Below, one piece after another: positions 1-64,000 of a stretch of 64,000 nucleotides of DNA. The DNA is taken from contig CAJAKC010000032.1 of the NCBI GenBank assembly GCA_903940225.1, positions 26,171 through 90,170 on the forward strand, given 5' to 3'. The notes under the pieces are model-generated. The model saw nothing but the letters and a program-made list of their open reading frames with translations, was not told where the DNA came from and ran no database searches. This DNA is from an uncultured Microbacteriaceae bacterium. GTDB taxonomy: Bacteria > Actinomycetota > Actinomycetes > Actinomycetales > Microbacteriaceae. How positions within the stretch are numbered: position 1 is the first letter of the stretch; every line of letters begins with the position of its first letter. Made by a program: the position numbers and the translations under genes.

Positions 1-81
1 ACCCGTCAAACCTGGAGCAAACACGACATCCCTGATGAACTTCGAGCGCATTGTTGCGCTGGGAACGGGTTCGGCGATTTC

Positions 82-1104
82 CTAGTAGGAAAACGCGGTG
101 GTGTACCCGTTGATTGCGGGTTGCCCGCCCAAGTGTGCGTAAAGCACACGACTTCCCTCGGGGAAGTAACCTTCGCGAACGAGGTCGATCATTGCCGCCA
201 TCGACTTACCTTCGTAAACCGGGTCGGTGATCATTCCATCCATCCGCGCCGCAAGTTCAATCGCCGCGATGGTGCGAGGTCCTGCGATTCCGTAGATGTC
301 GTCGTGCCAGCGGTCGAGCAGAACGATTTCATCGTCGGCAATGTCGCGACCCAGTTCAATTCCTTCAGCAGTCCTGCGGGCAATGCGGGCAATCTGTTCC
401 CACGTCTTTTCGACTGTCGCCGATGCGTCGATCCCCAGAACCGTGGCCGCTCGATTTGAATGTGCGAAACCCGCGATCATCCCCGCCTGTGTCGAGCCCG
501 TCACTGAACACACGATGACGTTCGCGAATTGGAATCCGAGTTCCTTCTCTTGGTCTTCGACCTCAAAAGCCCAGCCGGCAAATCCGTGGCCTCCGAGAGC
601 GTGATCAGACGCGCCGGCCGGAATCGGATACGGCTTGCCACCTCGTTCCTCGACCGACGCGATGGCGTCCTCCCACGATTTGCGGAACCCAATATCGAAA
701 CCGGCGGCATCGAGGCGAACGTCGGCACCGAGAATGCGACTCAACAGAATGTTCCCGGTCTGTTCATAATTCGTTTCGTCCCACTCAACCCAGTGTTCCT
801 GGACGAGAACGGCCTTGAGCCCGAGCTTCGCGGCAACGGCAGCGACCTGACGCGTGTGATTCGATTGCACACCACCGATTGAGACGAGAGTGTCGCAGCC
901 CTGGGCAATGGCCTCCGCTGCGAGGTATTCGAGCTTGCGGGTCTTGTTTCCGCCGAAGGCGATTCCCGAGTTCACGTCTTCGCGCTTTGCCCACAGTTCA
1001 ACCTTGCCGCCGAGGTGTTCTGTCAAGCGGTCAAGCCGGTGAACCGGGGACGGCCCAAATCGTAGGTTGACTCGGGGGAACTTTTCGAGAGCACTGCGCG
1101 ACAC
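82..1104 (-). CDS. acdS: 1-aminocyclopropane-1-carboxylate (ACC) deaminase, PLP-dependent
   Basis: 340-aa ORF, recognisably collinear with Pseudomonas AcdS as I remember it. Motifs: [11 protein letters not shown] (PLP lysine), [44 protein letters not shown]. Confidence 0.88.
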
Positions 1105-1122
1105 GGTCGTCCTTTCGGTGGG

Positions 1123-2463
1123 TTATGCGGGAGGTGTTGCGCCACCCGTGGGGCGACGTCGGCGTTCGCGCGTGCGCGCGGTGCCGGCCGGCTTGTCGAT
1201 CGCTGATTCGGCACGAGGTCCGCGCGTTTCGCGGCGATCTGCCGGCGGGCGACTGGTCGTCTTTTCGGGACGCTGAATTGAGGTCGGTTTGAGCCGACCC
1301 TTCGTTCCCTCGGGGATGTTCAGCTCACTGAAGAGATGCGGTGAGGACGAATATGTTTCGGCGGGGTCCATTGGCATGTCGAGCGCACGGGCGATGAGGT
1401 GCCACTTGTGCATGTCTTCCCAGTCGACGAAGGTCACGGCAACGCCCGTGCGACCTGCTCGGCCGGTGCGACCGACGCGGTGCAAATAGGCCTTGTCGTC
1501 TTCGGGGACGGTGTAGTTGATGACGTGGCTGACGTCGTCGACGTCGATTCCGCGCGCCGCAACGTCCGTCGCAATGAGGATGTCTTTCTTGCCCGCCTTG
1601 AACGCAGCCATTGAGCGCTCACGCGCCTCCTGGCTCATGTCGCCGTGGACGCTGGTTGCCGAGAAGCCGCGATCGGTGAGTTCGTCAGTCACTCGTGACG
1701 CGCTGCGCTTGGTGCGGCAGAAGATGACGACCTTTTCGTGGCCCTCCGCCTGCAGGATGCGCCCTACGATTTCGTCTTTGTCCATGTTGTGCGCGCGATA
1801 CACGACGTGTTTGATGTTGGCCTGAGTGAGCCCCTCGTCCGGGTCGGTCGCGCGGATGTGAATCGGCTTGGTCATGAATCGACGCGCGAGGGCGACGATG
1901 GCGCCGGGCATGGTCGCCGAGAAGAGCATGGTGTGGCGTTGGGGTGGTGTCTGCGCAAACAGTTTTTCCACGTCGGAAAGGAAGCCGAGGTCGAGCATGC
2001 GGTCAGCTTCGTCGAGAACCATGACTTCGACGGCCTTGAACGACAGAAGTCGCTGGCTGGCGAGGTCGAGCAGACGACCGGGGGTTCCGACAATGATTTG
2101 GGCACCGGCCTTGATGAGCTCAACCTGCTCCTCGTAGGCCTTTCCGCCGTAGATGGCGGCAACCTTTGTGGCGCGATTCGCAATCGCGAGTTGGATGTCT
2201 TCGGTCACCTGGACACACAATTCGCGGGTGGGCACGACGATGAGCGCCTTGACACCCGACTCGGGGTTGATTCCTAGGCGCTGGATGAGAGGCAGCCCGA
2301 AACCGAAGGTTTTACCGGTACCGGTCTTCGCCTGGCCGATGATGTCTTGGCCGGCAAGCGCAAGCGGAATCGTTTGCACTTGAATCGGAAACGGGTCGGT
2401 AATGCCATGGCTGGCTAGCGCATCGGCGATGTCATCGTCGATGCCAAGATCACGAAAAGTCAC
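1123..2463 (-). CDS. DEAD-box ATP-dependent RNA helicase with Arg/Pro-rich C-terminal tail
   Basis: Q-motif PFPIQ, AKTGTGKT, DEAD, SAT, HRVGRTGRAG; basic low-complexity C-terminus. Confidence 0.9.
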   Translation of the reverse strand: MTFRDLGIDDDIADALASHGITDPFPIQVQTIPLALAGQDIIGQAKTGTGKTFGFGLPLIQRLGINPESGVKALIVVPTRELCVQVTEDIQLAIANRATKVAAIYGGKAYEEQVELIKAGAQIIVGTPGRLLDLASQRLLSFKAVEVMVLDEADRMLDLGFLSDVEKLFAQTPPQRHTMLFSATMPGAIVALARRFMTKPIHIRATDPDEGLTQANIKHVVYRAHNMDKDEIVGRILQAEGHEKVVIFCRTKRSASRVTDELTDRGFSATSVHGDMSQEARERSMAAFKAGKKDILIATDVAARGIDVDDVSHVINYTVPEDDKAYLHRVGRTGRAGRTGVAVTFVDWEDMHKWHLIARALDMPMDPAETYSSSPHLFSELNIPEGTKGRLKPTSIQRPEKTTSRPPADRRETRGPRAESAIDKPAGTARTRERRRRPTGGATPPA

Positions 2464-2526
2464 ACATAACCCAATCAGTTGGTTCTCCTAGTCTACGCGT
2501 GGGGTGAGACTGCCTATGCTGGTGGC

Positions 2527-3243
2527 GTGGCATCACTCTTTTGGAAGCGCAGCAAGCCGGCGGGGACCGCCCCGACGGTGAGGTCACGCGACGACGACGC
2601 CGGGCAGCGAATCGAGTTCACCGACCTCGCCCCGGAACCGCATGTCTTCCTCGGACAGAGCGCCTATCTCTTTCTTCGCTATGCGGAATCGGCGTCGCGT
2701 CACGCTCACGACGCGACCGACCTCGAATCAGAAGCGACACTCGCCGCTGTCGCCGAGGAGTGTTTTCAGCGTTTCTCAACTCTTGCCGGCGTTCTCGACA
2801 AGCTGAAGGTCGACCGCGTCGAGGCGATGAGTCCGTTCATCGCCCCCACCCGCGAGTTTGAGCGCCGCACGCGCGGCCGCAACTGGACCGAACGGGTCGC
2901 GTGCACCTGGATAACAATGGCGTTCCTGCAGGATTTCTGGCGACGCCTGGCGGAAGGGTTGCCGAAGTCGATTCGTGCCGAGGTTGCCAAGGCTCTGGCA
3001 GACGACACCATGATTAGCGTGTTGCGGAGCGAGTTGGAACGTCGACTGGTTCTGGAGCCGGGTTTGCGTCCCGTGCTCGCGATGTGGGGTAGGCGACTGG
3101 TCGGAGACACCATGCTCATGGCGGAATCGGCGCTGTCGCATCGAGCCGACGCGGATGCGGAATCGGACGGCGTCGAACCCGTGTTCACCGAGATCATCGG
3201 TGCTCACTCGCAGCGAATGGATTCGCTGGGGCTCACTGCCTAG
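2527..3243 (+). CDS. conserved hypothetical protein, possibly ferritin-like fold
   Basis: ORF track begins at TTG 2479. I prefer in-frame GTG 2527 (VASLFWKRSK...) because it leaves a divergent promoter gap to the helicase start at 2463. Function is only a recollection of how neighbours of DEAD helicase/DUF3107 genes are annotated. Confidence 0.4.
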   Translation: MASLFWKRSKPAGTAPTVRSRDDDAGQRIEFTDLAPEPHVFLGQSAYLFLRYAESASRHAHDATDLESEATLAAVAEECFQRFSTLAGVLDKLKVDRVEAMSPFIAPTREFERRTRGRNWTERVACTWITMAFLQDFWRRLAEGLPKSIRAEVAKALADDTMISVLRSELERRLVLEPGLRPVLAMWGRRLVGDTMLMAESALSHRADADAESDGVEPVFTEIIGAHSQRMDSLGLTA

Positions 3244-3461
3244 TTGACGAACCCGACCGGACGCGACTGGGTCGACCCAAATTCGATGTACGCAACGTTC
3301 GCGGCGGGGATCAGATAGGACTGACCCTTGTCGTCGCTGAGGCTGAGGACGCCACCCTTGGCGAGAGCGTCCACGAGTTGTGTGTTGATGTCGGCAGCCT
3401 TCACGTCTGTCTCGAACGACAGTTCACGGGATGCGTGCTGAATTCCAATGCGAATTTCCAT
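3240..3461 (-). CDS. DUF3107 family protein
   Basis: MEIRIGIQHASRELSFETD...LSLSDDKGQSYLIPAANVAYIEFG matches the remembered DUF3107 pattern. Start moved to the internal ATG (residue 11 of the 83-aa ORF). Confidence 0.7.
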   Translation of the reverse strand: MEIRIGIQHASRELSFETDVKAADINTQLVDALAKGGVLSLSDDKGQSYLIPAANVAYIEFGSTQSRPVGFVN

Positions 3462-3507
3462 ACTCCAAGAGTATTCGCTGTCACAGGTCACTTGTACCCT
3501 CTAGGTA

Positions 3508-6500
3508 ATGGACTCCTTCACTCTCGACTCAGACCAACAGGCCGCGCTTGACGCGATCCTGGAGGGTGGCAGTCGCCGAGTGTTCGGTGGGCCGGGAACG
3601 GGCAAGACAGCGCTCATCGTCGAGGCGCTCGCCGCTCTCGTTGAACGCGATGGCCGCGACTCGGTTCGGGTTGTCACGCCCAGCCGCCAATCTGCCACCA
3701 GACTTCGCGATCAATTGTCGTTGCGTATCGGGGTCGCGACGCGCGGCCCACTCGCCCGCAGCATGTCGTCGTTTGCCTACGACATCGTGGCAACCCATCG
3801 CGGACCCGCTTTCCCCGTTCGACTCATTTCTGGCGGTGAACAGGATTCCGACATCAAGAGCCTGCTCGACGGAGAAATCGAGGACGGAACCGGCGGGTAT
3901 TGGCCCGACTCGCTCGGCCCCGAGGTACGGTCATTGCGCGAATTTCGAACGCAATTGCGCGACCTTCTTTCCCGATCCCGCGACGCCGGCGTGGTCGGGT
4001 CGTTGCCATCGGATAAACCGTTACTAGCGGAACTCGCTCAGCGCGGCCGGGATCACGGCATTGACGAATGGGTCGCGTCGGCTCAATTCCTCGACCGGTA
4101 TCTACGACTTGCGGTTCCCGCACGATCCAGCCAGATTGACCCCGCCGCCATTATTGATGCCGCAACCGAGATCGTCGTGGCTGGTGGGCACGAGGGATTG
4201 ACCGCCACGACGTTGTTCGTCGATGACGCACAAGACCTCACGGTGTCGCAGTGGCGTTTTCTTTCGGCATGGAATACCCATCGGGGTTCGGTCATCGCTT
4301 TCGGCGACCCCGACCTCGCAACCTCGGGCTTCCGCGGCTCAACGCCCACGCTCTTCACCGGATCCGAGAACGTCGACGGAAACTTCTGGAAAGAATCCTC
4401 GATCCTGCACACAAACCATCGGCAATCCGGGGTGATGCCCCACGTGCTCGGGGTGATTGCCGCTGCAATCTCCGGCGCTGGGTCGGTCGCCCATCGCTCC
4501 TACCCCGAACCTGCTGAACCTGCCGAGATTCGAAACCTGCCGGGCTTCTCGCTCTTCAGCGCGACGGCGGCGTCACCCGCCGGGGAACTCGACACGATTG
4601 CTCGATTCATCCAAAACCAAACGAAAGACGGCGTCTCGTGCGGCGACATCGCCGTCATCGTGCGTTCGGGGTCGCTCGCCGAGGGGCTCGTCGACTATCT
4701 CACCGCAAGTTCTATTCCCGCATTTGCCGAGACCACGGGATCACCGCTGCGCGACCACCCCGCTGTCTGGTCGATGCTCACCATCATCGCGGTTGGCACG
4801 GGCTACACCCCGTTCACGGCGGAGATCGCACGCCAACTCTTGACGGGGCCGTTCGGCCGTTTGTCTTCCCTCGACTATCGGCGATTCCGCCGTGGGCTGA
4901 GGCTCGACGCGATCACCGCGGGGGATTATCGCCTCGCCGACGACCTCATGATGGAAGCGCTCACCATCCCCGGCGCATTCGCGACGAGCGTCGCACGCGC
5001 CGAAAAGGGAGTATCGCGACTGGTGGCACTGCTGGCTGAGGTCCGTGCGAACACGTCCCGCCAAATTGACGAGTTGCTCTGGCTCGTGTGGTCGAAATCA
5101 GGACGAGCAGATGTCTGGGCAACCGAATCACGGGGCACCGGCCCTGTTGCCGCGCGCGCCCATGAATCACTCGACGCCGTCCTCACACTTTTCGCCGTGG
5201 CTGCGACGGCTCTCGAAAACGAGCCGTCCGAGAAAGTTCCGGTCTTCCTCGCCCGGATGCTTGACCAGAGTGTTCCCAACGACACCCTGACACCACGAGG
5301 TGCACTGGGCTCTGTGACGGTATGCACCCCGGCGGCGGCGATGGGTCGCGAATTCGACACGGTGATTGTTGCCGGAGTCAACGACGGCGTGTGGCCAAAC
5401 CTCCGCGTCCGTAGCGCGCTCGTCAAGTCAACGCTGCTTCCCTACGCGAGTGAAGGGGTGAACCTTGCCACACTCGATCAGCGGCAGGGAATTCTCGCCG
5501 ATGAGGTTCGACAATTCTTCGTCGCGATGTCACGTGCTCGGTCCACCATTCTTGTGACCGCCATTTCGTCCGAAGACGAATCTCCCAGCGGACTGTTCCG
5601 CATTGTTGCCGGCGAACGATTCAAGGGCGACGGCACCGGACCCACCGAACCCGCCGCAAATTCGCGGGCGCAACTATTCATTCCGGACAGCGTATTTGCG
5701 TCACTCGCCGAACTCGTCGGTCATGCGCGGCACATCGTGCTCAACCCGAGAACGTCGACGGCCGACAAGAAACAGGCCGCACTCGCCCTCAAGGAACTCG
5801 CCGCCCGCGGCGTCGGCGGGGCCGATCCTTCCGATTGGCTGGGGCTTGACCTCGGAACAGCGCGCGCGCTCAAAGACGGCGACACGGTGTCGCTTTCACC
5901 GTCTGGACTCAAATCCTTCGCCGAATCGCAGGTTGACTGGTTTGTGTCCCAGGTGGCCGGCGGATCATCCGGGATCGACGCTGCCGTCGGCACGCTCGTG
6001 CACAAGTCCGTTGAACTCGCACCGAAGGGAACCGCGGCCGAACTCAACGCCACCATCGCCGAACGGTGGGCGGAACTCGGGTTCGAATCGCCGTGGCTGG
6101 CGAAGCGTTGGCGGAACCTCGCCGAACTCATGGTCGAAGGGTTGGTCGACTTCATCCGCACGGCCGAACGCGAAGGGTTCGAACCCGTTGCGAACGAGGG
6201 ATACATCAACGTTCCGTTTACGGACCCCGACGACCCGTCACTGCGCGCAGTGGTCAGCGGCTCGATTGACCGCGTGGAGATCAAAGACGATTCGGCCCGC
6301 ATCATCGACATCAAGACGGGCAAGCATGTGGAAAGTGCCGACAACCACCTTCAACTCACCGCCTACCAGTGGGCGCTGAGCAACAACGCCGTCACCGAAT
6401 TGCCCGAGGGAACGACGTCGGCCGGAGCCGCTCTGCTCTACCCGCGCATCAAACCGAACGACGGTCCGTTGTTCACATTCAAGTTTCAAGACACCCTGAC

Positions 6501-6660
6501 CGACGAGCAGATTGCGGAATTTGAGAAGCTTCTCATCAACATCGCACACGTGATGAATTCGAGTGAATTCCAGGGACCGGCTGACGCGACGCGGATCGGC
6601 CGTGAAATCAACTTCAACGGACAGTGGGTCCGAATTGCAGAGGTGGGCAGCGATGAGTGA
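3508..6660 (+). CDS. adnA: AdnA-like helicase-nuclease subunit (UvrD-like motor plus C-terminal RecB/PD-(D/E)XK nuclease)
   Basis: 1050 aa. Walker A FGGPGTGKT; C-terminal GSIDRVE...IIDIKTGK nuclease motif. Paired and overlapping with the adnB-like gene; size and order match mycobacterial AdnAB. Confidence 0.75.
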   Translation: MDSFTLDSDQQAALDAILEGGSRRVFGGPGTGKTALIVEALAALVERDGRDSVRVVTPSRQSATRLRDQLSLRIGVATRGPLARSMSSFAYDIVATHRGPAFPVRLISGGEQDSDIKSLLDGEIEDGTGGYWPDSLGPEVRSLREFRTQLRDLLSRSRDAGVVGSLPSDKPLLAELAQRGRDHGIDEWVASAQFLDRYLRLAVPARSSQIDPAAIIDAATEIVVAGGHEGLTATTLFVDDAQDLTVSQWRFLSAWNTHRGSVIAFGDPDLATSGFRGSTPTLFTGSENVDGNFWKESSILHTNHRQSGVMPHVLGVIAAAISGAGSVAHRSYPEPAEPAEIRNLPGFSLFSATAASPAGELDTIARFIQNQTKDGVSCGDIAVIVRSGSLAEGLVDYLTASSIPAFAETTGSPLRDHPAVWSMLTIIAVGTGYTPFTAEIARQLLTGPFGRLSSLDYRRFRRGLRLDAITAGDYRLADDLMMEALTIPGAFATSVARAEKGVSRLVALLAEVRANTSRQIDELLWLVWSKSGRADVWATESRGTGPVAARAHESLDAVLTLFAVAATALENEPSEKVPVFLARMLDQSVPNDTLTPRGALGSVTVCTPAAAMGREFDTVIVAGVNDGVWPNLRVRSALVKSTLLPYASEGVNLATLDQRQGILADEVRQFFVAMSRARSTILVTAISSEDESPSGLFRIVAGERFKGDGTGPTEPAANSRAQLFIPDSVFASLAELVGHARHIVLNPRTSTADKKQAALALKELAARGVGGADPSDWLGLDLGTARALKDGDTVSLSPSGLKSFAESQVDWFVSQVAGGSSGIDAAVGTLVHKSVELAPKGTAAELNATIAERWAELGFESPWLAKRWRNLAELMVEGLVDFIRTAEREGFEPVANEGYINVPFTDPDDPSLRAVVSGSIDRVEIKDDSARIIDIKTGKHVESADNHLQLTAYQWALSNNAVTELPEGTTSAGAALLYPRIKPNDGPLFTFKFQDTLTDEQIAEFEKLLINIAHVMNSSEFQGPADATRIGREINFNGQWVRIAEVGSDE

Positions 6661-9600
6661 CCCGATCAACCCCGCGATGCTCAAGGAACTGCTGGGGCTC
6701 GATTATGCACCGACACCCGAACAGTGCGACGTCATCGACATGTCACGCGAAGGGGTCCATCTCGTCCTGGCGGGAGCCGGCTCCGGAAAGACCGAGACGA
6801 TGTCGATGCGTGCACTGTGGCTCATCGCCACTCAGGGCGTGAGACCGGACCAGGTTCTCGGGCTGACGTTCACGCGCAAAGCGGCACGCCAACTCTCCGA
6901 GCGCTTCCGCCGGTACATCACCCTCATGATCCAACGACGCGAACACTTCACAGCGGCGGGAATCGACCTCAGTCACCTCGGTAAAGACCCACACGGTTTC
7001 TCCGTGCCGACGGTGTCAACGTACAACGCTTTCGCTGCTCAAATTTTCAGCGACAACGCGGCACGAATCGGGTGGGATTCCGACACACCGGTGATCACGG
7101 AAGCGACCGCGTATGGCATAGCGCGCGATGTCGTCATGGCGACCGAAGGACTCCAACTCGCTGCGATCGATGCATCGATTGACGCAATCGTTGCCGCCGT
7201 AATTCGCCTCTCGAGCGAACTCGCTGAATTCGAAATCGAGGACACAACACCCATCGTTGAGCTTGCACAGGCGTTTGCCGCGATGGCCGATTTTCCGAAC
7301 GAATTAGCCGGGTCACTCGGCATTAAAGACAAATTGGCCAAGGTGGCTGCGCTGGAACAACTCATTCCGGTCGCCCTGGAATACACCAAGGCGAAGCGTT
7401 CGCGCGGAGTCGAATTCGCCGACCAGGTCACGTTCGCGCGAAACATCATCAGCCAATTTGACGATGTGCGCGACGACTACCGCTCGCGTTACGGGGTCGT
7501 CATTCTCGACGAATACCAAGACACGTCCTATGCCCAGACAAAACTCTTTTCGGAACTGTTTGGCGCAGAACGGATCACCGCCGTCGGTGACCCCAATCAG
7601 TCGATTTACGGCTGGCGCGGCGCGAGCCCGGCAAATGTCGCGTCGTTCTATTCCGACTTCGGGTTGCCCATCGCGAAACCGCAACAACTCGTCACGACGT
7701 GGCGAAACGGCACAAAGATTCTCGCCGCAGCAAATACTGTCCTTGCAAATCGAACCCAGCACCTGCCGTTGGATGTTCCCGCGCTGAAGGCCGCACCAAC
7801 CGCAACCACCTTCCCCATCGACGCGACCTTTGCCCCCACGATTGCCGAGGAAGCGGAGCGAGTCGCCGAGTGGTTCACTGCGCGAGCCAAAGAGCTCGTC
7901 GAGGATTCGACGACGGGAGAAAAGAAACCTCCGACGATGGCGATGCTCATCGAAAAACGCACACACGTGAAGCCCTTCCTCGCGGCCTTCGACGCGGCCG
8001 GCGTGAAGTATCACGTTCTCGGCGTCGCCGGCATTCTCAGCAACCCGTTTACGGCCGACCTGTATTGCGCACTCTCCGTTATCGCGGACCCCGCCGCCGG
8101 GGCGCGACTTATTCGGTTGCTTGGCGGAACACGCTGGCGTGTGTCGGTCGACGACCTCTGGTCGTTGCACGGTCACGCTCGAAACCTCAGCCGCAATTAC
8201 ACGAACGCCGAACAGCGCAGCCGACTCGGCAAATCGCTGGCTCCGGACGAAGCGGATTCCCTCGTCGACGCGCTCGACGATCTCCGGTTCACTCCGCGCG
8301 ACCGGATTGAGATGGACGAAGGCCGCGGAGTTAGCCGAGTCCGATTCAGTGACGACGGGTGGGAACGCCTTCGCCGAGCCGCGGAGTTCTTTGCCGAACT
8401 GCGCAGTCACGTCGACCTGTCGATTCCTGACATGGTCAGCGTCACAGCTGCTCGTCTTGGTCTCGACATCGAGGCACGCGCGGTACTCACGCAAAACCCA
8501 TCCGCCCACCGCGAAGCGTTCAACGGCCTTGTCCAGTCGTACCTCGGAATCTCGCAGTCACATTCGCTGAGGGGATTCGTGGACTGGGTGTCTGCCGTCG
8601 AGCGTAAAGAGAAAAACTCGCCGCGCACCGAAGAGCCCGAACCCGGCACCGTGCAAATCTTGACGATTCACACCTCGAAGGGGCTTGAATGGGACGTCGT
8701 CGCTCTGCCGATGTGGACGCGCGACGCCGAACCGAAAACCTCATCGAGCTTCCGCGGCGACCTCTCGACCAAAGCGAACGAACTCGGTTGGCTCAACCTC
8801 GGCGCTCTGCCTCGAGAATTCCGAAAAGACAAAAAATTCTTGCCCGAGTTCGAATGGAGCGGCAAAAAGACTCTCGACGAACTCGACAAGGAATTTTCAG
8901 GAAAATACAACAAGAGCGAGCAGACGGATGGATATTCGGCGCGACTGAAAAAAGAGATTTATCTTCCCGAAGAACGGCGACTCATGTACGTCGCGGTGAC
9001 GCGCGCTCGGCATCGCTTGCACATTTCCGGATCGTGGTGGATCAATCCGCCCACCGACCACCAGCTCATTGTCACCACATCAGTCACCAAACCGTCGCGG
9101 CAAACGAACCAGATTCCCAGCGAGTACTTCGAAGAATTGTGCCTCGCGGTGGACGAAAACGGTGCTCCGCTGATTGATCGCGCAACGGTGGTCGATGAGT
9201 TCCCTGCGGCGAATCCGAGCAAGGAAAAGGGCACGGTGACGTGGCCCCGTGACCCTCTTGGAACACCGGTCAATCGCGCACGTTACGAAACCGCCGCCGA
9301 ACTGGTGCGTTCCGTGTCGGGCACGCTCGACGACTCGTGGGCGGAATCGATCGAACACCTCACCGCGCAACGCGATAACCAAACGGCAGAAGTCCCCGTT
9401 CGAATCCCGGCGTCGCGATACGCGGAATGGGCGATGGATGTCTCGAAAGTCAAAGAAGGAAACCGCCGGCCCGTTCCCTCGCGTCCTTACCGCGCCGCTC
9501 GAATCGGCACGGAAATGCACTTGTGGATTGAACAAGGGGTTTACGACGAAGGGCCCTTCGAGTTTGGCGACAACGATTCGATCGACGATGAAGTCGACAT

Positions 9601-9961
9601 CGACGAATTGAAAGCCACGTTCATCGCGTCCCGTTGGAACGGGATGAAACCGGAACACCGGGAAATCGAGATTCTGTTGCCGCAGGGTCGACACATCGTC
9701 GTGTGCAAGATTGACGCGGTGTTCACGATTGATGGCCGTTGGACGGTTGTCGACTGGAAGACGGGTGCGAAACCCTCGACGGACGACGAGAAAGATGTCA
9801 AGGCGATGCAACTCGTGCTCTACCGCCGTGCTTTTGCGGCGTGGAAGGGCATCCCGGTTACGGACGTTGATGCGGTGTTGTATTACGTCAAACACGACTG
9901 GGAATGGCTTATCGAAGCCGATCGACTTGAGCGCCTCGATGCGCTGCCCATCATCGACTAA
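6653..9961 (+). CDS. adnB: AdnB-like helicase-nuclease subunit
   Basis: AGAGSGKTETM, DEYQDT, GDPNQSIYGWRGA, TIHTSKGLEW, YVAVTRAR; C-terminal KIDAVF...VVDWKTG nuclease motif. Start moved to ATG 6653 (MSDPINPAML), an 8-nt overlap with adnA. Confidence 0.8.
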   Translation: MSDPINPAMLKELLGLDYAPTPEQCDVIDMSREGVHLVLAGAGSGKTETMSMRALWLIATQGVRPDQVLGLTFTRKAARQLSERFRRYITLMIQRREHFTAAGIDLSHLGKDPHGFSVPTVSTYNAFAAQIFSDNAARIGWDSDTPVITEATAYGIARDVVMATEGLQLAAIDASIDAIVAAVIRLSSELAEFEIEDTTPIVELAQAFAAMADFPNELAGSLGIKDKLAKVAALEQLIPVALEYTKAKRSRGVEFADQVTFARNIISQFDDVRDDYRSRYGVVILDEYQDTSYAQTKLFSELFGAERITAVGDPNQSIYGWRGASPANVASFYSDFGLPIAKPQQLVTTWRNGTKILAAANTVLANRTQHLPLDVPALKAAPTATTFPIDATFAPTIAEEAERVAEWFTARAKELVEDSTTGEKKPPTMAMLIEKRTHVKPFLAAFDAAGVKYHVLGVAGILSNPFTADLYCALSVIADPAAGARLIRLLGGTRWRVSVDDLWSLHGHARNLSRNYTNAEQRSRLGKSLAPDEADSLVDALDDLRFTPRDRIEMDEGRGVSRVRFSDDGWERLRRAAEFFAELRSHVDLSIPDMVSVTAARLGLDIEARAVLTQNPSAHREAFNGLVQSYLGISQSHSLRGFVDWVSAVERKEKNSPRTEEPEPGTVQILTIHTSKGLEWDVVALPMWTRDAEPKTSSSFRGDLSTKANELGWLNLGALPREFRKDKKFLPEFEWSGKKTLDELDKEFSGKYNKSEQTDGYSARLKKEIYLPEERRLMYVAVTRARHRLHISGSWWINPPTDHQLIVTTSVTKPSRQTNQIPSEYFEELCLAVDENGAPLIDRATVVDEFPAANPSKEKGTVTWPRDPLGTPVNRARYETAAELVRSVSGTLDDSWAESIEHLTAQRDNQTAEVPVRIPASRYAEWAMDVSKVKEGNRRPVPSRPYRAARIGTEMHLWIEQGVYDEGPFEFGDNDSIDDEVDIDELKATFIASRWNGMKPEHREIEILLPQGRHIVVCKIDAVFTIDGRWTVVDWKTGAKPSTDDEKDVKAMQLVLYRRAFAAWKGIPVTDVDAVLYYVKHDWEWLIEADRLERLDALPIID

Positions 9962-9967
9962 ACCGCG

Positions 9968-11161
9968 TTAGAGAATTTCGTCCTCGCGCGGACCGTCCGG
10001 GTTGTCGGATTTTTCCTCCGCATCCTCCGAGAAAAATGCCTCCACGAGTGTCGCATCGACAATCACGGAATCAGCCTCTGCCGGTACCACCTCGATCACG
10101 GGGATAACGGCCTCAACGGAGGGGCTCTCGACGAACGAATGCGCGGTGGCCACACGGGTCGGAGCATCATCAACGAACGCGTCGGTGGGGGAACCAGCAG
10201 GGGGTGCCGGCACATCGACCAGAAGGTTCACGGGCTTGACCGGCATGGCCCCGAGAACGGTGGCGGGGTTGTCGGCGACCGAGACGAGGAGGTTGTTGAG
10301 CATCGATACGGCATCGGCGATCGCTTTTTCATCGCCGGTGTCCACGCAGTGCACCAGCCACCGGGCGATGCTCAATTCGGACAGGAACCGAGCACGATGC
10401 CCGACGCGGCCATCGTTGTTCGAACGGTGGGCGATGTAGTCGCCGACAAAGCCGGCCGAAACGTCGGGCGCAAGCGGCCCGACGACGGTCGCCAGGTCAA
10501 CCGCGGGGTCCCCGACGCAGGCATCGGCCCAGTTGATGATGCTGACGACACTTTCGCCATCGGTCAGAATCGAGTCAAATTCGAGGTTTCCGTGTGTGAT
10601 TGTTGGGACAAACTGCCAGAGCTCTTTGTCCTCGATTGCTGCGTCCCAACGGTCGAGCAGTGCACTCGGGACCTGCGCTGTTTGGTGAGCTCGGTCGATC
10701 GCTCCGGCGGCCTCGCGCACTCCATCCAGCGCGGTCTTGGTCGGAACAGCATCGCGCTTGACAATCGTCGTCGGCAAGGAGTGCAGAGACGAGAGTGCCA
10801 GTGCCAACGATGGGAGCAGAGGGCGAACGTCGCGAAGCTGAGAGAGCGGCTGGCCTTGCGCTTCTTCGGTGACAACGATTCGGCGCTTGTTGAGCACTCC
10901 CGCTCCGAGGGTGTGCGGCACGTCAAAACCAAGGCGTTCCCGAACCCCGGCACTGAGGAACTGCCCCACGCGGTGTTCTCTGTCTTGAGTTTGCGCTGTT
11001 TCAGCGTTGAGTGGCGATGTGATGGAAACGACGGCGCCCTCGGATGTGCGGCACGTCACTCGATCGAGGTCTGCGGTCGACGTATCGCGGTACCCCTCGA
11101 TCTGCAGACCTGGGATTTCGGCAACGGCCCACGCCGTTAGCATGATGGGAGACATCGCCAT
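9968..11161 (-). CDS. aminoglycoside-phosphotransferase-fold kinase with acidic low-complexity C-terminal tail
   Basis: HGNLEFDSIL catalytic loop and INWADACVGDPAVDLA. The ORF track's 502-aa version overlaps the divergent helicase start, so I use the internal ATG at 11161 (MAMSPIML). Confidence 0.65.
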   Translation of the reverse strand: MAMSPIMLTAWAVAEIPGLQIEGYRDTSTADLDRVTCRTSEGAVVSITSPLNAETAQTQDREHRVGQFLSAGVRERLGFDVPHTLGAGVLNKRRIVVTEEAQGQPLSQLRDVRPLLPSLALALSSLHSLPTTIVKRDAVPTKTALDGVREAAGAIDRAHQTAQVPSALLDRWDAAIEDKELWQFVPTITHGNLEFDSILTDGESVVSIINWADACVGDPAVDLATVVGPLAPDVSAGFVGDYIAHRSNNDGRVGHRARFLSELSIARWLVHCVDTGDEKAIADAVSMLNNLLVSVADNPATVLGAMPVKPVNLLVDVPAPPAGSPTDAFVDDAPTRVATAHSFVESPSVEAVIPVIEVVPAEADSVIVDATLVEAFFSEDAEEKSDNPDGPREDEIL

Positions 11162-11218
11162 ACCGTTACTGTATGGCGAAGCGCCGCGGGGTCGGCGTTG
11201 CCACGCGAGAGGAGGGCT

Positions 11219-12919
11219 ATGAGCGCGCTCATCGATGCCCTCGACGAAAATCAACAGCGCGTCGCGCTTTCCCTCATCGGGCCGATGCGCGTTCTCGCAG
11301 GCGCCGGGTCGGGAAAGACGCGCGCGATCACTCACCGCATCGCTTTTGGCGTTGAAACCGGTGTTTACGCTCCCGAAAAAGTGCTCGCACTGTCCTTCAC
11401 GACGAAAGCCGCGGGCGAGATGCGCGCCCGCCTTGCCGCCCTGAACGTTGAGTCCGTCGCGTGCCGCACCTTCCACTCCGCGGCGATGCGACAGCTAATG
11501 TACTTTTGGCCCGACGTTATCGGTGGCGATTTTCCCAAGGTGCGATCGGGGAAGGCGGCGCTGCTGACTCAAGCGGCCGAACAATTGAAACTGTCGTCGG
11601 CGACGGATGTGTTGAGGTCAATCGCGGCCGAAATTGAGTGGCGCAAAGTTCGATTGTTGACGCCCGATCAATACGCCACCGCACTGGAAAACCGACCGCT
11701 ACCGTCGTCTCTCAACCACGACAAGGCGATGGCACTCATCGAACGCTACGAAAAGCTCAAGGACGAACGCCGCGAACTCGACTTCGAGGACGTCCTCATC
11801 ACGACCCTGGGTCTACTGGAATCGGAGGCGTGGGTTCGCGAACGGGTGCATGAAGAGTTTCGGTTCTTTGTTGTTGACGAATTCCAGGACGTTTCGCCGG
11901 TGCAACGAGCACTGCTTGACGCGTGGCGCGGAAATCGGTCGGACGTTTGCGTCGTGGGGGATCCCAACCAGACGATCTATTCATTTGCCGGCGCAACGAG
12001 CGAACACCTTTTGCGTTTTGGCGAGGAATTCCCCAACGCCATCACGGTGACCCTCGACCGCAACTATCGTTCAACGCCCGAGATTGTGCGCGTTGCGAAC
12101 GCGATTGTCCCGGACTCGCCCCTCAAACTCGTCTCGACCGTCGCCAGCGGTCCGGAACCTCAACTGCGATCCGCGCCGACCGATGTGGACGAAGTGCGTT
12201 CGATTGCGGCGGCGATTCTGGCCGACATTGCGTCGGGTACTCGGCCAGAGAACATTGCCATTCTGTATCGCATTAATTCTCAGTCCATCGGACTGGAATC
12301 GGCACTGGGTGCGGCGGGCGTTCCGTTCCGTGTCCGGGGTTCCCGGTTTTTCGAAGAACAAGCCGTTCGAGAGACGATGTTAATTTTGCGCGGTACGTCT
12401 GCGTCGAACCCGACGATGTCCGCGCGCGATGCGCTGGTCATGATTCTTCGCGAGCACTTCAACTGGATGAGCAAACCGCCGGTCAACCCCATCGAACGAC
12501 ACTCATGGAATGTTCTCGCCGCGGTTCAGTCGCTCGCCGAAGCGCTCCCCGACACTGCGACCGCCGCTGATCTTCTCGCTGACCTGACCCACCGGGCCGA
12601 GGCGGACGTCGAACCGACCGTGAATGCTGTGACGCTGTCCACGATTCACGCCGCCAAAGGTCTTGAATGGGACACCGTCTACATCTCCGGCGTCAGCGAA
12701 GGACTGCTCCCGCTGTCATTCGCGACCGACGACGCGGCGATTGCCGAGGAACGTCGCTTGCTGTACGTCGCCATTACTCGTGCTCGTCGTAACCTGACTC
12801 TGTCGTGGGCTGATCGCGGGGCGAATCAGTCGAGCGTTCGTGCACGGAGCCGATTCATTCCGGCAACTCTGGCAGCGACTGACACCCGCATCGCGGGTGA
12901 ATCGCGTGCGGGTGGATGA
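11219..12919 (+). CDS. UvrD/PcrA-family superfamily-1 DNA helicase (short form)
   Basis: AGAGSGKT, DEFQDVSP, GDPNQTIYSFAGA, TIHAAKGLEW, YVAITRARRNL. Start set at ATG 11219 (MSALIDALDENQ). Confidence 0.85.
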   Translation: MSALIDALDENQQRVALSLIGPMRVLAGAGSGKTRAITHRIAFGVETGVYAPEKVLALSFTTKAAGEMRARLAALNVESVACRTFHSAAMRQLMYFWPDVIGGDFPKVRSGKAALLTQAAEQLKLSSATDVLRSIAAEIEWRKVRLLTPDQYATALENRPLPSSLNHDKAMALIERYEKLKDERRELDFEDVLITTLGLLESEAWVRERVHEEFRFFVVDEFQDVSPVQRALLDAWRGNRSDVCVVGDPNQTIYSFAGATSEHLLRFGEEFPNAITVTLDRNYRSTPEIVRVANAIVPDSPLKLVSTVASGPEPQLRSAPTDVDEVRSIAAAILADIASGTRPENIAILYRINSQSIGLESALGAAGVPFRVRGSRFFEEQAVRETMLILRGTSASNPTMSARDALVMILREHFNWMSKPPVNPIERHSWNVLAAVQSLAEALPDTATAADLLADLTHRAEADVEPTVNAVTLSTIHAAKGLEWDTVYISGVSEGLLPLSFATDDAAIAEERRLLYVAITRARRNLTLSWADRGANQSSVRARSRFIPATLAATDTRIAGESRAGG

Positions 12920-13634
12920 CCCGGCCGAACGTCTCACCGTCGATTCGGGTCGAATAACCACTGCCCGCGGCCAAGACCGACAGCACCTCTGACGCGGCGT
13001 GCGCAACGAGCGCGTGCGAAGGATGTGCGACTCGCGACCACACTTGCGGTGCGATGGCACTCCACGCGGGATCGGCGTCAATCCGCTCCAACTCTCCGCA
13101 GGTGACACACGCCGATTGCCCAGGACGAACCAACGGGCCGACAATCGCGGACGATTCGGTAAAGATGACCGTCAGGTGATCGATATCTCCGCCCAGCCAC
13201 GGTTGAACCTCCATCGGAGACACAACGAAGTCGCTCACCAGGACGACGGTGTCCACGGTGATCGGATCGAGGTCCGTCGAGTGCCGTGCGAGTGTCGTCG
13301 CAGAAAATGCAGGAGCGCACAGTTCCGCAATTGCGCGAGCGGAATCAGAACGACCGATGACGGCAACGCGGGGGAGAGGAACAACCACCCGCGGCCCGAC
13401 AATCGGGGCAACCTGCTCGCGCAGTTCGGCACTGCGGTTAGCGCCCAAAAGCGCGGTGAGCCGCTGTGTCGATGTTCCCTTCACCAGGTCACTGAGCGCC
13501 CGTGCGGTGAGGTCATCGATATCGTCGAAACGGACTCGAACCGGGTCAATTCCCGCTTGCACGGAATTGTGGCTGCGCCAGACGAGCGGAATCGTGGGAT
13601 TGATCTGGACGAACACTTGCCGAGAATGGCACAA
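12855..13634 (-). CDS. E1/ThiF-like (TOMM docking/leader-peptide-binding-like) protein with degenerate nucleotide loop
   Basis: 259 aa. N-terminal PLVWRSHNSVQAGIDP...RVRFDD pattern typical of RRE-like domains. VAVIGRSDSA replaces GxGxxG. PGQSACVTCGELERIDADPAWS plus terminal HPRCGC gives four Cys. Function uncertain. Confidence 0.45.
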   Translation of the reverse strand: MCHSRQVFVQINPTIPLVWRSHNSVQAGIDPVRVRFDDIDDLTARALSDLVKGTSTQRLTALLGANRSAELREQVAPIVGPRVVVPLPRVAVIGRSDSARAIAELCAPAFSATTLARHSTDLDPITVDTVVLVSDFVVSPMEVQPWLGGDIDHLTVIFTESSAIVGPLVRPGQSACVTCGELERIDADPAWSAIAPQVWSRVAHPSHALVAHAASEVLSVLAAGSGYSTRIDGETFGRVIHPHAIHPRCGCQSLPELPE

Positions 13635-13648
13635 CGCCAGGGTTGGTG

Positions 13649-14980
13649 TTAGTTTTCGTCCACAGTTCCGTCGTTGTCCAGCAATTCCTGCAACGCGACA
13701 TCCATCGCGTCTGGCGCTGCGGCGCCACCCGTGAGCCGAGCGACGAGCGCGAGCGGATTGTCAATGTCATCCCCGGTCGGGACGGCGTCGGGGTGATCCC
13801 ACAGGGCGTCGCGCGCATCGGCACCAACGGCATCGTTGACGAGCCGCCACATCTCCGCCGCCTCACGGAGTCGGCGCGGTCGTGCTTCGATTCCGACAAG
13901 TCCCGCGAGAGCTTTTTCGCCCGGTCGACCCACGGCGCGTTGCCGGCGAACCATTTCGGCGATGGCATCGCGGCTGGGCAAGCGGTGCGCGGCGGCCGAG
14001 GTGACGACATCAACCCACCCCTCCACGACGGCGAGGATTGTTTCGATTCGCGCGAGTGCAACAAGTTGGTCATCGGTCTTTGGTGGGATTAGTGCGCCAT
14101 TGCTCACCATTCGCCGAAGCGATTCCGGATCGCTCATGTCGACGTTCTCCATCGCATCACGCAACGCTTCCGAATTGATGGCAATCCCGTTCGCGTATTC
14201 GGTGATGCTGGCGATGAGGCCGGTCGTGACCCACTTGGCGTGCTTGAACAGTCGCGCGTGCGCGATTTCGCGAATGGCGAGGTACAAAGCGACGTCATGT
14301 AGGGGGATGTCGAGCCCCTCCGCGAACGCTGCAACGTTTTGCGGGATTAGGACCGCCCGAAGTTCCTGGTCGTTACCGCCGTCGAGCAGCGGGATGCCAA
14401 GGTCGCCACCCGCCGAGACTTCCTCTGACAACTGGCCAACAATCTGCCCGAGTTGCATGGAAAACAAGGTGCCCCCCAATCGCCCCAGCGCCGCGAACGC
14501 TCCTTGGCGCTCGGCGTCGACGTCGTCGGGCAGTTGTTCGGCGAGCAGCTTCTCGGCGGCGCCCGAAATGGACTTCGCTACGGGTTCCGCAATTTGAATC
14601 CACACGGGGATCGTCGCGCGCGCCCATTCGGGTCGGGTCATTAGTGTCGGGGTCGCCGTTAGGGGCGAAATGCCGGTTGCTTCATCGAGCCACAGCGCGG
14701 CGAGTTGGAGGGCGGAATCGGCCGTCGCACGGACATCCGCGCTGACCGTAATCGCCTTCGAATTTGCCACCCGAGTCGCCGCGTCACGAACCAGTTGTTC
14801 GGTGATGCCGTCCGTACCGTGCTGAAGAGCCTGTTGAAGTTGCGAGAGCATCGCCTGGATTGCCGCGGGGTCTCCGGGGAGGCCGGCGGCCTTCGCAAAT
14901 TGCGCGACATCGAACTGCTCGCCGTTCTCGAGGAAGCGACGGAGCATCTCCCGAAAGTCGTCGGAATCGTCGTCGGTCAT
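13649..14980 (-). CDS. zincin-like (DUF2342 / zinc-dependent metalloprotease family) protein
   Basis: 443 aa, acidic N-terminus; position upstream of the E1-like gene and divergent from the PDZ/Lon-like gene matches remembered actinobacterial synteny. The expected HExxH position reads REIAH. Confidence 0.6.
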   Translation of the reverse strand: MTDDDSDDFREMLRRFLENGEQFDVAQFAKAAGLPGDPAAIQAMLSQLQQALQHGTDGITEQLVRDAATRVANSKAITVSADVRATADSALQLAALWLDEATGISPLTATPTLMTRPEWARATIPVWIQIAEPVAKSISGAAEKLLAEQLPDDVDAERQGAFAALGRLGGTLFSMQLGQIVGQLSEEVSAGGDLGIPLLDGGNDQELRAVLIPQNVAAFAEGLDIPLHDVALYLAIREIAHARLFKHAKWVTTGLIASITEYANGIAINSEALRDAMENVDMSDPESLRRMVSNGALIPPKTDDQLVALARIETILAVVEGWVDVVTSAAAHRLPSRDAIAEMVRRQRAVGRPGEKALAGLVGIEARPRRLREAAEMWRLVNDAVGADARDALWDHPDAVPTGDDIDNPLALVARLTGGAAAPDAMDVALQELLDNDGTVDEN

Positions 14981-15013
14981 GAGTCCACCGTAGTCTCACC
15001 TAGGCTGGATAAC

Positions 15014-16126
15014 GTGACGATTGAGCAGCCCGCAACCCCAGAACGACCCCGCGTATCGGGTCGCCGCAGGGTGGGTTTTGCTTTTCTCGCGACCTCCCTT
15101 CTTGGTGCTGCCGCGCTGTCGCTGGTTCCCGCACCCTTCGTTGTCGAAATGCCGGGTCCGGTTTACGACACTCTCGCGACCGCCACTGATGGCGATGGCA
15201 ACGACGTGCCGCTCATCTCGATCGACGGTGCGGAAACCTTTCCGACGGCGGGCACACTGTCGCTGTTGACGGTCTATGTTGGTGGCTCACCGGATGACCA
15301 CCCAACGTGGCTTGAGATCATCTCCGCGTGGTTCCGTCCCGATTACGCCGTTCTTCCCATGGAGTTGTTCTACGAACCCGGCACCACTCATGAGGAAGAG
15401 GTTGACGCCGCTGCGATACAGATGACCAATTCGCAGCAGGAGGCGGTCGCCGCCGCTTTGACGAATCTCGGAATTGAATTCACATCGCAAATTGTCGTTG
15501 CGGACACGATGGAGGGGTATCCCGCGGCTGGCAAAGTTTTGCCGGGGGACATCGTCCTCACTGCGAATGCAACGCCCGTTGCGAATGTCTCGGATCTTCG
15601 TGCGATCATCAAACAGATTGGTGTTGGCGGTTCGGTGGAGCTGGGAATCGTTCGCGATGACACCGAGCAGAGGGTCACCATTGGCATAGTTGCCAGTGAG
15701 GACGATAACTCCACGCCCGTCGTCGGGATTTATACAAGCGGCAAGTATGTTTTCCCATTCGATGTGGCGATCCAACTTTCGAATGTTGGTGGCTCGTCCG
15801 CCGGGATGATGTTCGCGCTGGGAATCATTGATCAGCTCACACCCGGTCAATTGAATGGTGGAGAAAATGTTGCGGGCACCGGCGAGATCACGGCTGGCGG
15901 CGAAGTTGGTCAAATTGGCGGGATAGTCCAAAAGGCGTATGCCGCTCGCGACTCGGGGGCCGAATGGTTGCTCGTGCCGAAGGGCAATTGTGGTGACCTT
16001 TACGGGCACGTGCCTGACGGCATTCGAGAGATTCCGGTCGACACCCTCGATGGTGCAATCGCCGCTCTGAAGGTCATCGCTTCGGGCACTGGTACCGACA
16101 AGCTCCCACACTGTCCCGCTCCATAA
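15014..16126 (+). CDS. PDZ domain-containing Lon-like (S16, YlbL/SepM-type) serine protease, N-terminal membrane anchor
   Basis: In-frame GTG 15014 chosen because the longer ORF-track start overlaps the divergent gene. TM segment FAFLATSLLGAAALSLV, PDZ-like middle, GGSSAGMMFALGIID (Ser) and VQKAYAA (Lys). Confidence 0.75.
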   Translation: MTIEQPATPERPRVSGRRRVGFAFLATSLLGAAALSLVPAPFVVEMPGPVYDTLATATDGDGNDVPLISIDGAETFPTAGTLSLLTVYVGGSPDDHPTWLEIISAWFRPDYAVLPMELFYEPGTTHEEEVDAAAIQMTNSQQEAVAAALTNLGIEFTSQIVVADTMEGYPAAGKVLPGDIVLTANATPVANVSDLRAIIKQIGVGGSVELGIVRDDTEQRVTIGIVASEDDNSTPVVGIYTSGKYVFPFDVAIQLSNVGGSSAGMMFALGIIDQLTPGQLNGGENVAGTGEITAGGEVGQIGGIVQKAYAARDSGAEWLLVPKGNCGDLYGHVPDGIREIPVDTLDGAIAALKVIASGTGTDKLPHCPAP

Positions 16127-16171
16127 GACCAAGAATCCGCGGGTAGACTCTCCGAAAAGGAGTCACGTCTT

Positions 16172-19000
16172 ATGAGCACATCCGCCGCAGCGCGTCGTCG
16201 TTCCCCGCTAGTCGTTACCGCCAGCATCCTCGCGGTGCTTGTTGCGGTTTTCTTCCAGCTCTCGGCAATCTTTGTCGACGTACTGTGGTTCCAGCAGACC
16301 GGTTTCGAATCCGTCCTCTTTACCCAGTGGATTGCGATGGCTACCGTCGGGGCATTGGGGTTCATTGTGCCGGCGGGCACAGCGTGGCTGACCCTCTGGG
16401 CGTCCTACAAGTTCCGCCCGCTGACCGCCCGCTTGTCTCAAAGCGCCGAACGGTATCGTGCGGCGATCGACCCGGTTCGACGACTTATTCTGTGGGGCGG
16501 GCCGCTGTTGCTCGGCGCATTCACCGCGGCAACGGCTGCGGCGCGCTGGCCCGTTGTACTTCAATTTCTCAACAAGACACCCTTCGGGCAGACGGACCCG
16601 CAGTTCAACCTCGATCTATCGTTCTTTGTCTATGACGTGCCTTTCTGGCTTTTCGCCGTTGGCATCATCGAGAGCGCACTGGTTATCGCTTTTGTCATCA
16701 CCCTGCTGATGGGATTCCTTTACGGTGGGGTCCAGATCACCGGCCGACAGGTTGTGGTCTCGCGCGCGCTGCGGGTGCAAGCATCAATCATCGCGGTCGC
16801 CTACCTTGCCGTTCTTGCCGTCCAGTTGTGGTTCAAGCAGTTCGAGACACTCGTGACGCCGTCGCAGGGATTCATCGCGACGGGCGCCGGATACACCGAG
16901 GTGAACGTTGACATTCCCGGCTACCAGATTCTCGCCGGTATCGCCGCGGTCGTCATCGTCTTCTTCCTGATCACTGCGGTGACCGGCCGCTGGCGCCTCC
17001 CGCTCGTCGGAACCGCGATGCTGATTGTGTCCATGCTGGTTTTGGGAGGGGTGTCATGGGTCATCCAACGATTCCAGGTGGACCCGAGCGCACGAACACT
17101 CGAAACGGAATACATCCAGCGCAACATTGACGGAACGCGAGTCGGTTTCGGGTTGTCGGACATCAACGAGCTCGAATACACGGCAGCGACGACGGCCGAG
17201 CCGGGGGCACTTCGGGCAGACGCCGAAACAACCGCGCACATCCGCATCATTGACCCTGGACTGGTTCCCGATGCGTTTGCGCAGCTCGAGCAGTTCCGCC
17301 AGTACTACACCTTCCCCGAGCACCTTGACGTCGACCGATACACGATCGACGGGAACATGCAGGACACGGTCATCGCGGTGCGTGAACTCAACGCCGCCGG
17401 ATTGACCAGCTCGACCTGGTACAACGACCACATCGTCTACACCCACGGTTACGGAATCGTCGCGGCATACGGCAACAAGCGCAACGCAGACGGCCAGCCG
17501 ACGTTCCTCGAGTCGGGAATCCCCGTGTCGGGAAACCTCGGCAAGTACGAACCGCGCGTGTACTTCGGCGAAAATTCGACCGACTATTCCATTGTTGGCG
17601 CGAGCAGTCCTACGGGACCGCTCGAGCTGGATTACCCCTCCGCAAATTCGACGACTGATTCGGGAAATGCCAAATACACATTCGAAGGTGATGGTGGGCC
17701 GCAACTTGACAATCTGTTGACTCGACTCATTTACGCGATGCACTTCCAGTCGGAGCAGATCCTCCTCTCGGACGCCATCACCGACGAGTCACAGATTCTG
17801 TATGACCGACACCCGCTGGTTCGAGTCAACAAGGTGGCGCCGTACCTGACGCTTGATAACGATCCGTACCCCGCGGTCGTCGACGGCCGCGTGGTCTGGA
17901 TTGTCGACGGATACACGACGACCAACGATTTCCCCTACTCGACTTCTGTCGACATGGACCAAGCGATCAGGGACACATACACGACGGCGCCCCTCGTCGC
18001 GTCGGGAAACATCAACTACATTCGTAACTCGGTCAAGGCGACGGTCGATGCTTATGACGGAACCGTGACCCTCTACGCGTGGGACGCGACGGACCCGATT
18101 TTGACGACGTGGCAAAAGATTTTCCCGTCGACGCTCAAGTCGGCGTCCGAAATGTCCGCGGGTCTCCTGTCGCACGTTCGGTACCCCTCGGACCTCTTCA
18201 AGGTTCAGCGCGAGGTTCTCGGCAGCTATCACGTCACGGACCCGGGCACGTTCTATTCGACGGAAGACACCTGGGTCACCCCCAACGACCCCGTGTCTGA
18301 CCCCGCTGCCCCGACACTGCAGCCTCCGTATTACTTGACGATGCAGATGCCCGGTGCGGACTCACCGTCGTTCTCGCTGTACTCGACGTTCATCCCGAAG
18401 TCGACCGGTAAGGACGCACGAAACGTTCTCTACGGGTACCTCTCGGCGAACTCGGACTTTGGCCCTGAATACGGCAAACTCACCTTGCTGACGCTGCCGA
18501 AACAGACGACTGTTCCTGGACCAGGGCAGGTGCAAGCCCAGTTCGACTCGGATGCGACGGTTAGCCAACAGCTGAACCTGTTGCGTCAGGGAAAAACTGA
18601 GGTTATTCCCGGAAACCTGCTGACCCTGCCGGTCGGGGGCGGGTTGCTCTATGTTCAGCCCGTTTACGTTCGTTCGACGGGTGAGACCTCGTACCCGCTC
18701 TTGCGGAAAATCCTTGTCGCATTCGGCGATTCCATCGCGTTCGAGGATTCACTCGACGCGGCGCTCGATTCGTTGTTCGGCGGAAACTCGGGAGTCGTCA
18801 CTCCGGTGGATCCTACCGACCCGGATAGCCCGTCAACGGGCGGAGAGGTTTCGGCGGAGTTGGCGAGGGCATTGGCGGACGCAAAGAAAGCGTTGACCGA
18901 TCGCCAAGCTGCATATGCCAAGAACGACCTCGTCGCCGCCGCGGCAGCTGACGTCCGACTTCAAAAGGCGTTGCAAGCAGCGTACGAACTTTCGCGCTAG
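16172..19000 (+). CDS. UPF0182 family large membrane protein
   Basis: 942 aa. Multiple N-terminal TM helices, the LWFQQTGFESVLFTQ signature and a large extracytoplasmic domain. Confidence 0.8.
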   Translation: MSTSAAARRRSPLVVTASILAVLVAVFFQLSAIFVDVLWFQQTGFESVLFTQWIAMATVGALGFIVPAGTAWLTLWASYKFRPLTARLSQSAERYRAAIDPVRRLILWGGPLLLGAFTAATAAARWPVVLQFLNKTPFGQTDPQFNLDLSFFVYDVPFWLFAVGIIESALVIAFVITLLMGFLYGGVQITGRQVVVSRALRVQASIIAVAYLAVLAVQLWFKQFETLVTPSQGFIATGAGYTEVNVDIPGYQILAGIAAVVIVFFLITAVTGRWRLPLVGTAMLIVSMLVLGGVSWVIQRFQVDPSARTLETEYIQRNIDGTRVGFGLSDINELEYTAATTAEPGALRADAETTAHIRIIDPGLVPDAFAQLEQFRQYYTFPEHLDVDRYTIDGNMQDTVIAVRELNAAGLTSSTWYNDHIVYTHGYGIVAAYGNKRNADGQPTFLESGIPVSGNLGKYEPRVYFGENSTDYSIVGASSPTGPLELDYPSANSTTDSGNAKYTFEGDGGPQLDNLLTRLIYAMHFQSEQILLSDAITDESQILYDRHPLVRVNKVAPYLTLDNDPYPAVVDGRVVWIVDGYTTTNDFPYSTSVDMDQAIRDTYTTAPLVASGNINYIRNSVKATVDAYDGTVTLYAWDATDPILTTWQKIFPSTLKSASEMSAGLLSHVRYPSDLFKVQREVLGSYHVTDPGTFYSTEDTWVTPNDPVSDPAAPTLQPPYYLTMQMPGADSPSFSLYSTFIPKSTGKDARNVLYGYLSANSDFGPEYGKLTLLTLPKQTTVPGPGQVQAQFDSDATVSQQLNLLRQGKTEVIPGNLLTLPVGGGLLYVQPVYVRSTGETSYPLLRKILVAFGDSIAFEDSLDAALDSLFGGNSGVVTPVDPTDPDSPSTGGEVSAELARALADAKKALTDRQAAYAKNDLVAAAAADVRLQKALQAAYELSR

Positions 19001-19047
19001 CCCCGATTTCGTCAAGCTACACACCGCGTGTAAACTAGGGATTGTAA

Positions 19048-19124
19048 CGCGGGGTGGAGCAGTTCGGTAGCTCGCCGGGCTCATAACCCGGAGGTCGTAG
19101 GTTCAAATCCTGCCCCCGCAACCA
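19048..19124 (+). tRNA. initiator tRNA-Met (anticodon CAT)
   Basis: Folded by hand: 5' CGCGGGG / 3' CCCCGCA with a C1:A72 mismatch, three G:C pairs closing the anticodon stem (GGG..CCC), loop CTCATAA, encoded CCA. Nearly identical to E. coli tRNA-fMet as remembered. Confidence 0.92.
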
Positions 19125-19127
19125 CAT

Positions 19128-19159
19128 GAAACGGCCTCGGATTCGTCTGAGGCCGTTTC
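19128..19159. terminator. bidirectional stem-loop between the tRNA and the convergent pyruvyl transferase gene
   Basis: GAAACGGCCTC (19128-19138) pairs with GAGGCCGTTTC (19149-19159); 10-nt loop; TC/T-rich 3' flank. Confidence 0.6.
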
Positions 19160-19195
19160 TCGTTCGGGCGATCTAGTTTTCGCTGACGAGTCTCG

Positions 19196-20383
19196 TCATG
19201 CTCGAAGTGACGAAACGAAATCCGTCAGATACTCGAGGGTGCGCTTACGGAGAAACTCAACTTGTGAAGTTTCGATTCGCGCGACCGTGCGAGCGCTCAA
19301 CTTGGTGGCGATGCGATGAGCGTCGAGTTGGTTCTCTGCAAAGTAGTTCTTTCGCAGACCATAAATCTCTGCGAACATCTCGATCTTGTTACTCCAGATC
19401 AAACCCACAACCGGGATGCCGAGAGCACTCGCTGCGATGCCGGCGTGCATGCGTCCTGCCAAAATGATGTCAAACGTCTTGAGCGTGGCGAGAAACTCGT
19501 CGCTCGTTTGGGGTGCTGGAACAAGCGCGTTAGAAGACAAACCGACCTTCTCAATCAGTTCTCTGCCAAAGTCGTGGTCAACCTTCATGCCGTTGGTGAA
19601 TAAAACGAACTTCTGTTTGGCGTTCGTCAGCTCGGACAGCAGGTTCGAATAGAAGTCCACAACTTCTGCGCGGCTGAAGTTTCCGCCGTAGCTTCGAAAG
19701 TTGTCGGGATTCACAAGATTGATGCCGATCATCCGACGGGTGGTCGAACTCCGGTTGGGTGTCATTTTGTCCAACCACAAAACTGGGTCTGCAACCGCAG
19801 CGGTCACGGTTTGAGGATTCGTAATGTACCGGCTGTTGAGGGTTTCGATGTCATCGCGAGTCGTGATGACCTTCACATTTGGCGAGTTCAACACTTTTTT
19901 GAGTCGGCGGCATCGGACGTCGGATTCGTCATAGTGTTCGATGCCGACTGCGCTCATCATTACCGGAATATTTCGCTTCGTGGCCAAGGAAATGATCTGC
20001 TCATCGAGATAATTCAGTCCTTGAGTTCTGAACTTAATGAACCCGCCACCGGAGAAAACGAGAGCGTCTAGTTCCTTGAGTTGTGCTGAGTAGTGCCAGT
20101 GCAACTTGATGTGCCAATACGCGTATTGGTAGGCATATCGAATCACGGGCGACTTAACGATGCGAAAAAACAGATCTTCATGGTTTCGCATAAACCGGTA
20201 CATTCGACGGTTTATACGACGCACTCCGCGGAAATGGCCGGGCTGACGCGGATCGACGTCGATGTCGAGGAGTGTTATGTCCTTCGCGGTCTTTTCCAAT
20301 AGATACTTCGTGGCGTCGACAAGCAAGTAGTCGCCGATGTTTCCATTGCTGGAAAGGCCAAGAACGCCAATCGTGAGTCGCAC
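19196..20383 (-). CDS. polysaccharide pyruvyl transferase family protein (CsaB/WcaK-like)
   Basis: 395 aa. N-terminal IGVLGLSSNGNIGDYLL motif and C-terminal RMHAGIAA typical of the family. Confidence 0.75.
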   Translation of the reverse strand: MRLTIGVLGLSSNGNIGDYLLVDATKYLLEKTAKDITLLDIDVDPRQPGHFRGVRRINRRMYRFMRNHEDLFFRIVKSPVIRYAYQYAYWHIKLHWHYSAQLKELDALVFSGGGFIKFRTQGLNYLDEQIISLATKRNIPVMMSAVGIEHYDESDVRCRRLKKVLNSPNVKVITTRDDIETLNSRYITNPQTVTAAVADPVLWLDKMTPNRSSTTRRMIGINLVNPDNFRSYGGNFSRAEVVDFYSNLLSELTNAKQKFVLFTNGMKVDHDFGRELIEKVGLSSNALVPAPQTSDEFLATLKTFDIILAGRMHAGIAASALGIPVVGLIWSNKIEMFAEIYGLRKNYFAENQLDAHRIATKLSARTVARIETSQVEFLRKRTLEYLTDFVSSLRA

Positions 20384-20483
20384 AACGTCAGTCTATCTTC
20401 GGACGAAACGCTCACGAGAGCCCGAGGCAATCTCGCCGGAGGTAAACTGTAGCCAGCGGTTTGTCGCCCAACTAGGCCTCGAG

Positions 20484-21620
20484 GTGGTGTCGGTGTTTAC
20501 ACGGTTGCCTTTGAGGTTCGCTATCGCGGTAGCAAGCGGAATATACGCGCTGGCCAAGATCCTGCCGGTTCAAGACAAAGTCACCTTCATCAGCCGGGGA
20601 AACAGTTTCACGAGCATTGACTTCCAGTTGTTGGGTGAAGCAATTGAACGTGAACGCGCGTCGACACATGCGGTCTTTCTCAATCATCCTCTGTCCAGTT
20701 TGTGGAAAGTCCCGTTTCACATGGTCGCCGAGATGTATCACGTCGCAACATCTCGGGCTGTAGTAATTGATACCTATATTGTCGCGGTGAGCGTGCTGAA
20801 ACACCGTCCGCAACTGAAGGTCCTTCAAATCTGGCATGCGCTCGGTGCCTTTAAGGCGTTTGGCCGGATGGCAATTGGACGAGCCGAGGGTAGCGCCGAA
20901 GGCCTCGCACAGGTCATGCGCATGCATGAGAACTACACCTACGTTTCCGCGCCAAGCGCTGCGACTGCGGCGGTTTACCGGCAGTGTTTTGGCATCGACG
21001 AGTCGCGTATCGTGCTGGCGGGTTCCCCTCGAGTTGATTATTTGCTGAACGACGAGACGCAACAAACCCAACGTGAAATGTTGACCGAAAAATATGAGAT
21101 TCCGCATGACCGGAAAGTTGTTTTGTTCGCACCCACCTTCAGGAAAAACTCTCCAATTCCGGTGGACGAACTTGTCAGTCAAATCGACACCAATCGCTTC
21201 GTTGTGTTGTTGCGGAAGCATCCGCTGGACGACCGAACCGTGGTGTCCGATCCGCGCGTCATCATCACCGACGAATCCGAAGGGATTGAGCTCCTCGCGG
21301 TAGCCGATCATCTCGTGACGGATTATTCCGCGATTGTTTTTGAGGCTTCCCTTCGCAACATCCCCGTCTATTTTTGGACATTCGACCGCGAAGAGTACGC
21401 CGTCAAGCGCGGTTTCATGCTCGATTTTGACGCTGAAGCCCCTGGCCCAATAACTGACTCGGCCGCCGAAATTGCGCATGAGATTGCGACAGCAAAACCT
21501 TCCCCGCGCAGCAGCGCGTTCGCATCAAAATACGTGGAAACGACACACTTCAACAACGCTGACCGACTCGCTCAACTCCTATTGGCAGCAGATTTCCCGG
21601 CGGATTGGGCTAGGTCATGA
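20484..21620 (+). CDS. CDP-glycerol/CDP-alditol glycerophosphotransferase family protein (TagB/TagF-like)
   Basis: FAPTFRKN and LLRKHPLD motifs. The ORF-track start 20337 overlaps the divergent gene, so in-frame GTG near 20484 is preferred (start uncertain by tens of nt). Confidence 0.7.
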   Translation: MVSVFTRLPLRFAIAVASGIYALAKILPVQDKVTFISRGNSFTSIDFQLLGEAIERERASTHAVFLNHPLSSLWKVPFHMVAEMYHVATSRAVVIDTYIVAVSVLKHRPQLKVLQIWHALGAFKAFGRMAIGRAEGSAEGLAQVMRMHENYTYVSAPSAATAAVYRQCFGIDESRIVLAGSPRVDYLLNDETQQTQREMLTEKYEIPHDRKVVLFAPTFRKNSPIPVDELVSQIDTNRFVVLLRKHPLDDRTVVSDPRVIITDESEGIELLAVADHLVTDYSAIVFEASLRNIPVYFWTFDREEYAVKRGFMLDFDAEAPGPITDSAAEIAHEIATAKPSPRSSAFASKYVETTHFNNADRLAQLLLAADFPADWARS

Positions 21621-22945
21621 ATTTTCTCAGGGGAGTAGTCAACACGGTGGTCAAGCCATCCATTCGATGGCTTGCGAAACGCAGCTCGGTGGTCGATAAC
21701 GTTGTGGGACGCGTGCGCCGCGGCCTGCAGTCGGTTCGATTTGCTGCCGCTCGTCTCATCACGCGTCAGAGTGAGAAAACTGTGCTGTTCATGTCCTTCG
21801 GCGGTCGGAGCATTTCCGACTCGCCGAAGGAGATCGCGCGGGAAATGATGGCGAATCCACAATTCGACGATTGGGAGTTCATCTGGGCCCTCACGGGGCC
21901 TGCTTTCGCGAAGCATGGTGGAATGCGGGGGAACCAAGGCATTGCAGACGCGACGAATTATGATGACGTCCTGAGTTCGCGTATTCGAATTGTGTTATAC
22001 GAGGGCGGCGATTTTTACCGAGCGTTAGCGAAGGCAAGATACTGGGTGACGAATTTTCGCACCCCGGAAGGCGTGCGCCCGGGGAAGGGCAAAACCTACA
22101 TCCAGACGTGGCACGGAGCCCCCATCAAGCGATTGGGAGCCGACATCACCGTCGAGAAGGCTTATCCGACAAAGAAGAGGGCGGCTCTGATCGATTGGTA
22201 CAAACGCGAAGCGGCTAAATGGTCAATCCTTGTTTCTCAAAGTGATTACCTGACAGAAAAGTTATGGTCCGCATTCGCCATCGCAGATTTGCCCAGGCAG
22301 CCCATGGTGCTCACGGAGGGAACCCCGCGAAATGTGCCGTTGTGTGCCGTCACCGAGTCGAAGCGGAATTCGTTGAGGGAACGACTCGGCATCTCCGAGG
22401 GGAAAAGGGTCGCCTTGTACGCACCGACTTTTCGAGACAACCAGCACACGAGCAAAATAGGGCACACTCATTCCCTCGCTCTTGATCTTCACGAACTCCG
22501 GCGTGAATTGGGCGACGAGTGGGTCGTGCTCTTGCGCGTCCACTACTTGGTCAACAACTCAATTGATGTGTCATTGTTCACAGGCTTCGTCATTGACGTC
22601 GGCGATTACGAAGACATCAATGACCTTTACATCGCCTCGGATGTGTTGGTTTCGGACTATTCCAGTTCGATAGTCGATTACACGGTGACGGGCAAGCCGA
22701 TCATCATTTATGCATATGACTTGGACGAGTACGAGCAGGCGATGCGCGGCTTCTACATCGAGTCTGCAACGTTTCCGGGCCCGATTGTCAGGTCACAGGC
22801 CGAGCTTGTCAACGCGCTGCGGACTTTCGAAGAAGTCGATCAACAGTGGAGCACTCGTCGCGCGGAGTTTGCGTCGACCATGGCACCGAAGGATGATGAA
22901 AACACTGCACGCAGGGTCGTCGCGGCTCTCTTTCCGAATCATTGA
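21617..22945 (+). CDS. CDP-glycerol/CDP-alditol glycerophosphotransferase family protein (TagF-like)
   Basis: IQTWHGAPIKRLGADI, YAPTFRDN, LLRVHYLV; ATGA overlap with the upstream gene. Confidence 0.85.
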   Translation: MNFLRGVVNTVVKPSIRWLAKRSSVVDNVVGRVRRGLQSVRFAAARLITRQSEKTVLFMSFGGRSISDSPKEIAREMMANPQFDDWEFIWALTGPAFAKHGGMRGNQGIADATNYDDVLSSRIRIVLYEGGDFYRALAKARYWVTNFRTPEGVRPGKGKTYIQTWHGAPIKRLGADITVEKAYPTKKRAALIDWYKREAAKWSILVSQSDYLTEKLWSAFAIADLPRQPMVLTEGTPRNVPLCAVTESKRNSLRERLGISEGKRVALYAPTFRDNQHTSKIGHTHSLALDLHELRRELGDEWVVLLRVHYLVNNSIDVSLFTGFVIDVGDYEDINDLYIASDVLVSDYSSSIVDYTVTGKPIIIYAYDLDEYEQAMRGFYIESATFPGPIVRSQAELVNALRTFEEVDQQWSTRRAEFASTMAPKDDENTARRVVAALFPNH

Positions 22946-22960
22946 TAGGCTGTAATCCTT

Positions 22961-23686
22961 ATGATTGATGTGGTAATTCTTGCTGCCGGAATTGGTTCTC
23001 GGCTCGCACCCCTTACGCACGATCAGCCCAAATGTCTGACCGACCTCAACGGGCAATCTCTCATTATTCGCGTTGTTGAGCAGTTTCTGCGGCACTCCGA
23101 CGTCTCACAAATCACCGTAATCGAGGGTCATCTGGGTGACCAAATCGTTGACGCGCTGTCCGGCTACGGAGACCGCGTCAACACTGTGCACAACGACATC
23201 TACCTCACGTCCAACAACTTGTATTCCTTCACCTTGGCGCAAAATCGCTTGGTCGTAGACCATGTTTTAGTGTTGCTGAACGGTGATTGTGCGTATGACG
23301 ATGACGTGATTGACGCCGTAGTTGCGTCTTCCGCGCCCACGAGTGAGGTGGTTGCGGACTGTGGCACCTACATGGAGGAATCCATGAAGGTCACCGTTGG
23401 AGGCAATGGATTTATCGATGGAATCGCTAAGACCATTACCGAAGCCGACTCGTACGCGACGTCTGTTGATCTGTACCGACTGGTTCCTGGAGACAAGGAA
23501 GCGCTCCTCCGCAAAGCGCAGTCGATTTTCGATAACGCTGGACTGAACACATGGACTGAAGTCGCCCTCGCCGAGTGTTTTGCCGACGGTTCGATCACTG
23601 CCATTCCGCTCGACATCTCGGGCAAGCGCTGGTACGAAATCGACACCCTCGATGATCTTTCCGCCGCTCAGCAACTGTTTGCCTAG
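22961..23686 (+). CDS. sugar/alditol-phosphate nucleotidyltransferase (LicC/NTP-transferase fold)
   Basis: N-terminal VVILAAGIGSRLAPLTHDQPKCL signature. Confidence 0.75.
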   Translation: MIDVVILAAGIGSRLAPLTHDQPKCLTDLNGQSLIIRVVEQFLRHSDVSQITVIEGHLGDQIVDALSGYGDRVNTVHNDIYLTSNNLYSFTLAQNRLVVDHVLVLLNGDCAYDDDVIDAVVASSAPTSEVVADCGTYMEESMKVTVGGNGFIDGIAKTITEADSYATSVDLYRLVPGDKEALLRKAQSIFDNAGLNTWTEVALAECFADGSITAIPLDISGKRWYEIDTLDDLSAAQQLFA

Positions 23687-23696
23687 GCTGGCTTGA

Positions 23697-24485
23697 ATGG
23701 CCGCCGAAGTCGCAATGCCCGACACAGTCACATTGCTTTTGTTGGATATGGACGGCACGGTATATGTCGGTGGCGTCGTGATTGATGGTGTTCCCGAGGC
23801 TCTGAAGCGTTGGACGTCGGCTGGTCGAAAAGTTGTCTTCATCACCAACAACACCAGTCGTACAATTGAACAACACGCGCTCAAGTTGCAAGGGATGGGG
23901 CTTCCCGCGACCCCCAACAACATCGTGAGTCCGGTTGAACCTACCTCTCGATTTTTGCGTGATCGGGGCGTCACGGACGTTTTCCTGGTCGCCACGAATG
24001 CAGTCACCGAGGAGTTCGCGTCACATGGCATTGCGTTTCGGGGAGAACCCCAAGCGGTCGTCATCACCTATGACATCGAATTGACTTACGCGAAATTGGC
24101 CGAAGCGAGCAAACTCATCAATAAAGGGCTGCCTTACTACGCTACGCACATCGACTTCTTTTGCCCCACCGAAGACGGTCCGGTGCCCGATATCGGGTCG
24201 TTTATCGCCATGTTGGAAAACGTGACTGGTGTGGCTCCGACGTCGGTGTTTGGAAAGCCAAGTGACTCGCTTGTCGAGCTGATTCGAGATCGATATTCAC
24301 TCAACAGTCTCGTTGTCGGGGATCGACTTCACACGGACATCGCTACAGGGATCAATGCACAAGTTCCTACCTGTCTGGTGTTGACGGGTGAAACGTCAAA
24401 GATGATGGCTGACGCTTCGCCTTACCAGCCGACGATCATCTCGCCGAGTCTGCCGGTTCTTATCGACGATTTGTTGGCTCGCTGA
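23697..24485 (+). CDS. HAD-IIA family phosphatase (NagD-like)
   Basis: LLLDMDGTVYVGG (DxD), ITNNTS, GKP, VGDRLHTDI. Confidence 0.8.
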   Translation: MAAEVAMPDTVTLLLLDMDGTVYVGGVVIDGVPEALKRWTSAGRKVVFITNNTSRTIEQHALKLQGMGLPATPNNIVSPVEPTSRFLRDRGVTDVFLVATNAVTEEFASHGIAFRGEPQAVVITYDIELTYAKLAEASKLINKGLPYYATHIDFFCPTEDGPVPDIGSFIAMLENVTGVAPTSVFGKPSDSLVELIRDRYSLNSLVVGDRLHTDIATGINAQVPTCLVLTGETSKMMADASPYQPTIISPSLPVLIDDLLAR

Positions 24486-27006
24486 CGTCGCGCGCAACGC
24501 GGTAGATGCGCTCGCAGTTGTTGCGGTCGCTGTAGTAAAAGAACTTGTCAACTCTCGTCACGAAGCGCTTCGACATCGACTGATTCGTTCGCATCACCGA
24601 GTTGAGTTCGCGAGCAAGTTCGGCAGTACTCGTTGCAATCCGTCCAAACGCGTGCTCTTCGTAGCGAAAAATTGAGTCTTTGTAGGAGGGCGGTAATTCA
24701 GATGGCTGGAAATATACGATGGGTTTTTTCATGTACGCGAAGTCAAATTGGATTCCGGAGAAGTCCGTTACCAAGACTGCGGCTTCCGTCAGTAAATCCT
24801 CGTAGCGCACGTTACTCGTCGCAGAGACAACGTCAACCACGTCGTTGCTGAACGGCATGAAATGCTCCAACTGGCCGCTGAGGAACGGATGCAACAGGAA
24901 TTTGAACCGGTAGCCTTCGCGACGCGCGGTATCAATTAGCGTTTCATCGGTCAAAACTCGCCGGTAGATTGCGTAAAACTCGGAGGACAGGAAGTTTTGG
25001 CTTGTGCCGCGATGTCGACTCTTGGCATTCGATGCGTCTGTCGGAAGGGCGAGGTAGTTTCGCCAGGTGGGCGCTATGAGAATTGTCTTCTCCTGCCGAT
25101 CGACGAGACCATCAAATCGTGCGAGTCCCGTGTCGAAAACCTCTTCTGGCCGGTACCCGTAGTCACGTGTTTCAAGCGTTTGTCGCTCAATAGGCGAGGC
25201 TACGCAGTAGTGGTCGACGCCGTCGAACGCCTTGTTGAGAATGCGGGGCAAGTATTGAACCGAGAGGCCGTGCTGTATAAACACCACTCGCGCATTAAAC
25301 AGCCCGCGAAAGAACTTCTCAACACCGCGCGGAAACCCGTTATTCAGGGTTGAAACGGTGTGGGTGAGAAAAACGATGTCGGCAGTCAGGTAGAGAAGTT
25401 TGTGGCGCAGGCTGCCGAAGCGCACAAAGGGGATGCCCTCTGAGGCGAATCGTTGCGCGTCGTGTGATCGGGCATCGAGCACGTAAAACTTGCGTATAGC
25501 ATCCGCTTGTTGTCGCGCGTAATTGTAGACGTATTCGCCGTTGTCGCCGGCTGTGATCATCTTGTCGGCGAACAACCACACCGGTTTGCGGTAGCGGCTG
25601 GTCAGTGCGGCGAACCCGTGTGCAATCCTCAAGCCGATTATTGAAGGCGCTTTCGATCGCGCCGAATAGACGATTGCAAGGCACAGAATCAGTTCGTGAA
25701 TCGCCACAGCAATCATCGTTGCGCGGGTCACCGAGACGTGCCGTTGGCCGAAGCGGAAAATCAATCCGTCGGTCCGCCAATACGCTGCCCGGGTGTTCAT
25801 CAACTTCGAATGTGGTCTGCGGAAATTTAACCGAAGGGGAACGCTGGCGAGTGGCGAACCGTCGCGCGAAATGGATAGTGCAAGACGTGAGAGCGGAACG
25901 TCGAAAACGGAGATTTCAACTCGAACGTCGAACGTAAAATAGCGGAGGAACGAGCGCCCGAAAACCTCGAGAGTGGAATAGCGTCCCGAGTCATCGACGG
26001 TGATGGTGGTTGAGCCAAGGGTGGCAGTGACCGTGTCCCCGTCCTCGACGGGGAATGTGATGTATCCGAGAAACGAGAAGGTTCCATCGACCGATTTCAT
26101 CATCTCTACCGTCGCTTCGGACCGTGACAAGCGGACCGCTTCGCTTTTTCCCGCCAGTATCACGACGTCTTCCTCGCTGTATTCCCGCGTGACACTGTGG
26201 CCGCCAATCCGAGCGAGTTCCAGGACCGCCGATGGGGGGAGGTGCGAATGCCACGAACGTGGACTGGTGAGTGTGTGAGTGTTGACGTGCGTCAGATTGC
26301 GCGCGGTCTCCGACCACCACTGGTCGATGTCGTGGTCGGTGAGTACTTGCTTGTACAAGAAATTTGACCCGTGCACAAATCTCCATTGCCAATGATGCAA
26401 GAACGCAGCCTGGGTCGCGATGGATGGCGTGTTACCCTTCGCCGACAATGTTGTGAACACGTGAGCCCAGGTTGAATTGAGTTTTGTATACCAGGACGGA
26501 TCATAGAGCGTCGGCGAATCGGTGAGAAGATCGTCGAACTCGGGGTCTGCCGACAATGCCGGCAATACTCTGAAATGTGACGTCTCCTCTCGTGCCAGAG
26601 CAAAAAGCGCGGGAGCTGTATATCGAGTGAGTGGAAGCGTGAGGGCGCTTTTTCCTGCCAATTCCCGAGACAACACGAACCCCGTGGTGCCGACGGAAAC
26701 AAGGTTCGCGCCTGAATCGACGTTCCGGCCGATGAGGTCTCGGATACCAAGTTCATATCCCGTCCGCCGCTCGGCAAAAGCGCCGAGGTCTTCGTTACCC
26801 ATGAGAAAGGCGCGGATGCTATTGAGAGTGGCAGCGTTATCGAGAAGTGGTGCGTCGGGAAGTACCGCGACGTGCGTTGCGTCGGTGCGGACACCGAGGA
26901 TTTCGGATAGCGACCCCGCTAACGTTTTTTCGTTTTCGTCACCAACGACCGAGAATCCACGAGCGTTCGAGACGAGAACCAGCAACGAGTCAGGAAGCAC
27001 CATCAC
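24460..27006 (-). CDS. large TagF-like glycerophosphotransferase with about 430-aa N-terminal domain of unknown function
   Basis: 848 aa. The C-terminal half carries FIQHGLS, IAPTWRNYL, LLHPFL and VTDFSGIQFDF motifs of the CDP-glycerol glycerophosphotransferase family. I could not assign the N-terminal half. Confidence 0.75.
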   Translation of the reverse strand: MMVLPDSLLVLVSNARGFSVVGDENEKTLAGSLSEILGVRTDATHVAVLPDAPLLDNAATLNSIRAFLMGNEDLGAFAERRTGYELGIRDLIGRNVDSGANLVSVGTTGFVLSRELAGKSALTLPLTRYTAPALFALAREETSHFRVLPALSADPEFDDLLTDSPTLYDPSWYTKLNSTWAHVFTTLSAKGNTPSIATQAAFLHHWQWRFVHGSNFLYKQVLTDHDIDQWWSETARNLTHVNTHTLTSPRSWHSHLPPSAVLELARIGGHSVTREYSEEDVVILAGKSEAVRLSRSEATVEMMKSVDGTFSFLGYITFPVEDGDTVTATLGSTTITVDDSGRYSTLEVFGRSFLRYFTFDVRVEISVFDVPLSRLALSISRDGSPLASVPLRLNFRRPHSKLMNTRAAYWRTDGLIFRFGQRHVSVTRATMIAVAIHELILCLAIVYSARSKAPSIIGLRIAHGFAALTSRYRKPVWLFADKMITAGDNGEYVYNYARQQADAIRKFYVLDARSHDAQRFASEGIPFVRFGSLRHKLLYLTADIVFLTHTVSTLNNGFPRGVEKFFRGLFNARVVFIQHGLSVQYLPRILNKAFDGVDHYCVASPIERQTLETRDYGYRPEEVFDTGLARFDGLVDRQEKTILIAPTWRNYLALPTDASNAKSRHRGTSQNFLSSEFYAIYRRVLTDETLIDTARREGYRFKFLLHPFLSGQLEHFMPFSNDVVDVVSATSNVRYEDLLTEAAVLVTDFSGIQFDFAYMKKPIVYFQPSELPPSYKDSIFRYEEHAFGRIATSTAELARELNSVMRTNQSMSKRFVTRVDKFFYYSDRNNCERIYRVARDVSEPTNRR

Positions 27007-27770
27007 GCTTTCACAATTTCACGATATTTCCCTGACTGGAGGAGGAATTCGAAATAGTTGATGTCATCCATCGTCGTGATTTTGATGTTGCCTCGCACTC
27101 CTTCTATTAGAGCAAGTGGGGTGAGCGTCGGGTGCAGGTTCTCCGCGGGGAGGGAATCGATGAGGTGTGCTTGGTCGACGACCTTGTCATGAATATCACG
27201 CATGATGCCCGACGAATGAGCATCCAGAATTGGTCCTAGGCGAAAGGCTTGGGGCGCTTGCAATGTGTACATTTGCGAACGATTAGTCACTGACGCAATT
27301 GTCGCACCTCCGTCGAGCGACGCTGCGAGCGTTTCGAACGCAGCGGCCGACGTCACACCACTACCGTGTGCCTCTACGGAGTGCACGATCGAATCAATGA
27401 GGGACGAACTGATAATGGGTCTCACACCGTCGTGAATCAGGACGACGGTGTCGGCGGCGAGGCCGTCGGCTGCGGCGGCGAGAAGCCCGAGATGGATTGA
27501 TTCCATGGCATATTGGCCGCCGGGAATCACCGTCCTGACCTTGGAAAAGTGTCCGTCGGTGACGATGCGCTTCATCGTGTCGAGATGCGATTCGATGGAC
27601 ACGACGTAGATGCCGTCGATTGCTGGGGACTGTTGGAAGAGGTCAAGGGTCCATGCGATTATGGGCTTGCCACCGACTTCGACGAACTGTTTTGGCCCGT
27701 CTTTGTGGGTCAGTCGAGTACCTTTGCCGCCGGCAAAGATGATCGCAATCGTGCTCATGGCTGACGCCAA
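27003..27770 (-). CDS. IspD/TarI-family cytidylyltransferase (CDP-alditol synthesis)
   Basis: IAIIFAGGKGTRL signature and VLIHDGVRP. 4-nt overlap with the downstream TagF-like gene. Confidence 0.8.
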   Translation of the reverse strand: MASAMSTIAIIFAGGKGTRLTHKDGPKQFVEVGGKPIIAWTLDLFQQSPAIDGIYVVSIESHLDTMKRIVTDGHFSKVRTVIPGGQYAMESIHLGLLAAAADGLAADTVVLIHDGVRPIISSSLIDSIVHSVEAHGSGVTSAAAFETLAASLDGGATIASVTNRSQMYTLQAPQAFRLGPILDAHSSGIMRDIHDKVVDQAHLIDSLPAENLHPTLTPLALIEGVRGNIKITTMDDINYFEFLLQSGKYREIVKA

Positions 27771-27792
27771 CGTGTCGTGTTCATTCGTTTCA

Positions 27793-27806
27793 TGTTAATC
27801 GATTAA
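27793..27806. promoter_or_regulatory. perfect 14-bp palindrome GTTAATCGATTAAC, candidate operator
   Basis: Self-complementary by hand check. Lies 23 nt upstream of the tarI-like start in the divergent intergenic region. Confidence 0.35.
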
Positions 27807-27809
27807 CGA

Positions 27810-27839
27810 CGGGAACCGTGTTGGGCCCGACGCGGTTCC
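27810..27839. repeat. inverted repeat GGGAACCG-N14-CGGTTCCC
   Basis: 8-bp arms at 27810-27817 and 27832-27839. It is in the 5' region of the tarI-like operon, and no gene end lies nearby, so it is not an obvious terminator. Confidence 0.35.
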
Positions 27840-27899
27840 CACTACTCGAGTAACAAATCCCGGGCTGGAGCATCGCCGGATTCGAATCGTTCCCTACTA

Positions 27900-27911
27900 G
27901 TTGGGGATAAA
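27900..27911 (+). promoter_or_regulatory. pilus/envelope box copy 1 (GTTGGGGATAAA)
   Basis: Box ends 38 nt before ATG 27950. CACAAT hexamer at 27938-27943, 6 nt before the ATG. Confidence 0.5.
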
Positions 27912-27949
27912 CATCGACGTGTGGTGGCAGGAATCGACACAATCGCGAC

Positions 27950-28477
27950 ATGCGAATTTGTGCGATCGTGCTGCTAGGGGCACTTGCGGGGTGTGCGCCC
28001 GCTGACAAGACGCCGGCTCCCGCCCCGATCGTGACGGCGGAGGAGGCGGTTGCGCGCGAAGGCGTCGAACAGCTCGCTCTTGATGCTGTCGGCGATTACT
28101 TTGCGGTCTCGGCCGAGATCGCGGGGGACGGAGGCGAAGACCCGGACCGAATCGCGGAGGTCGTCACGTCGAATTGGTTGACACAGGAAATCACCGGTTT
28201 TGCGGCACTTCGTGCTTTGGGATCGAGACAAGCGGGGGTACCTGAGGTGACAAAGATTGAGGTGTCGGCGATTCGCGGAATTGCCGCCGTTACCGAAGTG
28301 GTGCTGCACGCGTGCACATCACTCGACGGGGTAACGATTCGAACCGCAGATGGCGACGAAACAGATGTGCCACTCGGAACCTCGCTGGTCACGATTTACG
28401 TCGTGCCGGAAGACGGCACTCTCAAAGTTGATGGCGTCGAACCGTGGACGGATGTGTCGTGGTGCGCAGAATCCTGA
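27950..28477 (+). CDS. lipoprotein of unknown function
   Basis: MRICAIVLLGALAGC lipobox (LAGC) followed by a soluble domain. Confidence 0.6.
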   Translation: MRICAIVLLGALAGCAPADKTPAPAPIVTAEEAVAREGVEQLALDAVGDYFAVSAEIAGDGGEDPDRIAEVVTSNWLTQEITGFAALRALGSRQAGVPEVTKIEVSAIRGIAAVTEVVLHACTSLDGVTIRTADGDETDVPLGTSLVTIYVVPEDGTLKVDGVEPWTDVSWCAES

Positions 28478-29190
28478 CGGCGGCCGTGGTCGCGTTGCTT
28501 TTCGCGGTCCCTGCCCCGCCCGCAACGGCGTTGTCCTGCACCATGACGGAGATCATCGCCGGAATCTGCTCGGTCGGCGGCGGTACCGATGGCACCGACG
28601 TCAATGTGTGGGTAGACGGATCAACCGGTGGTGGGTCGTCGGGCGGTGGTAGTGAAGTCGATTGTGACGAAACGGCGGAGGGACGCTGCGCCGGTGTGTC
28701 TCCGCCAAAAACCGTCGATAAACCTGAGTCCGTGCACGACCTCGAATCCTTTAGGCCGCGCCGACCGCGACAATTTTCCGAACCCGTCGGGTGGACGATC
28801 GCAGGGTTACCGACCAATTTCGTCACGCGCGCGCGAACCCACATCGTGTCCGGTGAACTCGCGGGACACTCCGCGGACGTGCGGTTCATTCCCGTCCGTT
28901 ACCGTCGCACGTTCGGTGACGGGCGCACTCAGTCGACCACGGTGCGGGGCGCTCGGTGGTCGGCTGCGTGGTCCACAACGTCAACCTCTCACGTTTACGA
29001 AAACCCCGGTATCGAGACGGTGCGGCTTGTCGTCACCTATGTCGCCGACTATCGATATTCGGGCTTGGACTGGGTTCGATTAGGCGGAACAGTCACGCGC
29101 ACGGCCCCCGAACTCACCATTCGCGTGTTCGCGGCCGACACCTTTCTCGTGGCACGACCGTGTGTCGTCGATGCGATCGGGTGTCGATGA
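28444..29190 (+). CDS. secreted protein with Gly/Ser-rich linker and PKD-like C-terminal beta domain
   Basis: Signal-peptide-like RRILTAAVVALLFAVPAPPATA, GGGSSGGGSE linker, HVYENPGIETVRLVVTY PKD-like strand pattern. The start could be GTG 28459/28462 instead. Confidence 0.5.
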   Translation: MDGCVVVRRILTAAVVALLFAVPAPPATALSCTMTEIIAGICSVGGGTDGTDVNVWVDGSTGGGSSGGGSEVDCDETAEGRCAGVSPPKTVDKPESVHDLESFRPRRPRQFSEPVGWTIAGLPTNFVTRARTHIVSGELAGHSADVRFIPVRYRRTFGDGRTQSTTVRGARWSAAWSTTSTSHVYENPGIETVRLVVTYVADYRYSGLDWVRLGGTVTRTAPELTIRVFAADTFLVARPCVVDAIGCR

Positions 29191-29252
29191 ATTCAATGCA
29201 GACACACAGTCAACTTTAGGAAATTCCAAGGAAATGGCACGATGGTGGGGTA

Positions 29253-30515
29253 ATGGAAAAAGAAACCAAGGCCGAACCCACTCCTCCGACTCGTCGACGC
29301 GTGCGCAAGCCCGTCGTCGAGACCGTTCCCACACTCGAGGCGTTGACCGCGGAAACTGTTGCCGAACCCGCTGACACGACAAAACCGAAGCGGGCATGGT
29401 TGGTTGGTTCGATCCCGACGAAAGCCGCCGCTGGCATTGCCGTCATTGCTGGTGTCGCTGGTGGCATCGCCGGTGCGGGGATTGGATTTATCGGCAACGG
29501 GGGATTTGGATTCAACGCGGTCATCCAGCCGCAAGCCGTCACAATTTCGGACACAAACAACACCAAGACCGTCACCGCGGTCGCCGCGAAGGCCCTGCAG
29601 TCGGTCGTGACTATTGAGGTCGCGGGCGCAAATGGGGCGGGCGCGGGCTCGGGAGTGATCATCTCGACGGGCGGGTACATCGTCACGAACAACCACGTCG
29701 TCACCCTGGGCGGCTCTGAAAAGAACACCGACTTGCGGGTTACCCTTGCGGATGGACGTCTTTATGCGGCCAAAGTGGTTGGAACCGACCCCATCATGGA
29801 TGTGGCGGTTATCAAGATTTCTGCAACGGGATTGGTTCCCGCTGAATGGGGCGATTCGTCTGCGCTGACTGTTGGCGACGAGTCAATCGCCATCGGGGCG
29901 CCTCTCGGATTGGAAAACACCGTGACGGACGGCGTTGTTTCGGCGCTGAACCGATCCATCACCATCTCCAATAAGGGGGACGGCTTCAACTTTGATCTAC
30001 CGAACGGCCAGCAGTCCGCGGTTTCGCAGGACCTTTCGCTTCCGGTCATCCAAACCGACGCATCCATCAACCCCGGAAACTCGGGTGGAGCGTTGCTCAA
30101 CGCGGCGGGCCAGTTCATTGGCATGAACGTCGCTATCGCATCGAGCGGTTCGTCGTCGGGGTCGATCGGTGTCGGCTTCGCCCTGCCCAGCAATGTTGTC
30201 CAGCGCGTTGCCGAGGACATCATCGCGGACGGCAAGGCCGGGCACGGACGCATCGGAGCGACGGTGAGTGCGGTGACCGGAACGACGGGAGTGGTCGGCG
30301 CCCTCGTTCGCGAGATTACGGCCGGCTCGCCCGCGGCAAAGTCGGGACTTAAGCCGCAGGACGTCGTCACGACGTTCAACGAAATTCCGATTCGTAACGA
30401 GGTCGACCTCACCGCACAGGTTCGAGCGCTTCGGCCCGGGGACAAGGTTGACATGAACATTGTCAGGAACGGTGTGAACAAGACTCTGTCCGTGACGGTT
30501 GGCTCGCTCGAGTAG
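29253..30515 (+). CDS. htrA: HtrA/PepD-type S1C serine protease with membrane anchor and C-terminal PDZ
   Basis: TNNHVV (His), DVAVIKI (Asp), GNSGGALLN (Ser), PDZ-like REITAGSPAAKSGLKPQDVV. Confidence 0.85.
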   Translation: MEKETKAEPTPPTRRRVRKPVVETVPTLEALTAETVAEPADTTKPKRAWLVGSIPTKAAAGIAVIAGVAGGIAGAGIGFIGNGGFGFNAVIQPQAVTISDTNNTKTVTAVAAKALQSVVTIEVAGANGAGAGSGVIISTGGYIVTNNHVVTLGGSEKNTDLRVTLADGRLYAAKVVGTDPIMDVAVIKISATGLVPAEWGDSSALTVGDESIAIGAPLGLENTVTDGVVSALNRSITISNKGDGFNFDLPNGQQSAVSQDLSLPVIQTDASINPGNSGGALLNAAGQFIGMNVAIASSGSSSGSIGVGFALPSNVVQRVAEDIIADGKAGHGRIGATVSAVTGTTGVVGALVREITAGSPAAKSGLKPQDVVTTFNEIPIRNEVDLTAQVRALRPGDKVDMNIVRNGVNKTLSVTVGSLE

Positions 30516-30539
30516 AGCGCTCGCGCGTAAACTGTTCGC

Positions 30540-30803
30540 ATGGCAACGGACAACGAGACGGGCGGTTCGCTCGACGTGCTCGACCGCGAACTCGAGAAGC
30601 TGCTCGAAGACGAAAATCTAGACGAGGGCGACCACGACAAGTTTTCGCACTATGTCCCCAAAGAAAAAATTGTTGAGTCGGCGGTGACAGGAAAACCCGT
30701 CCGCGCACTGTGCGGCAAAAAATGGTTGCCGAACTCTAACCCCGAGCGTTTCCCGATTTGCCCGGCGTGCAAAGAAATCTACGAAAAGCTTCGAGCGGAG
30801 TAG
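30540..30803 (+). CDS. DUF3039 family protein
   Basis: KFSHYVPKEKI...ALCGKKWLPNSNPERFPICPACKEIY matches the remembered DUF3039 signature. Confidence 0.75.
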   Translation: MATDNETGGSLDVLDRELEKLLEDENLDEGDHDKFSHYVPKEKIVESAVTGKPVRALCGKKWLPNSNPERFPICPACKEIYEKLRAE

Positions 30804-30806
30804 GCG

Positions 30807-32087
30807 ATGAGCGCTTCGACCGCATTGCTCACGGACCGCTACGAGCTCACGATGATTGACGCCGCCCTGAAGGGTGGCCACGCTGACAGAGCGTGCGTGT
30901 TTGAAGTGTTCGCGCGTCGACTCAGCGGTGGGCGGCGTTACGGGGTCGTCGCAGGAACAGGCCGGTTGCTCGATGCGATTGAGGATTTTCGATTCGATGA
31001 ATCGACCCTCCGCTGGCTCAGTGCCGAAAAAGTTGTCAGCCCCGAAACGCTCGATTTCCTGGCCGACTATCGTTTCCGCGGTTCAATCCGCGGCTATCGC
31101 GAGGGCGAACTCTTCTTCCCCGGTTCGCCCATTGTGCAAGTCGAGGGAACTTTTGCGGAGTCGGTCATTCTCGAGACCCTCGTGCTGTCAATTCTCAATT
31201 ATGACTGTGCCGTTGCCACCGCCGCGTCGCGCATGGTCACCGCAGCGGATGGTCACGACCTGATTGAAATGGGTTCACGGCGCACCTCGGAGTTTGCCGC
31301 GGTTGCCGCCGCCCGGGCCGCCTTCATCGCGGGGTTTGGGGCGACGAGCAATCTCGAGGCTGGTCGACAGTGGGGAATCCCTACTCGGGGAACGGCTGCT
31401 CACTCGTTCACTCTGTTGCACGACTCGGAGGAAGACGCTTTCCGCTCGCAGGTCGCTGCGCTCGGGGCGGGAACGACACTGCTGGTCGACACCTACGACG
31501 TCCGTTCGGCAATCGAAACAGCCGTTCGTGTTGCGGGAACCGAGCTCGGCGCGGTCCGACTCGATTCCGGTGACCTTCCCAATCTGGTGCGTGATGTTCG
31601 TGCGCAGCTCGATTCCCTGGGCGCAACCTCGACGAAAATCGTCGTCACCAACGATCTCAACGAAAACACCATCGCCGCCCTTCGTGGAACTCCAGCGGAC
31701 GTGTTCGGAGTTGGCACATCCGTGGTTACGGGGGCTGGCTACCCGGCCGCCGGACTGGTGTACAAGCTCGTTGAGCACGTTGATGCGGCAGGAAACTGGG
31801 TGTCCGTCGCCAAGCGTTCGCCCGAAAAGTCAAATCCTGCTGGCCGCAAGACCGCCTTCCGGTCGGCCACAGCCGAGACGGTCTTTGTGGGTGAGCCCAA
31901 ACCGGATTCGTCGATGCGCGCTCTCGATGTGTCCTTCATCGCCGACGGTGTTATCGATACACGCTGGCGCGGACCACGCGCCGTTGCCGATGCCCGCGAG
32001 TATCACCAAACCGTGCGGGCGGAACTCACCGAGGCTGCTCTGCGCCTTTCGCCCGGCGACCCCGCCATTCCCACCGTCATTCGGTGA
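30807..32087 (+). CDS. pncB: nicotinate phosphoribosyltransferase
   Basis: ALLTDRYELTMIDAAL N-terminus and the length are typical of actinobacterial PncB. Confidence 0.8.
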   Translation: MSASTALLTDRYELTMIDAALKGGHADRACVFEVFARRLSGGRRYGVVAGTGRLLDAIEDFRFDESTLRWLSAEKVVSPETLDFLADYRFRGSIRGYREGELFFPGSPIVQVEGTFAESVILETLVLSILNYDCAVATAASRMVTAADGHDLIEMGSRRTSEFAAVAAARAAFIAGFGATSNLEAGRQWGIPTRGTAAHSFTLLHDSEEDAFRSQVAALGAGTTLLVDTYDVRSAIETAVRVAGTELGAVRLDSGDLPNLVRDVRAQLDSLGATSTKIVVTNDLNENTIAALRGTPADVFGVGTSVVTGAGYPAAGLVYKLVEHVDAAGNWVSVAKRSPEKSNPAGRKTAFRSATAETVFVGEPKPDSSMRALDVSFIADGVIDTRWRGPRAVADAREYHQTVRAELTEAALRLSPGDPAIPTVIR

Positions 32088-32105
32088 CATCGCTAGGCTG
32101 AAACG

Positions 32106-32954
32106 GTGAACCGAGACGCGGCCATTGGCATCATCGACAGCGGTGTCGGTGGGCTGACCGTTGCGCGCGCGGTCATCGACCAGTTGCCCAACGAATCCAT
32201 TCGATACATCGGTGACACGGCGAACGGGCCCTACGGACCTCTTCCCATTTCGGACGTGCGCGACCATGCTTTGAGGCTGCTCGACGAACTCGCCGAACAC
32301 GGTGTCAAGGCGCTCGTGATTGCGTGCAACACCGCGTCGGCGGCAATGTTCCGTGACGCAAAGGAACGGTATTCGGATCGCCTCGGGATTCCCGTCATCG
32401 AGGTGATTCAGCCCGCGGTGCGGACCGCGGTTCAGCGAACTCGGTCCAAGCGCATCGGCGTGATTGGCACCGAAGGAACGATCAAGTCGGGTGCGTACCA
32501 GGATTCTTTCGTCGCCGACCCCGAGATTCAGGTCGTGACTGCTGCGTGTCCTCGATTCGTCGAATTCGTTGAAGCGGGCGTGACGAGCGGTGCCGAATTG
32601 TTTGAGGTCGCAAACGAATACCTGCAACCGCTCAAGGATGCGCGAATCGACACCCTCGTCCTTGGGTGCACGCACTACCCGATGCTGTCCGCCGCAATCC
32701 AATATGTGATGGGGCCAACCGTCACGCTGGTTTCGAGTGCGGACGCGACGGCATTCGAGGTCTATCAGACGCTCCTCACCCACGACCTGTTACGCACGTC
32801 CACCGCGGTGCCCACACATTCATTCGAAACGACGGGAAACGACGCGGCGCGATTCGAAGCCCTCGCTCACCGTTTCCTCGGCCTTGAAGTCGGTCACGTC
32901 GAGGCGTTCCCGACGGGCACGCTGCATTTACCCCCGCTCACAACTGAGGAGTAA
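32106..32954 (+). CDS. murI: glutamate racemase
   Basis: [19 protein letters not shown] and GCTHYP catalytic cysteine motifs. Confidence 0.9.
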
Positions 32955-32958
32955 CACC

Positions 32959-33693
32959 ATGACACGCATCGACGGACGCACCAACGACGAACTCCGACCC
33001 ATCACGATTGACCGCGGTTGGTCGGCGCACGCAGAGGGTTCGGCGCTCATTTCCTTTGGCGGGACGAAGGTGTTGTGCACGGCGTCGTTCACCAATGGCG
33101 TTCCGCGCTGGATGGCGGGAACCGGCAAGGGGTGGGTCACGGCCGAATACTCGATGCTCCCGCGTGCCACAAATTCACGCAACGACCGCGAATCCGTCAA
33201 GGGCAAAATCGGTGGCCGCACACACGAAATTTCGAGACTCATCGGGCGCAGCCTTCGCGCGGTTGTCGACATCAAAGCCCTCGGCGAGAACACGATCGTC
33301 ATCGACTGCGATGTTCTTCAGGCGGATGGTGGCACACGCACCGCGGCGATCACCGGTGCGTACATCGCCCTGCACGACGCGATCGAGTGGGGCCGGACCA
33401 AGGGGTTCATCGCCAAGAACGCGAAAGCGCTGATCGATTCCGTTGCGGCCGTTTCCGTCGGGATTATCGATGGCGCTCCGATGCTTGATTTGCAATACAC
33501 CGAGGACGTTCGCGCAGAGACAGACATGAACGTCGTCGCAACGGGTAGAGGGTTGTTCGTCGAAGTCCAGGGAACTGCTGAAGGTGCACCGTTCGACAAG
33601 TCTGAACTCGACAACCTTTTGGCTCTCGCCATTGCGGGGACGGGTCGTCTCACCGAGATTCAAGCCGCGACACTAGCCGTGGGCGCCGAATGA
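32959..33693 (+). CDS. rph: ribonuclease PH
   Basis: [15 protein letters not shown]..., [28 protein letters not shown]. Start moved to the internal ATG 32959. Confidence 0.9.
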
Positions 33694-34343
33694 GAGACGA
33701 CTACCACGAACCGGACGTCGACAACGAGGCGACGGAAGACGAAATTGAACGAACCGTGATCATTGTCGCCACGCACAATGAGCACAAGATCGAGGAAATT
33801 TCGCGGACACTGCTCCCTCTACTGGGTATGCCCGTTGAACTTCGACCGACCTCGGGAAAGCCCCCCAAGGAGGATGGCGAGACCTTCGCCGAAAACGCCC
33901 TGATCAAGGCGCGCGCCGCGTTCGCCCAAACGGGACTTCCCGCCATCGCCGACGATTCGGGAATCTGTGTTGACGCGCTGGACGGCAAGCCGGGAATTCA
34001 TTCCGCCCGGTACACCGAAGCCGGGACGGATGAAGCCAACCGCAAAGCTCTGCTCGAGGCGCTCAGGGGCGTGAAAGACCGCACGGCGACCTTTGTCTGC
34101 GCCTTCGCCTTTGTCACCGCCGAGGGTGAACGGGTCGAAGTCGGCGAGTGGCCGGGAAGGGTTCGCGCGGCCGAGAAGGGTGACGGCGGTTTCGGGTACG
34201 ACCCAATCTTCGCGCCGAACGGTATTTCCGGCACGGCAGCGGAACTAACCCCGACCGAAAAGGCGGCCCTTTCCCACCGTGCACGCGCAATCGGCCAGAT
34301 CGCTCCGGCCATCAACTACTTCCTCAACACGCACTCCGCCTAA
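33690..34343 (+). CDS. rdgB: RdgB/HAM1 non-canonical purine NTP pyrophosphatase
   Basis: [38 protein letters not shown]. Confidence 0.85.
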
Positions 34344-35563
34344 TGTCTCGGTCGATCGGTCGCTCCCCCCTTGTTTCGCTGCTGGGGCCAGCGATGGTCG
34401 CCGGTGTTGCGTACCTGGACCCCGGCAATGTCGCCTCCAACATCACGGCCGGCTCGCGCTACGGCTTTCTGTTGGTGTGGGTCGCCGTTCTCGCCAACCT
34501 CATCGCGTGGATGGTGCAGTTCCTTTCCGCCCGGCTCGGAATCGTGACCGGGCTCAGCCTGCCGGAGGTGATGGGCAAGCGAATCACCTCGCGCGGTTGG
34601 CGATTCGCGTATTGGGTTCAAGGCGAACTCGTTGCGATGGCAACCGATGTCGCTGAGGTCGTCGGCGGGGCAATTGCCCTCAATCTGTTGTTCGGGCTCC
34701 CCCTCTGGCTGGGCGGGGTCATCGTCGGTGTCATTGCACTGGCCCTGTTGGGGGTTCAATCGCGCTTCGGACCACGGCCGTTCGAACGTGTCATCGTCTT
34801 CTTCATCCTCGTGATTGTCGCGGGTTTCTGTGCCAGCCTTTTTGTGCACCCGGTCAACGTCGTTGACGTCGTCGGTGGGTTGGTGCCCCGGTTCGACGGG
34901 CAGGGTTCGGTTCTGTTGGCGACGGCGATTCTTGGTGCGACGGTGATGCCTCACGCGATCTACGCTCATTCAGCACTGTCGCGCGAGAGATTTGGCGACG
35001 TCGCGGATGCCGATATTCCGCGACTGCTGTCGGCAACTCGAATTGATGTCACCGCCGCACTCGCCATCGCCGGTGCGGTGAACATCGCCCTGATTGTCGT
35101 CGGGGGCGCGGTTTTGTCCGACCACCCCGAGTCCGAGACGCTGTCGGGCGCGTTCGCGGCACTGGGCTCCGAGCTCGGGACAGGCATTGCAATTCTGTTT
35201 GCGGTGGGGTTGCTTGCGTCGTCACTCGCGTCCACCGCGGTGGGAGCTTATGCGGGCGCGGAAATCATGTCGGGGCTGACAACGTTTAAGGTCAAACCTT
35301 TCGTCCGTCGCGTCATCACCATCGTGCCGGCAGTCGCTCTGCTGACGTCCGGACTTGAACCGACAACTGCGCTCATCGTCTCGCAGGTTGTGCTGAGCTT
35401 CGGAATCCCGTTCGCGCTGATCCCGCTCATTGTCGTGACGACCAGCCGACGCCTGATGGGCGAGTACCGTGCGGGATCCACACTGAGGGCATTTGCGACC
35501 GCAGCAGCCGTCCTCGTCGTCATCATTAACGGAGGACTGATCGCGCTAACTCTCGGTGCGTGA
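34343..35563 (+). CDS. mntH: Nramp-family divalent metal (Mn2+) transporter
   Basis: LLGPAMVAGVAYLDPGNVASNI (DPGN motif), MPHAIYAHS, about 11 TM helices. TAATG overlap with rdgB. Confidence 0.85.
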   Translation: MSRSIGRSPLVSLLGPAMVAGVAYLDPGNVASNITAGSRYGFLLVWVAVLANLIAWMVQFLSARLGIVTGLSLPEVMGKRITSRGWRFAYWVQGELVAMATDVAEVVGGAIALNLLFGLPLWLGGVIVGVIALALLGVQSRFGPRPFERVIVFFILVIVAGFCASLFVHPVNVVDVVGGLVPRFDGQGSVLLATAILGATVMPHAIYAHSALSRERFGDVADADIPRLLSATRIDVTAALAIAGAVNIALIVVGGAVLSDHPESETLSGAFAALGSELGTGIAILFAVGLLASSLASTAVGAYAGAEIMSGLTTFKVKPFVRRVITIVPAVALLTSGLEPTTALIVSQVVLSFGIPFALIPLIVVTTSRRLMGEYRAGSTLRAFATAAAVLVVIINGGLIALTLGA

Positions 35564-36202
35564 CTCTTTCGCCATCGCGCGTCGTTCCCGGAGCCAGTGA
35601 ACCCCAACAGAGGCCGCGGAAACGACGACGACGCCAATCAAAACGAGATCAATGTACTCGGTGACGAGCGCGGCGACCCCGGGGATGTGGGCGATCGCCC
35701 AGCCGACGACGGGAAGAAGACCGGCCCACAGCAGCGAACCGAGCGCGTTGTATGCGGTGAAGGTTCGACGGTTCATGCGACCGATGCCGGCGGCGACCGG
35801 CAAAAGGGTCCGGACTATGGGAACATATTGTCCGATTGTCAACGACAGCGGCCCCCATTTGCGGAAGAAATCTTCTGTGCGCTTGACGCTGTGGTGCGAA
35901 AGCAGGCCTTTTTCCGAGCGCGTGAATACAGCTTGCCCGCCGACTTTTCCAATCTGATATCCGGTCTGGTTACCGGCGATAGACGCAACCATGATGACCA
36001 ACGAAACCAGCCAGATGGGCTGCTGAATTGTGCCTTGATACGCGAGCACCCCCGTAATCAGCAGGAGGGTGTCTCCGGGGAGAAGGAAACCGATGAGGAG
36101 TCCCGTTTCGATGAAGACAATTGCCGCAACGACGACGATTGCCCACACGCCGGCATCCTCAATAATCGCTTGAGGGTCGAACAGACCAATCGTTTCGATC
36201 AC
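35546..36202 (-). CDS. DedA/VTT-domain membrane protein
   Basis: FIETGLLIGFLLPGDTLL signature. The ORF-track start (36256) runs into the tRNA-Leu gene, so in-frame GTG 36202 preceded by AAGGAAA is used. Confidence 0.75.
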   Translation of the reverse strand: MIETIGLFDPQAIIEDAGVWAIVVVAAIVFIETGLLIGFLLPGDTLLLITGVLAYQGTIQQPIWLVSLVIMVASIAGNQTGYQIGKVGGQAVFTRSEKGLLSHHSVKRTEDFFRKWGPLSLTIGQYVPIVRTLLPVAAGIGRMNRRTFTAYNALGSLLWAGLLPVVGWAIAHIPGVAALVTEYIDLVLIGVVVVSAASVGVHWLRERRAMAKESRTES

Positions 36203-36219
36203 GCGTTTCCTTTCACCAG

Positions 36220-36299
36220 TGCGGGTGGAGGGACTCGAACCCACACGCCGAAGCACAGGATCCTAAATCCTGCGTGTCTACCAATTTCACCACACCCGC
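36220..36299 (-). tRNA. tRNA-Leu (anticodon TAG)
   Basis: Reverse complement GCGGGTG...CACCCGCA folds as a cloverleaf with anticodon loop TTTAGGA, an extended variable arm and T-arm GGGTTCGAGTCCC. CCA is not encoded. Confidence 0.85.
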
Positions 36300-36434
36300 T
36301 TGTTCCCTCAGTGTAATGGCAGTGCTTAAAGGCGTAGAGTGAATCCGTTCGTAAACACAGGATTTGCGGGTGGTTCGACCTCCGCAACACAGAACTCCGA
36401 CCGGCGATTTCGTCGGCGCGAAAGGAAGTAAACG

Positions 36435-37895
36435 ATGCGCGCGGAAGCAGAACTTTTGGCATCAGTCCCCACCAAGCTGTTTATCGGGGGTGATTGGGTC
36501 GACGCCGAAGGGGGCAAGACGCTCACGGTAAGCGACCCTGCCACGGGTGCGCATCTCTCGACCATCGCTAATGCGTCCGAAGCCGACGCGAAGAAGGCGA
36601 TGGACGCGGCTGCTGCGGTTCAGGAATCGTGGGGGAACACCGCACCGCGTGTTCGCGGGGAGATTCTTCGGAAGGCGTGGGAACTGCTCGTCGAACGACG
36701 TGACGACTTCGCGTTACTCATGACGATTGAGATGGGAAAGCCATTCGCCGAGGCACAGGGCGAGGTCACCTACGGCGGCGAGTTCCTTCGCTGGTTCTCT
36801 GAAGAAGCGGTTCGCATCAACGGCCGCTTTGGCTCGAACCCCGAGGGCACCGGCACGATGATCGTGTCGAAGCGCCCGGTCGGCCCCAGCTTCCTCATCA
36901 CTCCGTGGAACTTCCCTCTCGCGATGGCGACGCGCAAGATCGCTCCCGCAATCGCCGCAGGCTGCACGGCCATCATTAAGCCGGCGGAACTCACGCCTCT
37001 GACCACGCTGCTGTTCGCTGCACTCCTCGAGGAGGCCGGAGTGCCCAAGGGCGTCGTCCAAGTCATTACGACGAGCCGCTCGCGCGACGTGTCGCCGATC
37101 ATCATCCAAGACCCGCGGCTGCGCAAGTTGTCGTTCACGGGTTCAACGCAGGTGGGTAAAGTTCTGCTCAAGCAGGCCGCGGACAACGTTCTGCGCACGT
37201 CGATGGAACTCGGTGGAAACGCACCGTTTATCGTCTTCGACGACGCCGACATCGACAAAGCGGTTGATGGAGTCATGATTGCGAAGTTCCGCAACATCGG
37301 CCAGGCGTGCACCGCGGCGAATCGCATTTTCGTTCAGAAGGGCGCAGCGGCAGAGTTCACGAAAAAGGTCGCCGAGCGCGTTTCCGCGATGAAGGTCGGT
37401 CGCGGTACCGAAGAGGGTGTGACAATCGGGCCGCTCATTGACGAAAAGGCCGTCGAGTCGAGCCAAGCGTTCGTTGACGACGCCGTTGGTCTCGGCGCAA
37501 AGGTTCTGACCGGGGGCAAGCGCGTCGACGGCGCTGGGACCTTCTTCCAGCCCACGGTTCTTGCCAACGTGCACGCCGACACGCGTTTCATGGCGGAGGA
37601 AATCTTCGGACCCGTTTTGGGGGTCATCGAATTCGACACCGAGGACGAGGTCATTGCGATGGCCAATGACACCGAATACGGACTAATCTCCTACGCATTC
37701 ACGAACGATATGCACCGCGGGCAGCGACTCATCGAGAAGCTCGAGACGGGAATGATGGGTCTCAACACGGGCCTCGTCTCGAACGCCGCCGGTCCGTTCG
37801 GCGGGGTCAAGCAGTCCGGTGTCGGGCGCGAAGGCTCATCCGAAGGCATCGAGGAATACCTAACGACGAAGTACACCTTCATCCCGAAGGCGTAG
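36435..37895 (+). CDS. gabD: NAD(P)-dependent succinate-semialdehyde dehydrogenase (ALDH superfamily)
   Basis: 486 aa. ELGGNAPF (catalytic Glu) and NIGQACTAANR (catalytic Cys); overall GabD-like pattern. Confidence 0.8.
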   Translation: MRAEAELLASVPTKLFIGGDWVDAEGGKTLTVSDPATGAHLSTIANASEADAKKAMDAAAAVQESWGNTAPRVRGEILRKAWELLVERRDDFALLMTIEMGKPFAEAQGEVTYGGEFLRWFSEEAVRINGRFGSNPEGTGTMIVSKRPVGPSFLITPWNFPLAMATRKIAPAIAAGCTAIIKPAELTPLTTLLFAALLEEAGVPKGVVQVITTSRSRDVSPIIIQDPRLRKLSFTGSTQVGKVLLKQAADNVLRTSMELGGNAPFIVFDDADIDKAVDGVMIAKFRNIGQACTAANRIFVQKGAAAEFTKKVAERVSAMKVGRGTEEGVTIGPLIDEKAVESSQAFVDDAVGLGAKVLTGGKRVDGAGTFFQPTVLANVHADTRFMAEEIFGPVLGVIEFDTEDEVIAMANDTEYGLISYAFTNDMHRGQRLIEKLETGMMGLNTGLVSNAAGPFGGVKQSGVGREGSSEGIEEYLTTKYTFIPKA

Positions 37896-37904
37896 TTTGA
37901 CGCT

Positions 37905-37916
37905 GTTGTGGACAAA
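37905..37916 (+). promoter_or_regulatory. pilus/envelope box copy 4, degenerate (GTTGTGGACAAA)
   Basis: 10/12 match to copy 1. Ends 38 nt before tadA ATG 37955. CATGGT hexamer at 37943-37948. Confidence 0.4.
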
Positions 37917-37943
37917 ACCCGGGGTCACGCTCCGGGTTTTGTC
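37911..37943 (+). terminator. 12-bp stem-loop: gabD terminator and/or tadA leader structure
   Basis: GACAAAACCCGG (37911-37922) pairs with CCGGGTTTTGTC (37932-37943), 9-nt loop, no T-tract. Overlaps box copy 4, so its role is ambiguous. Confidence 0.45.
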
Positions 37944-37954
37944 ATGGTGGGGAC

Positions 37955-39046
37955 ATGTCCGACACCGACACCGAGAGCGTCGTTGAGCGCGTCAGGGGAG
38001 CGGTGGCTCGCGGCGCCACTGTTCGCGATGCGATCGTCACGGAGGTTCGGTCTGCACACGAACGATCACTCGGAATGGCCGCCGGTCTCGACATCGATGA
38101 ACGCGCCGTATCGGAACGAGTCGACGGTTTCGGAGCACTGCAGCCGCTGTTGGATGATCCCACCATCGAGGAAATCTGGGTAAACGACGATTCGGCTGTC
38201 TTCGTTGCGCGCGCGGGAGTTCATGAGCGGCTAGATCGGAACATCGGTCGTGACGAGGTTCGCTCGCTCGTCGAACGAATGCTGCGGCGCACGGGCCGCC
38301 GAATCGACTATTCCCAACCGTTTGTCGACGCGTCGCTTCCCGACGGCTCCCGATTGCACGTTGTCATTCCTCCCATCACGCGCGAATCGTGGTCGGTCAA
38401 CATTCGAAAGTTTTCGCGTTCGTTACGGTCGCTCGATGATCTTGTCTCGGCGGGGACGCTGACCCAGGGTTCCGCGACGGTTCTGACCGACGCGGTTCGC
38501 GCGGGACTGACCGTGCTCGTCGCGGGCGCGACCCAAGCGGGCAAGACGACCATGCTGACCGCCTTGTGCGGGGTGCTGCCTTCGGGCGAGCGAATTGTCA
38601 CGGTGGAAGAGACGTTCGAACTCGCCCTGCCCAACAGCGATGTCGTCGGCATGCAGTGCCGAGGGCCGAGCCTGGAAGGCCTGGGCGAAGTAACCCTGCG
38701 TCGCTTGGTAAGAGAGACACTGCGCATGCGTCCGACGCGCATCGTCGTCGGTGAAGTCCGCGGAGACGAAGCCCTCGATCTTCTCGTCGCGCTCAATTCA
38801 GGGATTCCGGGTTTGTGCACGATCCATGCGAACTCGGCGGGGGATGCCGTCCGAAAACTCGCAACCCTGTGCCAACTCGCGGGGGGAATCTCGGCGGAAT
38901 TCGTCACCGCGACCATCGCCGCCACCGTTGACCTAGTGGTTCACTGCCAAATGGGGTCGGACGGGGTGCGCCGGGTCACCGATATCGCTCGGCCCACGGT
39001 GGGACCAGTAGGGATCGAAATGGAGTCGGTGTGGTCCCCGTCGTAA
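37955..39046 (+). CDS. tadA: TadA/CpaF-family type IV pilus (Tad) secretion ATPase
   Basis: Walker A GATQAGKTT, Walker B-like RIVVGEVRG, His box CTIHANS; length is typical of the short actinobacterial form. Confidence 0.85.
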   Translation: MSDTDTESVVERVRGAVARGATVRDAIVTEVRSAHERSLGMAAGLDIDERAVSERVDGFGALQPLLDDPTIEEIWVNDDSAVFVARAGVHERLDRNIGRDEVRSLVERMLRRTGRRIDYSQPFVDASLPDGSRLHVVIPPITRESWSVNIRKFSRSLRSLDDLVSAGTLTQGSATVLTDAVRAGLTVLVAGATQAGKTTMLTALCGVLPSGERIVTVEETFELALPNSDVVGMQCRGPSLEGLGEVTLRRLVRETLRMRPTRIVVGEVRGDEALDLLVALNSGIPGLCTIHANSAGDAVRKLATLCQLAGGISAEFVTATIAATVDLVVHCQMGSDGVRRVTDIARPTVGPVGIEMESVWSPS

Positions 39047-39870
39047 TCTCTCTCATTGCCGTGACGGGATTCTGTGTCCTGTTCACACGGTCCGTCCCGC
39101 GAATCAGCAAACCCCTTCGCGCGTGGCTCGATGAGTGCGGACTGGTCGGAACGTCGACGGGAGCCCTTGCGGTCGTGCTCGCGGTCCTGGCTCTGCTCGT
39201 GGCGGGACTGACGTCACTGTTCGTCCCCATCCCCGTCCTCGCCCCCATTGCGGCGATAGCGGGGCTGGCAATCCCGATTGCCACTCTGGATGCGGCGCGC
39301 ACTCGGCGTCGAGTTCTCGCGGAGGCGCGGTGGCCCGACATTCTTGACGCCATGCGGATGTCCATTCGAGCGGGTGCGCCACTACACGAATCGTTAGCAG
39401 CCGCGGCGGGGCAGATACCGCGCGAGTGGGCGACGTCGTGGAATCACGCCGTCACCGATCTGGCGCGCGGCGCAGCCGTCGAAAGCGCCATGCTCGGGCT
39501 AAGGGCCGATCGCGCCGACCCGATCGCAGACCGAGTGTGCGAATCAATCGTCATTGCCCACGAAATGGGGGGCACGGAACTGCCGCGAATTCTCGAGGAG
39601 TTGGCGCGGGCTGTTCGCGACGATCTGCGCGTACGGAGGGAAGCCACGGCGCGCCAATCCTGGGTGAGACACGCCGCGCGTCTCGGCTCGTGTGCACCGT
39701 GGGTTGTCGTCGTGATGCTGGGCAGTCGCGCCGAGAATCGTGAAGCATTCGCGAGCGCGGCGGGTGCAGCCCTCCTCGTCGCCTGCGCCGGAGCAACCGT
39801 GGTTGCCTACATCGTGATGACCGCGATGGGGCGACTGCCCGACCCACCGCGCTGGGTAGTCGATGATTGA
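39031..39870 (+). CDS. tadB: TadB-like type II secretion system F-family membrane protein
   Basis: Polytopic membrane protein directly after tadA with an overlapping start; T2SSF-like cytoplasmic domain. Confidence 0.65.
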   Translation: MVPVVISLIAVTGFCVLFTRSVPRISKPLRAWLDECGLVGTSTGALAVVLAVLALLVAGLTSLFVPIPVLAPIAAIAGLAIPIATLDAARTRRRVLAEARWPDILDAMRMSIRAGAPLHESLAAAAGQIPREWATSWNHAVTDLARGAAVESAMLGLRADRADPIADRVCESIVIAHEMGGTELPRILEELARAVRDDLRVRREATARQSWVRHAARLGSCAPWVVVVMLGSRAENREAFASAAGAALLVACAGATVVAYIVMTAMGRLPDPPRWVVDD

Positions 39871-40540
39871 GGCGGCACTCGGCGCAATGCTGGGACTTGG
39901 CATCTGGATACTTATCGATGGTTCACCGAAACTACGCCTCGCTGCTCGAATCGCACCGTATCTGCGCGACCTCTCACGGGCCGCTCGTCGGACATCCAGT
40001 GCTCGTGATCTGGTCGACGTGATTGTGGCACTGATTCCGCACCCTGTTCGATTCATCACCGACCTGTGGCGAAATCGCGCATCCGTGCGCCGTCGACTCA
40101 TCGACTCGGAACTGCCCGCCTTTCTTGACCGCGCGTCGGTGTGTCTGTCCGCAGGCCTCTCCATCCCCTCGACATTCGATCGTGTCGGTATCGATTCCGT
40201 CGGGATTCTTGGTCACGAGGCTCGCACGATTGCCCGCGAGCTCGGGGTGGGGGTCACGCTCGTCGACACGTGCACCGCGAGCGAACGCCGAGTTCGACAC
40301 GAATCCTGGTCGCGATTTATTGAGCACGTTCTCAGTGCGCGGCGCCACGGAACTCCGATCGCCGACATCGTCCGGTCGCTCGCGGCGGACGAACGCGCTG
40401 CAGCCGGGCGCCGATTGCTCGAGGCCGCGAGCTCGCGCGAAATCTACATGCTCATCCCACTCGTGTTTGTCATTCTGCCGATGACTGTACTTGTCGCCGT
40501 GTTCCCCGGCCTTGTCGCTCTCGCCTCACTTCCCGTGTAG
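39863..40540 (+). CDS. tadC: TadC-like type II secretion system F-family membrane protein
   Basis: ATGATTGA overlap with tadB; N- and C-terminal TM segments flank a soluble domain. Confidence 0.65.
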   Translation: MIEAALGAMLGLGIWILIDGSPKLRLAARIAPYLRDLSRAARRTSSARDLVDVIVALIPHPVRFITDLWRNRASVRRRLIDSELPAFLDRASVCLSAGLSIPSTFDRVGIDSVGILGHEARTIARELGVGVTLVDTCTASERRVRHESWSRFIEHVLSARRHGTPIADIVRSLAADERAAAGRRLLEAASSREIYMLIPLVFVILPMTVLVAVFPGLVALASLPV

Positions 40541-40565
40541 CGAGCGCTTCTGCCAGACTGGTCAC

Positions 40566-40973
40566 ATGACCAGTGCAAAGTCTCTCCTCATCGCCTCGCT
40601 GACACAGTTCGTCGCGGTCCTGTTCAGCCTCGGGGGTTGGATTGACCCCGTTCTGGGCGGAACATCCATCGTCGCGGCGCTCATTGTCAGTCTTGGTGCG
40701 ATGTTTATCGGTCGCGTTCGGATTCCCAAGTTGAACTGGATTTCCGTTACGGCAGCGGTAGTGCTCGCAGTGGGGGCGGTTGCCTCTTTGTTGGCGGCGT
40801 ACGACCCGAACGCAGGCGACGAGCAGTTGACCACCATCGCGTCAAGTCCTGCTGTGGTCGCGTTCAACATGGCATTCCGCGTAGCATCCGTTTCCGTCAT
40901 CGCGGGTGAAGTCTTCTATCTGGTCCTCATCGCCACCGCGTATCGGGCGGTCAAGTTGGCTGGGGATAAATAG
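40566..40973 (+). CDS. four-TM membrane protein of unknown function inside the Tad operon
   Basis: Internal ATG 40566 (MTSAKSLLIASL...) chosen. Four hydrophobic helices; no recognisable family. Confidence 0.45.
   Translation: MTSAKSLLIASLTQFVAVLFSLGGWIDPVLGGTSIVAALIVSLGAMFIGRVRIPKLNWISVTAAVVLAVGAVASLLAAYDPNAGDEQLTTIASSPAVVAFNMAFRVASVSVIAGEVFYLVLIATAYRAVKLAGDK
40959..40970 (+). promoter_or_regulatory. pilus/envelope box copy 2 (GCTGGGGATAAA)
   Basis: Overlaps the last codons of the 4-TM ORF. Ends 38 nt before ATG 41009. CACAGT hexamer at 40997-41002. Confidence 0.5.
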
Positions 40974-41008
40974 GGACACGTTCCCCTGCCGCACGGCACA
41001 GTGGCGGG

Positions 41009-41167
41009 ATGACACATTTCCCACACAACCCTGAGCGCGGCGATGTTCCCGGTTGGGTTCTCATCACCCTCATGACCGCCGGACTGGTCGTTGTCATTTG
41101 GGCCGTTGCCGGTCCCGCACTGAGTGGCGTTTTCGAATCCGCCATCAATCGGGTGGTCACGATGTGA
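41009..41167 (+). CDS. Flp-family / DUF4244-like small pilin (52 aa), not in the supplied ORF track
   Basis: Hand translation: MTHFPHNPERGDVPGWVLITLMTAGLVVVIWAVAGPALSGVFESAINRVVTM. Short polar leader, one hydrophobic helix. Sits between tadC and tadE; its ATGTGA end overlaps the GTG start of the next gene. Confidence 0.55.
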   Translation: MTHFPHNPERGDVPGWVLITLMTAGLVVVIWAVAGPALSGVFESAINRVVTM

Positions 41168-41544
41168 CTGCTCATCGTCAGCGCGGCAGCGCGGCGGTCG
41201 AGTTCGTCGGCGTTGGAGCGGTTGTCACGGCCTGTGCGCTGGGAATCCTGCAGGTCGGTGTCGTCTCCCACATCTCCGCGGTGTTGACCGATTCGGCGAT
41301 CGCCGGTGCCGCCTTTGGCGCTCTCGCCGATTCCTCGATGGCGGCGGGAATTGAGCGCACGCGCGAACTTGCGTCAGCGGGGATTGCTTCACGCTTCGTC
41401 GATGACGTCAGCGCGACCCAGACCACGGTGAGCGGTAAGCCGGTCATCACCGTCACCGTTCGATTTCGAGCACCGACCGTCGGCCCCTGGTTTCCGGCAA
41501 TTGTCTCGTCCGTGAGGGGTCGCGCCTTTGTGGAACTCCCCTGA
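41164..41544 (+). CDS. TadE-like pseudopilin
   Basis: In-frame GTG 41164 gives VTAHRQRGSAAVEFVGVGAVV..., the TadE N-terminal signature (RGSAAVEF plus a hydrophobic helix). Confidence 0.7.
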   Translation: MTAHRQRGSAAVEFVGVGAVVTACALGILQVGVVSHISAVLTDSAIAGAAFGALADSSMAAGIERTRELASAGIASRFVDDVSATQTTVSGKPVITVTVRFRAPTVGPWFPAIVSSVRGRAFVELP

Positions 41545-41550
41545 CACAGC

Positions 41551-41580
41551 GAAAGGGGCCCGGTTTCCCGAGCCCCTTTC
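41551..41580. terminator. bidirectional stem-loop between the TadE-like gene and the convergent permease gene
   Basis: GAAAGGGGCCCGG / CCGAGCCCCTTTC with a TTTC tetraloop and one mismatch. Confidence 0.6.
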
Positions 41581-41592
41581 GTGTTGCGTTGA

Positions 41593-43071
41593 CTACTTAC
41601 CAGCGCGCATCTTGCTTGCGACGGCGATGGCATCCGAGTACGGAGCCTTCGAGCGCAAGTGAGGACGTGCGATGAGCAGGTACAGGCCACCGGGGACCAG
41701 CACTGCCACCACCCCGATGAGCGAGATGTTGTCGATGAACCAGTCACCGCTTGCTCCGGGCTGGAGCAACCACGAGATTGCCCAGATTCCGTATGCGAGT
41801 GCCGCGATGTTGATGATGAGGCCGAACGAACCCAGTGACCAGGGTCCGGCAGGCTTCCATCCACGGAATCGCTGAATGAGCGACGCGAGGACGACCGACT
41901 GGAACGCGATGTAGATTCCGAGCACAGCGAATGCTGTGATGGGGACCAGTGACGCAGGGTTGACGTAGATGATCACGGCGAGCAACATGGGGACGACGCT
42001 CGCCACGATGAGTGCGTTCGTCGGAACCTTGCTGCGGTCCGAGATTTTGCTGAGCCATCCGCTGGCGGGCAGCATCTTGTCACGCGCAAACGAGTGCAGC
42101 AAGCGGCTTGCGGCTGCCTGCAGGCTCAAAACGCACGAGAGGAAGGCCACGACGGCGACGACGAGGAACAGACGAGCACCGGTCTCTCCCAGAACATCCG
42201 CGAGGATCGTTCCGATTGGGTCGGCGTTCTCTCCAGCCGCGGTAGCGGCGAGGAGTTCCGGCGAGGCGGCGAGAACATATCCCGAGAACGAGGCGAGTGC
42301 CGAGACGGCACCGACGATGATTGTCAGGTACATGGCCTTCGGTACTTCGCGAGCAGCGTCGCCAACTTCTTCGGCGACGTCACCACAGGCTTCGAAGCCG
42401 TAGAACATGAAAAGGCCGACGAGGGCCGCTCCCATGAACGCGGTGCCGTAATCAGCTGACGCGAAGCTATCGGTGAAGATGGTGAACTCGTTTTGGCGTT
42501 CGAAGATGAGCAGGTAAAGACCCAGTCCGACGACACCGACGAGTTCCGCACCGAGACCGATGGTCGCGATACGTCCGAGGGTTTTGGTTCCACCGAGGTT
42601 GATGACCAGTGCGACTGCGAGCAACGCAACCACCATAATCAGCGTGATTTCGGGGGTGAGTTCCGTCACGCCAAGAACCGTTGCAAGGAATCCGGTTGCG
42701 TATTCGGCAACCGAAGCGATCGTGACGAGCATCGCCCAGACGTACACCCATGCGGTGAGCCAGGCGCTCTGGCGACCGGCAAGGCGACGCATCCACGGGT
42801 AGATTCCACCAGCGATGGGGAACTGCGAGACGACCTCGCCCATTACCAGTGCGACGAGCATCTGGCCAGCGGCGACGATGAGAATCCAGAAGATGGATCC
42901 AGGTCCGCCGGTCATGAGCCCAAGACCGAACAGCGCGTAAATCGCGACGAGCGGCGACAGGTACGTGAACCCGAGTGCCAGAGTGCCCCATACGTTCATG
43001 GAGCGGTTGTAGTTGCTTTCGTATCCCAGCGCACTGAGTTGCGCGGAATCCGATTGTCCATTTTTAGACAT
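41593..43071 (-). CDS. APC-superfamily amino acid/amine permease
   Basis: 492 aa, about 12 TM helices, N-terminal polar segment then WGTLALGFTYLSP; general APC look. Confidence 0.8.
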   Translation of the reverse strand: MSKNGQSDSAQLSALGYESNYNRSMNVWGTLALGFTYLSPLVAIYALFGLGLMTGGPGSIFWILIVAAGQMLVALVMGEVVSQFPIAGGIYPWMRRLAGRQSAWLTAWVYVWAMLVTIASVAEYATGFLATVLGVTELTPEITLIMVVALLAVALVINLGGTKTLGRIATIGLGAELVGVVGLGLYLLIFERQNEFTIFTDSFASADYGTAFMGAALVGLFMFYGFEACGDVAEEVGDAAREVPKAMYLTIIVGAVSALASFSGYVLAASPELLAATAAGENADPIGTILADVLGETGARLFLVVAVVAFLSCVLSLQAAASRLLHSFARDKMLPASGWLSKISDRSKVPTNALIVASVVPMLLAVIIYVNPASLVPITAFAVLGIYIAFQSVVLASLIQRFRGWKPAGPWSLGSFGLIINIAALAYGIWAISWLLQPGASGDWFIDNISLIGVVAVLVPGGLYLLIARPHLRSKAPYSDAIAVASKMRAGK

Positions 43072-43244
43072 GGTGACCTTTCATTACGGTGATGAGGTCA
43101 GTCCGCGGGTTGCCCGTTGGAGTGCACCTCGTTGTGCAAGTGAAACGATAGTGCGTTTATTCGTTCAGTGGTAGATGATTCAGTTCGCAATTCCATTTGG
43201 CGTGTCGTTCGCACTTCCGATAGAGGAAAATAAAACCTTTGGTA

Positions 43245-43273
43245 TTGCATGATTTATAAAGTCGGCGTAGAAT
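43245..43273 (+). promoter_or_regulatory. sigma-70-like promoter TTGCAT-17 nt-TAGAAT upstream of the P450 operon
   Basis: Hexamers at 43245-43250 and 43268-43273, with a 17-nt spacer counted by hand, in an unusually AT-rich 257-nt divergent intergenic region. Confidence 0.45.
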
Positions 43274-43328
43274 CCTGACAACGCGACACCACCGGGCAAG
43301 CGCCCCTGAACAACGAGGTTCTGCACAT

Positions 43329-44522
43329 ATGTCTACTGACGTTGCGGTTCCCTATCTTGACATCTCGGATCCATCCTTCGCGATGCACTCCGAAGCCGTT
43401 CGAGCAGCGCGTGCCCAGCACTGGTTCGCGCGCACAAACTACGGTGTCGCGATCCTCCGCCACGAATACGTGTCGAAACTCCTCAAGGACCCGCGACTGC
43501 GCCAAGGCAGTGGCAAATGGCCCGACCACAACGGAGTCCACTCGGGACTCTTCTACGACTGGTGGACCCAGTGCCTCCTCGTGCTGGAGGGAGACGACCA
43601 CCACCGCATTCGCCGCCTACTCAATCCCGCATTCGCCCCCAAGCACCTCGAACCATTTCTGCCGCGCTTCGAGGCGCTCGCACGGGAACTCGTCAACGAC
43701 TTCATCGACAAGGGAGAACTCGAGTTCGTCAACGATTTCGCTGAGCCCTATGCGACCCGAGTTCTCTGCATCCTCCTCGGGATTCCCGAAAGCGAATGGC
43801 CCACCATCGCACGCCTGGCATCGACGATCGGGCTCGCGCTCGGTGTCACGCTCAAGCAAGACCTCGGTGTCGTTGAGGATGCCTTGGAAGAGCTTTACGG
43901 ATATGCCGAAAACCTCATCGCCGACCGTCAGGCAAACCGCGGTGATGATCTCGTCACAACGCTCGTTCAGGCAAACGCCAACGGAGACTCGCTCAGTGAT
44001 TCCGAATTGCGCAACGCCCTGTGCCTGCTGATATTCGGTGGCATGGACACGACACGAAACCAACTCGGACTCGGAATCATGTCCTACCTGCACAACCCCG
44101 ACCAGTGGGAGCTGCTCGCGAAGCACCCCGAGCTTGCGCGAAACGCCGTCGAAGAGATCATGCGCACCAACCCCACCACGACGTGGGTGACCCGCGAAGC
44201 GATGGTGGACTTCGATTACGAAGATTTGCGCGTCACCGCGGGGACGACGGTCCACTTCTTCACACAAGTGAGTGGCACCGACCCGGAAGCGTATCCGAAC
44301 CCCGAGATCGACATCACCGCCGAACGCGTTCCGCACTATGGATTTGGTGGCGGAATGCACCACTGCCTGGGCCACTTCGTTGCCCGCGCTGACATGGCAA
44401 TCGCGCTGACGGCGCTGTCCGAGCGAATGACGAACCTCCGGATAAGCGGCAAGGACGAATGGCTGCCGGACTCGGGGAACACCGGACCGGTCAGGCTTCC
44501 CATCGGCTTCGACAAACGCTAG
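43329..44522 (+). CDS. cytochrome P450 monooxygenase
   Basis: I-helix LIFGGMDTTRN, EEIMR (ExxR), heme loop FGGGMHHCLGHFVAR. Confidence 0.9.
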   Translation: MSTDVAVPYLDISDPSFAMHSEAVRAARAQHWFARTNYGVAILRHEYVSKLLKDPRLRQGSGKWPDHNGVHSGLFYDWWTQCLLVLEGDDHHRIRRLLNPAFAPKHLEPFLPRFEALARELVNDFIDKGELEFVNDFAEPYATRVLCILLGIPESEWPTIARLASTIGLALGVTLKQDLGVVEDALEELYGYAENLIADRQANRGDDLVTTLVQANANGDSLSDSELRNALCLLIFGGMDTTRNQLGLGIMSYLHNPDQWELLAKHPELARNAVEEIMRTNPTTTWVTREAMVDFDYEDLRVTAGTTVHFFTQVSGTDPEAYPNPEIDITAERVPHYGFGGGMHHCLGHFVARADMAIALTALSERMTNLRISGKDEWLPDSGNTGPVRLPIGFDKR

Positions 44523-44542
44523 ATTCCAACAAGGAGAAAACA

Positions 44543-44731
44543 ATGCAGATAAATGTCGATCGCACGAAGTGCGACAACCACGGGCAATGCACGTTCTCGG
44601 CGCCGACCGTTTTCCGCCTCGACGAGCAGGGAATCCTCCAACACGAAACCACCGCCGATGAGTCGCTTCGCCACGATGTCGAGGAAGCGGCGGATGTTTG
44701 TCCCGCTCAAGCGATAACCGTCACCGACTGA
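44543..44731 (+). CDS. small [3Fe-4S]-type ferredoxin (P450 redox partner)
   Basis: 62 aa from internal ATG 44543, preceded by AAGGAG. CDNHGQC...CP cluster motif (CxxHxxC...CP). Confidence 0.8.
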   Translation: MQINVDRTKCDNHGQCTFSAPTVFRLDEQGILQHETTADESLRHDVEEAADVCPAQAITVTD

Positions 44732-44769
44732 CGCCCCAACAACCCGATTAGGACGAAGGAGTCCACAAC

Positions 44770-46176
44770 ATGGCAAACAACATCGTGGTGAGTGCCCTCA
44801 CCGATAACGACGCCTTCCACAAGCATCAGGCCGCAAACATGCGGCCAGAGGTCGTCAAGGACCTCGAACAGAAGATTTCCGCGGCGGGTGTCGAGTTCAT
44901 CTATTACATGCTTCCCACCATCGGTTCGAAGGTTGTCGCCAAGATGGTTCCCGCCCACCACATCAAGCGCAACCTCGAAAAGGGCATCGCGCTGCACCGC
45001 ACCGCAGTCGCCGACCTGCAGTCCGACCGCGCCGGGAACCTGATCGGCGGAGGAATCGGCGCTCGCGAAATGATCGCACTCCCCGACCCAGAAACGTTCG
45101 TCGTTTTGCCCTGGGACACGTCGATTGCGCGGATGCTGTGTCGCGCCTACGAACCGACGCACTTCGCCGGTGTTGGTGGCCGACCGTTGCAGACCGACTC
45201 GCGCGGACTGTTGATGCGCGCGCACCAGGAATTCACGGAACGCACCGGTTATGAGGTGCGAAGCGGCACGGAGCCCGAAATGATGTGGGCCGGACCGGGA
45301 CTCGAGGTCATCAAGAAGGATGGCGCAAGTCCCGCCTACCAGGTTGAGAACCTCGAGCGGGCTCGTGAAATCTTCAAAAAGGTCATCCGCTACGCCACCG
45401 CGTTCGGCCTTGACATGGTCGAGGGCGACTATGAGGACGACGGGCAGTTGGAACTCAACTGGATGTTCGATCGAGTCGAGCTGACATCCGACCGGTTGGT
45501 CACGTATCGCCAAGTGTGCAAGCAGGTTGCCCGTGAATTGGGAATCACGGCGTCGTTTATGCCGAAGCCGTTCAACGGGCTGATGGGTAACGGTTGCCAC
45601 CACAACCTGTCGCTCTGGAAAGACGGCGTCAACGCGTGCATCGAACCGGGAAACACCGAGATTCACTTGTCCGAGGTTGGTCGCTGGGCGGTCGGTGGAA
45701 TGTTGACTCACGCTGCTGAATCGACCGCAATCATGGCGTCCACCGTGAACTCGTACAAACGATTCTGGGATGCCGGGCAGTTTGCACCGAGCTCACCGTC
45801 CTGGGGACTGGATTCACGCGAAGGGATGATTCGCATCTCGTCCATCGGGCGAATCGAGTACCGCCAACCCGATTCCAGTGTGAACCCCTACCTTTCCCAC
45901 ACGGCACTGCTGGCGTCGATCGAGGACGGACTCGCCCGCAAGATTGATGCGGGAGACCCACTCACGCAGGACGGAGCGAAGATCGCAAAGTTCGACGTCA
46001 TGCCGATGACGCTGGGTGATGCAATCGTCACGTTCGAGTCCAGCTCGATGCTGTCCACCGCTCTGCCCGAAGAAATGCGCAAGGTGTTCATCGACCTCAA
46101 ACGGGATGAATGGGCGCGTTATTGTGGTGTCATTACCGAATGGGAATTCAGCCAATACTGGGAGACGGTGCCGTGA
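44770..46176 (+). CDS. glutamine synthetase-family ligase, predicted gamma-glutamyl-amine synthetase
   Basis: 468 aa with GS beta-grasp and catalytic-domain patterns (EPEMMW, GNGCHHNLSLW, SWGLDSREGMIRI, RQPDSSVNPYL). Operonic with P450 and the gamma-glutamyl hydrolase. Confidence 0.8.
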   Translation: MANNIVVSALTDNDAFHKHQAANMRPEVVKDLEQKISAAGVEFIYYMLPTIGSKVVAKMVPAHHIKRNLEKGIALHRTAVADLQSDRAGNLIGGGIGAREMIALPDPETFVVLPWDTSIARMLCRAYEPTHFAGVGGRPLQTDSRGLLMRAHQEFTERTGYEVRSGTEPEMMWAGPGLEVIKKDGASPAYQVENLERAREIFKKVIRYATAFGLDMVEGDYEDDGQLELNWMFDRVELTSDRLVTYRQVCKQVARELGITASFMPKPFNGLMGNGCHHNLSLWKDGVNACIEPGNTEIHLSEVGRWAVGGMLTHAAESTAIMASTVNSYKRFWDAGQFAPSSPSWGLDSREGMIRISSIGRIEYRQPDSSVNPYLSHTALLASIEDGLARKIDAGDPLTQDGAKIAKFDVMPMTLGDAIVTFESSSMLSTALPEEMRKVFIDLKRDEWARYCGVITEWEFSQYWETVP

Positions 46177-46868
46177 TGAAAAAGTTGCGTTTGGCCTGTA
46201 TCGATTCGGCGGCACTGCCGCTGTTCGACGTAAGTCCTGATGGGGTCACTCGTGCGGGATACGAACCTGAGCTCGCCGGACTCGTTGCCGATGTGCTCGG
46301 ACTCGAGCTGGAATGGGTGTTCACCGCGTGGGACAACATGATTCCCATGGTTCGTGCGGGCGAGGCGGACGCGGTCTGGTGTGGTCAGGGGATGATCCCC
46401 GAACGCGCCGCGCTCGTCGACTTCACGCAGCCGTATGCGATCTTCAACGAGACGGTTGTCGTCCGCGCGGGCGACCCGGCCAGGGGCCCGGATTCCATGG
46501 CGGGCTACCGCGTCGGTGCCATCGCCAACAGTGCGAACCTCAAGGTTGCGCAGACCATTGTGGGTGCCGAGATTGTCGAGTTCGGCGCGACCGCCGATGT
46601 TTTCGCCGACATGATTGCGGCCCTTCGCAGCGGCGAAGTCGACGCGTTCGTGGATGATGATGTCGTGATGATTCCGCTCGGCGAAGACCCCGACTTTGAC
46701 GTCGCCTTCACCGCGGAAACGCGCAACCCCTGGGGGATTGGCGTGAAACCAGGAAACGCCGAACTTCTTGCTGACCTCAACCGCGCCCTTGACACTCTTC
46801 GCGCCGACGGTCGATTCAAGGCCGTCTGGGATAAATGGATGCCCACATTGGACTTCCCGCTGGGATAA
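46176..46868 (+). CDS. family-3 solute-binding-protein fold protein lacking a signal peptide
   Basis: ATG 46176 (MKKLRLACIDSAALPLFDV...). GYEPELAGLVADVLGLELEWVFTAWDNMIPMVRAGEADAVWCGQGMIPERAALVDFTQPY is the classical SBP_bac_3 pattern. No hydrophobic leader or lipobox. GTGATG and TAATG overlaps with the neighbouring genes. Confidence 0.65.
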   Translation: MKKLRLACIDSAALPLFDVSPDGVTRAGYEPELAGLVADVLGLELEWVFTAWDNMIPMVRAGEADAVWCGQGMIPERAALVDFTQPYAIFNETVVVRAGDPARGPDSMAGYRVGAIANSANLKVAQTIVGAEIVEFGATADVFADMIAALRSGEVDAFVDDDVVMIPLGEDPDFDVAFTAETRNPWGIGVKPGNAELLADLNRALDTLRADGRFKAVWDKWMPTLDFPLG

Positions 46869-47665
46869 TGGTGGGCATGGCCCATAACATCACTCCAGCC
46901 GACGTTTTGCCGGCGACGAATGACTCGATGCCGGCAGAAGCCCCAACCGTTGCCGTAGTCGTTTCGCTGAACATCCCCGAAATGACCGATGAGGTTGCGG
47001 GGCTTGTTGTGCGATTCACACGCGTAGCTCTCAAGGAAATCAACGACGTGGGCGCGCGAATTGTTCTGATGGATTCCAGTCGTGACGACCTGTCTGACGC
47101 CGACATCGCCGATCGGTGCGACGGAGTGTTGTTCCTGGGCGGCGGAGACGTCGACGCAACAATCTATGGTCACACCGAACCGGTGAATCATGAGTACGGA
47201 GTCTCGCGCGAAGCCGATGATTACTGCATCGACATCATCAAGTCTACGATCGACCGTGACGCACCGATGCTCTGCATTTGTCGCGGCTCGCAACTGCTCA
47301 ACGTTGCCCTCGGTGGGGATCTCATCCCCGATATCGAGGAGTACGCCCTGCACCGCGGCGGCGCCGGCGACCCCATGTTCAAGGACGAAAACGTGACGCT
47401 CGAACCGGGAAGCAAGATTCGCGAGATTTTGGGGCGTGACACCGTCGCCGTTCGATCAGGCCACCATCAGGCTGTTCGGCGCGTTGCCGAGGGGCTGGTC
47501 GTGTCGGCTCGTGCCGATGACGGGGTCGTCGAAGGCACCGAACTTCCCAGTGCTCGTTGGGTTGTCGGAGTGCAGTGGCACCCGGAAGACGACGACGGCT
47601 CGGCGAGCGATCGACGCAAGCTCTTTCAGTCCTTCGTCGACGAAGTGAAGCTGGCGCGCGTCTAA
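46868..47665 (+). CDS. gamma-glutamyl-gamma-aminobutyrate hydrolase family (PuuD-like, peptidase C26, class I amidotransferase fold)
   Basis: ICRGSQLLNVALGG (nucleophile Cys) and VQWHPE (His/Glu). Start set at ATG 46868, overlapping the upstream TAA. Confidence 0.8.
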   Translation: MVGMAHNITPADVLPATNDSMPAEAPTVAVVVSLNIPEMTDEVAGLVVRFTRVALKEINDVGARIVLMDSSRDDLSDADIADRCDGVLFLGGGDVDATIYGHTEPVNHEYGVSREADDYCIDIIKSTIDRDAPMLCICRGSQLLNVALGGDLIPDIEEYALHRGGAGDPMFKDENVTLEPGSKIREILGRDTVAVRSGHHQAVRRVAEGLVVSARADDGVVEGTELPSARWVVGVQWHPEDDDGSASDRRKLFQSFVDEVKLARV

Positions 47666-48363
47666 AACGTTTCGCGCGGAACGGTGACGAGCCGCAACCC
47701 GAGTTCGTGGACCGGCAGGTCAATCGCGTGAGCCGTTGCCGGTAGTTCGCCGACACGATTTCCCACGAGGAATTTGCCGGAGTTTCCGAGGAGGATTCGA
47801 CCAGTGTTTGTCACGAGAGCGGCATCGGCGTCAATGCGGCGAAGCAGCGCCATCAGTGCAGATTCCAGCGAGCGAATTTCGATGTCGCAGCCGGCCGCGC
47901 CGATGATATTTCCGTCGAGCCGAAAGGGGACCGTAACCGTGATGATGTACTTGTCCATTCCCAGATAGTCGACGTAGGGTCCGGTGAGTGTTGGGCGTCC
48001 CGTGTCGACGACGTTTCGAAACCACTCAAGACTCTCGAAATCGTAGAAGCCAGCGGTTTGCGGGTTGAGCGTCACCAGCAAACGACTTGTGGTGTTGCCG
48101 GTCGCGCGAACCCACCACTCGACAGCACCCTCGACTCCGACGATTCCCGGTTGAATCACGACGCCGGCACCTTCGCACACGCGGTGCTTGCCGAGGAAAG
48201 CCTCAGCGGCGGGTTTCACCGCGAGAAAATCCTGTGTGGCGAGAGGAGGACGACCACCCGCGCCCTGAAGTGTCCGCTCGACACCCCGTGCGAGTTCATC
48301 GAGGTCGGAGTAGACGTCAGTGAACCAGGCGGTTAGTCCCTCGACAATTTCTGTTGTGATCAC
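47662..48363 (-). CDS. soluble Cache/PDC-fold ligand-binding domain protein with no output domain
   Basis: 233 aa, no TM segment. TLTGPYVDYLGMDKYIITVTVPF and IGAAGCDIEI resemble Cache-domain core strands. GTGA overlap with the upstream GntR gene. Confidence 0.55.
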   Translation of the reverse strand: MITTEIVEGLTAWFTDVYSDLDELARGVERTLQGAGGRPPLATQDFLAVKPAAEAFLGKHRVCEGAGVVIQPGIVGVEGAVEWWVRATGNTTSRLLVTLNPQTAGFYDFESLEWFRNVVDTGRPTLTGPYVDYLGMDKYIITVTVPFRLDGNIIGAAGCDIEIRSLESALMALLRRIDADAALVTNTGRILLGNSGKFLVGNRVGELPATAHAIDLPVHELGLRLVTVPRETF

Positions 48364-49163
48364 CTCGCACCACCCGTCGGGTACATCGAGTTGAGCCGGT
48401 GTTCAACGATGCGGTAGGTGTTTCGTGTGATGTGCTCGCGCACTCCACTCTGTGCGGCGGTGACATCGCCCTTGCGCAGTGCCGCAACGATCGCGCGATG
48501 GTCGGCCGCCGCCCATGCGCGGTCGGCGGTGGGATCGAGGACCGACCACAGAATCTCGGCGGATTCGCTCAGCAAGCGCATTTCGGTCTGGACGAGTCGC
48601 TCGGATTGGGCAAGGACCGCGAGCTCGATGTGGAATCGCGAATCGGCCCACACACACGCCTCGGTGGAATCGGCAGCCCCAACCAGCCCGGCGATCGCCT
48701 CGAGCCGATCAAAATCGTGGTCGGACGCGCGTTCGACCGCCAGCCGCACTGCCGCCATCCCGTTCGATGCTTGTTCGTCCGACATATCGCGCAATTCCGC
48801 CATCGACAGGTTGACGAGTCTCGTGAGGAGCTGGTCTGCGTTCGGCACCGGGGTGCCGACGATGAACGTGCCGCCACTTCGTCCACGACGGGTTTCGATA
48901 ATCCCCTGGTCGCGAAGCGTTTGGAGTGCGTCACGGACGGTTGCAGTCGCGACTCCGAACATGGCGGTGAGTTTGTTTTCGGCCGGGAGTTTTTCACCGT
49001 GTCGAAGCAGCCCAAGAATTATGGCGGTCGTGAGTCGGTCGACGATGGCGTCTGCTCGGAGAACGTCGGGAAGTGGTCTGAAGACCTGCGACTGCACCCC
49101 GGAGAGCTGACCCACTGTGAACCTGACCTGTCTTCGGACGATTCGACGAATCGTTGTTGTCAC
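48360..49163 (-). CDS. GntR-family transcriptional regulator with FCD (FadR C-terminal) domain
   Basis: wHTH LPAENKLTAMFGVATATVRDALQTLRDQGIIETRRGRSGGTFIV followed by an all-helical FCD-like domain. Confidence 0.85.
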   Translation of the reverse strand: MTTTIRRIVRRQVRFTVGQLSGVQSQVFRPLPDVLRADAIVDRLTTAIILGLLRHGEKLPAENKLTAMFGVATATVRDALQTLRDQGIIETRRGRSGGTFIVGTPVPNADQLLTRLVNLSMAELRDMSDEQASNGMAAVRLAVERASDHDFDRLEAIAGLVGAADSTEACVWADSRFHIELAVLAQSERLVQTEMRLLSESAEILWSVLDPTADRAWAAADHRAIVAALRKGDVTAAQSGVREHITRNTYRIVEHRLNSMYPTGGAR

Positions 49164-49224
49164 GCTACTAAATAATCCCGCATCCGTAAATCATTCAGAC
49201 CCGAACGAGTAGCAGAATAGAGAT

Positions 49225-50592
49225 ATGCCTTATGCAACAACCAACCCCGCCACCGGAGTCGTCGAGCGCGAGTTTCCGAGTGCAACGTCCGCAGACGTTG
49301 CCGCCGCAATTTCTCGCGCTCACAGCGCTCACGTGGAATGGCGTGAGTGGAGCGTCACGGACCGCGCCAAGGTGCTCGCCACCGTTGCCGCGCTGTACGA
49401 CGAGCGCAAAGAGGAGCTCGCCGACATCATTGCGCGCGAAATGGGTAAGCCCGTCCGCCAGGGTCGCGGCGAAGCGTGGTTCGCCGGTGAGATTTACAAG
49501 TTTTATGCCGAGCACGGCCCAGCGCACCTCGTTGACGAAGACCTCCACCCGATGTCGGGAGGACAGGCCATTGTTCGCTCGGCACCACTCGGAGTTCTTC
49601 TCGGAATCATGCCCTGGAATTATCCGTACTACCAGGTCGCTCGATTCGCCGGCCCGAACCTTTTGCTGGGAAACACCATCCTCCTCAAGCACGCGAGCAA
49701 CTGCCCCGAGTCTGCCCTGGCGCAAGAGAAACTCTTCCGTGACGCCGGATTACCTGACGGCGCGTACATCAATCTGTTTGTGGACTCGAAAGACATCGAA
49801 GCGGTCATCGCTGATCCGCGCGTTCACGGCGTTTCACTGACGGGTTCGGAAAAAGCGGGAGCCGCCGTTGCGGCAGCCGCCGGACGTTCGCTCACCAAGG
49901 TCGTGCTGGAACTCGGCGGCAGTGATCCGTTCATTGTTCTTGACGACAGCAACCTCGACGAGACCGTTGCGGCGGCGGCATCGGGTCGCATGAGCAATGC
50001 GGGTCAGGCGTGCACAGCGGCCAAAAGATTCATCATTCTCGATTCTGTGTACGACCGGTTCATTGAGGCGTTCGCGGCGAAGCTAAAGACCTACGTTGCC
50101 GGCGACCCGCTCGACCCCGGGACGAACTTCGGTCCACTGTCGTCCTATTCCGCTGTCGTCGAATTGTTGGAACAGGTCGAAGACGCCGTGAGCAAAGGCG
50201 CGACACTCGTCACGGGCGGTCACCGAATCGGCGAGGTCGGCGCTTTCATGGAACCGACGCTCCTCGCAAACGTCACGCCCGACATGAGGGCATTCCACGA
50301 AGAATTGTTTGGACCCGTCGCCGTTGTCTATCGCGTCACGGACAAGGATGAGGCGATTGCCCTGGCGAACGCCTCGGAGTTTGGACTGTCGGCAGCGGTG
50401 TTTGGTTCCGACGCGAACGACACTCGGTACGTGGCCGACCGACTCGACTGCGGAATGGTCTACATCAACGAAAACACGGACTCGCACGTCGATCTGCCGT
50501 TCGGGGGAGTCAAGAAGTCGGGCTTCGGGCGCGAACTCGGCAAGTTCGGGTTTGACGAGTTCGTCAACAAAAAGCTCATCCGCACCTCGTAG
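49225..50592 (+). CDS. NAD(P)-dependent aldehyde dehydrogenase (455-aa GabD-like clade)
   Basis: VLELGGSDPF (Glu), NAGQACTAAKRF (Cys), EELFGPV. Confidence 0.85.
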   Translation: MPYATTNPATGVVEREFPSATSADVAAAISRAHSAHVEWREWSVTDRAKVLATVAALYDERKEELADIIAREMGKPVRQGRGEAWFAGEIYKFYAEHGPAHLVDEDLHPMSGGQAIVRSAPLGVLLGIMPWNYPYYQVARFAGPNLLLGNTILLKHASNCPESALAQEKLFRDAGLPDGAYINLFVDSKDIEAVIADPRVHGVSLTGSEKAGAAVAAAAGRSLTKVVLELGGSDPFIVLDDSNLDETVAAAASGRMSNAGQACTAAKRFIILDSVYDRFIEAFAAKLKTYVAGDPLDPGTNFGPLSSYSAVVELLEQVEDAVSKGATLVTGGHRIGEVGAFMEPTLLANVTPDMRAFHEELFGPVAVVYRVTDKDEAIALANASEFGLSAAVFGSDANDTRYVADRLDCGMVYINENTDSHVDLPFGGVKKSGFGRELGKFGFDEFVNKKLIRTS

Positions 50593-50603
50593 CTGGGGAT
50601 AAA
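50592..50603 (+). promoter_or_regulatory. pilus/envelope box copy 3 (GCTGGGGATAAA)
   Basis: Starts at the last base of the ALDH stop codon. Ends 38 nt before GTG 50642. GACGAT hexamer at 50630-50635. Confidence 0.5.
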
Positions 50604-50641
50604 GCGCACGAGCGTCGGAGCGGCCAACCGACGATGGTGGC

Positions 50642-51067
50642 GTGCAGCCGTCAGAACGTGGATCCGCAAGCCTCGAGTTTGTGGTCGTCGCGCTCGGAGT
50701 ACTGATTCCGATACTCGCGGTAACGGTGTCGACAACCGCAATTCAGCACGCGCAATTCGCTACCACCGAGATTTCCCGGCAAGGCGTGCGCGCTCTCGCG
50801 CTCGCCGCAAACACGACCGCGGGCAACCGTGCGATTCGTCGCATCGCCCGGCTCACACTCGCCGATTTCGGCATAACCCAATCCGCGCGATTCACGATTG
50901 CGTGCACTCCGCAGCCCTGTGGCGGTTACGGGTCGCTCTATCGGTTGACCACGACCGTCACGGTTCCCCTCGCGATGATTCCCGCGCTTCCCGGTCTCGA
51001 CGTGCTCACGCGAATCCCGGTTTCGGCGACCGCCACCCACCGAGCACCGCTGCCGGTGACGCCGTGA
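50642..51067 (+). CDS. TadE-like pseudopilin
   Basis: N-terminus (M)QPSERGSASLEFVVVALGVLIPIL is the TadE signature. Confidence 0.65.
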   Translation: MQPSERGSASLEFVVVALGVLIPILAVTVSTTAIQHAQFATTEISRQGVRALALAANTTAGNRAIRRIARLTLADFGITQSARFTIACTPQPCGGYGSLYRLTTTVTVPLAMIPALPGLDVLTRIPVSATATHRAPLPVTP

Positions 51068-51477
51068 GCGAAAAGGGATCGATACTTCCCCTCGTGGCGG
51101 GGTTGCTCGCGTTGTGCGGGGTTTTTGTCGTCGCGGCCGTGGACTCGACCGACCTCGCCATTGCCCGGACGCAATTGCAGTCGATTGCCGACGGAGCCGC
51201 ACTGGCAGCGGCACAGTCGATCACCCCGGGCAACGCGACGGTTTCGAACGACCGGCTGGTTATCGCACTCACGCCGGCGACGATCCGAAGCGCGGCGCGG
51301 CAGTATGTTCGCGACACGGCCGTGCCCGGAGTCCGACTGAGTGCGGCAACCACGCCAGACGGTCGAACCGCCATCGTCACCGTGACTCGCGTCTGGCGCG
51401 CACCCATCGACAGCGACTTGCTTCCGCTTCGACTGCGGCTGACCGCAACCGCCCGCGCGCGAACCATCTTCGGTTGA
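51064..51477 (+). CDS. TadE/Rv3654c-family pilus assembly protein
   Basis: In-frame GTG 51064 (GTGA overlap) gives VSEKGSILPLVAGLLALCGVFVVAAVDSTDLAIARTQLQSIADGAALAAA, the remembered Rv3654c-family pattern. Confidence 0.6.
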   Translation: MSEKGSILPLVAGLLALCGVFVVAAVDSTDLAIARTQLQSIADGAALAAAQSITPGNATVSNDRLVIALTPATIRSAARQYVRDTAVPGVRLSAATTPDGRTAIVTVTRVWRAPIDSDLLPLRLRLTATARARTIFG

Positions 51478-51502
51478 GGGCGTTCGATAGTCTGGTGTTC
51501 TC

Positions 51503-52606
51503 ATGATTGCTCTCGATGTGTCGGACCGTATCGCCGCGATTCGCGGTTCCTTCGCCGACATCGTCAGCGTCGTCGATGTGCCGACGCTCGAGGCGACCAT
51601 CGCCGACTTGTCGGAGAAGGCCGGCGCGACGGACCTGTGGGACGACACCGAGGCCGCACAGAAGGTGACGAGTGCGCTGTCTCACGCTCAAACCCAACGC
51701 ACCAGAATTCATGACGTTCAGCAACGGCTCGACGACCTTGATGTGCTCCTCGACATGGCGAAAGAGGCCGACGATGACGATTCGGCGCGCGAAGTGTTGT
51801 CGGAACTCGGCGAACTGGAAAAACTCATCGGCGAGATGGAGGTGCAGACGCTCCTCGACGGCGAGTACGACGCGCTACCCGCGCTCATCACCATCCGCTC
51901 GGGAGCCGGTGGCGTCGACGCCGCCGACTTTGCTGAAATGTTGCTGCGCATGTACGTGCGCTGGGCGGAACAACACAAACACTCGGTTCAGATTCTGGAC
52001 ATTTCTTATGCGGAAGAGGCCGGCATCAAGTCGGCGACAATCGAAATCGACGCACCGTTCGCGTTCGGGGTTCTCTCCGTGGAGGCGGGAACCCACCGAC
52101 TCGTTCGGATGAGCCCGTTCAATTCGGCGGGCAAACGCCAGACGTCGTTTGCGGCGGTCGAGGTCGTGCCGTTGCTGGCTCAAGTTGCCGCAATCGACAT
52201 TCCCGACTCGGATATTCGCGTGGACGTTTTCCGTTCGTCGGGCCCGGGTGGTCAATCGGTGAACACGACCGACTCGGCCGTTCGCATCACCCACTTGCCG
52301 TCGGGGATTGTCGTCTCGTGTCAAAACGAGAAGAGTCAGATTCAGAACCGCGCCGCGGCACTGCGCGTCCTCGCCAGCCGACTGTTGTTGGTGCAGCGCG
52401 AAGAGGAAGCGAAGAAGAAAAAGGAACTCGCGGGAGTAATCACGGCGTCGTGGGGCGACCAGATGCGCTCCTATGTTCTCGCCCCGTATCAAATGGTAAA
52501 AGACCTGCGAACGGACTACGAAGTGAACAATCCGAGTGCGGTTTTCGACGGCGATCTGGACGGGTTCATCGCCGCAGGAATCCGCTGGCGCAAGCGCGCC
52601 ACGTAA
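51503..52606 (+). CDS. prfB: peptide chain release factor 2
   Basis: SPF tripeptide (RMSPFNS) and GGQ (SGPGGQSVNTTDSAVRITH). Single uninterrupted frame. Confidence 0.92.
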   Translation: MIALDVSDRIAAIRGSFADIVSVVDVPTLEATIADLSEKAGATDLWDDTEAAQKVTSALSHAQTQRTRIHDVQQRLDDLDVLLDMAKEADDDDSAREVLSELGELEKLIGEMEVQTLLDGEYDALPALITIRSGAGGVDAADFAEMLLRMYVRWAEQHKHSVQILDISYAEEAGIKSATIEIDAPFAFGVLSVEAGTHRLVRMSPFNSAGKRQTSFAAVEVVPLLAQVAAIDIPDSDIRVDVFRSSGPGGQSVNTTDSAVRITHLPSGIVVSCQNEKSQIQNRAAALRVLASRLLLVQREEEAKKKKELAGVITASWGDQMRSYVLAPYQMVKDLRTDYEVNNPSAVFDGDLDGFIAAGIRWRKRAT

Positions 52607-52662
52607 GACGGCGGGTGTCGTTCCCGCCCCCTCGGAATGCGCGCGTTTAGGCTACATACACA

Positions 52663-53520
52663 ATGATTCGCTTCGACGGGGTTTCCAAGCAGTATCGGTC
52701 GGGCAACCGTCCCGCCCTTCACGACGCGACCCTTCAGGTAAAGCCGGGCGAGTTCGTCTTCCTTGTCGGCGCTTCCGGCTCGGGAAAATCCTCGTTTTTG
52801 CGACTGATTTTGCGGGAAGAGCGAGCCAGTTCCGGGCAGATTCACGTGCTCGGTCAGGATTTGGGGCGATTGTCCAACCGCAAGGTTCCTCATTACCGTC
52901 GCAACCTTGGTGTTGTGTTTCAAGACTTCCGTCTGTTGCCAACCAAGACCGTCTTCGACAACGTCGCGTTCGCCCTTCGCGTTCTCGGAAAGTCGGAGGC
53001 GTTCATTCACGACGCCGTCCCCGAGGTACTCGGTCTAGTCGGGTTGGGTAATAAAGAAAACCGTCTGCCACACGAACTGTCCGGTGGTGAACAGCAACGT
53101 GTTGCTATCGCACGCGCGGTCGTCAACAAACCCGCCATCCTGCTCGCCGATGAGCCGACGGGAAACCTCGACCCGACCACGTCAAACGGAATCATGGACG
53201 TTCTGCGCAACATCAACGCCGCCGGCACAACCGTTCTCATGGCGACCCACGACACCGCGATCGTTAATCGCATGCAAAAACGCGTCGTCGAACTGAGCGA
53301 AGGGCGCATCATCCGCGACGAGGCATCGGGAAGTTACGTCACCACCGCGCACGACATCATCGTGCTGGACGAGAGCACTCTGCAGCGCGCGGATTCCCAA
53401 CCGATCGCGCTCGAGCCCCTTGACTTTGACCCCATTCCCGCCTTTGACCCCATGTCGCCGACAAGCGAAGCACTCGACCTGTCCTATCTCGACCGGATGA
53501 GGGACGAGGACCCCCTGTGA
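52663..53520 (+). CDS. ftsE: cell division ATP-binding protein FtsE with about 55-aa acidic C-terminal extension
   Basis: [34 protein letters not shown]; followed by ftsX with a 4-nt overlap. Confidence 0.9.
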
Positions 53521-54431
53521 GTCTGAACTTCGTCCTCATCGAGGCCTGGAACGGGTTGCGGCGCAACGTGTCGATGGTGGTTTCCGTGGTACTCGTGACA
53601 CTCGTTTCGTTGACTTTCGTTGGCTCAGCGGTGTTGCTGCAGCTGCAGGTTCAATCGATGAAGTCGTTCTGGTACGACAAGGCGCAAGTCGCCGTGTATC
53701 TCTGCACCGAATACTCGGCGCTCGGCCAGTGTGACCAGGCCGAAGCGAGCGCAGAACAGATCGCCGCCGTTGAAGCGCAATTGAATTCGGCGACGCTCAC
53801 CCCGTACATCGACAAGTTCTATTTCGAGACCCACGACGACGCGTATGCGAACTTCGTTGAGCAGTTCAAGGGCAGCGGTGTGGTCGACCTCGTGACCCCC
53901 GACCTGCTGCCGCAAACGTTCTGGGTCAACCTGAAAGACCCGACCCAATCCGCGATCATCTTTGAGGCGGTCGGTGGCATGTCTGGCGTCGAATCCGTCG
54001 TCGACCAGAGGTCGTATCTGGAGGGGATCTTTTCGATGCTCAACGCCGCAAGTCTGACCGCGGTGGGAATCGCCGCGCTGATGCTCGTTGCCGCTGCGCT
54101 GCTCATCGCCACGACCATTCGGTTGTCGGCGTTCTCACGCCGGCGTGAACTCGCCATCATGCGATTGGTTGGCGCGTCCAACTGGTTTATTCAAACCCCG
54201 TTCATCCTCGAAGGTGTCGTCGCGGCGACCGTCGGTTCACTGCTTGCCTGTGGCGCAATCGCGGGAATCGTTGTGTTCTTTGTCGGCGGATTCCTCCAAT
54301 CCTCGTTGCCGACCACGTCGTTCATCCAGCTGTCCGATTCGCTGATTGTCTTCCCCGTTTTGTTGGGGCTGGGCGCGCTCTTGGCCGCGACCAGTGCCTA
54401 CGTTGCCATTTCTCGCTACCTTCGCGTGTAG
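53517..54431 (+). CDS. ftsX: cell division permease-like protein FtsX
   Basis: N-terminal TM, extracytoplasmic domain, three C-terminal TM helices; position after ftsE. Confidence 0.85.
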
Positions 54432-54486
54432 TCCACGATAAACTGGAGGGCTGGGGCTCACCGGGAACAAGGGAAGGGGGTGCGCC

Positions 54487-54957
54487 ATGCCACGGGAAGA
54501 GGGCGAGAAAATCGTCGCGTCGAATCGCAAGGCGCGCCACGACTTCCACATCGAGGACACGTTTGAGTGCGGCCTCGTTCTGACCGGTACCGAAGTCAAG
54601 GCGCTGCGCCTGGGCAAAGCGTCGCTCGTTGACGGGTGGGCGCAAATCGTTGATGGTGAAATGTGGATGGAATCTGTCCACATCCCCGAGTACACCCAGG
54701 GCACGTGGACGAACCACGCGACCCGTCGCAAACGCAAACTGTTGCTGCACCGTGCCGAGATCGTCAAAATTTCGCACCGTGTCAAAGATGGCGGATACAC
54801 GCTCGTCCCGTTGAAGATTTATTTCCTGGACGGACGCGCCAAAGTCGAACTGGCTATTGCCAAGGGCAAGAAGGATTACGACAAGCGCCAGACGCTCAAA
54901 GAGCGCGAAGACAAGCGCGAAGCAGATCGCGCGATGAAATCGAAGACGTACCGGTAA
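54487..54957 (+). CDS. smpB: SsrA-binding protein
   Basis: [29 protein letters not shown] and the basic C-terminal tail; adjacent to the tmRNA. Confidence 0.92.
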
Positions 54958-55050
54958 GGAATAAATCGTCACTGGTCAGACTTACACTAGAGAAGTCGCA
55001 ATCGCGACGACTGAAAACTCCATAGCGTGGAATGTGACCCGCCCCCACTT

Positions 55051-55424
55051 GGGGATGATCGGTTTCGACAGTGTGTTCTAAGTCGGAGAGAAGCGGGTCG
55101 AGGATGCAGGGTTATCTCGTTAACGCCCCTTGCAAACCAATAGGTGCCAACGCTAAGCGCACCGACTTCGCTCTCGCCGCCTAATAAGCCGCTATCGAAG
55201 TCCGTCAGACCGGGTTCGCCTTCGACCCGGACCCTGGCGCAATTGAGAAGGCTTGCTGTTGCCCCGTGTTTCAGGAGGTAGCAGGACATTTACTGAGACT
55301 GGGCTTGTCGATCTAGGTGCCTCAACCAAAGTTCGGAGCCGAGTAGAACGATTGTGAGGATACACCCGTAGAAGACTTCGGCTGTTCATATTGGACGGGG
55401 GTTCAATTCCCCCCATCTCCACCA
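55051..55424 (+). ncRNA. ssrA: tmRNA (ssrA)
   Basis: 5' GGGGATGATCGGTTTCGAC and 3' GGACGGGGGTTCAATTCCCCCCATCTCCACCA form the tRNA-like domain. Tag ORF GCC AAC GCT AAG CGC ACC GAC TTC GCT CTC GCC GCC TAA TAA at 55146-55187 encodes ANAKRTDFALAA. Confidence 0.88.
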
Positions 55425-55505
55425 TTTGGTTGGTCGCATTCCACGCTCTGGTCACCACTGACGGGGTGTTTGCGGTTCCGAACTCATTGGCGATGGAGGT
55501 TCACG

Positions 55506-55766
55506 GTGGATTCAACAGTTTTCGCGCTGTTTGTGCTCGGCATCTTTGCGTTGCCGTTCATCGCACAGAAGTGGTCGCTCATTGCGTCGTACGCGATCGG
55601 CGGACTTATTGCCGCTTATGGTGTCGCATCGATTGTCGGGAGTTTCATCGAACAAAATCATCTCTCAGGGCTCGCCCAGGTTATCGGCGCAATCGCTTTT
55701 GCCATCGGCATGGGTATCGTTGTACTTGCCCGAGTCTTGTATCGACGCAAACACCAACCACGATAG
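55506..55766 (+). CDS. small three-TM membrane protein, unknown function
   Basis: GTG 55506 preceded by GGAGG at 6-nt spacing. Three hydrophobic helices and a basic C-terminus. Confidence 0.45.
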   Translation: MDSTVFALFVLGIFALPFIAQKWSLIASYAIGGLIAAYGVASIVGSFIEQNHLSGLAQVIGAIAFAIGMGIVVLARVLYRRKHQPR

Positions 55767-55773
55767 GAACCCC

Positions 55774-56157
55774 ATGTCATTCGGCGACGCAATCAAAAGC
55801 TTTTTCACGAAGTACGTCACGTTCAGTGGCCGCGCTCGCCGCAGCGAGTACTGGTATTCGGTCCTGTTCACAACGCTTGTCAGCACTGTCATCATGATTA
55901 TCTGGCCCGGCAGCGTCGAATACATCGGCGAGATCGCGGTTCAACGTGCCTCCGGATTCTCCGACCTGTGGTCGCTCGCCATTCTCTTGCCCTCACTGGC
56001 GATCACGTGGCGCCGCCTGCACGACATTGGCCGCAAGGGCACCTACATCTTCTTCGCCCTGATCCCCATCGTCGGAATCATCATGTTGATTGTTCAACTC
56101 GCGAAAGACAGCCAGCCGGGTGCCAACGCGTTCGGCGAACCCGTCAAGCCGGCTTAG
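55774..56157 (+). CDS. DUF805 family membrane protein
   Basis: MSFGDAIKSFFTKYVTFSGRARRSEYWYSVLF and ITWRRLHDIGRKG are DUF805 hallmarks. Internal ATG 55774. Confidence 0.7.
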   Translation: MSFGDAIKSFFTKYVTFSGRARRSEYWYSVLFTTLVSTVIMIIWPGSVEYIGEIAVQRASGFSDLWSLAILLPSLAITWRRLHDIGRKGTYIFFALIPIVGIIMLIVQLAKDSQPGANAFGEPVKPA

Positions 56158-56206
56158 CTGTTCCCTTAAACCAATACGACGACTCTTCTCGGGTATTGTC
56201 AGAACC

Positions 56207-56503
56207 ATGGCAACAAATGAATCAGCGTCCGAGAGTGCACTTCGGGCACTCGCCGTTAAGTCGCTCAAGAAGAAGCGGGATGCTCGCGAGTTCTTGATCG
56301 TCACAATTGTGGTGAACGCAATCCTGGTTGGTGTGTGGTGGCTAACAACCCCAACCGGTTACTTCTGGCCAATGTGGGTCTTGTTCGGAATGGGAATCGG
56401 TGTCATGTTCGCCTATATCGATGCGTATGTGCGGCCATTCGCGCAGCCGATGTCTGAGCAGGACATCGAAATCGAAATCGCAAAAATTACAAAATCTCGC
56501 TAA
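56207..56503 (+). CDS. 2TM-domain small membrane protein
   Basis: KKKRDAREFLIVTIVVNAILVGVWWL...YFWPMWVLFGMGIGV pattern. Internal ATG 56207. Confidence 0.55.
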   Translation: MATNESASESALRALAVKSLKKKRDAREFLIVTIVVNAILVGVWWLTTPTGYFWPMWVLFGMGIGVMFAYIDAYVRPFAQPMSEQDIEIEIAKITKSR

Positions 56504-56527
56504 CCACTTTGTCGTGAGGCCCCTGTT

Positions 56528-56800
56528 ATGGAATTGATTGCGACACTCGCGGGAATCGTCGCTGTTGCGTGGCTGCTGTCGATTCCTGCACGCCGATTCG
56601 AGAAGCGAACTGGCAAAAAGATGGGGCGTCATGCCGCGTCGGGCATGCTGTCCGTGGTCAACGAACTTTTCAGCCCTTCCGCGGCGAATGCGGCAGTTGT
56701 TCTTGCGGAACAGAAGGAGCGCCGCGTCGGAATCCCGGCAGGGGAGGACAAAGACTTCGAACGCAATCGGATCACCATCGTCGTCCAGGACAAGTCCTGA
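56528..56800 (+). CDS. small N-terminally anchored protein, possibly DUF6191-like
   Basis: One N-terminal TM segment, then a charged tail with ELFSPS...EQKERR...GEDKD resembling what I recall of DUF6191. Weak. Confidence 0.4.
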   Translation: MELIATLAGIVAVAWLLSIPARRFEKRTGKKMGRHAASGMLSVVNELFSPSAANAAVVLAEQKERRVGIPAGEDKDFERNRITIVVQDKS

Positions 56801-56854
56801 CCGGCACACCGCGGTTCTGGGGCGAAACACAGGTTTGACCCCTAGGCTCAGTGA

Positions 56855-57943
56855 ATGAGCACACTTCTTCTCACTAAGTCGACGTCGAACTACACCGAGT
56901 TGTTGTCGCGTGTGAAGGCAGCCGGACTGCTCGTGAAGAAGCCGTCGTTCTACATCATTCGGCTCGCGGTCATTTCTGTTATCGCATCGGGACTCTGGGT
57001 TGCCGGAGGGTTCATCGGGGCTTCCGCACTGGATGAAGCGCTCGTTATTGGATTCGCATTCATCATCGCAGGGCTGTTGGGCGTGCTCGGCGCCCAGTAC
57101 GGCTTTATCGCGCACGAGGCCGCGCACCGCCAAATTTTTCACAACAACAAACTCAACGACTGGGCGGGGTTGTTCCTCGCCAATCTCTTTGCGGGATTGT
57201 CCTACGGGTTCTGGATGCGCAAGCACAACAAGCACCACCAAAAACCGAATCAGATCGGCCAAGACCCCGACATTGCGATTCGCGTGCTCAGTTTCACTGT
57301 CGAGTCACGGGATGAGAAGCGCGGGCTGGAACGGTGGGTCTCCAACCGCCAGGGCTATCTGTTCCCGTTCCTCCTGTTCTTGACCGGCTTTGACCTTTTG
57401 CTGGACTCGATGCAGGCGCTGCGACGCAAAGATCGGTCCATCGGGATTCGCGTGCTCGAATTCGGATTGATGGTTGTTCGCCAGACCGCACCGTACGTCA
57501 TCATGGGTCTCATGTTCGGGTGGCTCTGGGCGATCGCTCTGTGGCTGTTCATGATGATGGTGTTTGGATTCTTTATGGGCGCCGCCTTTGCCCCCAACCA
57601 CAAGGGGATGCCGCTGGTTGCCCGTGAAGCCAAGCTCGATTTCTTCGAGCGTCAGGTTCTTACGAGTCGCAACATCCGCGGTTCGTGGCTCAAGGACAAC
57701 CTCATGGGCGGTCTGAACTATCAGGTCGAACACCACCTTTTCCCGTCGATGGCACGCCCCAACCTCAAGCGCGCTCACGCGATCGTTTCGGCCTACTGCG
57801 CTGACAAGAACATCACCCTCGTCGAGATGGGACTGCTGTCGTCGTACAAGGCGATTGTCGTCTACCTCAACAAGGTGGGGCTGAGCGGAAACACCGACCC
57901 GTTCGTCTGCCCGATGGTCGCCGACATGCGCCCGCGTTCCTAG
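56855..57943 (+). CDS. membrane fatty acid desaturase family protein
   Basis: Three His boxes: HEAAHRQ, HNKHHQ, QVEHHLFP. Confidence 0.85.
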   Translation: MSTLLLTKSTSNYTELLSRVKAAGLLVKKPSFYIIRLAVISVIASGLWVAGGFIGASALDEALVIGFAFIIAGLLGVLGAQYGFIAHEAAHRQIFHNNKLNDWAGLFLANLFAGLSYGFWMRKHNKHHQKPNQIGQDPDIAIRVLSFTVESRDEKRGLERWVSNRQGYLFPFLLFLTGFDLLLDSMQALRRKDRSIGIRVLEFGLMVVRQTAPYVIMGLMFGWLWAIALWLFMMMVFGFFMGAAFAPNHKGMPLVAREAKLDFFERQVLTSRNIRGSWLKDNLMGGLNYQVEHHLFPSMARPNLKRAHAIVSAYCADKNITLVEMGLLSSYKAIVVYLNKVGLSGNTDPFVCPMVADMRPRS

Positions 57944-58446
57944 CGGTCGGCGTACTTCAGCGTTCCGACAGTCTTGCCGTCCGGGTCGAAGATCACACAG
58001 TCGACCATTCGGTCACCGGCGGCCCACGACGATTCAGTGGGGTAGTAGTAGAGAAAATCAAGGTCTGAAATGCCGAAGTCGACACCGACGAACTTGGTGA
58101 ACGATTTTGCACACCGGGCCGCCGCATCGCTCACGATCGATTCAATTGAGGGGTACTCGTCACCCTTCAGAGCAAAGTGTCCAAAGACTTCGAGGTCGTG
58201 TGGTTTCGTGCACGCGACGAACGGGTCGGTTTCCTTGTCCGCGTCCTCCAGCTTTAACTTGTCCAGACAGTTCCCCAACCGCAGGACAACCAACCCCGAC
58301 GCGGAATACGTTCGCGTCGGCAACGGGCTTGCCTGCGCATCCGGGCCGTACGCCTGCACCAGCGTCGAGATAGTTGTGCAACCGGAGAGGGCCGCGGTGG
58401 CAAGGCTGACGGTTGCGGCGGAGGCAAGTAGGCGGGGGAACTTCAC
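57940..58446 (-). CDS. lipoprotein, septum-formation-family-like
   Basis: Lipobox LSGC in MKFPRLLASAATVSLATAALSGCTT. CxxPHDLEVF and C...C pattern as in septum formation family proteins (recollection). Confidence 0.5.
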   Translation of the reverse strand: MKFPRLLASAATVSLATAALSGCTTISTLVQAYGPDAQASPLPTRTYSASGLVVLRLGNCLDKLKLEDADKETDPFVACTKPHDLEVFGHFALKGDEYPSIESIVSDAAARCAKSFTKFVGVDFGISDLDFLYYYPTESSWAAGDRMVDCVIFDPDGKTVGTLKYADR

Positions 58447-58455
58447 GGGTCCAGC

Positions 58456-59256
58456 CTACTTGAGCACGCTGAGTACGGTGTCGTGCAGCATTCCATTCGT
58501 CGCACACGCGGTACCGTGCCACGGCCCGTCCTGACCGTCGATATCCGTGAATCGTCCACCCGCTTCGGTGATGATGGGGATCAGCGCCGCCATGTCGTAA
58601 GCCTGCAAGTCGCACTCGGTTGAGACATCGATGGCGCCTTCGGCGACGAGCATGTACGACCACATATCTCCGATTGCGCGTGCACGCCAGGCGGAGGTGG
58701 CAAGCGCGATGGCTTGGTCGCCACGGCCGGCCTCGATCCACCCGGGTAGTGAGTTGTAGGAAACAACGGCATCGGCCAGCGTGGAAACCTTGCTGACGTG
58801 GATACGTTCCTCGTGTGCACCGGCGCGTTGAGTATATGCGCCGAACCCTGTGGCAGCCCACCATTTTTGTCCGAGAGCTGGCGCGGAAACGACGCCGACT
58901 TGGGGGACTCCATCAATCGCCAACGCGATGAGAGTTCCCCAGATGGGAACGCCACGCAAGAAGTTGGCGGTGCCGTCAATCGGGTCGATGATCCATTGAC
59001 GGTGGGGGCGACCCTCGCCATCCTGTTCGCCGGTCGATCCGAACTCTTCACCGAGGATGGCGTCGTGCGGGCGCGCCGCGGTGATGCCCTGACGGATGGC
59101 GTTTTCCACTTCGCGGTCGGCTTCGGTCACGGGCGTGCGGTCGGGCTTTGTGGAGACGGTGAAATCGTGGGAGACAAATCGTCGCATAGAGATGAGGTCG
59201 GCGTGCGCCGCGAGGGTGCGGGCGAGTGCGAGGTCGTCGTCGAGTCGAATGGTCAC
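58456..59256 (-). CDS. hisN: inositol monophosphatase-family histidinol-phosphatase
   Basis: DDLALARTLAAHADLISMRRF...KPDRTPVTEADREVE, WIIDPIDGTANF, WDMAAL. Confidence 0.7.
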   Translation of the reverse strand: MTIRLDDDLALARTLAAHADLISMRRFVSHDFTVSTKPDRTPVTEADREVENAIRQGITAARPHDAILGEEFGSTGEQDGEGRPHRQWIIDPIDGTANFLRGVPIWGTLIALAIDGVPQVGVVSAPALGQKWWAATGFGAYTQRAGAHEERIHVSKVSTLADAVVSYNSLPGWIEAGRGDQAIALATSAWRARAIGDMWSYMLVAEGAIDVSTECDLQAYDMAALIPIITEAGGRFTDIDGQDGPWHGTACATNGMLHDTVLSVLK

Positions 59257-59265
59257 AGCAACAGG

Positions 59266-60294
59266 CTACGACACGGAATCAAGAGACCCGATCAGCCGCT
59301 GCACGGAGTCAAGCCGTGCGGCGCCCTCCGCACCAAGCTCTCCGTGGGCGACGGCGTCGACCATTGCGCAATCGTCATCGCGGTGGTTGCATCCGCGAGG
59401 GCAGTCCTCGGCGACGGCGGCGAGGTCGGTGAACGCGGCAAGAACCGATTCGGGCCGGACATGCCCCAGCCCAAACGAGCGGACACCGGGGGTGTCAATC
59501 AGCCAGCCGCCCCCGGGGAAGCGGAACGACACCGTCGAGGATGACGTGTGACGCCCGCGACCGGTGACGTCGTTGACGACTCCGACCGCGCGATCGGCGC
59601 CCGGCACGAGCGCGTTGACCAGCGTTGATTTTCCAACGCCCGAGTGCCCGACGGCAACCGAGGTGTGACCGCGCAGCAGCTCGCTGATGGCATCGACCGG
59701 TGGCGCGTCCGAACGGGACGTGACAATTGGGAAGTCGAGGCCACGAAAGTGTTCGAGGAATTCGGTCGGGTCAGCGAGGTCCGTCTTCGTTATGCAGAGG
59801 ATGGGCAGGATTCCGGCATCGAAGGCCGCAACGAGGTAACGATCGACCAATCGCTGGCGTGGTTCCGGGTTCGCCGCGGCGACAACGATGAGCATCCGAT
59901 CGGCGTTGGCGACAATCATTCGTTCGACCTGGTCAGTGTCGTCGGCGCTGCGCCGCAAGACAGTGGATCGGTCCTGAATTCGAACGATTCGGGCAAGCGA
60001 CCCGTCCGCCCCCGTGACATCACCCACGAGATCGACGATGTCGCCCGTGACGATGGACGTGCGAGATAGTTCACGGGCACGCTTCGCGATAACAACCGTC
60101 TCCGCGAGCTCTCCCTCGTTTACCAGCGTCATGTATCGCCCACGGTCAACGGTGATGACGCGGCCAGGAACGGAGTCGTCATGAGCTGGTCGGGTCTTCG
60201 TCCGAGGTTTGCTGCCGCGCTTTGGTGGTCGCACCTTCGCCGACGATTCATCGAATCGGTCGAACCGCTCTAGATCGTCATCGCGTGAGCTCAT
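59266..60294 (-). CDS. rsgA: ribosome small-subunit-dependent GTPase A
   Basis: GHSGVGKSTLVNAL, TKTDL, zinc motif CPRGCNHRDDDC. Start at ATG 60294 (ATGA overlap with the aroA stop). Confidence 0.85.
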   Translation of the reverse strand: MSSRDDDLERFDRFDESSAKVRPPKRGSKPRTKTRPAHDDSVPGRVITVDRGRYMTLVNEGELAETVVIAKRARELSRTSIVTGDIVDLVGDVTGADGSLARIVRIQDRSTVLRRSADDTDQVERMIVANADRMLIVVAAANPEPRQRLVDRYLVAAFDAGILPILCITKTDLADPTEFLEHFRGLDFPIVTSRSDAPPVDAISELLRGHTSVAVGHSGVGKSTLVNALVPGADRAVGVVNDVTGRGRHTSSSTVSFRFPGGGWLIDTPGVRSFGLGHVRPESVLAAFTDLAAVAEDCPRGCNHRDDDCAMVDAVAHGELGAEGAARLDSVQRLIGSLDSVS

Positions 60295-61625
60295 TCGCTC
60301 ACCATCTCCGCCCACATCTGTGGGAAGTCGGGCAGAGTTTTCGCCGTGGTCGCTATGTTCTCAATCACAACGCCGTCGACGGCGAGTCCGATGATGGCCC
60401 CCGCGGTTGCCATGCGGTGGTCGTGATACGTGTGCCACACACCGCCGTGAAGGGCGGCCGGCTCGATTCGGATTCCGTCCTCCAGTTCCGTTGCGCAGCC
60501 CCCGAGGCCATTGATTTCCGCTACGAGCGCCGCGAGTCGATCGGTTTCATGTCCGCGAAGGTGCGAGATTCCGTGAAATTCGGATGGCTCGTGCGACAGT
60601 GCAGCGAGAGCGACGAGCGCCGGTGCCAATTCGCCACCCGATGATAAATCCAGCGAGACACCGGGGATCCGTGCGCCACCGCGCAATCCGCGCCCACCGT
60701 CGACGGTGAGCCCGTGTTCGGTGCGCGAGACGGTTGCGCCAAACATCGGCAGGTACTCGGCCAGATCCGCACCAACCTGGGTGGTGTTCGTCGGCCAGTC
60801 GGGAATGGTCACGGTTCCGCCCGCGATGACCGCGGCACAAAGGAATGGGGCTACGTTGGACAGATCGGGTTCAATGACCGTGTCCCCGCCGGCAATCGTT
60901 CCCGGGTCAACCCGCCACACGCCGGGTTCGGGAGAGCTGACGGTCACGCCGCGCGCACGCAGACACGCCAGCGTCATGTCGATGTGGGGCATTGACGGAA
61001 GTGCCTCGCCGCTGTGCCGCAGCGTGAGCCCCTCGTCAAATCGTGCCGCCGAAAGGAGCAGGCCCGACACGAACTGGCTGGACTGGGATGCGTCGATGGT
61101 GATGTCACCGCCTCGGACGCGGCCGGTTCCGTGAACCGTGAACGGCAGTGTGCTGCGACCATCGTCGGTGACCTCAACGCCGAGCATGCGCAGTGAATCG
61201 ATGGTGGTTGCCATTGGGCGTCGCCGAGCGCCCTCGTCGCCGTCAAAAGTGACATCGCCCGTGGCGAGTGCGGCGAGCGGAGGCACAAATCGCATGACCG
61301 TTCCCGCCAGTCCGCAGTCGATTGTCGAGTTTCCTGTCAGTGGTGCGGGGGATACTTCAATCGAGTCCGTGGTGCCATCTGGGGCATCACGACACGCGAC
61401 CCCGAGTTTCCCTAACGCTTCGCGCATCAGGTCAGAATCGCGGGATTGAAGGGGTCGCCGCAACACCGAGGGGCCGTCTGCCAGGGCGGATAACACAAGT
61501 TCCCGGTTGGTCAGGCTTTTGCTGCCCGGGATCGACACCGTCGCGTTAATCGGAGACGTCGAAATTGGTGCAGGCCAATTTTCGTCAGAACGGGAATAAA
61601 CGCGATCAGTCATTACTTCAAACAT
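60291..61625 (-). CDS. aroA: 3-phosphoshikimate 1-carboxyvinyltransferase (EPSP synthase)
   Basis: SIPGSKSLTNR, LGVE, DHRMATAGAIIGL. Confidence 0.9.
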   Translation of the reverse strand: MFEVMTDRVYSRSDENWPAPISTSPINATVSIPGSKSLTNRELVLSALADGPSVLRRPLQSRDSDLMREALGKLGVACRDAPDGTTDSIEVSPAPLTGNSTIDCGLAGTVMRFVPPLAALATGDVTFDGDEGARRRPMATTIDSLRMLGVEVTDDGRSTLPFTVHGTGRVRGGDITIDASQSSQFVSGLLLSAARFDEGLTLRHSGEALPSMPHIDMTLACLRARGVTVSSPEPGVWRVDPGTIAGGDTVIEPDLSNVAPFLCAAVIAGGTVTIPDWPTNTTQVGADLAEYLPMFGATVSRTEHGLTVDGGRGLRGGARIPGVSLDLSSGGELAPALVALAALSHEPSEFHGISHLRGHETDRLAALVAEINGLGGCATELEDGIRIEPAALHGGVWHTYHDHRMATAGAIIGLAVDGVVIENIATTAKTLPDFPQMWAEMVSE

Positions 61626-61646
61626 TACGCGAGAGGTGCTGGAATC

Positions 61647-62372
61647 ATGACACGATTAGCCGAGGAGACGATCATAAGCGACGACAACATGGACGAATCA
61701 GCAGCAGAGTTCGACATCATCGGGCAAGACCCGGACATTCAGGCTGGCATGGAGGCGAACGCCAGCGAGATTCAGATTCCACCGACCACGGGTTGGAATC
61801 CGGCCGAAATCAGCACCGACTATCGCAATGTCGGCACGTTTGACGAGGTGTTTCCGGAGCTCTTCGACCGCGTCTATAACCACGCCAAGTACGAACTCTA
61901 CCGATTCGGTATGAAGGCGGAACTCGTTGCCGACGTTGTTCAGATTGCCGGAATGAAGGCACGCGACAACTGGGGAAGCTACACGCAGGGCACCTATGCA
62001 CTTGCGTGGCTGAAAAGAATTGTCACGAACACGTGTTACAACCTTCGCCGTCAGTTGCGAAACCGTGATAACCGCGAAATCCAGATCGGCGATCCGGTTG
62101 AGTTTTTCGACGGCCACGGCTTCCAGTCGGCGAGTGCCGAAAAGCAGGCCGTGGAAAACATTCGCATCGACGAGCTCAAGGCCTATTTCGAGTTACTTCC
62201 TCCGGACCTTCGCGATGCGTCGAAGGCCGTGATCCTCGAACAGATGAGTACCGACGAGGCAGCCACCTATTTGGGCATCAAGTCCGCAACACTTCTCACT
62301 CGCGTGCACCGTGCTCGCACGCGACTCCGTGGGATGATCGAATCAGAGCACGAATCGGGTAAGGAAATCTAA
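61647..62372 (+). CDS. ECF-type RNA polymerase sigma factor with about 65-aa acidic N-terminal extension
   Basis: Region 2 (VADVVQIAGMKARDNW...AWLKRIVTNTCYNLRR) and region 4 (LPPDLRDASKAVILEQMSTDEAATYLGIKSATLLTRVHRAR). Confidence 0.8.
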   Translation: MTRLAEETIISDDNMDESAAEFDIIGQDPDIQAGMEANASEIQIPPTTGWNPAEISTDYRNVGTFDEVFPELFDRVYNHAKYELYRFGMKAELVADVVQIAGMKARDNWGSYTQGTYALAWLKRIVTNTCYNLRRQLRNRDNREIQIGDPVEFFDGHGFQSASAEKQAVENIRIDELKAYFELLPPDLRDASKAVILEQMSTDEAATYLGIKSATLLTRVHRARTRLRGMIESEHESGKEI

Positions 62373-62632
62373 TGGACACGAACCGCGACTGTGGGTGCGC
62401 ATCGGCGTTCCCCCGAATCGAGGCACTCGTTGATGGCATGCTGGACCCCATTGATTGTGCGCAGGTGCGCGGCCACTGCGACCGTTGCGAATCGTGCAGT
62501 GCCGAGCTCGATATCGTCGAAACACTGACCCACCGATTCAGGGCGGCACTGGCCGAACCCCCACCACCCGGTGTCAGAGAAACCATTTTTGCTAATTTGA
62601 ATATCCCAACGGATTTTCGCACGCCACAATAA
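62372..62632 (+). CDS. zinc-binding (ZAS) anti-sigma factor, RshA-like
   Basis: H-x3-C-x2-C motif in GHCDRCESC plus an upstream Cys. TAATG overlap with the sigma factor gene. Confidence 0.7.
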   Translation: MDTNRDCGCASAFPRIEALVDGMLDPIDCAQVRGHCDRCESCSAELDIVETLTHRFRAALAEPPPPGVRETIFANLNIPTDFRTPQ

Positions 62633-62664
62633 GCGCTACGCGGTTCGAAGGGTGAAGCGTCGGC

Positions 62665-64000
62665 TTATAGCCCGGCGAAGGCCTCGTCCATAATCTCGGC
62701 GTGTTCCTCGGCGGATCGTTTGGATGAACCGACTGCGGGTGACGCGGCGGCCGGTCGACAAACAACACGGCCGTCGATTCCGAGGCGACGAAGTTCGAGC
62801 GCAATGAACGGCCACGCACCCTGGTTTTCCGGTTCGTCCTGGACCCAGACGAGTTCGGCTCCCTTGTGTGTGGACAACACAGCGGCGAGGCCGGCCTCGG
62901 GGAACGGATAGAACTGTTCCATTCGCACCAACGCAACGCCCTGGGCACCGCGCTTGTCGCGTTCGGCCAGCAGATCGTAGTGAATCTTTCCCGAGTGCAG
63001 CAGGACGCGACGCGCTTGACCCCCGACCGAGGAGTCGTCGAGAACGGGCTGGAAAACGCCGGTCGTGAAGTCGTCGACGGTGCTCGTCGCACCGCGCAGT
63101 CGCAGCATCGCCTTAGGAGTGAACACGATGAGCGGGCGCTTCGGCTGTGCATATGCCTGGCGACGTAAAAGGTGGAAGTAAGACGCCGGGGTTGACGGGC
63201 GCGCGATGGTCATGTTGCCTTCCGCGGCGAGTTGCAGGAAGCGTTCGATGCGGGCCGACGAGTGATCCGGCCCCTGACCCTCGTAACCGTGTGGGAGCAG
63301 CAACACGACGCCCGAGTTTTGGCCCCACTTCTGCTCACTCGACGAGATGAATTCGTCGATGACGGTCTGTGCACCGTTCGCGAAGTCACCGAACTGGGCT
63401 TCCCACAGAACCAGAGCATCCGGGTTTCCGACGGAATAGCCGTACTCGTAGGCCATCGCCGCGTATTCGGAAAGAAGCGAATCGTAAATCCAGAATCGTG
63501 CCTGGGTCTCTGACAGGTTGAGCAGAGGGATCCATTCCTGGCCGTTGACGCGGTCGTGGAAAACCGCGTGGCGCTGCACGAACGTTCCACGGCGTGCATC
63601 CTGTCCGGCGAAACGAACCTTGGTTCCTTCGAGCAGCAGTGATCCGAGTGCGAGGATCTCGCCAAAGCCCCAGTCAATCTCCCCGTTGCGGCTCATGTCG
63701 ACGCGCTTGGCAAGAAGTTGTTCCAGTTTCGGGTGAACGGTGAAACCCTCGGGCGGATTACCGTGGGCGTCACCGATGCGATGAACAACCGATAGATCCA
63801 CTCCGGTTGCGGCCGGGTGACGTTGAGGCTGGTTTGCTTCGGCCGTCTCGGGGGTAAAGATGACGGACGTGTCAGTAGACGATTCGTGCGTTTCGGCGAA
63901 TGCGTTTTCGAGGAGCGACAGGAATTTAGTCTGAACCTCATCGTACTCGGCTTGGGTGATATCGCCTCGCCCAACCAGGGACTCGGCATACAGGGTGCGA
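62665..64000 (-). CDS. sucA: 2-oxoglutarate dehydrogenase E1 / Kgd, C-terminal part (5' end beyond the window)
   Basis: Typical E1o C-terminal sequence (FAGQDARRGTFVQRHAVFHD, LLLPHGYEGQGPDHSSARIERFLQL, VWVQDEPENQGAW). Hand translation of 63802-64000 stays open (..LYAESLVGRGDITQAEYDEV..), so the gene continues past 64000. Confidence 0.85.
   Translation of the reverse strand, partial: RTLYAESLVGRGDITQAEYDEVQTKFLSLLENAFAETHESSTDTSVIFTPETAEANQPQRHPAATGVDLSVVHRIGDAHGNPPEGFTVHPKLEQLLAKRVDMSRNGEIDWGFGEILALGSLLLEGTKVRFAGQDARRGTFVQRHAVFHDRVNGQEWIPLLNLSETQARFWIYDSLLSEYAAMAYEYGYSVGNPDALVLWEAQFGDFANGAQTVIDEFISSSEQKWGQNSGVVLLLPHGYEGQGPDHSSARIERFLQLAAEGNMTIARPSTPASYFHLLRRQAYAQPKRPLIVFTPKAMLRLRGATSTVDDFTTGVFQPVLDDSSVGGQARRVLLHSGKIHYDLLAERDKRGAQGVALVRMEQFYPFPEAGLAAVLSTHKGAELVWVQDEPENQGAWPFIALELRRLGIDGRVVCRPAAASPAVGSSKRSAEEHAEIMDEAFAGL

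Follow-up and report, generated by a model that had tools for sequence, protein, structure and literature searches.

A DnaA-box-like element at a fixed promoter position is common to Tad pilus genes of many Actinobacteria

Results

The 64-kb window, by which we mean the whole stretch of DNA analysed, carries on its + strand a Tad pilus cluster recognised by Pfam matches to T2SSE, T2SSF (twice) and TadE. The pilus ATPase gene tadA/cpaF (37955..39046; PF00437, 7e-41), which has a leaderless start, is followed by tadB (39031-39870) and tadC (39863-40540), encoding T2SSF membrane proteins, a gene for a 160-aa membrane protein (40491..40973, cluster c26), a flp-like pilin gene (41009-41167, 52 aa) and a TadE-like gene (41164-41544, PF07811). 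About 9 kb of unrelated genes (41593..50592; amino-acid permease, P450, glutamine synthetase-like, GntR and aldehyde dehydrogenase) then splits the cluster, unlike in other Microbacteriaceae where the tad genes are contiguous, and beyond it lie a second TadE-like gene (50642-51067) and a Tad/TadG-like gene (about 51064-51477, PF13400 on its orthologue). Orthology is the sole basis for calling the pilin and the second TadE-like gene. Genes for TadZ/CpaE, CpaB/RcpC and prepilin peptidase are absent from the 64-kb window, and in relatives they are found at separate loci that bear the box described below. A further + strand gene (27950..28477) encodes a 175-aa lipoprotein with a signal peptide and Cys, for which no Pfam or NCBIfam family was matched.

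The pattern GYTGKGGAYAAA has four matches in the window, all on the + strand, starting at 27900, 37905, 40959 and 50592. Re-scanning bore out the first-pass annotation in the positions and sequences of these boxes and in the spacer of 38 nt that separates each of them from a start codon. Box S1 (GTTGGGGATAAA, 27900..27911, core TGGGGATAA at 27902-27910) precedes the lipoprotein gene, and S2 (GTTGTGGACAAA, 37905..37916), whose core TGTGGACAA reads TTGTCCACA on the opposite strand, precedes tadA. Box S3 (GCTGGGGATAAA, 40959..40970), which forms the final four codons of the 160-aa membrane protein gene, would belong to an internal promoter for the pilin gene, and S4, of the same sequence (GCTGGGGATAAA, 50592..50603), lies before the second TadE-like gene, directly 3' of the TAG that ends the aldehyde dehydrogenase gene. 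TAG stop codons likewise adjoin S1 and S3, while S2 overlaps the stem of a strong hairpin followed by a T-tract (37911..37943, + strand), the terminator of the upstream aldehyde dehydrogenase gene, which reaches from S2 to its -10-like hexamer (-28.7 kcal/mol, z = -3.98) and is retained in related loci L001-L005. All four start codons (at 27950, 37955, 41009 and 50642) are the first possible start after the in-frame stop of their own ORF. A shuffle test gave 0.01 expected matches, a figure that is circular since the pattern was derived from the same four sites. A fifth copy of the core, at 62869, is within a coding region and lacks the -10 geometry; it looks like chance.

Each spacer contains a -10-like hexamer on the + strand, CACAAT (27938..27943, S1) and CATGGT (37943..37948, tadA), both backed by a position profile, CACAGT (40997..41002, flp) and GACGAT (50630..50635, S4), and all of them end 6 nt before the start codon, as had been claimed. 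The complete architecture reads C-TGKGGAYAA-C, 27 (±1) nt, a -10-like cANNNT whose first base is mostly C rather than T, six G-rich nt, and ATG or GTG. This puts the box at about -49 to -39 and the conserved NANNNT hexamer at -12 to -7, and when tadA and flp promoters were aligned solely on the -10 and the start codon the box emerged at -49 to -39. An NANNNT lies 26-28 nt downstream of 72 of 87 exact cores, and of 70 of 449 cores with one mismatch (16%). C is conserved at -1 in 78% of promoter sites. We found no sigma-70-type -35/-10 pair in 37700-41300 and no -35 hexamer in the aligned tadA and flp promoters, just a weak GC-rich signal at -35 to -30; nor is anything promoter-like conserved upstream of the box. 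With a -10 ending 6-7 nt before the first start of the ORF and no Shine-Dalgarno sequence, the leaderless-promoter geometry proposed in the first-pass annotation stands: judged by sequence and comparison, promoters with the box are mostly leaderless and of sigma-A type, with the first base of the start codon, A or G, as the predicted start of transcription. In genes that do have a leader (Rhodoluna L016, L026 and L032; Knoellia L074) the 27 nt between box and -10 are retained; these genes have a GGAGG ribosome-binding site, and the distance from box to start codon is not kept. In Knoellia two divergent promoters are served by back-to-back inverted boxes. The distance and orientation of the box relative to the -10 are fixed and a -35 consensus is missing, and this fixed phasing without a -35 argues for activation.

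Comparison of 80 related loci confirmed the proposal of a cis-element shared by Tad genes. The exact core TGKGGAYAA is found upstream of 35/59 tadA genes and 4/1008 other genes, and with at most one mismatch upstream of 48/59 and 44/1008, respectively. All four window sites are conserved at orthologues: S1 before lipoprotein genes in L009, L011, L013 and four to five metagenome contigs; S2 before tadA in most related loci; S3 before flp in L001-L005, L007-L010, L012 and L021 (degenerate in L023, L053 and L054); and S4 before TadE-like genes in L081-L086, as CTGGGGATAG, CTGTGGACAA and CTGTGGACGG. The box tracks the downstream gene whatever its upstream neighbour (aldehyde dehydrogenase, tRNA, DedA, FHA-FtsK and others), in Actinobacteria that span about 42% to 74% GC. 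These comparative data indicate that it is a real cis-regulatory element common to Tad genes across many Actinobacteria.

The idea of a Tad pilus regulon held in that Tad genes carry the box, but not in the sense of Tad genes only, as many other families share the architecture. A metagenome scan found it before SAF/CpaB, prepilin peptidase, FHA-FtsK (SpoIIIE) ATPase and lipoprotein family genes, and also before DUF559 nuclease-like, DUF222, ArfB and ThiF-like genes. An ORF of at least 80 aa begins at the ATG in 53/120 of the metagenome matches, and a C at +10, which the search did not specify, occurs in 45/53 of these ORF-bearing matches vs 11/48 in the noise class.

A gene for a small HTH_17 protein, absent from the 64-kb window, lies in relatives between the SAF/CpaB-CpaE operon and a 'MRWDRLF' gene, divergent from the box-bearing SAF gene. 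In six such loci (60 kb in all, fetched via the HTH_17 protein) 12/12 exact boxes flank the HTH_17 gene, one per locus in the HTH_17/SAF intergenic region and one before the adjacent 'MRWDRLF' gene. At leaderless SAF starts the intergenic box stands 27-28 nt from the SAF -10; in reverse orientation it is 37 nt away from the -10 of the HTH_17 gene, likewise leaderless, in at least five of the nine loci read. The putative regulator gene thus stands beside box sites and shares one of them with the divergent SAF promoter. Its modelled structure superposes on mycobacteriophage Xis with an rmsd of 0.9 Å and on BldC with 1.3-1.5 Å. The protein carries, in addition, a long helix at its C terminus and a tail, ASFPEVWG, that is invariant.

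Discussion

Two readings carry little weight. The first-pass annotation had offered as an alternative that transcription begins at or before the box, which would then open a 50-nt leader at its 5' side, in which the G-rich hexamers act as ribosome-binding sites. Such hexamers do precede the starts (positions -6 to -3 in the alignment), but with 0-3 nt between them the G-run and the start codon are too close together for a Shine-Dalgarno sequence, and the lack of conservation upstream of the box, the conserved NANNNT and the true GGAGG and leader 3' of the box-27 nt-(-10) unit in Rhodoluna and Knoellia all speak against it. The Rfam scan of the window returned only tmRNA and two tRNAs and no family at the box leaders, and the four leaders share no fold, three of them folding no better than shuffles. 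The alternative has therefore fallen, and we give it very little credence. That the boxes are chance similarities, or by-products of the 3' ends and terminators of upstream genes, is suggested by the stop codons and terminator stem that they touch in the window; this reading, to which we attach practically no weight, is refuted by the comparative data, in which the box follows the downstream gene, and by the enrichment and spacing statistics.

What binds the box is a matter of weighing two named proteins. The related sites have the consensus TTATCCACA, a DnaA-box 9-mer (TTWTNCACA / TT(G/C)TCCACA), and its reverse complement CTGTGGATAAC is the sequence of R1 and R4 in E. coli oriC, with the same flanks. 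S1, S3 and S4, read as TTATCCCCA, have one mismatch and are of the W-box type. The strongest DnaA boxes have this very consensus, flanks included, so DnaA, too, must be capable of binding the sites, which weighs against the HTH_17 protein as reader. DnaA as the transcription factor for these promoters, with DnaA (probably DnaA-ATP) at -49 to -39 recruiting RNA polymerase in place of a -35, is the main rival to that protein, though we rate this reading as somewhat unlikely. It would use a strong box (TGTGGAYAA) at tadA and weak TCCCCA-type boxes at the pilin, lipoprotein and TadE-like genes, and expression of Tad/DNA-uptake and nuclease genes would follow replication status. In its favour the variants tolerated are those at the loose positions of DnaA boxes (3, 5, and 7 as TCCCCA, the weak W-box known from Caulobacter oriC), the 27 boxes of an oriC-like cluster in L167 have the same 3' flank (G/C)TT as the promoter boxes, and the universal DnaA would supply the factor that must exist across the whole GC range of box-bearing Actinobacteria. 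M. luteus mutants with lowered com expression, moreover, map to gyrA and an FtsK-like gene. On the other side, no known DnaA-regulated promoter, as far as we are aware, relies on one box held in a strict orientation and at a strict distance from the -10. The weak TCCCCA variant accounts for three of the four window sites, and these are conserved all the same, including that of the pilin promoter, from which high output is presumably required; the L167 cluster shows no preference for the C at -1. No second box was found beside 64 promoter boxes (mean match 2.9 vs 3.1 at control positions). S2, as TTGTCCACA, is a 'perfect' actinomycete DnaA box (PMC4285127), which counts for DnaA. E. coli DnaA in vivo binds almost only box pairs 2-3 bp apart, with only 13/32 perfect single boxes bound (PMC11317965), a preference that speaks against single-box DnaA promoters.

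The reading we prefer, tentatively and as possible rather than probable, is that the box is the operator of the Xis/BldC-like HTH_17 regulator. BldC binds asymmetric 9-bp units, and its optimised site contains TTGTCCGAA (PMC5859096), which matches the box at 7/9 positions. Point mutations that hit the M. luteus HTH_17 gene Mlut_14660 raise comEA/EC promoter activity, one of them (C1607261T, S46F) being common to ten mutants; the gene could not be deleted, and the adjacent SAF gene is required for transformation (PMC8467076). The M. luteus authors interpret these genetics as repression, contrary to activation (PMC8467076). The co-localisation of box and HTH_17 gene is also partly expected because SAF-CpaE are Tad genes, and the tandem head-to-tail 9-bp units of BldC sites were not found: the 27-nt spacer holds no repeat, a single unit alone being conserved. 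Another widely conserved actinobacterial factor, such as a stand-alone DnaA-domain-IV-like HTH or an AraC-/LuxR-type monomer, or a joint reading by two proteins, for example HTH_17 competing with DnaA, seems to us improbable. The tad neighbourhood of Microbacteriaceae contains no conserved transcription-factor gene, phage contigs, at least, encode stand-alone DnaA-domain-IV-like proteins of 100-250 aa, and the motif is asymmetric and single as with monomeric activators; against this, no candidate gene was found, and HTH_17 and DnaA already account for the data.

With the HTH_17 protein as binder, the box would be the protein-binding part of promoters that form a class apart, of sigma-A type and mostly leaderless, and would be occupied by a winged-helix protein of about 90 aa of the Mlut_14660 type. 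The bound protein would adjoin the usual sigma region 4/-35 contact and so control recruitment of RNA polymerase. The proposed regulon would comprise the tadA operon, pilin, minor pilins, SAF/CpaB-CpaE and prepilin peptidase, together with the FHA-FtsK/SpoIIIE ATPase, the lipoprotein family and the DUF559/DUF222 nuclease-like, ArfB and ThiF-like genes.

The promoters resemble several known systems without coinciding with any. The box has the 9-mer, flanks and loose positions of DnaA boxes, but DnaA sites occur as clusters or 2-3-bp pairs at oriC or dnaA and control replication and nucleotide genes, whereas here single, oriented boxes 27 bp from the -10 control pili and nuclease-like genes. The modelled HTH_17 fold is that of Streptomyces BldC and phage Xis, which lack its C-terminal helix and tail; the BldC unit, too, joins a GC part to an A/T-rich minor-groove part and has TTGTCC in common with the box, but BldC binds head-to-tail on two to four tandem repeats of loose consensus where the box is one highly specific unit. 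Fixed distance and orientation without a -35 hexamer are found likewise in class II CRP (-41.5), PhoB, WhiB7 (AT-hook) and PafBC ('-26 element') promoters, from which the box differs in sequence and spacing: the PafBC element, a mycobacterial sigma adaptation, is separated from the -10 by 8 nt, CRP/GlxR sites form palindromes and the WhiB7 site is no more than A/T-rich. One short box marking scattered pilus and DNA-processing genes recalls cin-box/ComX, CRP-S/Sxy and ComK, although phylum, box and geometry all differ. The element had been called undescribed; its sequence is the known DnaA box, and it is the use at a fixed promoter position that appears undescribed in the literature searched.

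From M. luteus only, where tad pili mediate transformation, we infer a role in competence: the box regulon is probably the DNA-uptake (competence) regulon of Actinobacteria. A bolder proposal, which we hold to be doubtful, is that a DnaA-box-identical operator marks Tad/DNA-uptake and nuclease-like genes and that DnaA switches them on, or HTH_17 competes with DnaA for it. Competence-type functions would then be wired directly to the replication state, through a previously undescribed promoter class with a single box at -44 and no -35. According to the M. luteus papers of 2021 and 2026, next to nothing is known about how Tad pili and natural transformation are regulated in Actinobacteria. An 11-bp element of sharp definition and fixed geometry makes this regulation testable, predicts a regulon of scattered chromosomal Tad parts, FHA-FtsK ATPase, nuclease-like proteins and a lipoprotein family, and comes with two concrete candidate binders, the HTH_17 protein and DnaA. 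Involvement of DnaA would link replication control to DNA uptake; binding by HTH_17 would explain the dominance of its gene in the M. luteus competence mutant screen and would give the BldC-like regulator class a second member, one of high specificity.

Results

The window has four copies of the box GYTGKGGAYAAA, each on the + strand (27900, 37905, 40959 and 50592, sites S1 to S4), and direct reading of all four places bears out the first-pass annotation: the spacer to the downstream start codon is exactly 38 nt, and a hexamer (CACAAT, CATGGT, CACAGT and GACGAT, respectively) ends 6 nt 5' of that codon, in each case the earliest one possible in its ORF. The genes so headed encode a lipoprotein of no known family (S1, ATG 27950), TadA/CpaF (T2SSE) followed by TadB and TadC (T2SSF) (S2, ATG 37955; 37955-40540), a 52 aa Flp-like pilin with a TadE-like gene next (S3, ATG 41009), and a second TadE-like protein (S4, GTG 50642), after which come a Tad/TadG-like gene, prfB, ftsE, ftsX, smpB and the tmRNA gene (55051-55424). 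The pattern relaxed to two mismatches has 28 sites in the window against 18.7 expected, showing no halo of degenerate copies, and a fifth copy of the 9-mer core TGKGGAYAA (62869) is taken as chance, since it falls inside a 2-oxoglutarate-dehydrogenase-like gene and has none of the downstream geometry. As a shuffle statistic on the box pattern is circular, the pattern being derived from these same four sites, weight was put on comparison across genomes.

TadA homologues place the window among freshwater Microbacteriaceae. The tad genes of most relatives form one contiguous block with prfB-ftsEX-smpB behind it, whereas here the cluster is split by ~9 kb of unrelated genes (41593-50592), with S4 heading the separated part. 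S2 and S4 are each preceded by an aldehyde dehydrogenase gene, one forming the end of the insert, the other lying before tadA. Between the latter and a DedA-like gene is a tRNA gene (36220-36299, - strand; the second tRNA gene of the window is at 19048-19121), and in several relatives a tRNA gene sits directly upstream of the tadA box. Two comparison loci, L085 and L086, encode an identical TadE-like protein with a differing insert, and in L086 only a 3' remnant of the dehydrogenase gene is left before the box, so that the spaces between box promoters look like insertion/deletion hot spots (window 41593-50592; L081, L083, L085 and L086).

For comparison, 80 tadA homologues from as many species were taken together with their surroundings. 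In this set the box precedes tadA in almost every member of the Microbacteriaceae, among them Cryobacterium, Pontimonas, Rhodoluna, Marisediminicola, Glaciihabitans, Leifsonia, Agromyces and Microbacterium. In 260-nt windows the exact forward core is present at 35 of 59 tadA genes against 4 of 1008 other genes, and with at most one mismatch at 48/59 against 44/1008; of the eleven tadA genes that have no forward box, nine carry a reversed one. The other sites are also conserved, S1 at orthologous genes in L009, L011 and L013, S3 at orthologues in ten loci, with the degenerate forms TGTGCATAA, TGTGAATAA and TGTGAGTAA in Pontimonas and acMicro-4, and S4 in L081-L086, where its counterparts read CTGGGGATAG, CTGTGGACAA or CTGTGGACGG.

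Across 86 sites profiled by position, the 9-mer is preceded by C (-1) and followed by a weak C/A and T; no further signal appears until cANNNT, 27 nt downstream, after which come four G-rich positions and the ATG. Upstream of the box no position is conserved in this profile. NANNNT lies at 26-28 nt from 72 of 87 exact cores, compared with 70 of 449 one-mismatch cores, and when 46 tadA and flp promoters were aligned on the -10 and start codon alone the box was recovered unsearched at -49 to -39. Rhodoluna (box-27 nt-CAAGCT, then a leader of ~20 nt with GGAGG) and Knoellia (box-27 nt-TAGTAT, then a 50-nt leader) keep 27 nt to the -10 despite their leaders, indicating that the box is tied to the -10 and not to the start codon. 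This organisation supports the leaderless-promoter reading proposed at first pass. Its stated alternative, ribosome-binding sites with the box at the 5' end of a fixed leader, is rejected on the blank upstream of the box, the distance tied to the -10, the lack of an RNA fold common to the four leaders (strong folding is confined to S2) and the lack of any matching Rfam family; on the last two grounds an RNA element was rejected as well. No E. coli-type -35/-10 pair was found in 37700-41300.

The S2 hairpin (37911-37943, 15-bp stem, z = -3.98) is an intrinsic terminator, belonging to the aldehyde dehydrogenase gene upstream, and lies within the tadA promoter between box and -10; its 5' arm overlaps the last box bases, its T-tract runs into the -10, and it is conserved in L001-L005. 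In Knoellia and relatives two boxes stand back to back (TTGTGCACAG and CTGTGGATGA) and belong to divergent genes, tadA and an FHA-FtsK/SpoIIIE ATPase gene, each box lying 27-28 nt from the -10 on its side. Back-to-back or tandem boxes between tadA and this divergent giant gene (1400-1950 aa) are seen in L074 (9800-9870), L078 (9690-9760) and L046; an FtsK-like gene was also turned up by the M. luteus competence screen. In Kocuria (L028, L029, L048 and L068) the box is reversed, TT(G/T)TCCACAG, 39-40 nt upstream of the conserved TAGATT -10 of tadA, and on the opposite strand it precedes a conserved non-coding stretch (containing ACATGTGGGCTGT) ~300 nt before a 170-190-aa gene; the stretch may represent a small RNA or small ORF.

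Several known elements were compared with the box and rejected. A sigma-28/WhiG-type -35 (TAAA-N15-GCCGATAA) has no conserved downstream partner, the box lies too far from the -10 (26-27 nt) to serve as a -35 for an ECF or another sigma factor, and an extended -10 fails on the missing T at -7. The second half of a DosR half-site or of a CRP/GlxR or Rex half-palindrome centred near -41 is not conserved, the PafBC RecA-NDp element differs in sequence and has a spacing of 8 nt, the 10-nt periodic repeats of MraZ (TGGGN) are absent, and S2 is the sole fit to a GntR/FadR-type palindrome. No link to the box was found for the GntR gene (48360-49163, - strand) or the ECF sigma gene (61647-62372) in the window, and among the Microbacteriaceae loci no transcription-factor gene is conserved near tad.

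Metagenome contigs scanned for CTGKGGATAA-N28-A-N3-T-N6-ATG gave at least 120 loci. About half of the 120 matches listed are low-GC noise with ORFs below 30 aa, and 53 have an ORF of at least 80 aa that begins at the ATG; C at +10, which the pattern leaves unspecified, is present in 45 of these 53 versus 11 of 48 in the noise class. Among the matches listed the downstream families are DUF559/REase-like proteins of ~300 aa (11), the S1 lipoprotein family (4-5), the 'MRWDRLFDDLEGQ' family of 200 aa (4), small Cys-rich proteins on contigs of ~48% GC (4), SAF/CpaB, ThiF-like and tadA (3 each), ArfB, DUF222, FHA-FtsK and large Gly-rich secreted proteins (2 each) and prepilin peptidase (1). This recurrence indicates a general actinobacterial promoter box, and the earlier view that it defines a Tad pilus regulon is too narrow, the same architecture standing before many non-Tad families. 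The Cys-rich proteins (L199, L203, L219 and L247, GC ~0.48) are 41-46 aa long (CxxC…CxxC) and form two families, L199 with L203 and L219 with L247, all behind the full box architecture.

Divergent from box-bearing SAF genes is a small HTH_17 gene (PF12728, 'excisionase family'). Six loci, 60 kb in all, fetched via its protein (L284-L289; Microbacterium resistens and others) have the order secA, aminotransferase, [CpaE-like, SAF], HTH_17, ['MRWDRLF'], DUF6459, PdtaS, WhiB, and hold 12 exact boxes, one per HTH_17/SAF intergenic region and one before each 'MRWDRLF' gene. Where SAF has a leaderless start, its -10 is 27-28 nt away from the intergenic box; in at least five of nine loci read this box also lies, reversed, 37 nt from the -10 (GAGAAT or GATAAT) of a leaderless HTH_17 gene, similar to the 39-40 nt reverse geometry of Kocuria tadA promoters. 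The 'MRWDRLFDDLEGQ' family gene of these loci (~200 aa, no Pfam family) and the HTH_17 gene always face each other tail to tail; the former never lacks a box of its own and is divergent from the DUF6459 gene. In seven other loci PdtaS-WhiB lies ~5 kb upstream of FHA-FtsK/tadA, which puts all these genes in one neighbourhood in some lineages. In M. luteus the HTH_17 locus corresponds to Mlut_14630-14670. There comEA/EC promoter activity is raised by point mutations in Mlut_14660, the HTH_17 gene, with one mutation common to ten mutants; no deletion of this gene could be obtained, and transformation requires the SAF gene (PMC8467076). A ComEA gene was looked for in the sequences gathered for comparison and not found. 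In the model of the protein (pLDDT 81) a winged helix, which matches those of mycobacteriophage Xis and of BldC, is joined by a long C-terminal helix; the tail, ASFPEVWG, is invariant. The units bound by BldC are asymmetric and 9 bp long, and TTGTCCGAA, part of its optimised site, agrees with the box at 7/9 positions (PMC5859096).

Read on the opposite strand, TGTGGATAA gives the DnaA box TTATCCACA. The 11-mer consensus CTGTGGATAAC is that of E. coli oriC R1 and R4, flanks included. Variable box positions coincide with the loose positions of DnaA boxes; S2, TGTGGACAA, is the 'perfect' actinomycete box TTGTCCACA, and TGGGGATAA includes the weak W-box TCCCCA (PMC4285127). An oriC-like cluster (L167) has the same (G/C)TT 3' flank as the box, without the C preference at -1. 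The contig, 1.3 kb of metagenome sequence from an unrelated organism of ~41% GC, has 27 DnaA boxes in a 720-bp stretch preceding a DnaG-like gene. Many of the boxes form inverted pairs (AACTTATCCACAATTGTGGATAAGTT), and the arrangement resembles an origin or a locus for DnaA titration. Viral contigs scanned with the DnaA motif (L087-L163) yielded only DnaA-domain-IV-like phage proteins; many of these contigs encode stand-alone proteins of 100-250 aa, essentially a domain IV-like HTH (…GGRDHTTVMHA…), so DnaA-box-type recognition exists outside DnaA.

Discussion

The box is almost certainly a protein-binding promoter element. As its binder we tentatively propose the HTH_17 protein, a candidate favoured by the single, oriented, phase-locked site, by the conservation of weak variants at the pilin promoter, by the position of the regulator gene between two boxes, one common to its own promoter, and by the M. 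luteus genetics. DnaA is favoured by the exact identity of the consensus with its box and by tolerated changes that follow a DnaA-like pattern; however, in E. coli DnaA is bound in vivo almost solely at double boxes 2-3 bp apart (PMC11317965), and no partner box was found beside the promoter boxes. We regard DnaA as the main rival, somewhat less likely than the HTH_17 protein. Another factor, or a joint one, is improbable, and all other explanations have only a very slight chance.

The missing -35 and strict phasing suggest that control would be by activation. The recurrent single substitution in the essential M. luteus gene could be a gain of function; the authors of that study read their data as repression (PMC8467076).

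The description of the box as a new element stands in that searches of the literature by sequence string and topic found no account of it, and falls short in that its sequence is identical to the DnaA box. In the literature searched no paper was found on a DnaA-box-type promoter class in Actinobacteria or on a binding site of the Mlut_14660 family. The kind, a transcription-factor site defining a regulon, is already known; new, as far as this literature shows, are the element, its geometry and its DnaA-box identity. The regulon predicted from the box is one of scattered Tad components together with DNA-handling proteins, and the full architecture before the Cys-rich genes of lower-GC contigs suggests that it extends to low-GC freshwater Actinobacteria.

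Follow-up and report, generated by a model that had tools for sequence, protein, structure and literature searches.

A predicted pip/mor-type gene cluster for small-amine catabolism in an uncultured Microbacteriaceae bacterium

Positions 41593-50592 of the window (the whole 64-kb stretch of DNA that was analysed) encode a cytochrome P450 beside a glutamine synthetase (GS)-like ligase. Nine genes were located there by ORF calls together with Pfam and NCBIfam searches, including every member of the set named in the preliminary description (P450, ferredoxin, GS-like ligase, hydrolase, ALDH, GntR regulator and permease). On homology and gene content, the locus is assigned to the pip/mor (CYP151-type) cyclic-amine type, previously described in Mycobacterium and bacteria related to it, and it adds a new member to a known cluster type rather than a new system. 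It is probably a streamlined small-amine catabolic cluster of this type, with saturated cyclic secondary amines (pyrrolidine, piperidine, azepane) as the most likely substrates.

The permease gene is divergent from the P450 operon, and the genes of the plus strand are closely spaced. Overlaps were found between the GS-like and SBP genes (1 nt, TGATG), between the SBP and C26 genes (1 nt, TAATG) and between the gntR and dCache genes (4 nt, GTGA); the SBP gene is predicted to be translationally coupled to the ligase gene, and the dCache gene likewise to gntR. A GC-rich hairpin (41550..41581; 14-nt arms with 93% complementarity and a 4-nt loop), detected by repeat search in the gap that separates the permease gene from a tadE-like gene convergent with it, likely functions as a bidirectional terminator at the left edge of the cluster.

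The P450 (43329..44522, plus strand, 397 aa, Pfam p450) carries the haem loop FGGGMHHCLG and the I-helix motif GGMDTT, and its closest solved structure was AurH (3p3l, 236 bits). It shares 62-63% identity with P450 of Gulosibacter molinativorax, and its tie to M. smegmatis PipA and to MorA runs via these Gulosibacter homologues, the paralogues of which are 51.6-53% identical to PipA and MorA (PMC9477822). The kinship to mycobacterial piperidine, pyrrolidine and morpholine P450 loci proposed earlier was supported in this way, the Gulosibacter relatives showing 51.6% identity to PipA. The P450 is therefore placed in the pip/mor (CYP151-like) group and presumed to hydroxylate a gamma-glutamyl amide. 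Molinate, a source of an azepane ring, co-induced a paralogous Gulosibacter cluster, GMOLON4_433-441, with a log2FC of 5.4-7.5 (40- to 180-fold). The genes of this cluster encode a permease, GATase, flavodoxin, reductase, P450, GS, hypothetical protein, C26 and GATase, and the permease paralogue 'puuP' was induced with a log2FC of 7.5. The 'pipA' cluster, which has the GntR-dCache pair, reportedly showed no significant induction on molinate (PMC9477822). The hypothetical protein of GMOLON4_433-441 occupies the position of the SBP gene in the window.

The ferredoxin (44543..44731, plus strand, 62 aa, Fer4_15 2.6e-13), preceded by an AAGGAG ribosome-binding site, has only three Cys residues (Cys10, Cys16 and Cys53) in the arrangement C10xxH13xxC16...C53P, a pattern also present in 52 of 59 ferredoxin homologues. 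As had been described before, it is predicted from motif and position to be of the [3Fe-4S] type and to donate electrons to the P450. Neither a ferredoxin reductase nor an aminotransferase was detected in the 64-kb window by tblastn and a Pfam survey, in agreement with the preliminary description, so that the locus does not encode a complete P450 system.

The GS-like ATP-dependent ligase (44770..46176, plus strand, 468 aa, Gln-synt_C 1.3e-72) retains the metal, ATP and Glu residues, and its nearest structures were the gamma-glutamylmethylamide synthetases GmaS (7cql) and Glu-methylamine ligase (9qur). The flap residue Glu327 is replaced by Phe (GQFAP) and Ser53 by Leu, and the scores were below every NCBIfam equivalog cut-off (GS type I 228/429, type III 279/470 and PuuA type 217/650). 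On these two grounds the protein is judged not to be a true glutamine synthetase, the outcome that would have spoken against the earlier reading, and it is presumed to be a gamma-glutamyl-amine (amide) synthetase. An acyclic substrate, namely a primary alkylamine (as in Ipu), ethanolamine (GlnA4) or a polyamine (Puu, GlnA3), with the P450 hydroxylating or oxidatively deaminating the gamma-glutamyl-alkylamide, is possible though unlikely. It is favoured by the use of methylamine by both nearest solved ligases and by the possibility that piperidine-type compounds are rarely encountered by freshwater Microbacteriaceae; against it, the PuuA-type score is far under the cut-off, the two replacements (Ser53 to Leu and Glu327 to Phe) suggest a hydrophobic amine pocket, and experiments have linked homologues of the P450 only to pyrrolidine, piperidine, morpholine and a herbicide that yields azepane.

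The SBP_bac_3 (GlnH-like) protein (46176..46868, plus strand, 230 aa, SBP_bac_3 2.7e-27) is devoid of a signal peptide and is accordingly predicted to be cytoplasmic. Its AF2 model (pLDDT 91.7) gave the Arg/Gln-binding AncQR, AncCDT-1 and GlnBP as the best Foldseek matches, and residues D10, R75 and D157 of GlnBP, which bind the alpha-amino and alpha-carboxylate groups, are invariant in the SBP-like protein. Binding of the gamma-glutamyl (N5-substituted glutamine) intermediate by this protein is proposed, and the retention of the amino-acid binders offers independent support for an intermediate headed by an amino acid, i.e. a glutamylated one. The downstream Peptidase C26 gene encodes a class-I glutamine amidotransferase-type gamma-glutamyl hydrolase (46835..47665, plus strand, Peptidase_C26 2.1e-46) with the catalytic motifs CRG (Cys) and HPE (His-Pro-Glu); its start is probably the ATG at 46868 (265 aa), which overlaps the SBP stop. 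One C26 copy is present in the window, as against two in most relatives.

The APC-superfamily permease (41593..43071, minus strand, 492 aa, AA_permease_2 1.4e-38; Kyte-Doolittle maximum 2.74) matched best the NCBIfam urea-carboxylase-associated permease and 2A0304 subfamily models, both under cut-off, and is presumed to import the amine; choline, ethanolamine and GABA-type substrates are also carried by this family, which is in keeping with an acyclic amine. The NAD(P)-dependent ALDH (49225..50592, plus strand, 455 aa, Aldedh 2.1e-138) carries the catalytic motifs ELGG and GQAC and is presumed to oxidise a gamma-glutamyl-amino-aldehyde; its best NCBIfam matches were SSADH-type models (505/730, under cut-off), so that it is SSADH-like and not PuuC-like. 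A further SSADH-like gene at 36435 had been suggested as gabD taking GABA further; this link found no support: the gene is separated from the cluster by the tad genes and belongs to the conserved backbone of the chromosome, and an aminotransferase is lacking. With respect to E. coli Puu, the P450/ferredoxin pair would perform the oxidation done by PuuB. Of the one-to-one mapping onto Puu claimed earlier, only the families and the logic stand, the identities being 25% (ligase-PuuA), 30% (C26-PuuD) and 32% (ALDH-PuuC) with no equivalog cut-off reached.

The GntR/FCD (FadR-subfamily) regulator (48360..49163, minus strand, GntR 2.2e-16, FCD 2.5e-18), for which a second possible start is the GTG at 49115 (251 aa), is taken to be PipR-like. 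The stand-alone dCache_1 protein (47662..48363, minus strand, 233 aa, MCP-like_PDC_1 43.8 bits, dCache_1 44.4 bits) has neither a transmembrane segment (Kyte-Doolittle maximum 1.16) nor an output domain, and the best Foldseek matches of its AF2 model (pLDDT 84.5) were the amine sensors McpU, TlpQ, CqsR and PctC. In the comparison with PctA, R126 aligns with an invariant Leu and the equivalents of W128, Y144 and D173 are retained; the amine-binding Asp and the aromatic residues are thus kept and the carboxylate-binding Arg is lost, which points to an amine-type dCache pocket. The structural matches include sensors of putrescine, histamine and ethanolamine, a further point for an acyclic amine. 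All 10/10 long relatives tested were GntR-FCD-dCache fusions, one such fusion being located in an Arthrobacter ruber cluster, and the model and these associations lead us to presume that the protein is an intracellular amine sensor partnering GntR. Operons of a stand-alone intracellular dCache protein and a transcription factor were reported from Actinobacteria in 2023 (PMC10589655).

For the comparison of gene content, 85 loci were gathered around P450 homologues (P450 identity 56-97%), and the same gene set was found in about 60-70 of them, in many genera of Actinomycetota and in some halophilic Gammaproteobacteria. The counts were 71 for the GS-like gene, 70 for APC, 70 for SBP-like, 64 for dCache, 64 for GntR, 62 for C26, 60 for ferredoxin and 41 for the same ALDH type, the missing genes belonging mostly to loci on short contigs. 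The ALDH is the least conserved part, a different type being present in many of the other loci. The SBP gene lies directly 3' of the GS-like gene in 70/70 loci having it, and gntR immediately precedes the dCache gene, with both on one strand, in 64/64; both units are invariant even in rearranged clusters. Such a recurrent arrangement is far from anything that chance would produce. The SBP-fold and Cache proteins, earlier regarded as extras with no counterpart, are conserved core parts (70/85 and 64/85 loci). Two Mycobacterium loci have the orders P450-Fdx-FdR-GS (L069) and P450-Fdx-GS (L057), which we take to be the published orders of mor and pip, respectively.

These data also bear on whether the genes form a single pathway at all. 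A spare glutamine synthetase, a P450 acting on an unrelated substrate or biosynthetic gamma-glutamyl carrier chemistry for a natural product could be imagined, as the Gulosibacter GS gene was read by its authors as serving ammonium assimilation (PMC9477822) and the NCBIfam top matches of the P450 were natural-product P450s, all far under cut-off. This is highly improbable in view of the synteny in >60 loci with invariant sub-units, the lost GS flap residue and missed GS cut-offs, the permease, ALDH, hydrolase and amine-sensing repressor module, alongside which no biosynthetic core enzymes were found by the Pfam survey, and the co-induction of the homologous Gulosibacter cluster on a catabolic substrate (PMC9477822). 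The earlier reading of N-glutamylation with a P450/ferredoxin pair in place of PuuB gains support from every line tested: the gene set, the synteny, the Gulosibacter P450 relatives and co-induced cluster, and the ligase and ferredoxin residues.

From homology and gene content, the following pathway and its regulation are proposed. The amine would be imported by the APC permease and joined to glutamate by the GS-like ligase at the expense of ATP, giving a gamma-glutamyl amide (N5-substituted glutamine), the carbon adjoining the amide nitrogen of which would be hydroxylated by the CYP151-like P450 with electrons passed on by the neighbouring [3Fe-4S] ferredoxin from a reductase whose gene would lie elsewhere than in the window. 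The carbinolamide would open to a gamma-glutamyl-omega-amino-aldehyde, the ALDH would convert this to the gamma-glutamyl-omega-amino acid, and the C26 hydrolase would free glutamate and an amino acid, e.g. GABA or 5-aminovalerate. The cytoplasmic GlnH-like protein would bind the glutamyl end of the intermediate, possibly as a carrier, in hand-off or as a ring-opening catalyst, and GntR/FCD with the coupled intracellular dCache protein would respond to the free amine and regulate both divergent promoter regions. Points against this proposal are the missing ferredoxin reductase, the SSADH-like and least conserved ALDH, the weak candidate operator motifs with no consensus promoter, and the Gulosibacter 'pipA' cluster that molinate did not significantly induce.

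The order of the first two reactions could be reversed, with the P450 acting on the free cyclic amine, the ring opening to an amino-aldehyde or amino acid and the ligase then glutamylating the primary amine in a PuuA-like manner, by which the opened product would be protected or channelled through ALDH and C26. According to the passage of PMC9477822 that cites Sielaff & Andreesen, recombinant MorA with ferredoxin and reductase oxidised morpholine, and oxidation of free morpholine by purified MorA would place the P450 before glutamylation. The free-amine-type dCache pocket fits this order and is compatible with either. Late glutamylation would be chemically awkward after ring opening, since omega-amino-aldehydes cyclise spontaneously to the imine, which is the reason why the Puu pathway glutamylates first. 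In Pseudomonas sp. KU43P, gamma-glutamylpiperidide is reportedly made by PipA before it is hydroxylated by the P450 PipBa. The strict GS-SBP-C26 unit and the amino-acid-binding SBP-like protein also fit intermediates that are glutamylated throughout, and the reversed order is considered distinctly improbable next to glutamylation followed by hydroxylation.

Candidate operator sites, assigned with low confidence, were found in both control regions. The permease/P450 divergent promoter region (43172..43256) contains two inverted copies of TAAATCAT(T/G)CA (43172-43182 and 43246-43256), and the gntR/ALDH divergent control region (49138..49197) contains the palindrome ACGATTCGACGAATCGT at 49138-49154 and, at 49187-49197, an exact TAAATCATTCA. 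No consensus promoter was detected by the promoter scan. Three of the five motif matches in the window (<=2 mismatches) lie in the two intergenic regions of the cluster, the window-wide count being not above chance. The palindrome ACGATTCGACGAATCGT falls inside the ORF under the long gntR start. Blocks of the permease/P450 promoter region are conserved in relatives, and the sites of the gntR/ALDH region are conserved in close relatives.

The gene content of the cluster at window positions 41593-50592 was determined from open reading frames together with Pfam and NCBIfam searches, by which all the genes listed in the preliminary description were recovered. The APC permease gene (41593-43071) lies on the minus strand. 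A plus-strand operon begins with the P450 gene (43329-44522), followed by the genes of a 62-residue ferredoxin (44543-44731; Fer4_15; 20 nt 3' of the P450 stop codon), a GS-like ligase (44770-46176), an SBP-like protein (46176-46868; Pfam SBP_bac_3) and a Peptidase_C26 hydrolase (C26; probable start at 46868, end at 47665). Convergent to this operon, a GntR/FCD regulator gene (49163-48360) and, directly 3' of it, the gene of a dCache protein (48363-47662) form a minus-strand pair, and an ALDH gene (49225-50592) is transcribed from the plus strand, divergently from gntR. The motifs of the P450 (FGGGMHHCLG and GGMDTT) and the catalytic motifs of C26 (CRG and HPE) and of ALDH (ELGG and GQAC) are intact, and the ferredoxin contains three Cys in the [3Fe-4S]-type pattern CxxHxxC...CP. 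Ribosome-binding sites of the AAGGAG type precede the ferredoxin and ligase genes, and overlaps of 1, 1 and 4 bases (GTGA for the last) were found for GS/SBP, SBP/C26 and gntR/dCache, respectively. Between the cluster and the tadE-like gene upstream of it lies a GC-rich hairpin (41550-41581), and no riboswitch or other Rfam element was detected in the cluster.

For the conservation of this gene set, ten P450 relatives were aligned and used for a scan of one genome per species, in which 543 stretches were found to encode a relative. The best 80 of these 543 loci, together with five from contig look-ups (P450 identity from 56 to 97%), were searched with the nine window proteins by tblastn. Among these 85 loci, the GS-like ligase was detected in 71, the permease and the SBP-like protein in 70 each, dCache and GntR in 64 each, C26 in 62 (mostly as two copies), the ferredoxin in 60 and the same type of ALDH in 41, and the genes that were missing were mostly missing from short contigs. 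The units GS-like to SBP-like and gntR to dCache were never split in the 85 loci, even in rearranged clusters. The hosts include Arthrobacter, Leucobacter, Gulosibacter, Streptomyces, Rhodococcus, Mycobacterium and Nocardioides. The P450 scan matched no fewer than 543 genomes, which marks the cluster type as widespread, and its range extends to halophilic Gammaproteobacteria, among which Aidingimonas, Chromohalobacter and Litchfieldella show 60-61% P450 identity. Six such loci (L037, L039, L041, L043, L055 and L061, from Aidingimonas, Chromohalobacter, Litchfieldella, Arhodomonas and one Ectothiorhodospiraceae MAG) carry a P450 that is 58-61% identical to that of the window; the four longest (L037, L039, L041 and L043) also carry GS-like, SBP-like, dCache and GntR genes, and no C26 homologue was detected in these loci. 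The occurrence of these genes there points to a transfer of the cluster between phyla.

The ligase scored below the curated NCBIfam cut-offs of type I GS (TIGR00653, 227.9 against 429), of type III GS (TIGR03105, 279.4 against 469.6) and of PRK09469 (103.9 against 845), and also below that of the PuuA type (NF045547, 217.3 against 650); the structures nearest to it, 7cql and 9qur, are of gamma-glutamylmethylamide synthetases. When it was aligned with E. coli GlnA and PuuA, E129, E131, E220, H269, R321, R344 and E357 (GlnA numbering) proved invariant, and since these residues serve metal, ATP and glutamate binding, the protein is predicted to be an active GS-fold ligase. All four cluster ligases have Phe (GQFAP) in place of the flap residue Glu327; Ser53 of GlnA is replaced by Leu, and the region of the adenylylation site Tyr397 is not kept. 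Because of the missed cut-offs, the replaced Glu327 and Ser53 and the lost Tyr397 region, the ligase is not considered a true glutamine synthetase (GlnA), a possibility that the preliminary description had named as fatal to its own reading.

A one-to-one mapping of the cluster onto the E. coli Puu pathway had also been proposed, with the FAD oxidase PuuB replaced by the P450, and it holds for protein families and logic. Both systems comprise a permease, a GS-like ligase, an ALDH, a C26 hydrolase and a dedicated regulator, a repressor in Puu, and both share the strategy by which the amine is masked as a gamma-glutamyl amide, oxidised and released by hydrolysis. The mapping does not extend to orthology: identities are 25% (ligase to PuuA), 30% (C26 to PuuD) and 32% (ALDH to PuuC), and the equivalog cut-offs were not reached by C26 (PuuD, 62.3 against 266) or ALDH (PuuC, 243.6 against 850), so that the likeness to Puu is one of logic and families. 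The window cluster further differs from Puu in its P450 and ferredoxin in place of PuuB, in a GntR/FCD regulator with dCache that is not of the PuuR type, in the lack of a PuuE aminotransferase and in the additional SBP-like protein. Neither a PuuB-type FAD oxidase nor a PuuE-type aminotransferase was found in the cluster or in a survey of the rest of the window, the latter as had been noted before. The survey brought up no other gene of the pathway outside the cluster either.

Among solved structures, AurH is the best relative of the P450. Among named proteins, a P450 of Gulosibacter molinativorax shares 62-63% identity with it, and two Mycobacterium loci in which the genes stand in the pip or mor order encode P450s 58-59% identical to it; a kinship to PipA and MorA is read through these relatives. 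The Gulosibacter paralogues 'bioI' and 'pipA' share 51.6-53% identity with M. smegmatis PipA (AAD28344) and Mycobacterium sp. HE5 MorA; PipA was induced during growth on piperidine, with morpholine, piperidine and pyrrolidine as the tabled substrates (PMC9477822). Of the two Mycobacterium loci, L069 has the order P450-Fdx-FdR-GS and L057 (Mycobacterium sp. 21AC1) the order P450-Fdx-GS, and each carries all the other cluster parts as well. We take these orders to be the published morABC-orf1' and pipA-orf1-orf2', respectively. The order pipR-pipA(CYP151A1)-ferredoxin-GS' was reportedly described for M. smegmatis by Poupin et al. in 1999, and morA-morB-morC-GS' for Mycobacterium sp. HE5 by Sielaff and Andreesen in 2005. 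The pip/mor loci share with the window an uninterrupted run of genes for a same-group P450, a small [3Fe-4S]-type ferredoxin and a GS-like protein, in this order, as well as a GntR regulator gene in the cluster; in L057 and L069 the set is complete, including SBP-like, dCache, C26 and permease genes. The window cluster is taken as a new member of the already known pip/mor kind. It differs in having a single C26 copy, in lying within a tad pilus locus on a freshwater Microbacteriaceae chromosome and, from mor, in lacking a dedicated reductase equivalent to MorC.

The redox modules of the relatives consist of a ferredoxin with a ferredoxin reductase, or of a reductase with a flavodoxin; the ferredoxin alone is kept in the freshwater clade of the window and in L057. 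Three cluster reductases and a flavodoxin were used as tblastn queries against the 64-kb window, and no homologue of either kind was found (best E 0.13), which bears out the earlier remark that a ferredoxin reductase is lacking there, and the P450 must therefore use a reductase encoded elsewhere. The lack of a reductase gene in the window, in its freshwater relatives and in L057 fits the pip-type arrangement. On plasmid p2 of Paracoccus sp. TOH (L089), a P450 52.6% identical to that of the window occurs together with two ALDHs and with two genes each of the GS family and of the C26/GATase type. The reductase paired with it is a CysJ-like flavoprotein, which would add a third kind to the redox partners.

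Transcriptional information comes from G. molinativorax ON4T (L005), in which GS-like, SBP-like, C26 and ALDH genes occur in the same order as in the window and the permease and the GntR-dCache pair are also present; it differs from the window by a reductase and flavodoxin module instead of the ferredoxin and by two C26 genes. Its paralogous 'bioI' cluster (GMOLON4_433-441) was induced on molinate, the breakdown of which yields an azepane ring (Lopes et al. 2022, Table S8; PMC9477822). The log2 fold changes were 7.50 for the permease, 6.84 for a GATase, 5.85 for the flavodoxin, 7.44 for the reductase, 6.10 for the P450, 6.29 for GS, 6.74 for C26, 5.39 for a second GATase and 7.06 for the 'hypothetical protein' at the SBP-like position, and no glutamylation was proposed by those authors (PMC9477822). 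Unrelated functions, or biosynthetic ones, are very improbable beside this joint induction and the conserved gene set.

MorA with its ferredoxin and its reductase oxidised morpholine (PMC9477822). This would agree with a P450 that acts first, before glutamylation, an order that we nevertheless regard as decidedly unlikely beside the reverse order reported for a Pseudomonas cluster. In Pseudomonas sp. KU43P (Yamamoto, Iwaki et al., about 2020), the GS-like PipA reportedly glutamylates piperidine, and the P450 PipBa is then said to hydroxylate the product. The KU43P pip cluster, which reportedly also contains gamma-glutamyl hydrolase and ALDH genes, would thus share the logic of the window, glutamylation of a cyclic amine and then hydroxylation by a P450; it belongs to another phylum and is likened here by pathway logic. 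A GS-like ligase forming a gamma-glutamyl amide, which is then oxidised and later hydrolysed, is described for the Ipu pathway of isopropylamine in Pseudomonas sp. KIE171 (PMC1713258). The same ligase-oxidise-hydrolyse logic is found for GlnA3/GlnA4 of Streptomyces coelicolor (gamma-glutamyl-polyamine and -ethanolamide). The oxidising enzymes of both differ from the window P450, that of Ipu reportedly being a multicomponent monooxygenase and those of S. coelicolor dehydrogenases, and both are likened to the window by their logic. An acyclic amine, as in the S. coelicolor system, is a conceivable substrate of the window cluster, and it is judged unlikely next to the cyclic amines of the pip/mor systems.

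The likeliest route, which we hold to be probable, runs from uptake through glutamylation, P450 hydroxylation and ring opening to ALDH and C26, under GntR-dCache control, with all the steps read from homology, synteny, residue patterns and the transcriptome of a homologue. The permease would import the amine, and the ligase would form its gamma-glutamyl amide; with the help of the ferredoxin and a reductase encoded elsewhere, the P450 would hydroxylate the carbon next to the nitrogen, upon which the ring of the hydroxylated amide would open. The resulting aldehyde would be oxidised by ALDH, and hydrolysis by C26 would free glutamate and an omega-amino acid, while the GntR-dCache pair would sense the free amine and control expression. 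The earlier reading of the locus as an amine-catabolic N-glutamylation cluster with a P450-ferredoxin pair is thus supported, with corrections, by homology, synteny, residue patterns and the induction of the homologue. A P450 and glutamylation route for cyclic or other small amines would thereby be extended to abundant freshwater Microbacteriaceae, and a nine-part list is provided for a pathway known until now in fragments (P450, regulator and a truncated GS gene). The interest of the cluster lies chiefly in its unexplained cytoplasmic GlnH-like protein and in an intracellular amine sensor tied to a regulon.

The model of the dCache protein (AF2, pLDDT 84.5) contains a full double-PDC dCache_1 domain. 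Its Foldseek matches are dCache ligand-binding domains (E 5e-12), the best structural matches being the amine sensors McpU (putrescine), TlpQ (histamine), CqsR (ethanolamine) and PctC (GABA). In comparison with PctA, the carboxylate-binding R126 is replaced by an invariant Leu112, and W128, Y129, Y144 and D173 correspond to W114, F115, Y130 and D160, respectively. A lost carboxylate-binding Arg beside kept aromatic and Asp residues is what distinguishes amine from amino-acid sensors (PMC10589655). Besides such positions, the amine motif comprises equivalents of R103, D133, W155, M215 and S217. No hydrophobic segment is present (the Kyte-Doolittle maximum is 1.16, while the permease reaches 2.74). 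A profile search over 1.84 billion representatives (E <= 1e-10) yielded 532 matching clusters, of which the best 150 were mostly stand-alone proteins of about 225-260 residues, with about 18 of 466-530 residues. All ten of the long proteins tested (P0285, P0290, P0307, P0320, P0324, P0335, P0347, P0352, P0361 and P0413, in at least 10 distinct 50%-identity clusters) are GntR-FCD-dCache fusions, and one fusion lies inside the Arthrobacter ruber cluster L019 (17315-18892). Given the lack of a hydrophobic segment and the fusions to GntR, the dCache protein is assigned to the cytoplasm as the partner of the GntR regulator. Long open reading frames resembling such fusions in the loci L072 and L083 were discarded as frame artefacts of high-GC DNA.

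An operon of an intracellular stand-alone dCache_1AM sensor and a transcription factor was described by Cerna-Vargas et al. (PMC10589655), and an intracellular Cache sensor was therefore dropped as a novelty. As in the window, a stand-alone dCache_1 protein free of membrane segments is encoded in that system right behind a GntR/FCD regulator, the host again being an actinobacterium, and the window pocket resembles those of its amine sensors in lacking the carboxylate-binding Arg and keeping the Asp and aromatic residues. In the passages of that paper covered here, the GntR-dCache pair is not tied to a P450/GS-like catabolic cluster, and for the fusions the GntR and FCD entries in the legend of Fig. 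4 (PMC10589655) are a hint at most. The published intracellular dCache amine sensor is now tied to a concrete regulon.

The SBP-like protein was modelled as a closed amino-acid-binding protein (pLDDT 91.7), with TM-scores of 0.85-0.87 to the Arg/Gln-binding AncQR, AncCDT-1, GlnBP and Glu-binding proteins. It starts 3 residues before the first strand, its Kyte-Doolittle maximum is 1.42, and the 22-residue leader of GlnH/HisJ is absent in 33 of 33 aligned homologues; ABC transporter genes were not found next to it in the cluster or in any locus examined. A periplasmic ABC component was therefore rejected, as there is neither a signal peptide nor a neighbouring ABC permease or ATPase gene. The residues of GlnBP that bind the alpha-amino and alpha-carboxylate groups (D10, R75 and D157) are invariant, K115 is replaced by Ile, and C8 and C69 are invariant as well; from these residues we infer that the protein may bind the glutamyl head of a gamma-glutamyl amide. 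Fusions of GS and SBP genes were found in none of 70 loci.

The SBP-fold and Cache proteins had been set aside as extra genes without a counterpart in known pathways. Both belong to the conserved core (70 and 64 of the 85 loci), and the dCache-GntR pair is published (PMC10589655); the SBP-like protein is the one conserved part that is explained by no published scheme found. We tentatively suggest, as a possibility of rather low probability, that this protein, whose gene invariably stands right behind that of the ligase and is translationally coupled to it, is an unrecognised intracellular component of gamma-glutamylation, which would either carry the N5-substituted glutamine from the ligase to the P450 or catalyse the opening of the hydroxylated ring. 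For the second role an analogy is offered by cyclohexadienyl dehydratase, which evolved from an amino-acid-binding protein. If this is true, two extracytoplasmic ligand-binding folds (SBP and dCache) have been reused inside the cell in one cluster; in any case, the cytoplasmic GlnH-like protein is flagged as a conserved and co-induced part. The public names of its homologues P0121-P0240 are 'periplasmic' or 'ABC transporter substrate-binding protein' despite the lack of a signal, and BioI, nitric oxide synthase, FprA and glutamine synthetase are the labels given to genes of the Gulosibacter cluster. By labels such as glutamine synthetase, periplasmic SBP, BioI and nitric oxide synthase, the cluster type is systematically misread.

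In the regulatory DNA, blocks conserved in relatives were found in the permease/P450 intergenic region. The sequence TAAATCATTCA occurs there in inverted orientation at 43172 and 43246 (1-2 mismatches) and exactly at 49187, upstream of ALDH, and a palindrome, ACGATTCGACGAATCGT, is present at 49138-49154; these are candidate operators. Three of the five window matches of TAAATCATTCA lie in the two intergenic regions of the cluster, and since five matches against 6.9 expected is a chance count window-wide, the proposal leans on their position and conservation. Under default settings, nothing useful came from looking for short inverted repeats in either intergenic region, and no consensus sigma-70 promoter was found in 41000-51500 by a promoter scan. 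A promoter read by hand (TTGCAT-17-TAGAAT, 43245-43273) failed the criterion of that scan and was rejected.

The cluster is preceded by genes for a TadA-like T2SSE protein, two T2SSF proteins and a TadE-like protein (37955-41544) and followed by TadE/G-like genes (50642-51477) and then by prfB, ftsEX, smpB and tmRNA, and relatives with as little as about 70% P450 identity show the same context. Its G+C content is that of the neighbourhood, and because insertion scars, flanking repeats, tRNA and integrase genes were all absent from the cluster borders, it is not called a mobile island. The smpB gene and the tmRNA gene after it (54487-55424; tmRNA at 55051-55424, tag peptide ANAKRTDFALAA) are an ordinary housekeeping context. 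On the other side, a tRNA-Leu(tag) lies directly 5' of an SSADH-like ALDH gene (36219-37895; gene at 36435). This gene, scored at 578 bits by TIGR01780 (cut-off 646), had been suggested as a gabD that could process GABA from the pathway; no sign of linkage to the cluster was found for this conserved backbone gene, and an aminotransferase is lacking in the window.

Two further observations were made. On plasmid pGKT2 of Gordonia sp. KTR9 (L088, 156809-163820), a P450 56% identical to that of the window stands with an FCD regulator and a cache-domain protein, directly behind which lie RDX-degradation genes, namely an FAD oxidoreductase and a 552-aa P450 (presumably XplB and XplA, respectively); the RDX-degrading genes appear to have been grafted onto the cluster type found in the window. 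In the window itself, the stretch 19048-28000, which begins right after tRNA-Met (19048-19124) and has a G+C content of 54-56% against about 60%, encodes a polysaccharide pyruvyl transferase, two CDP-glycerol glycerophosphotransferases and two IspD-like cytidylyltransferases (cell-wall glycopolymer) and looks like a variable surface-polymer island.
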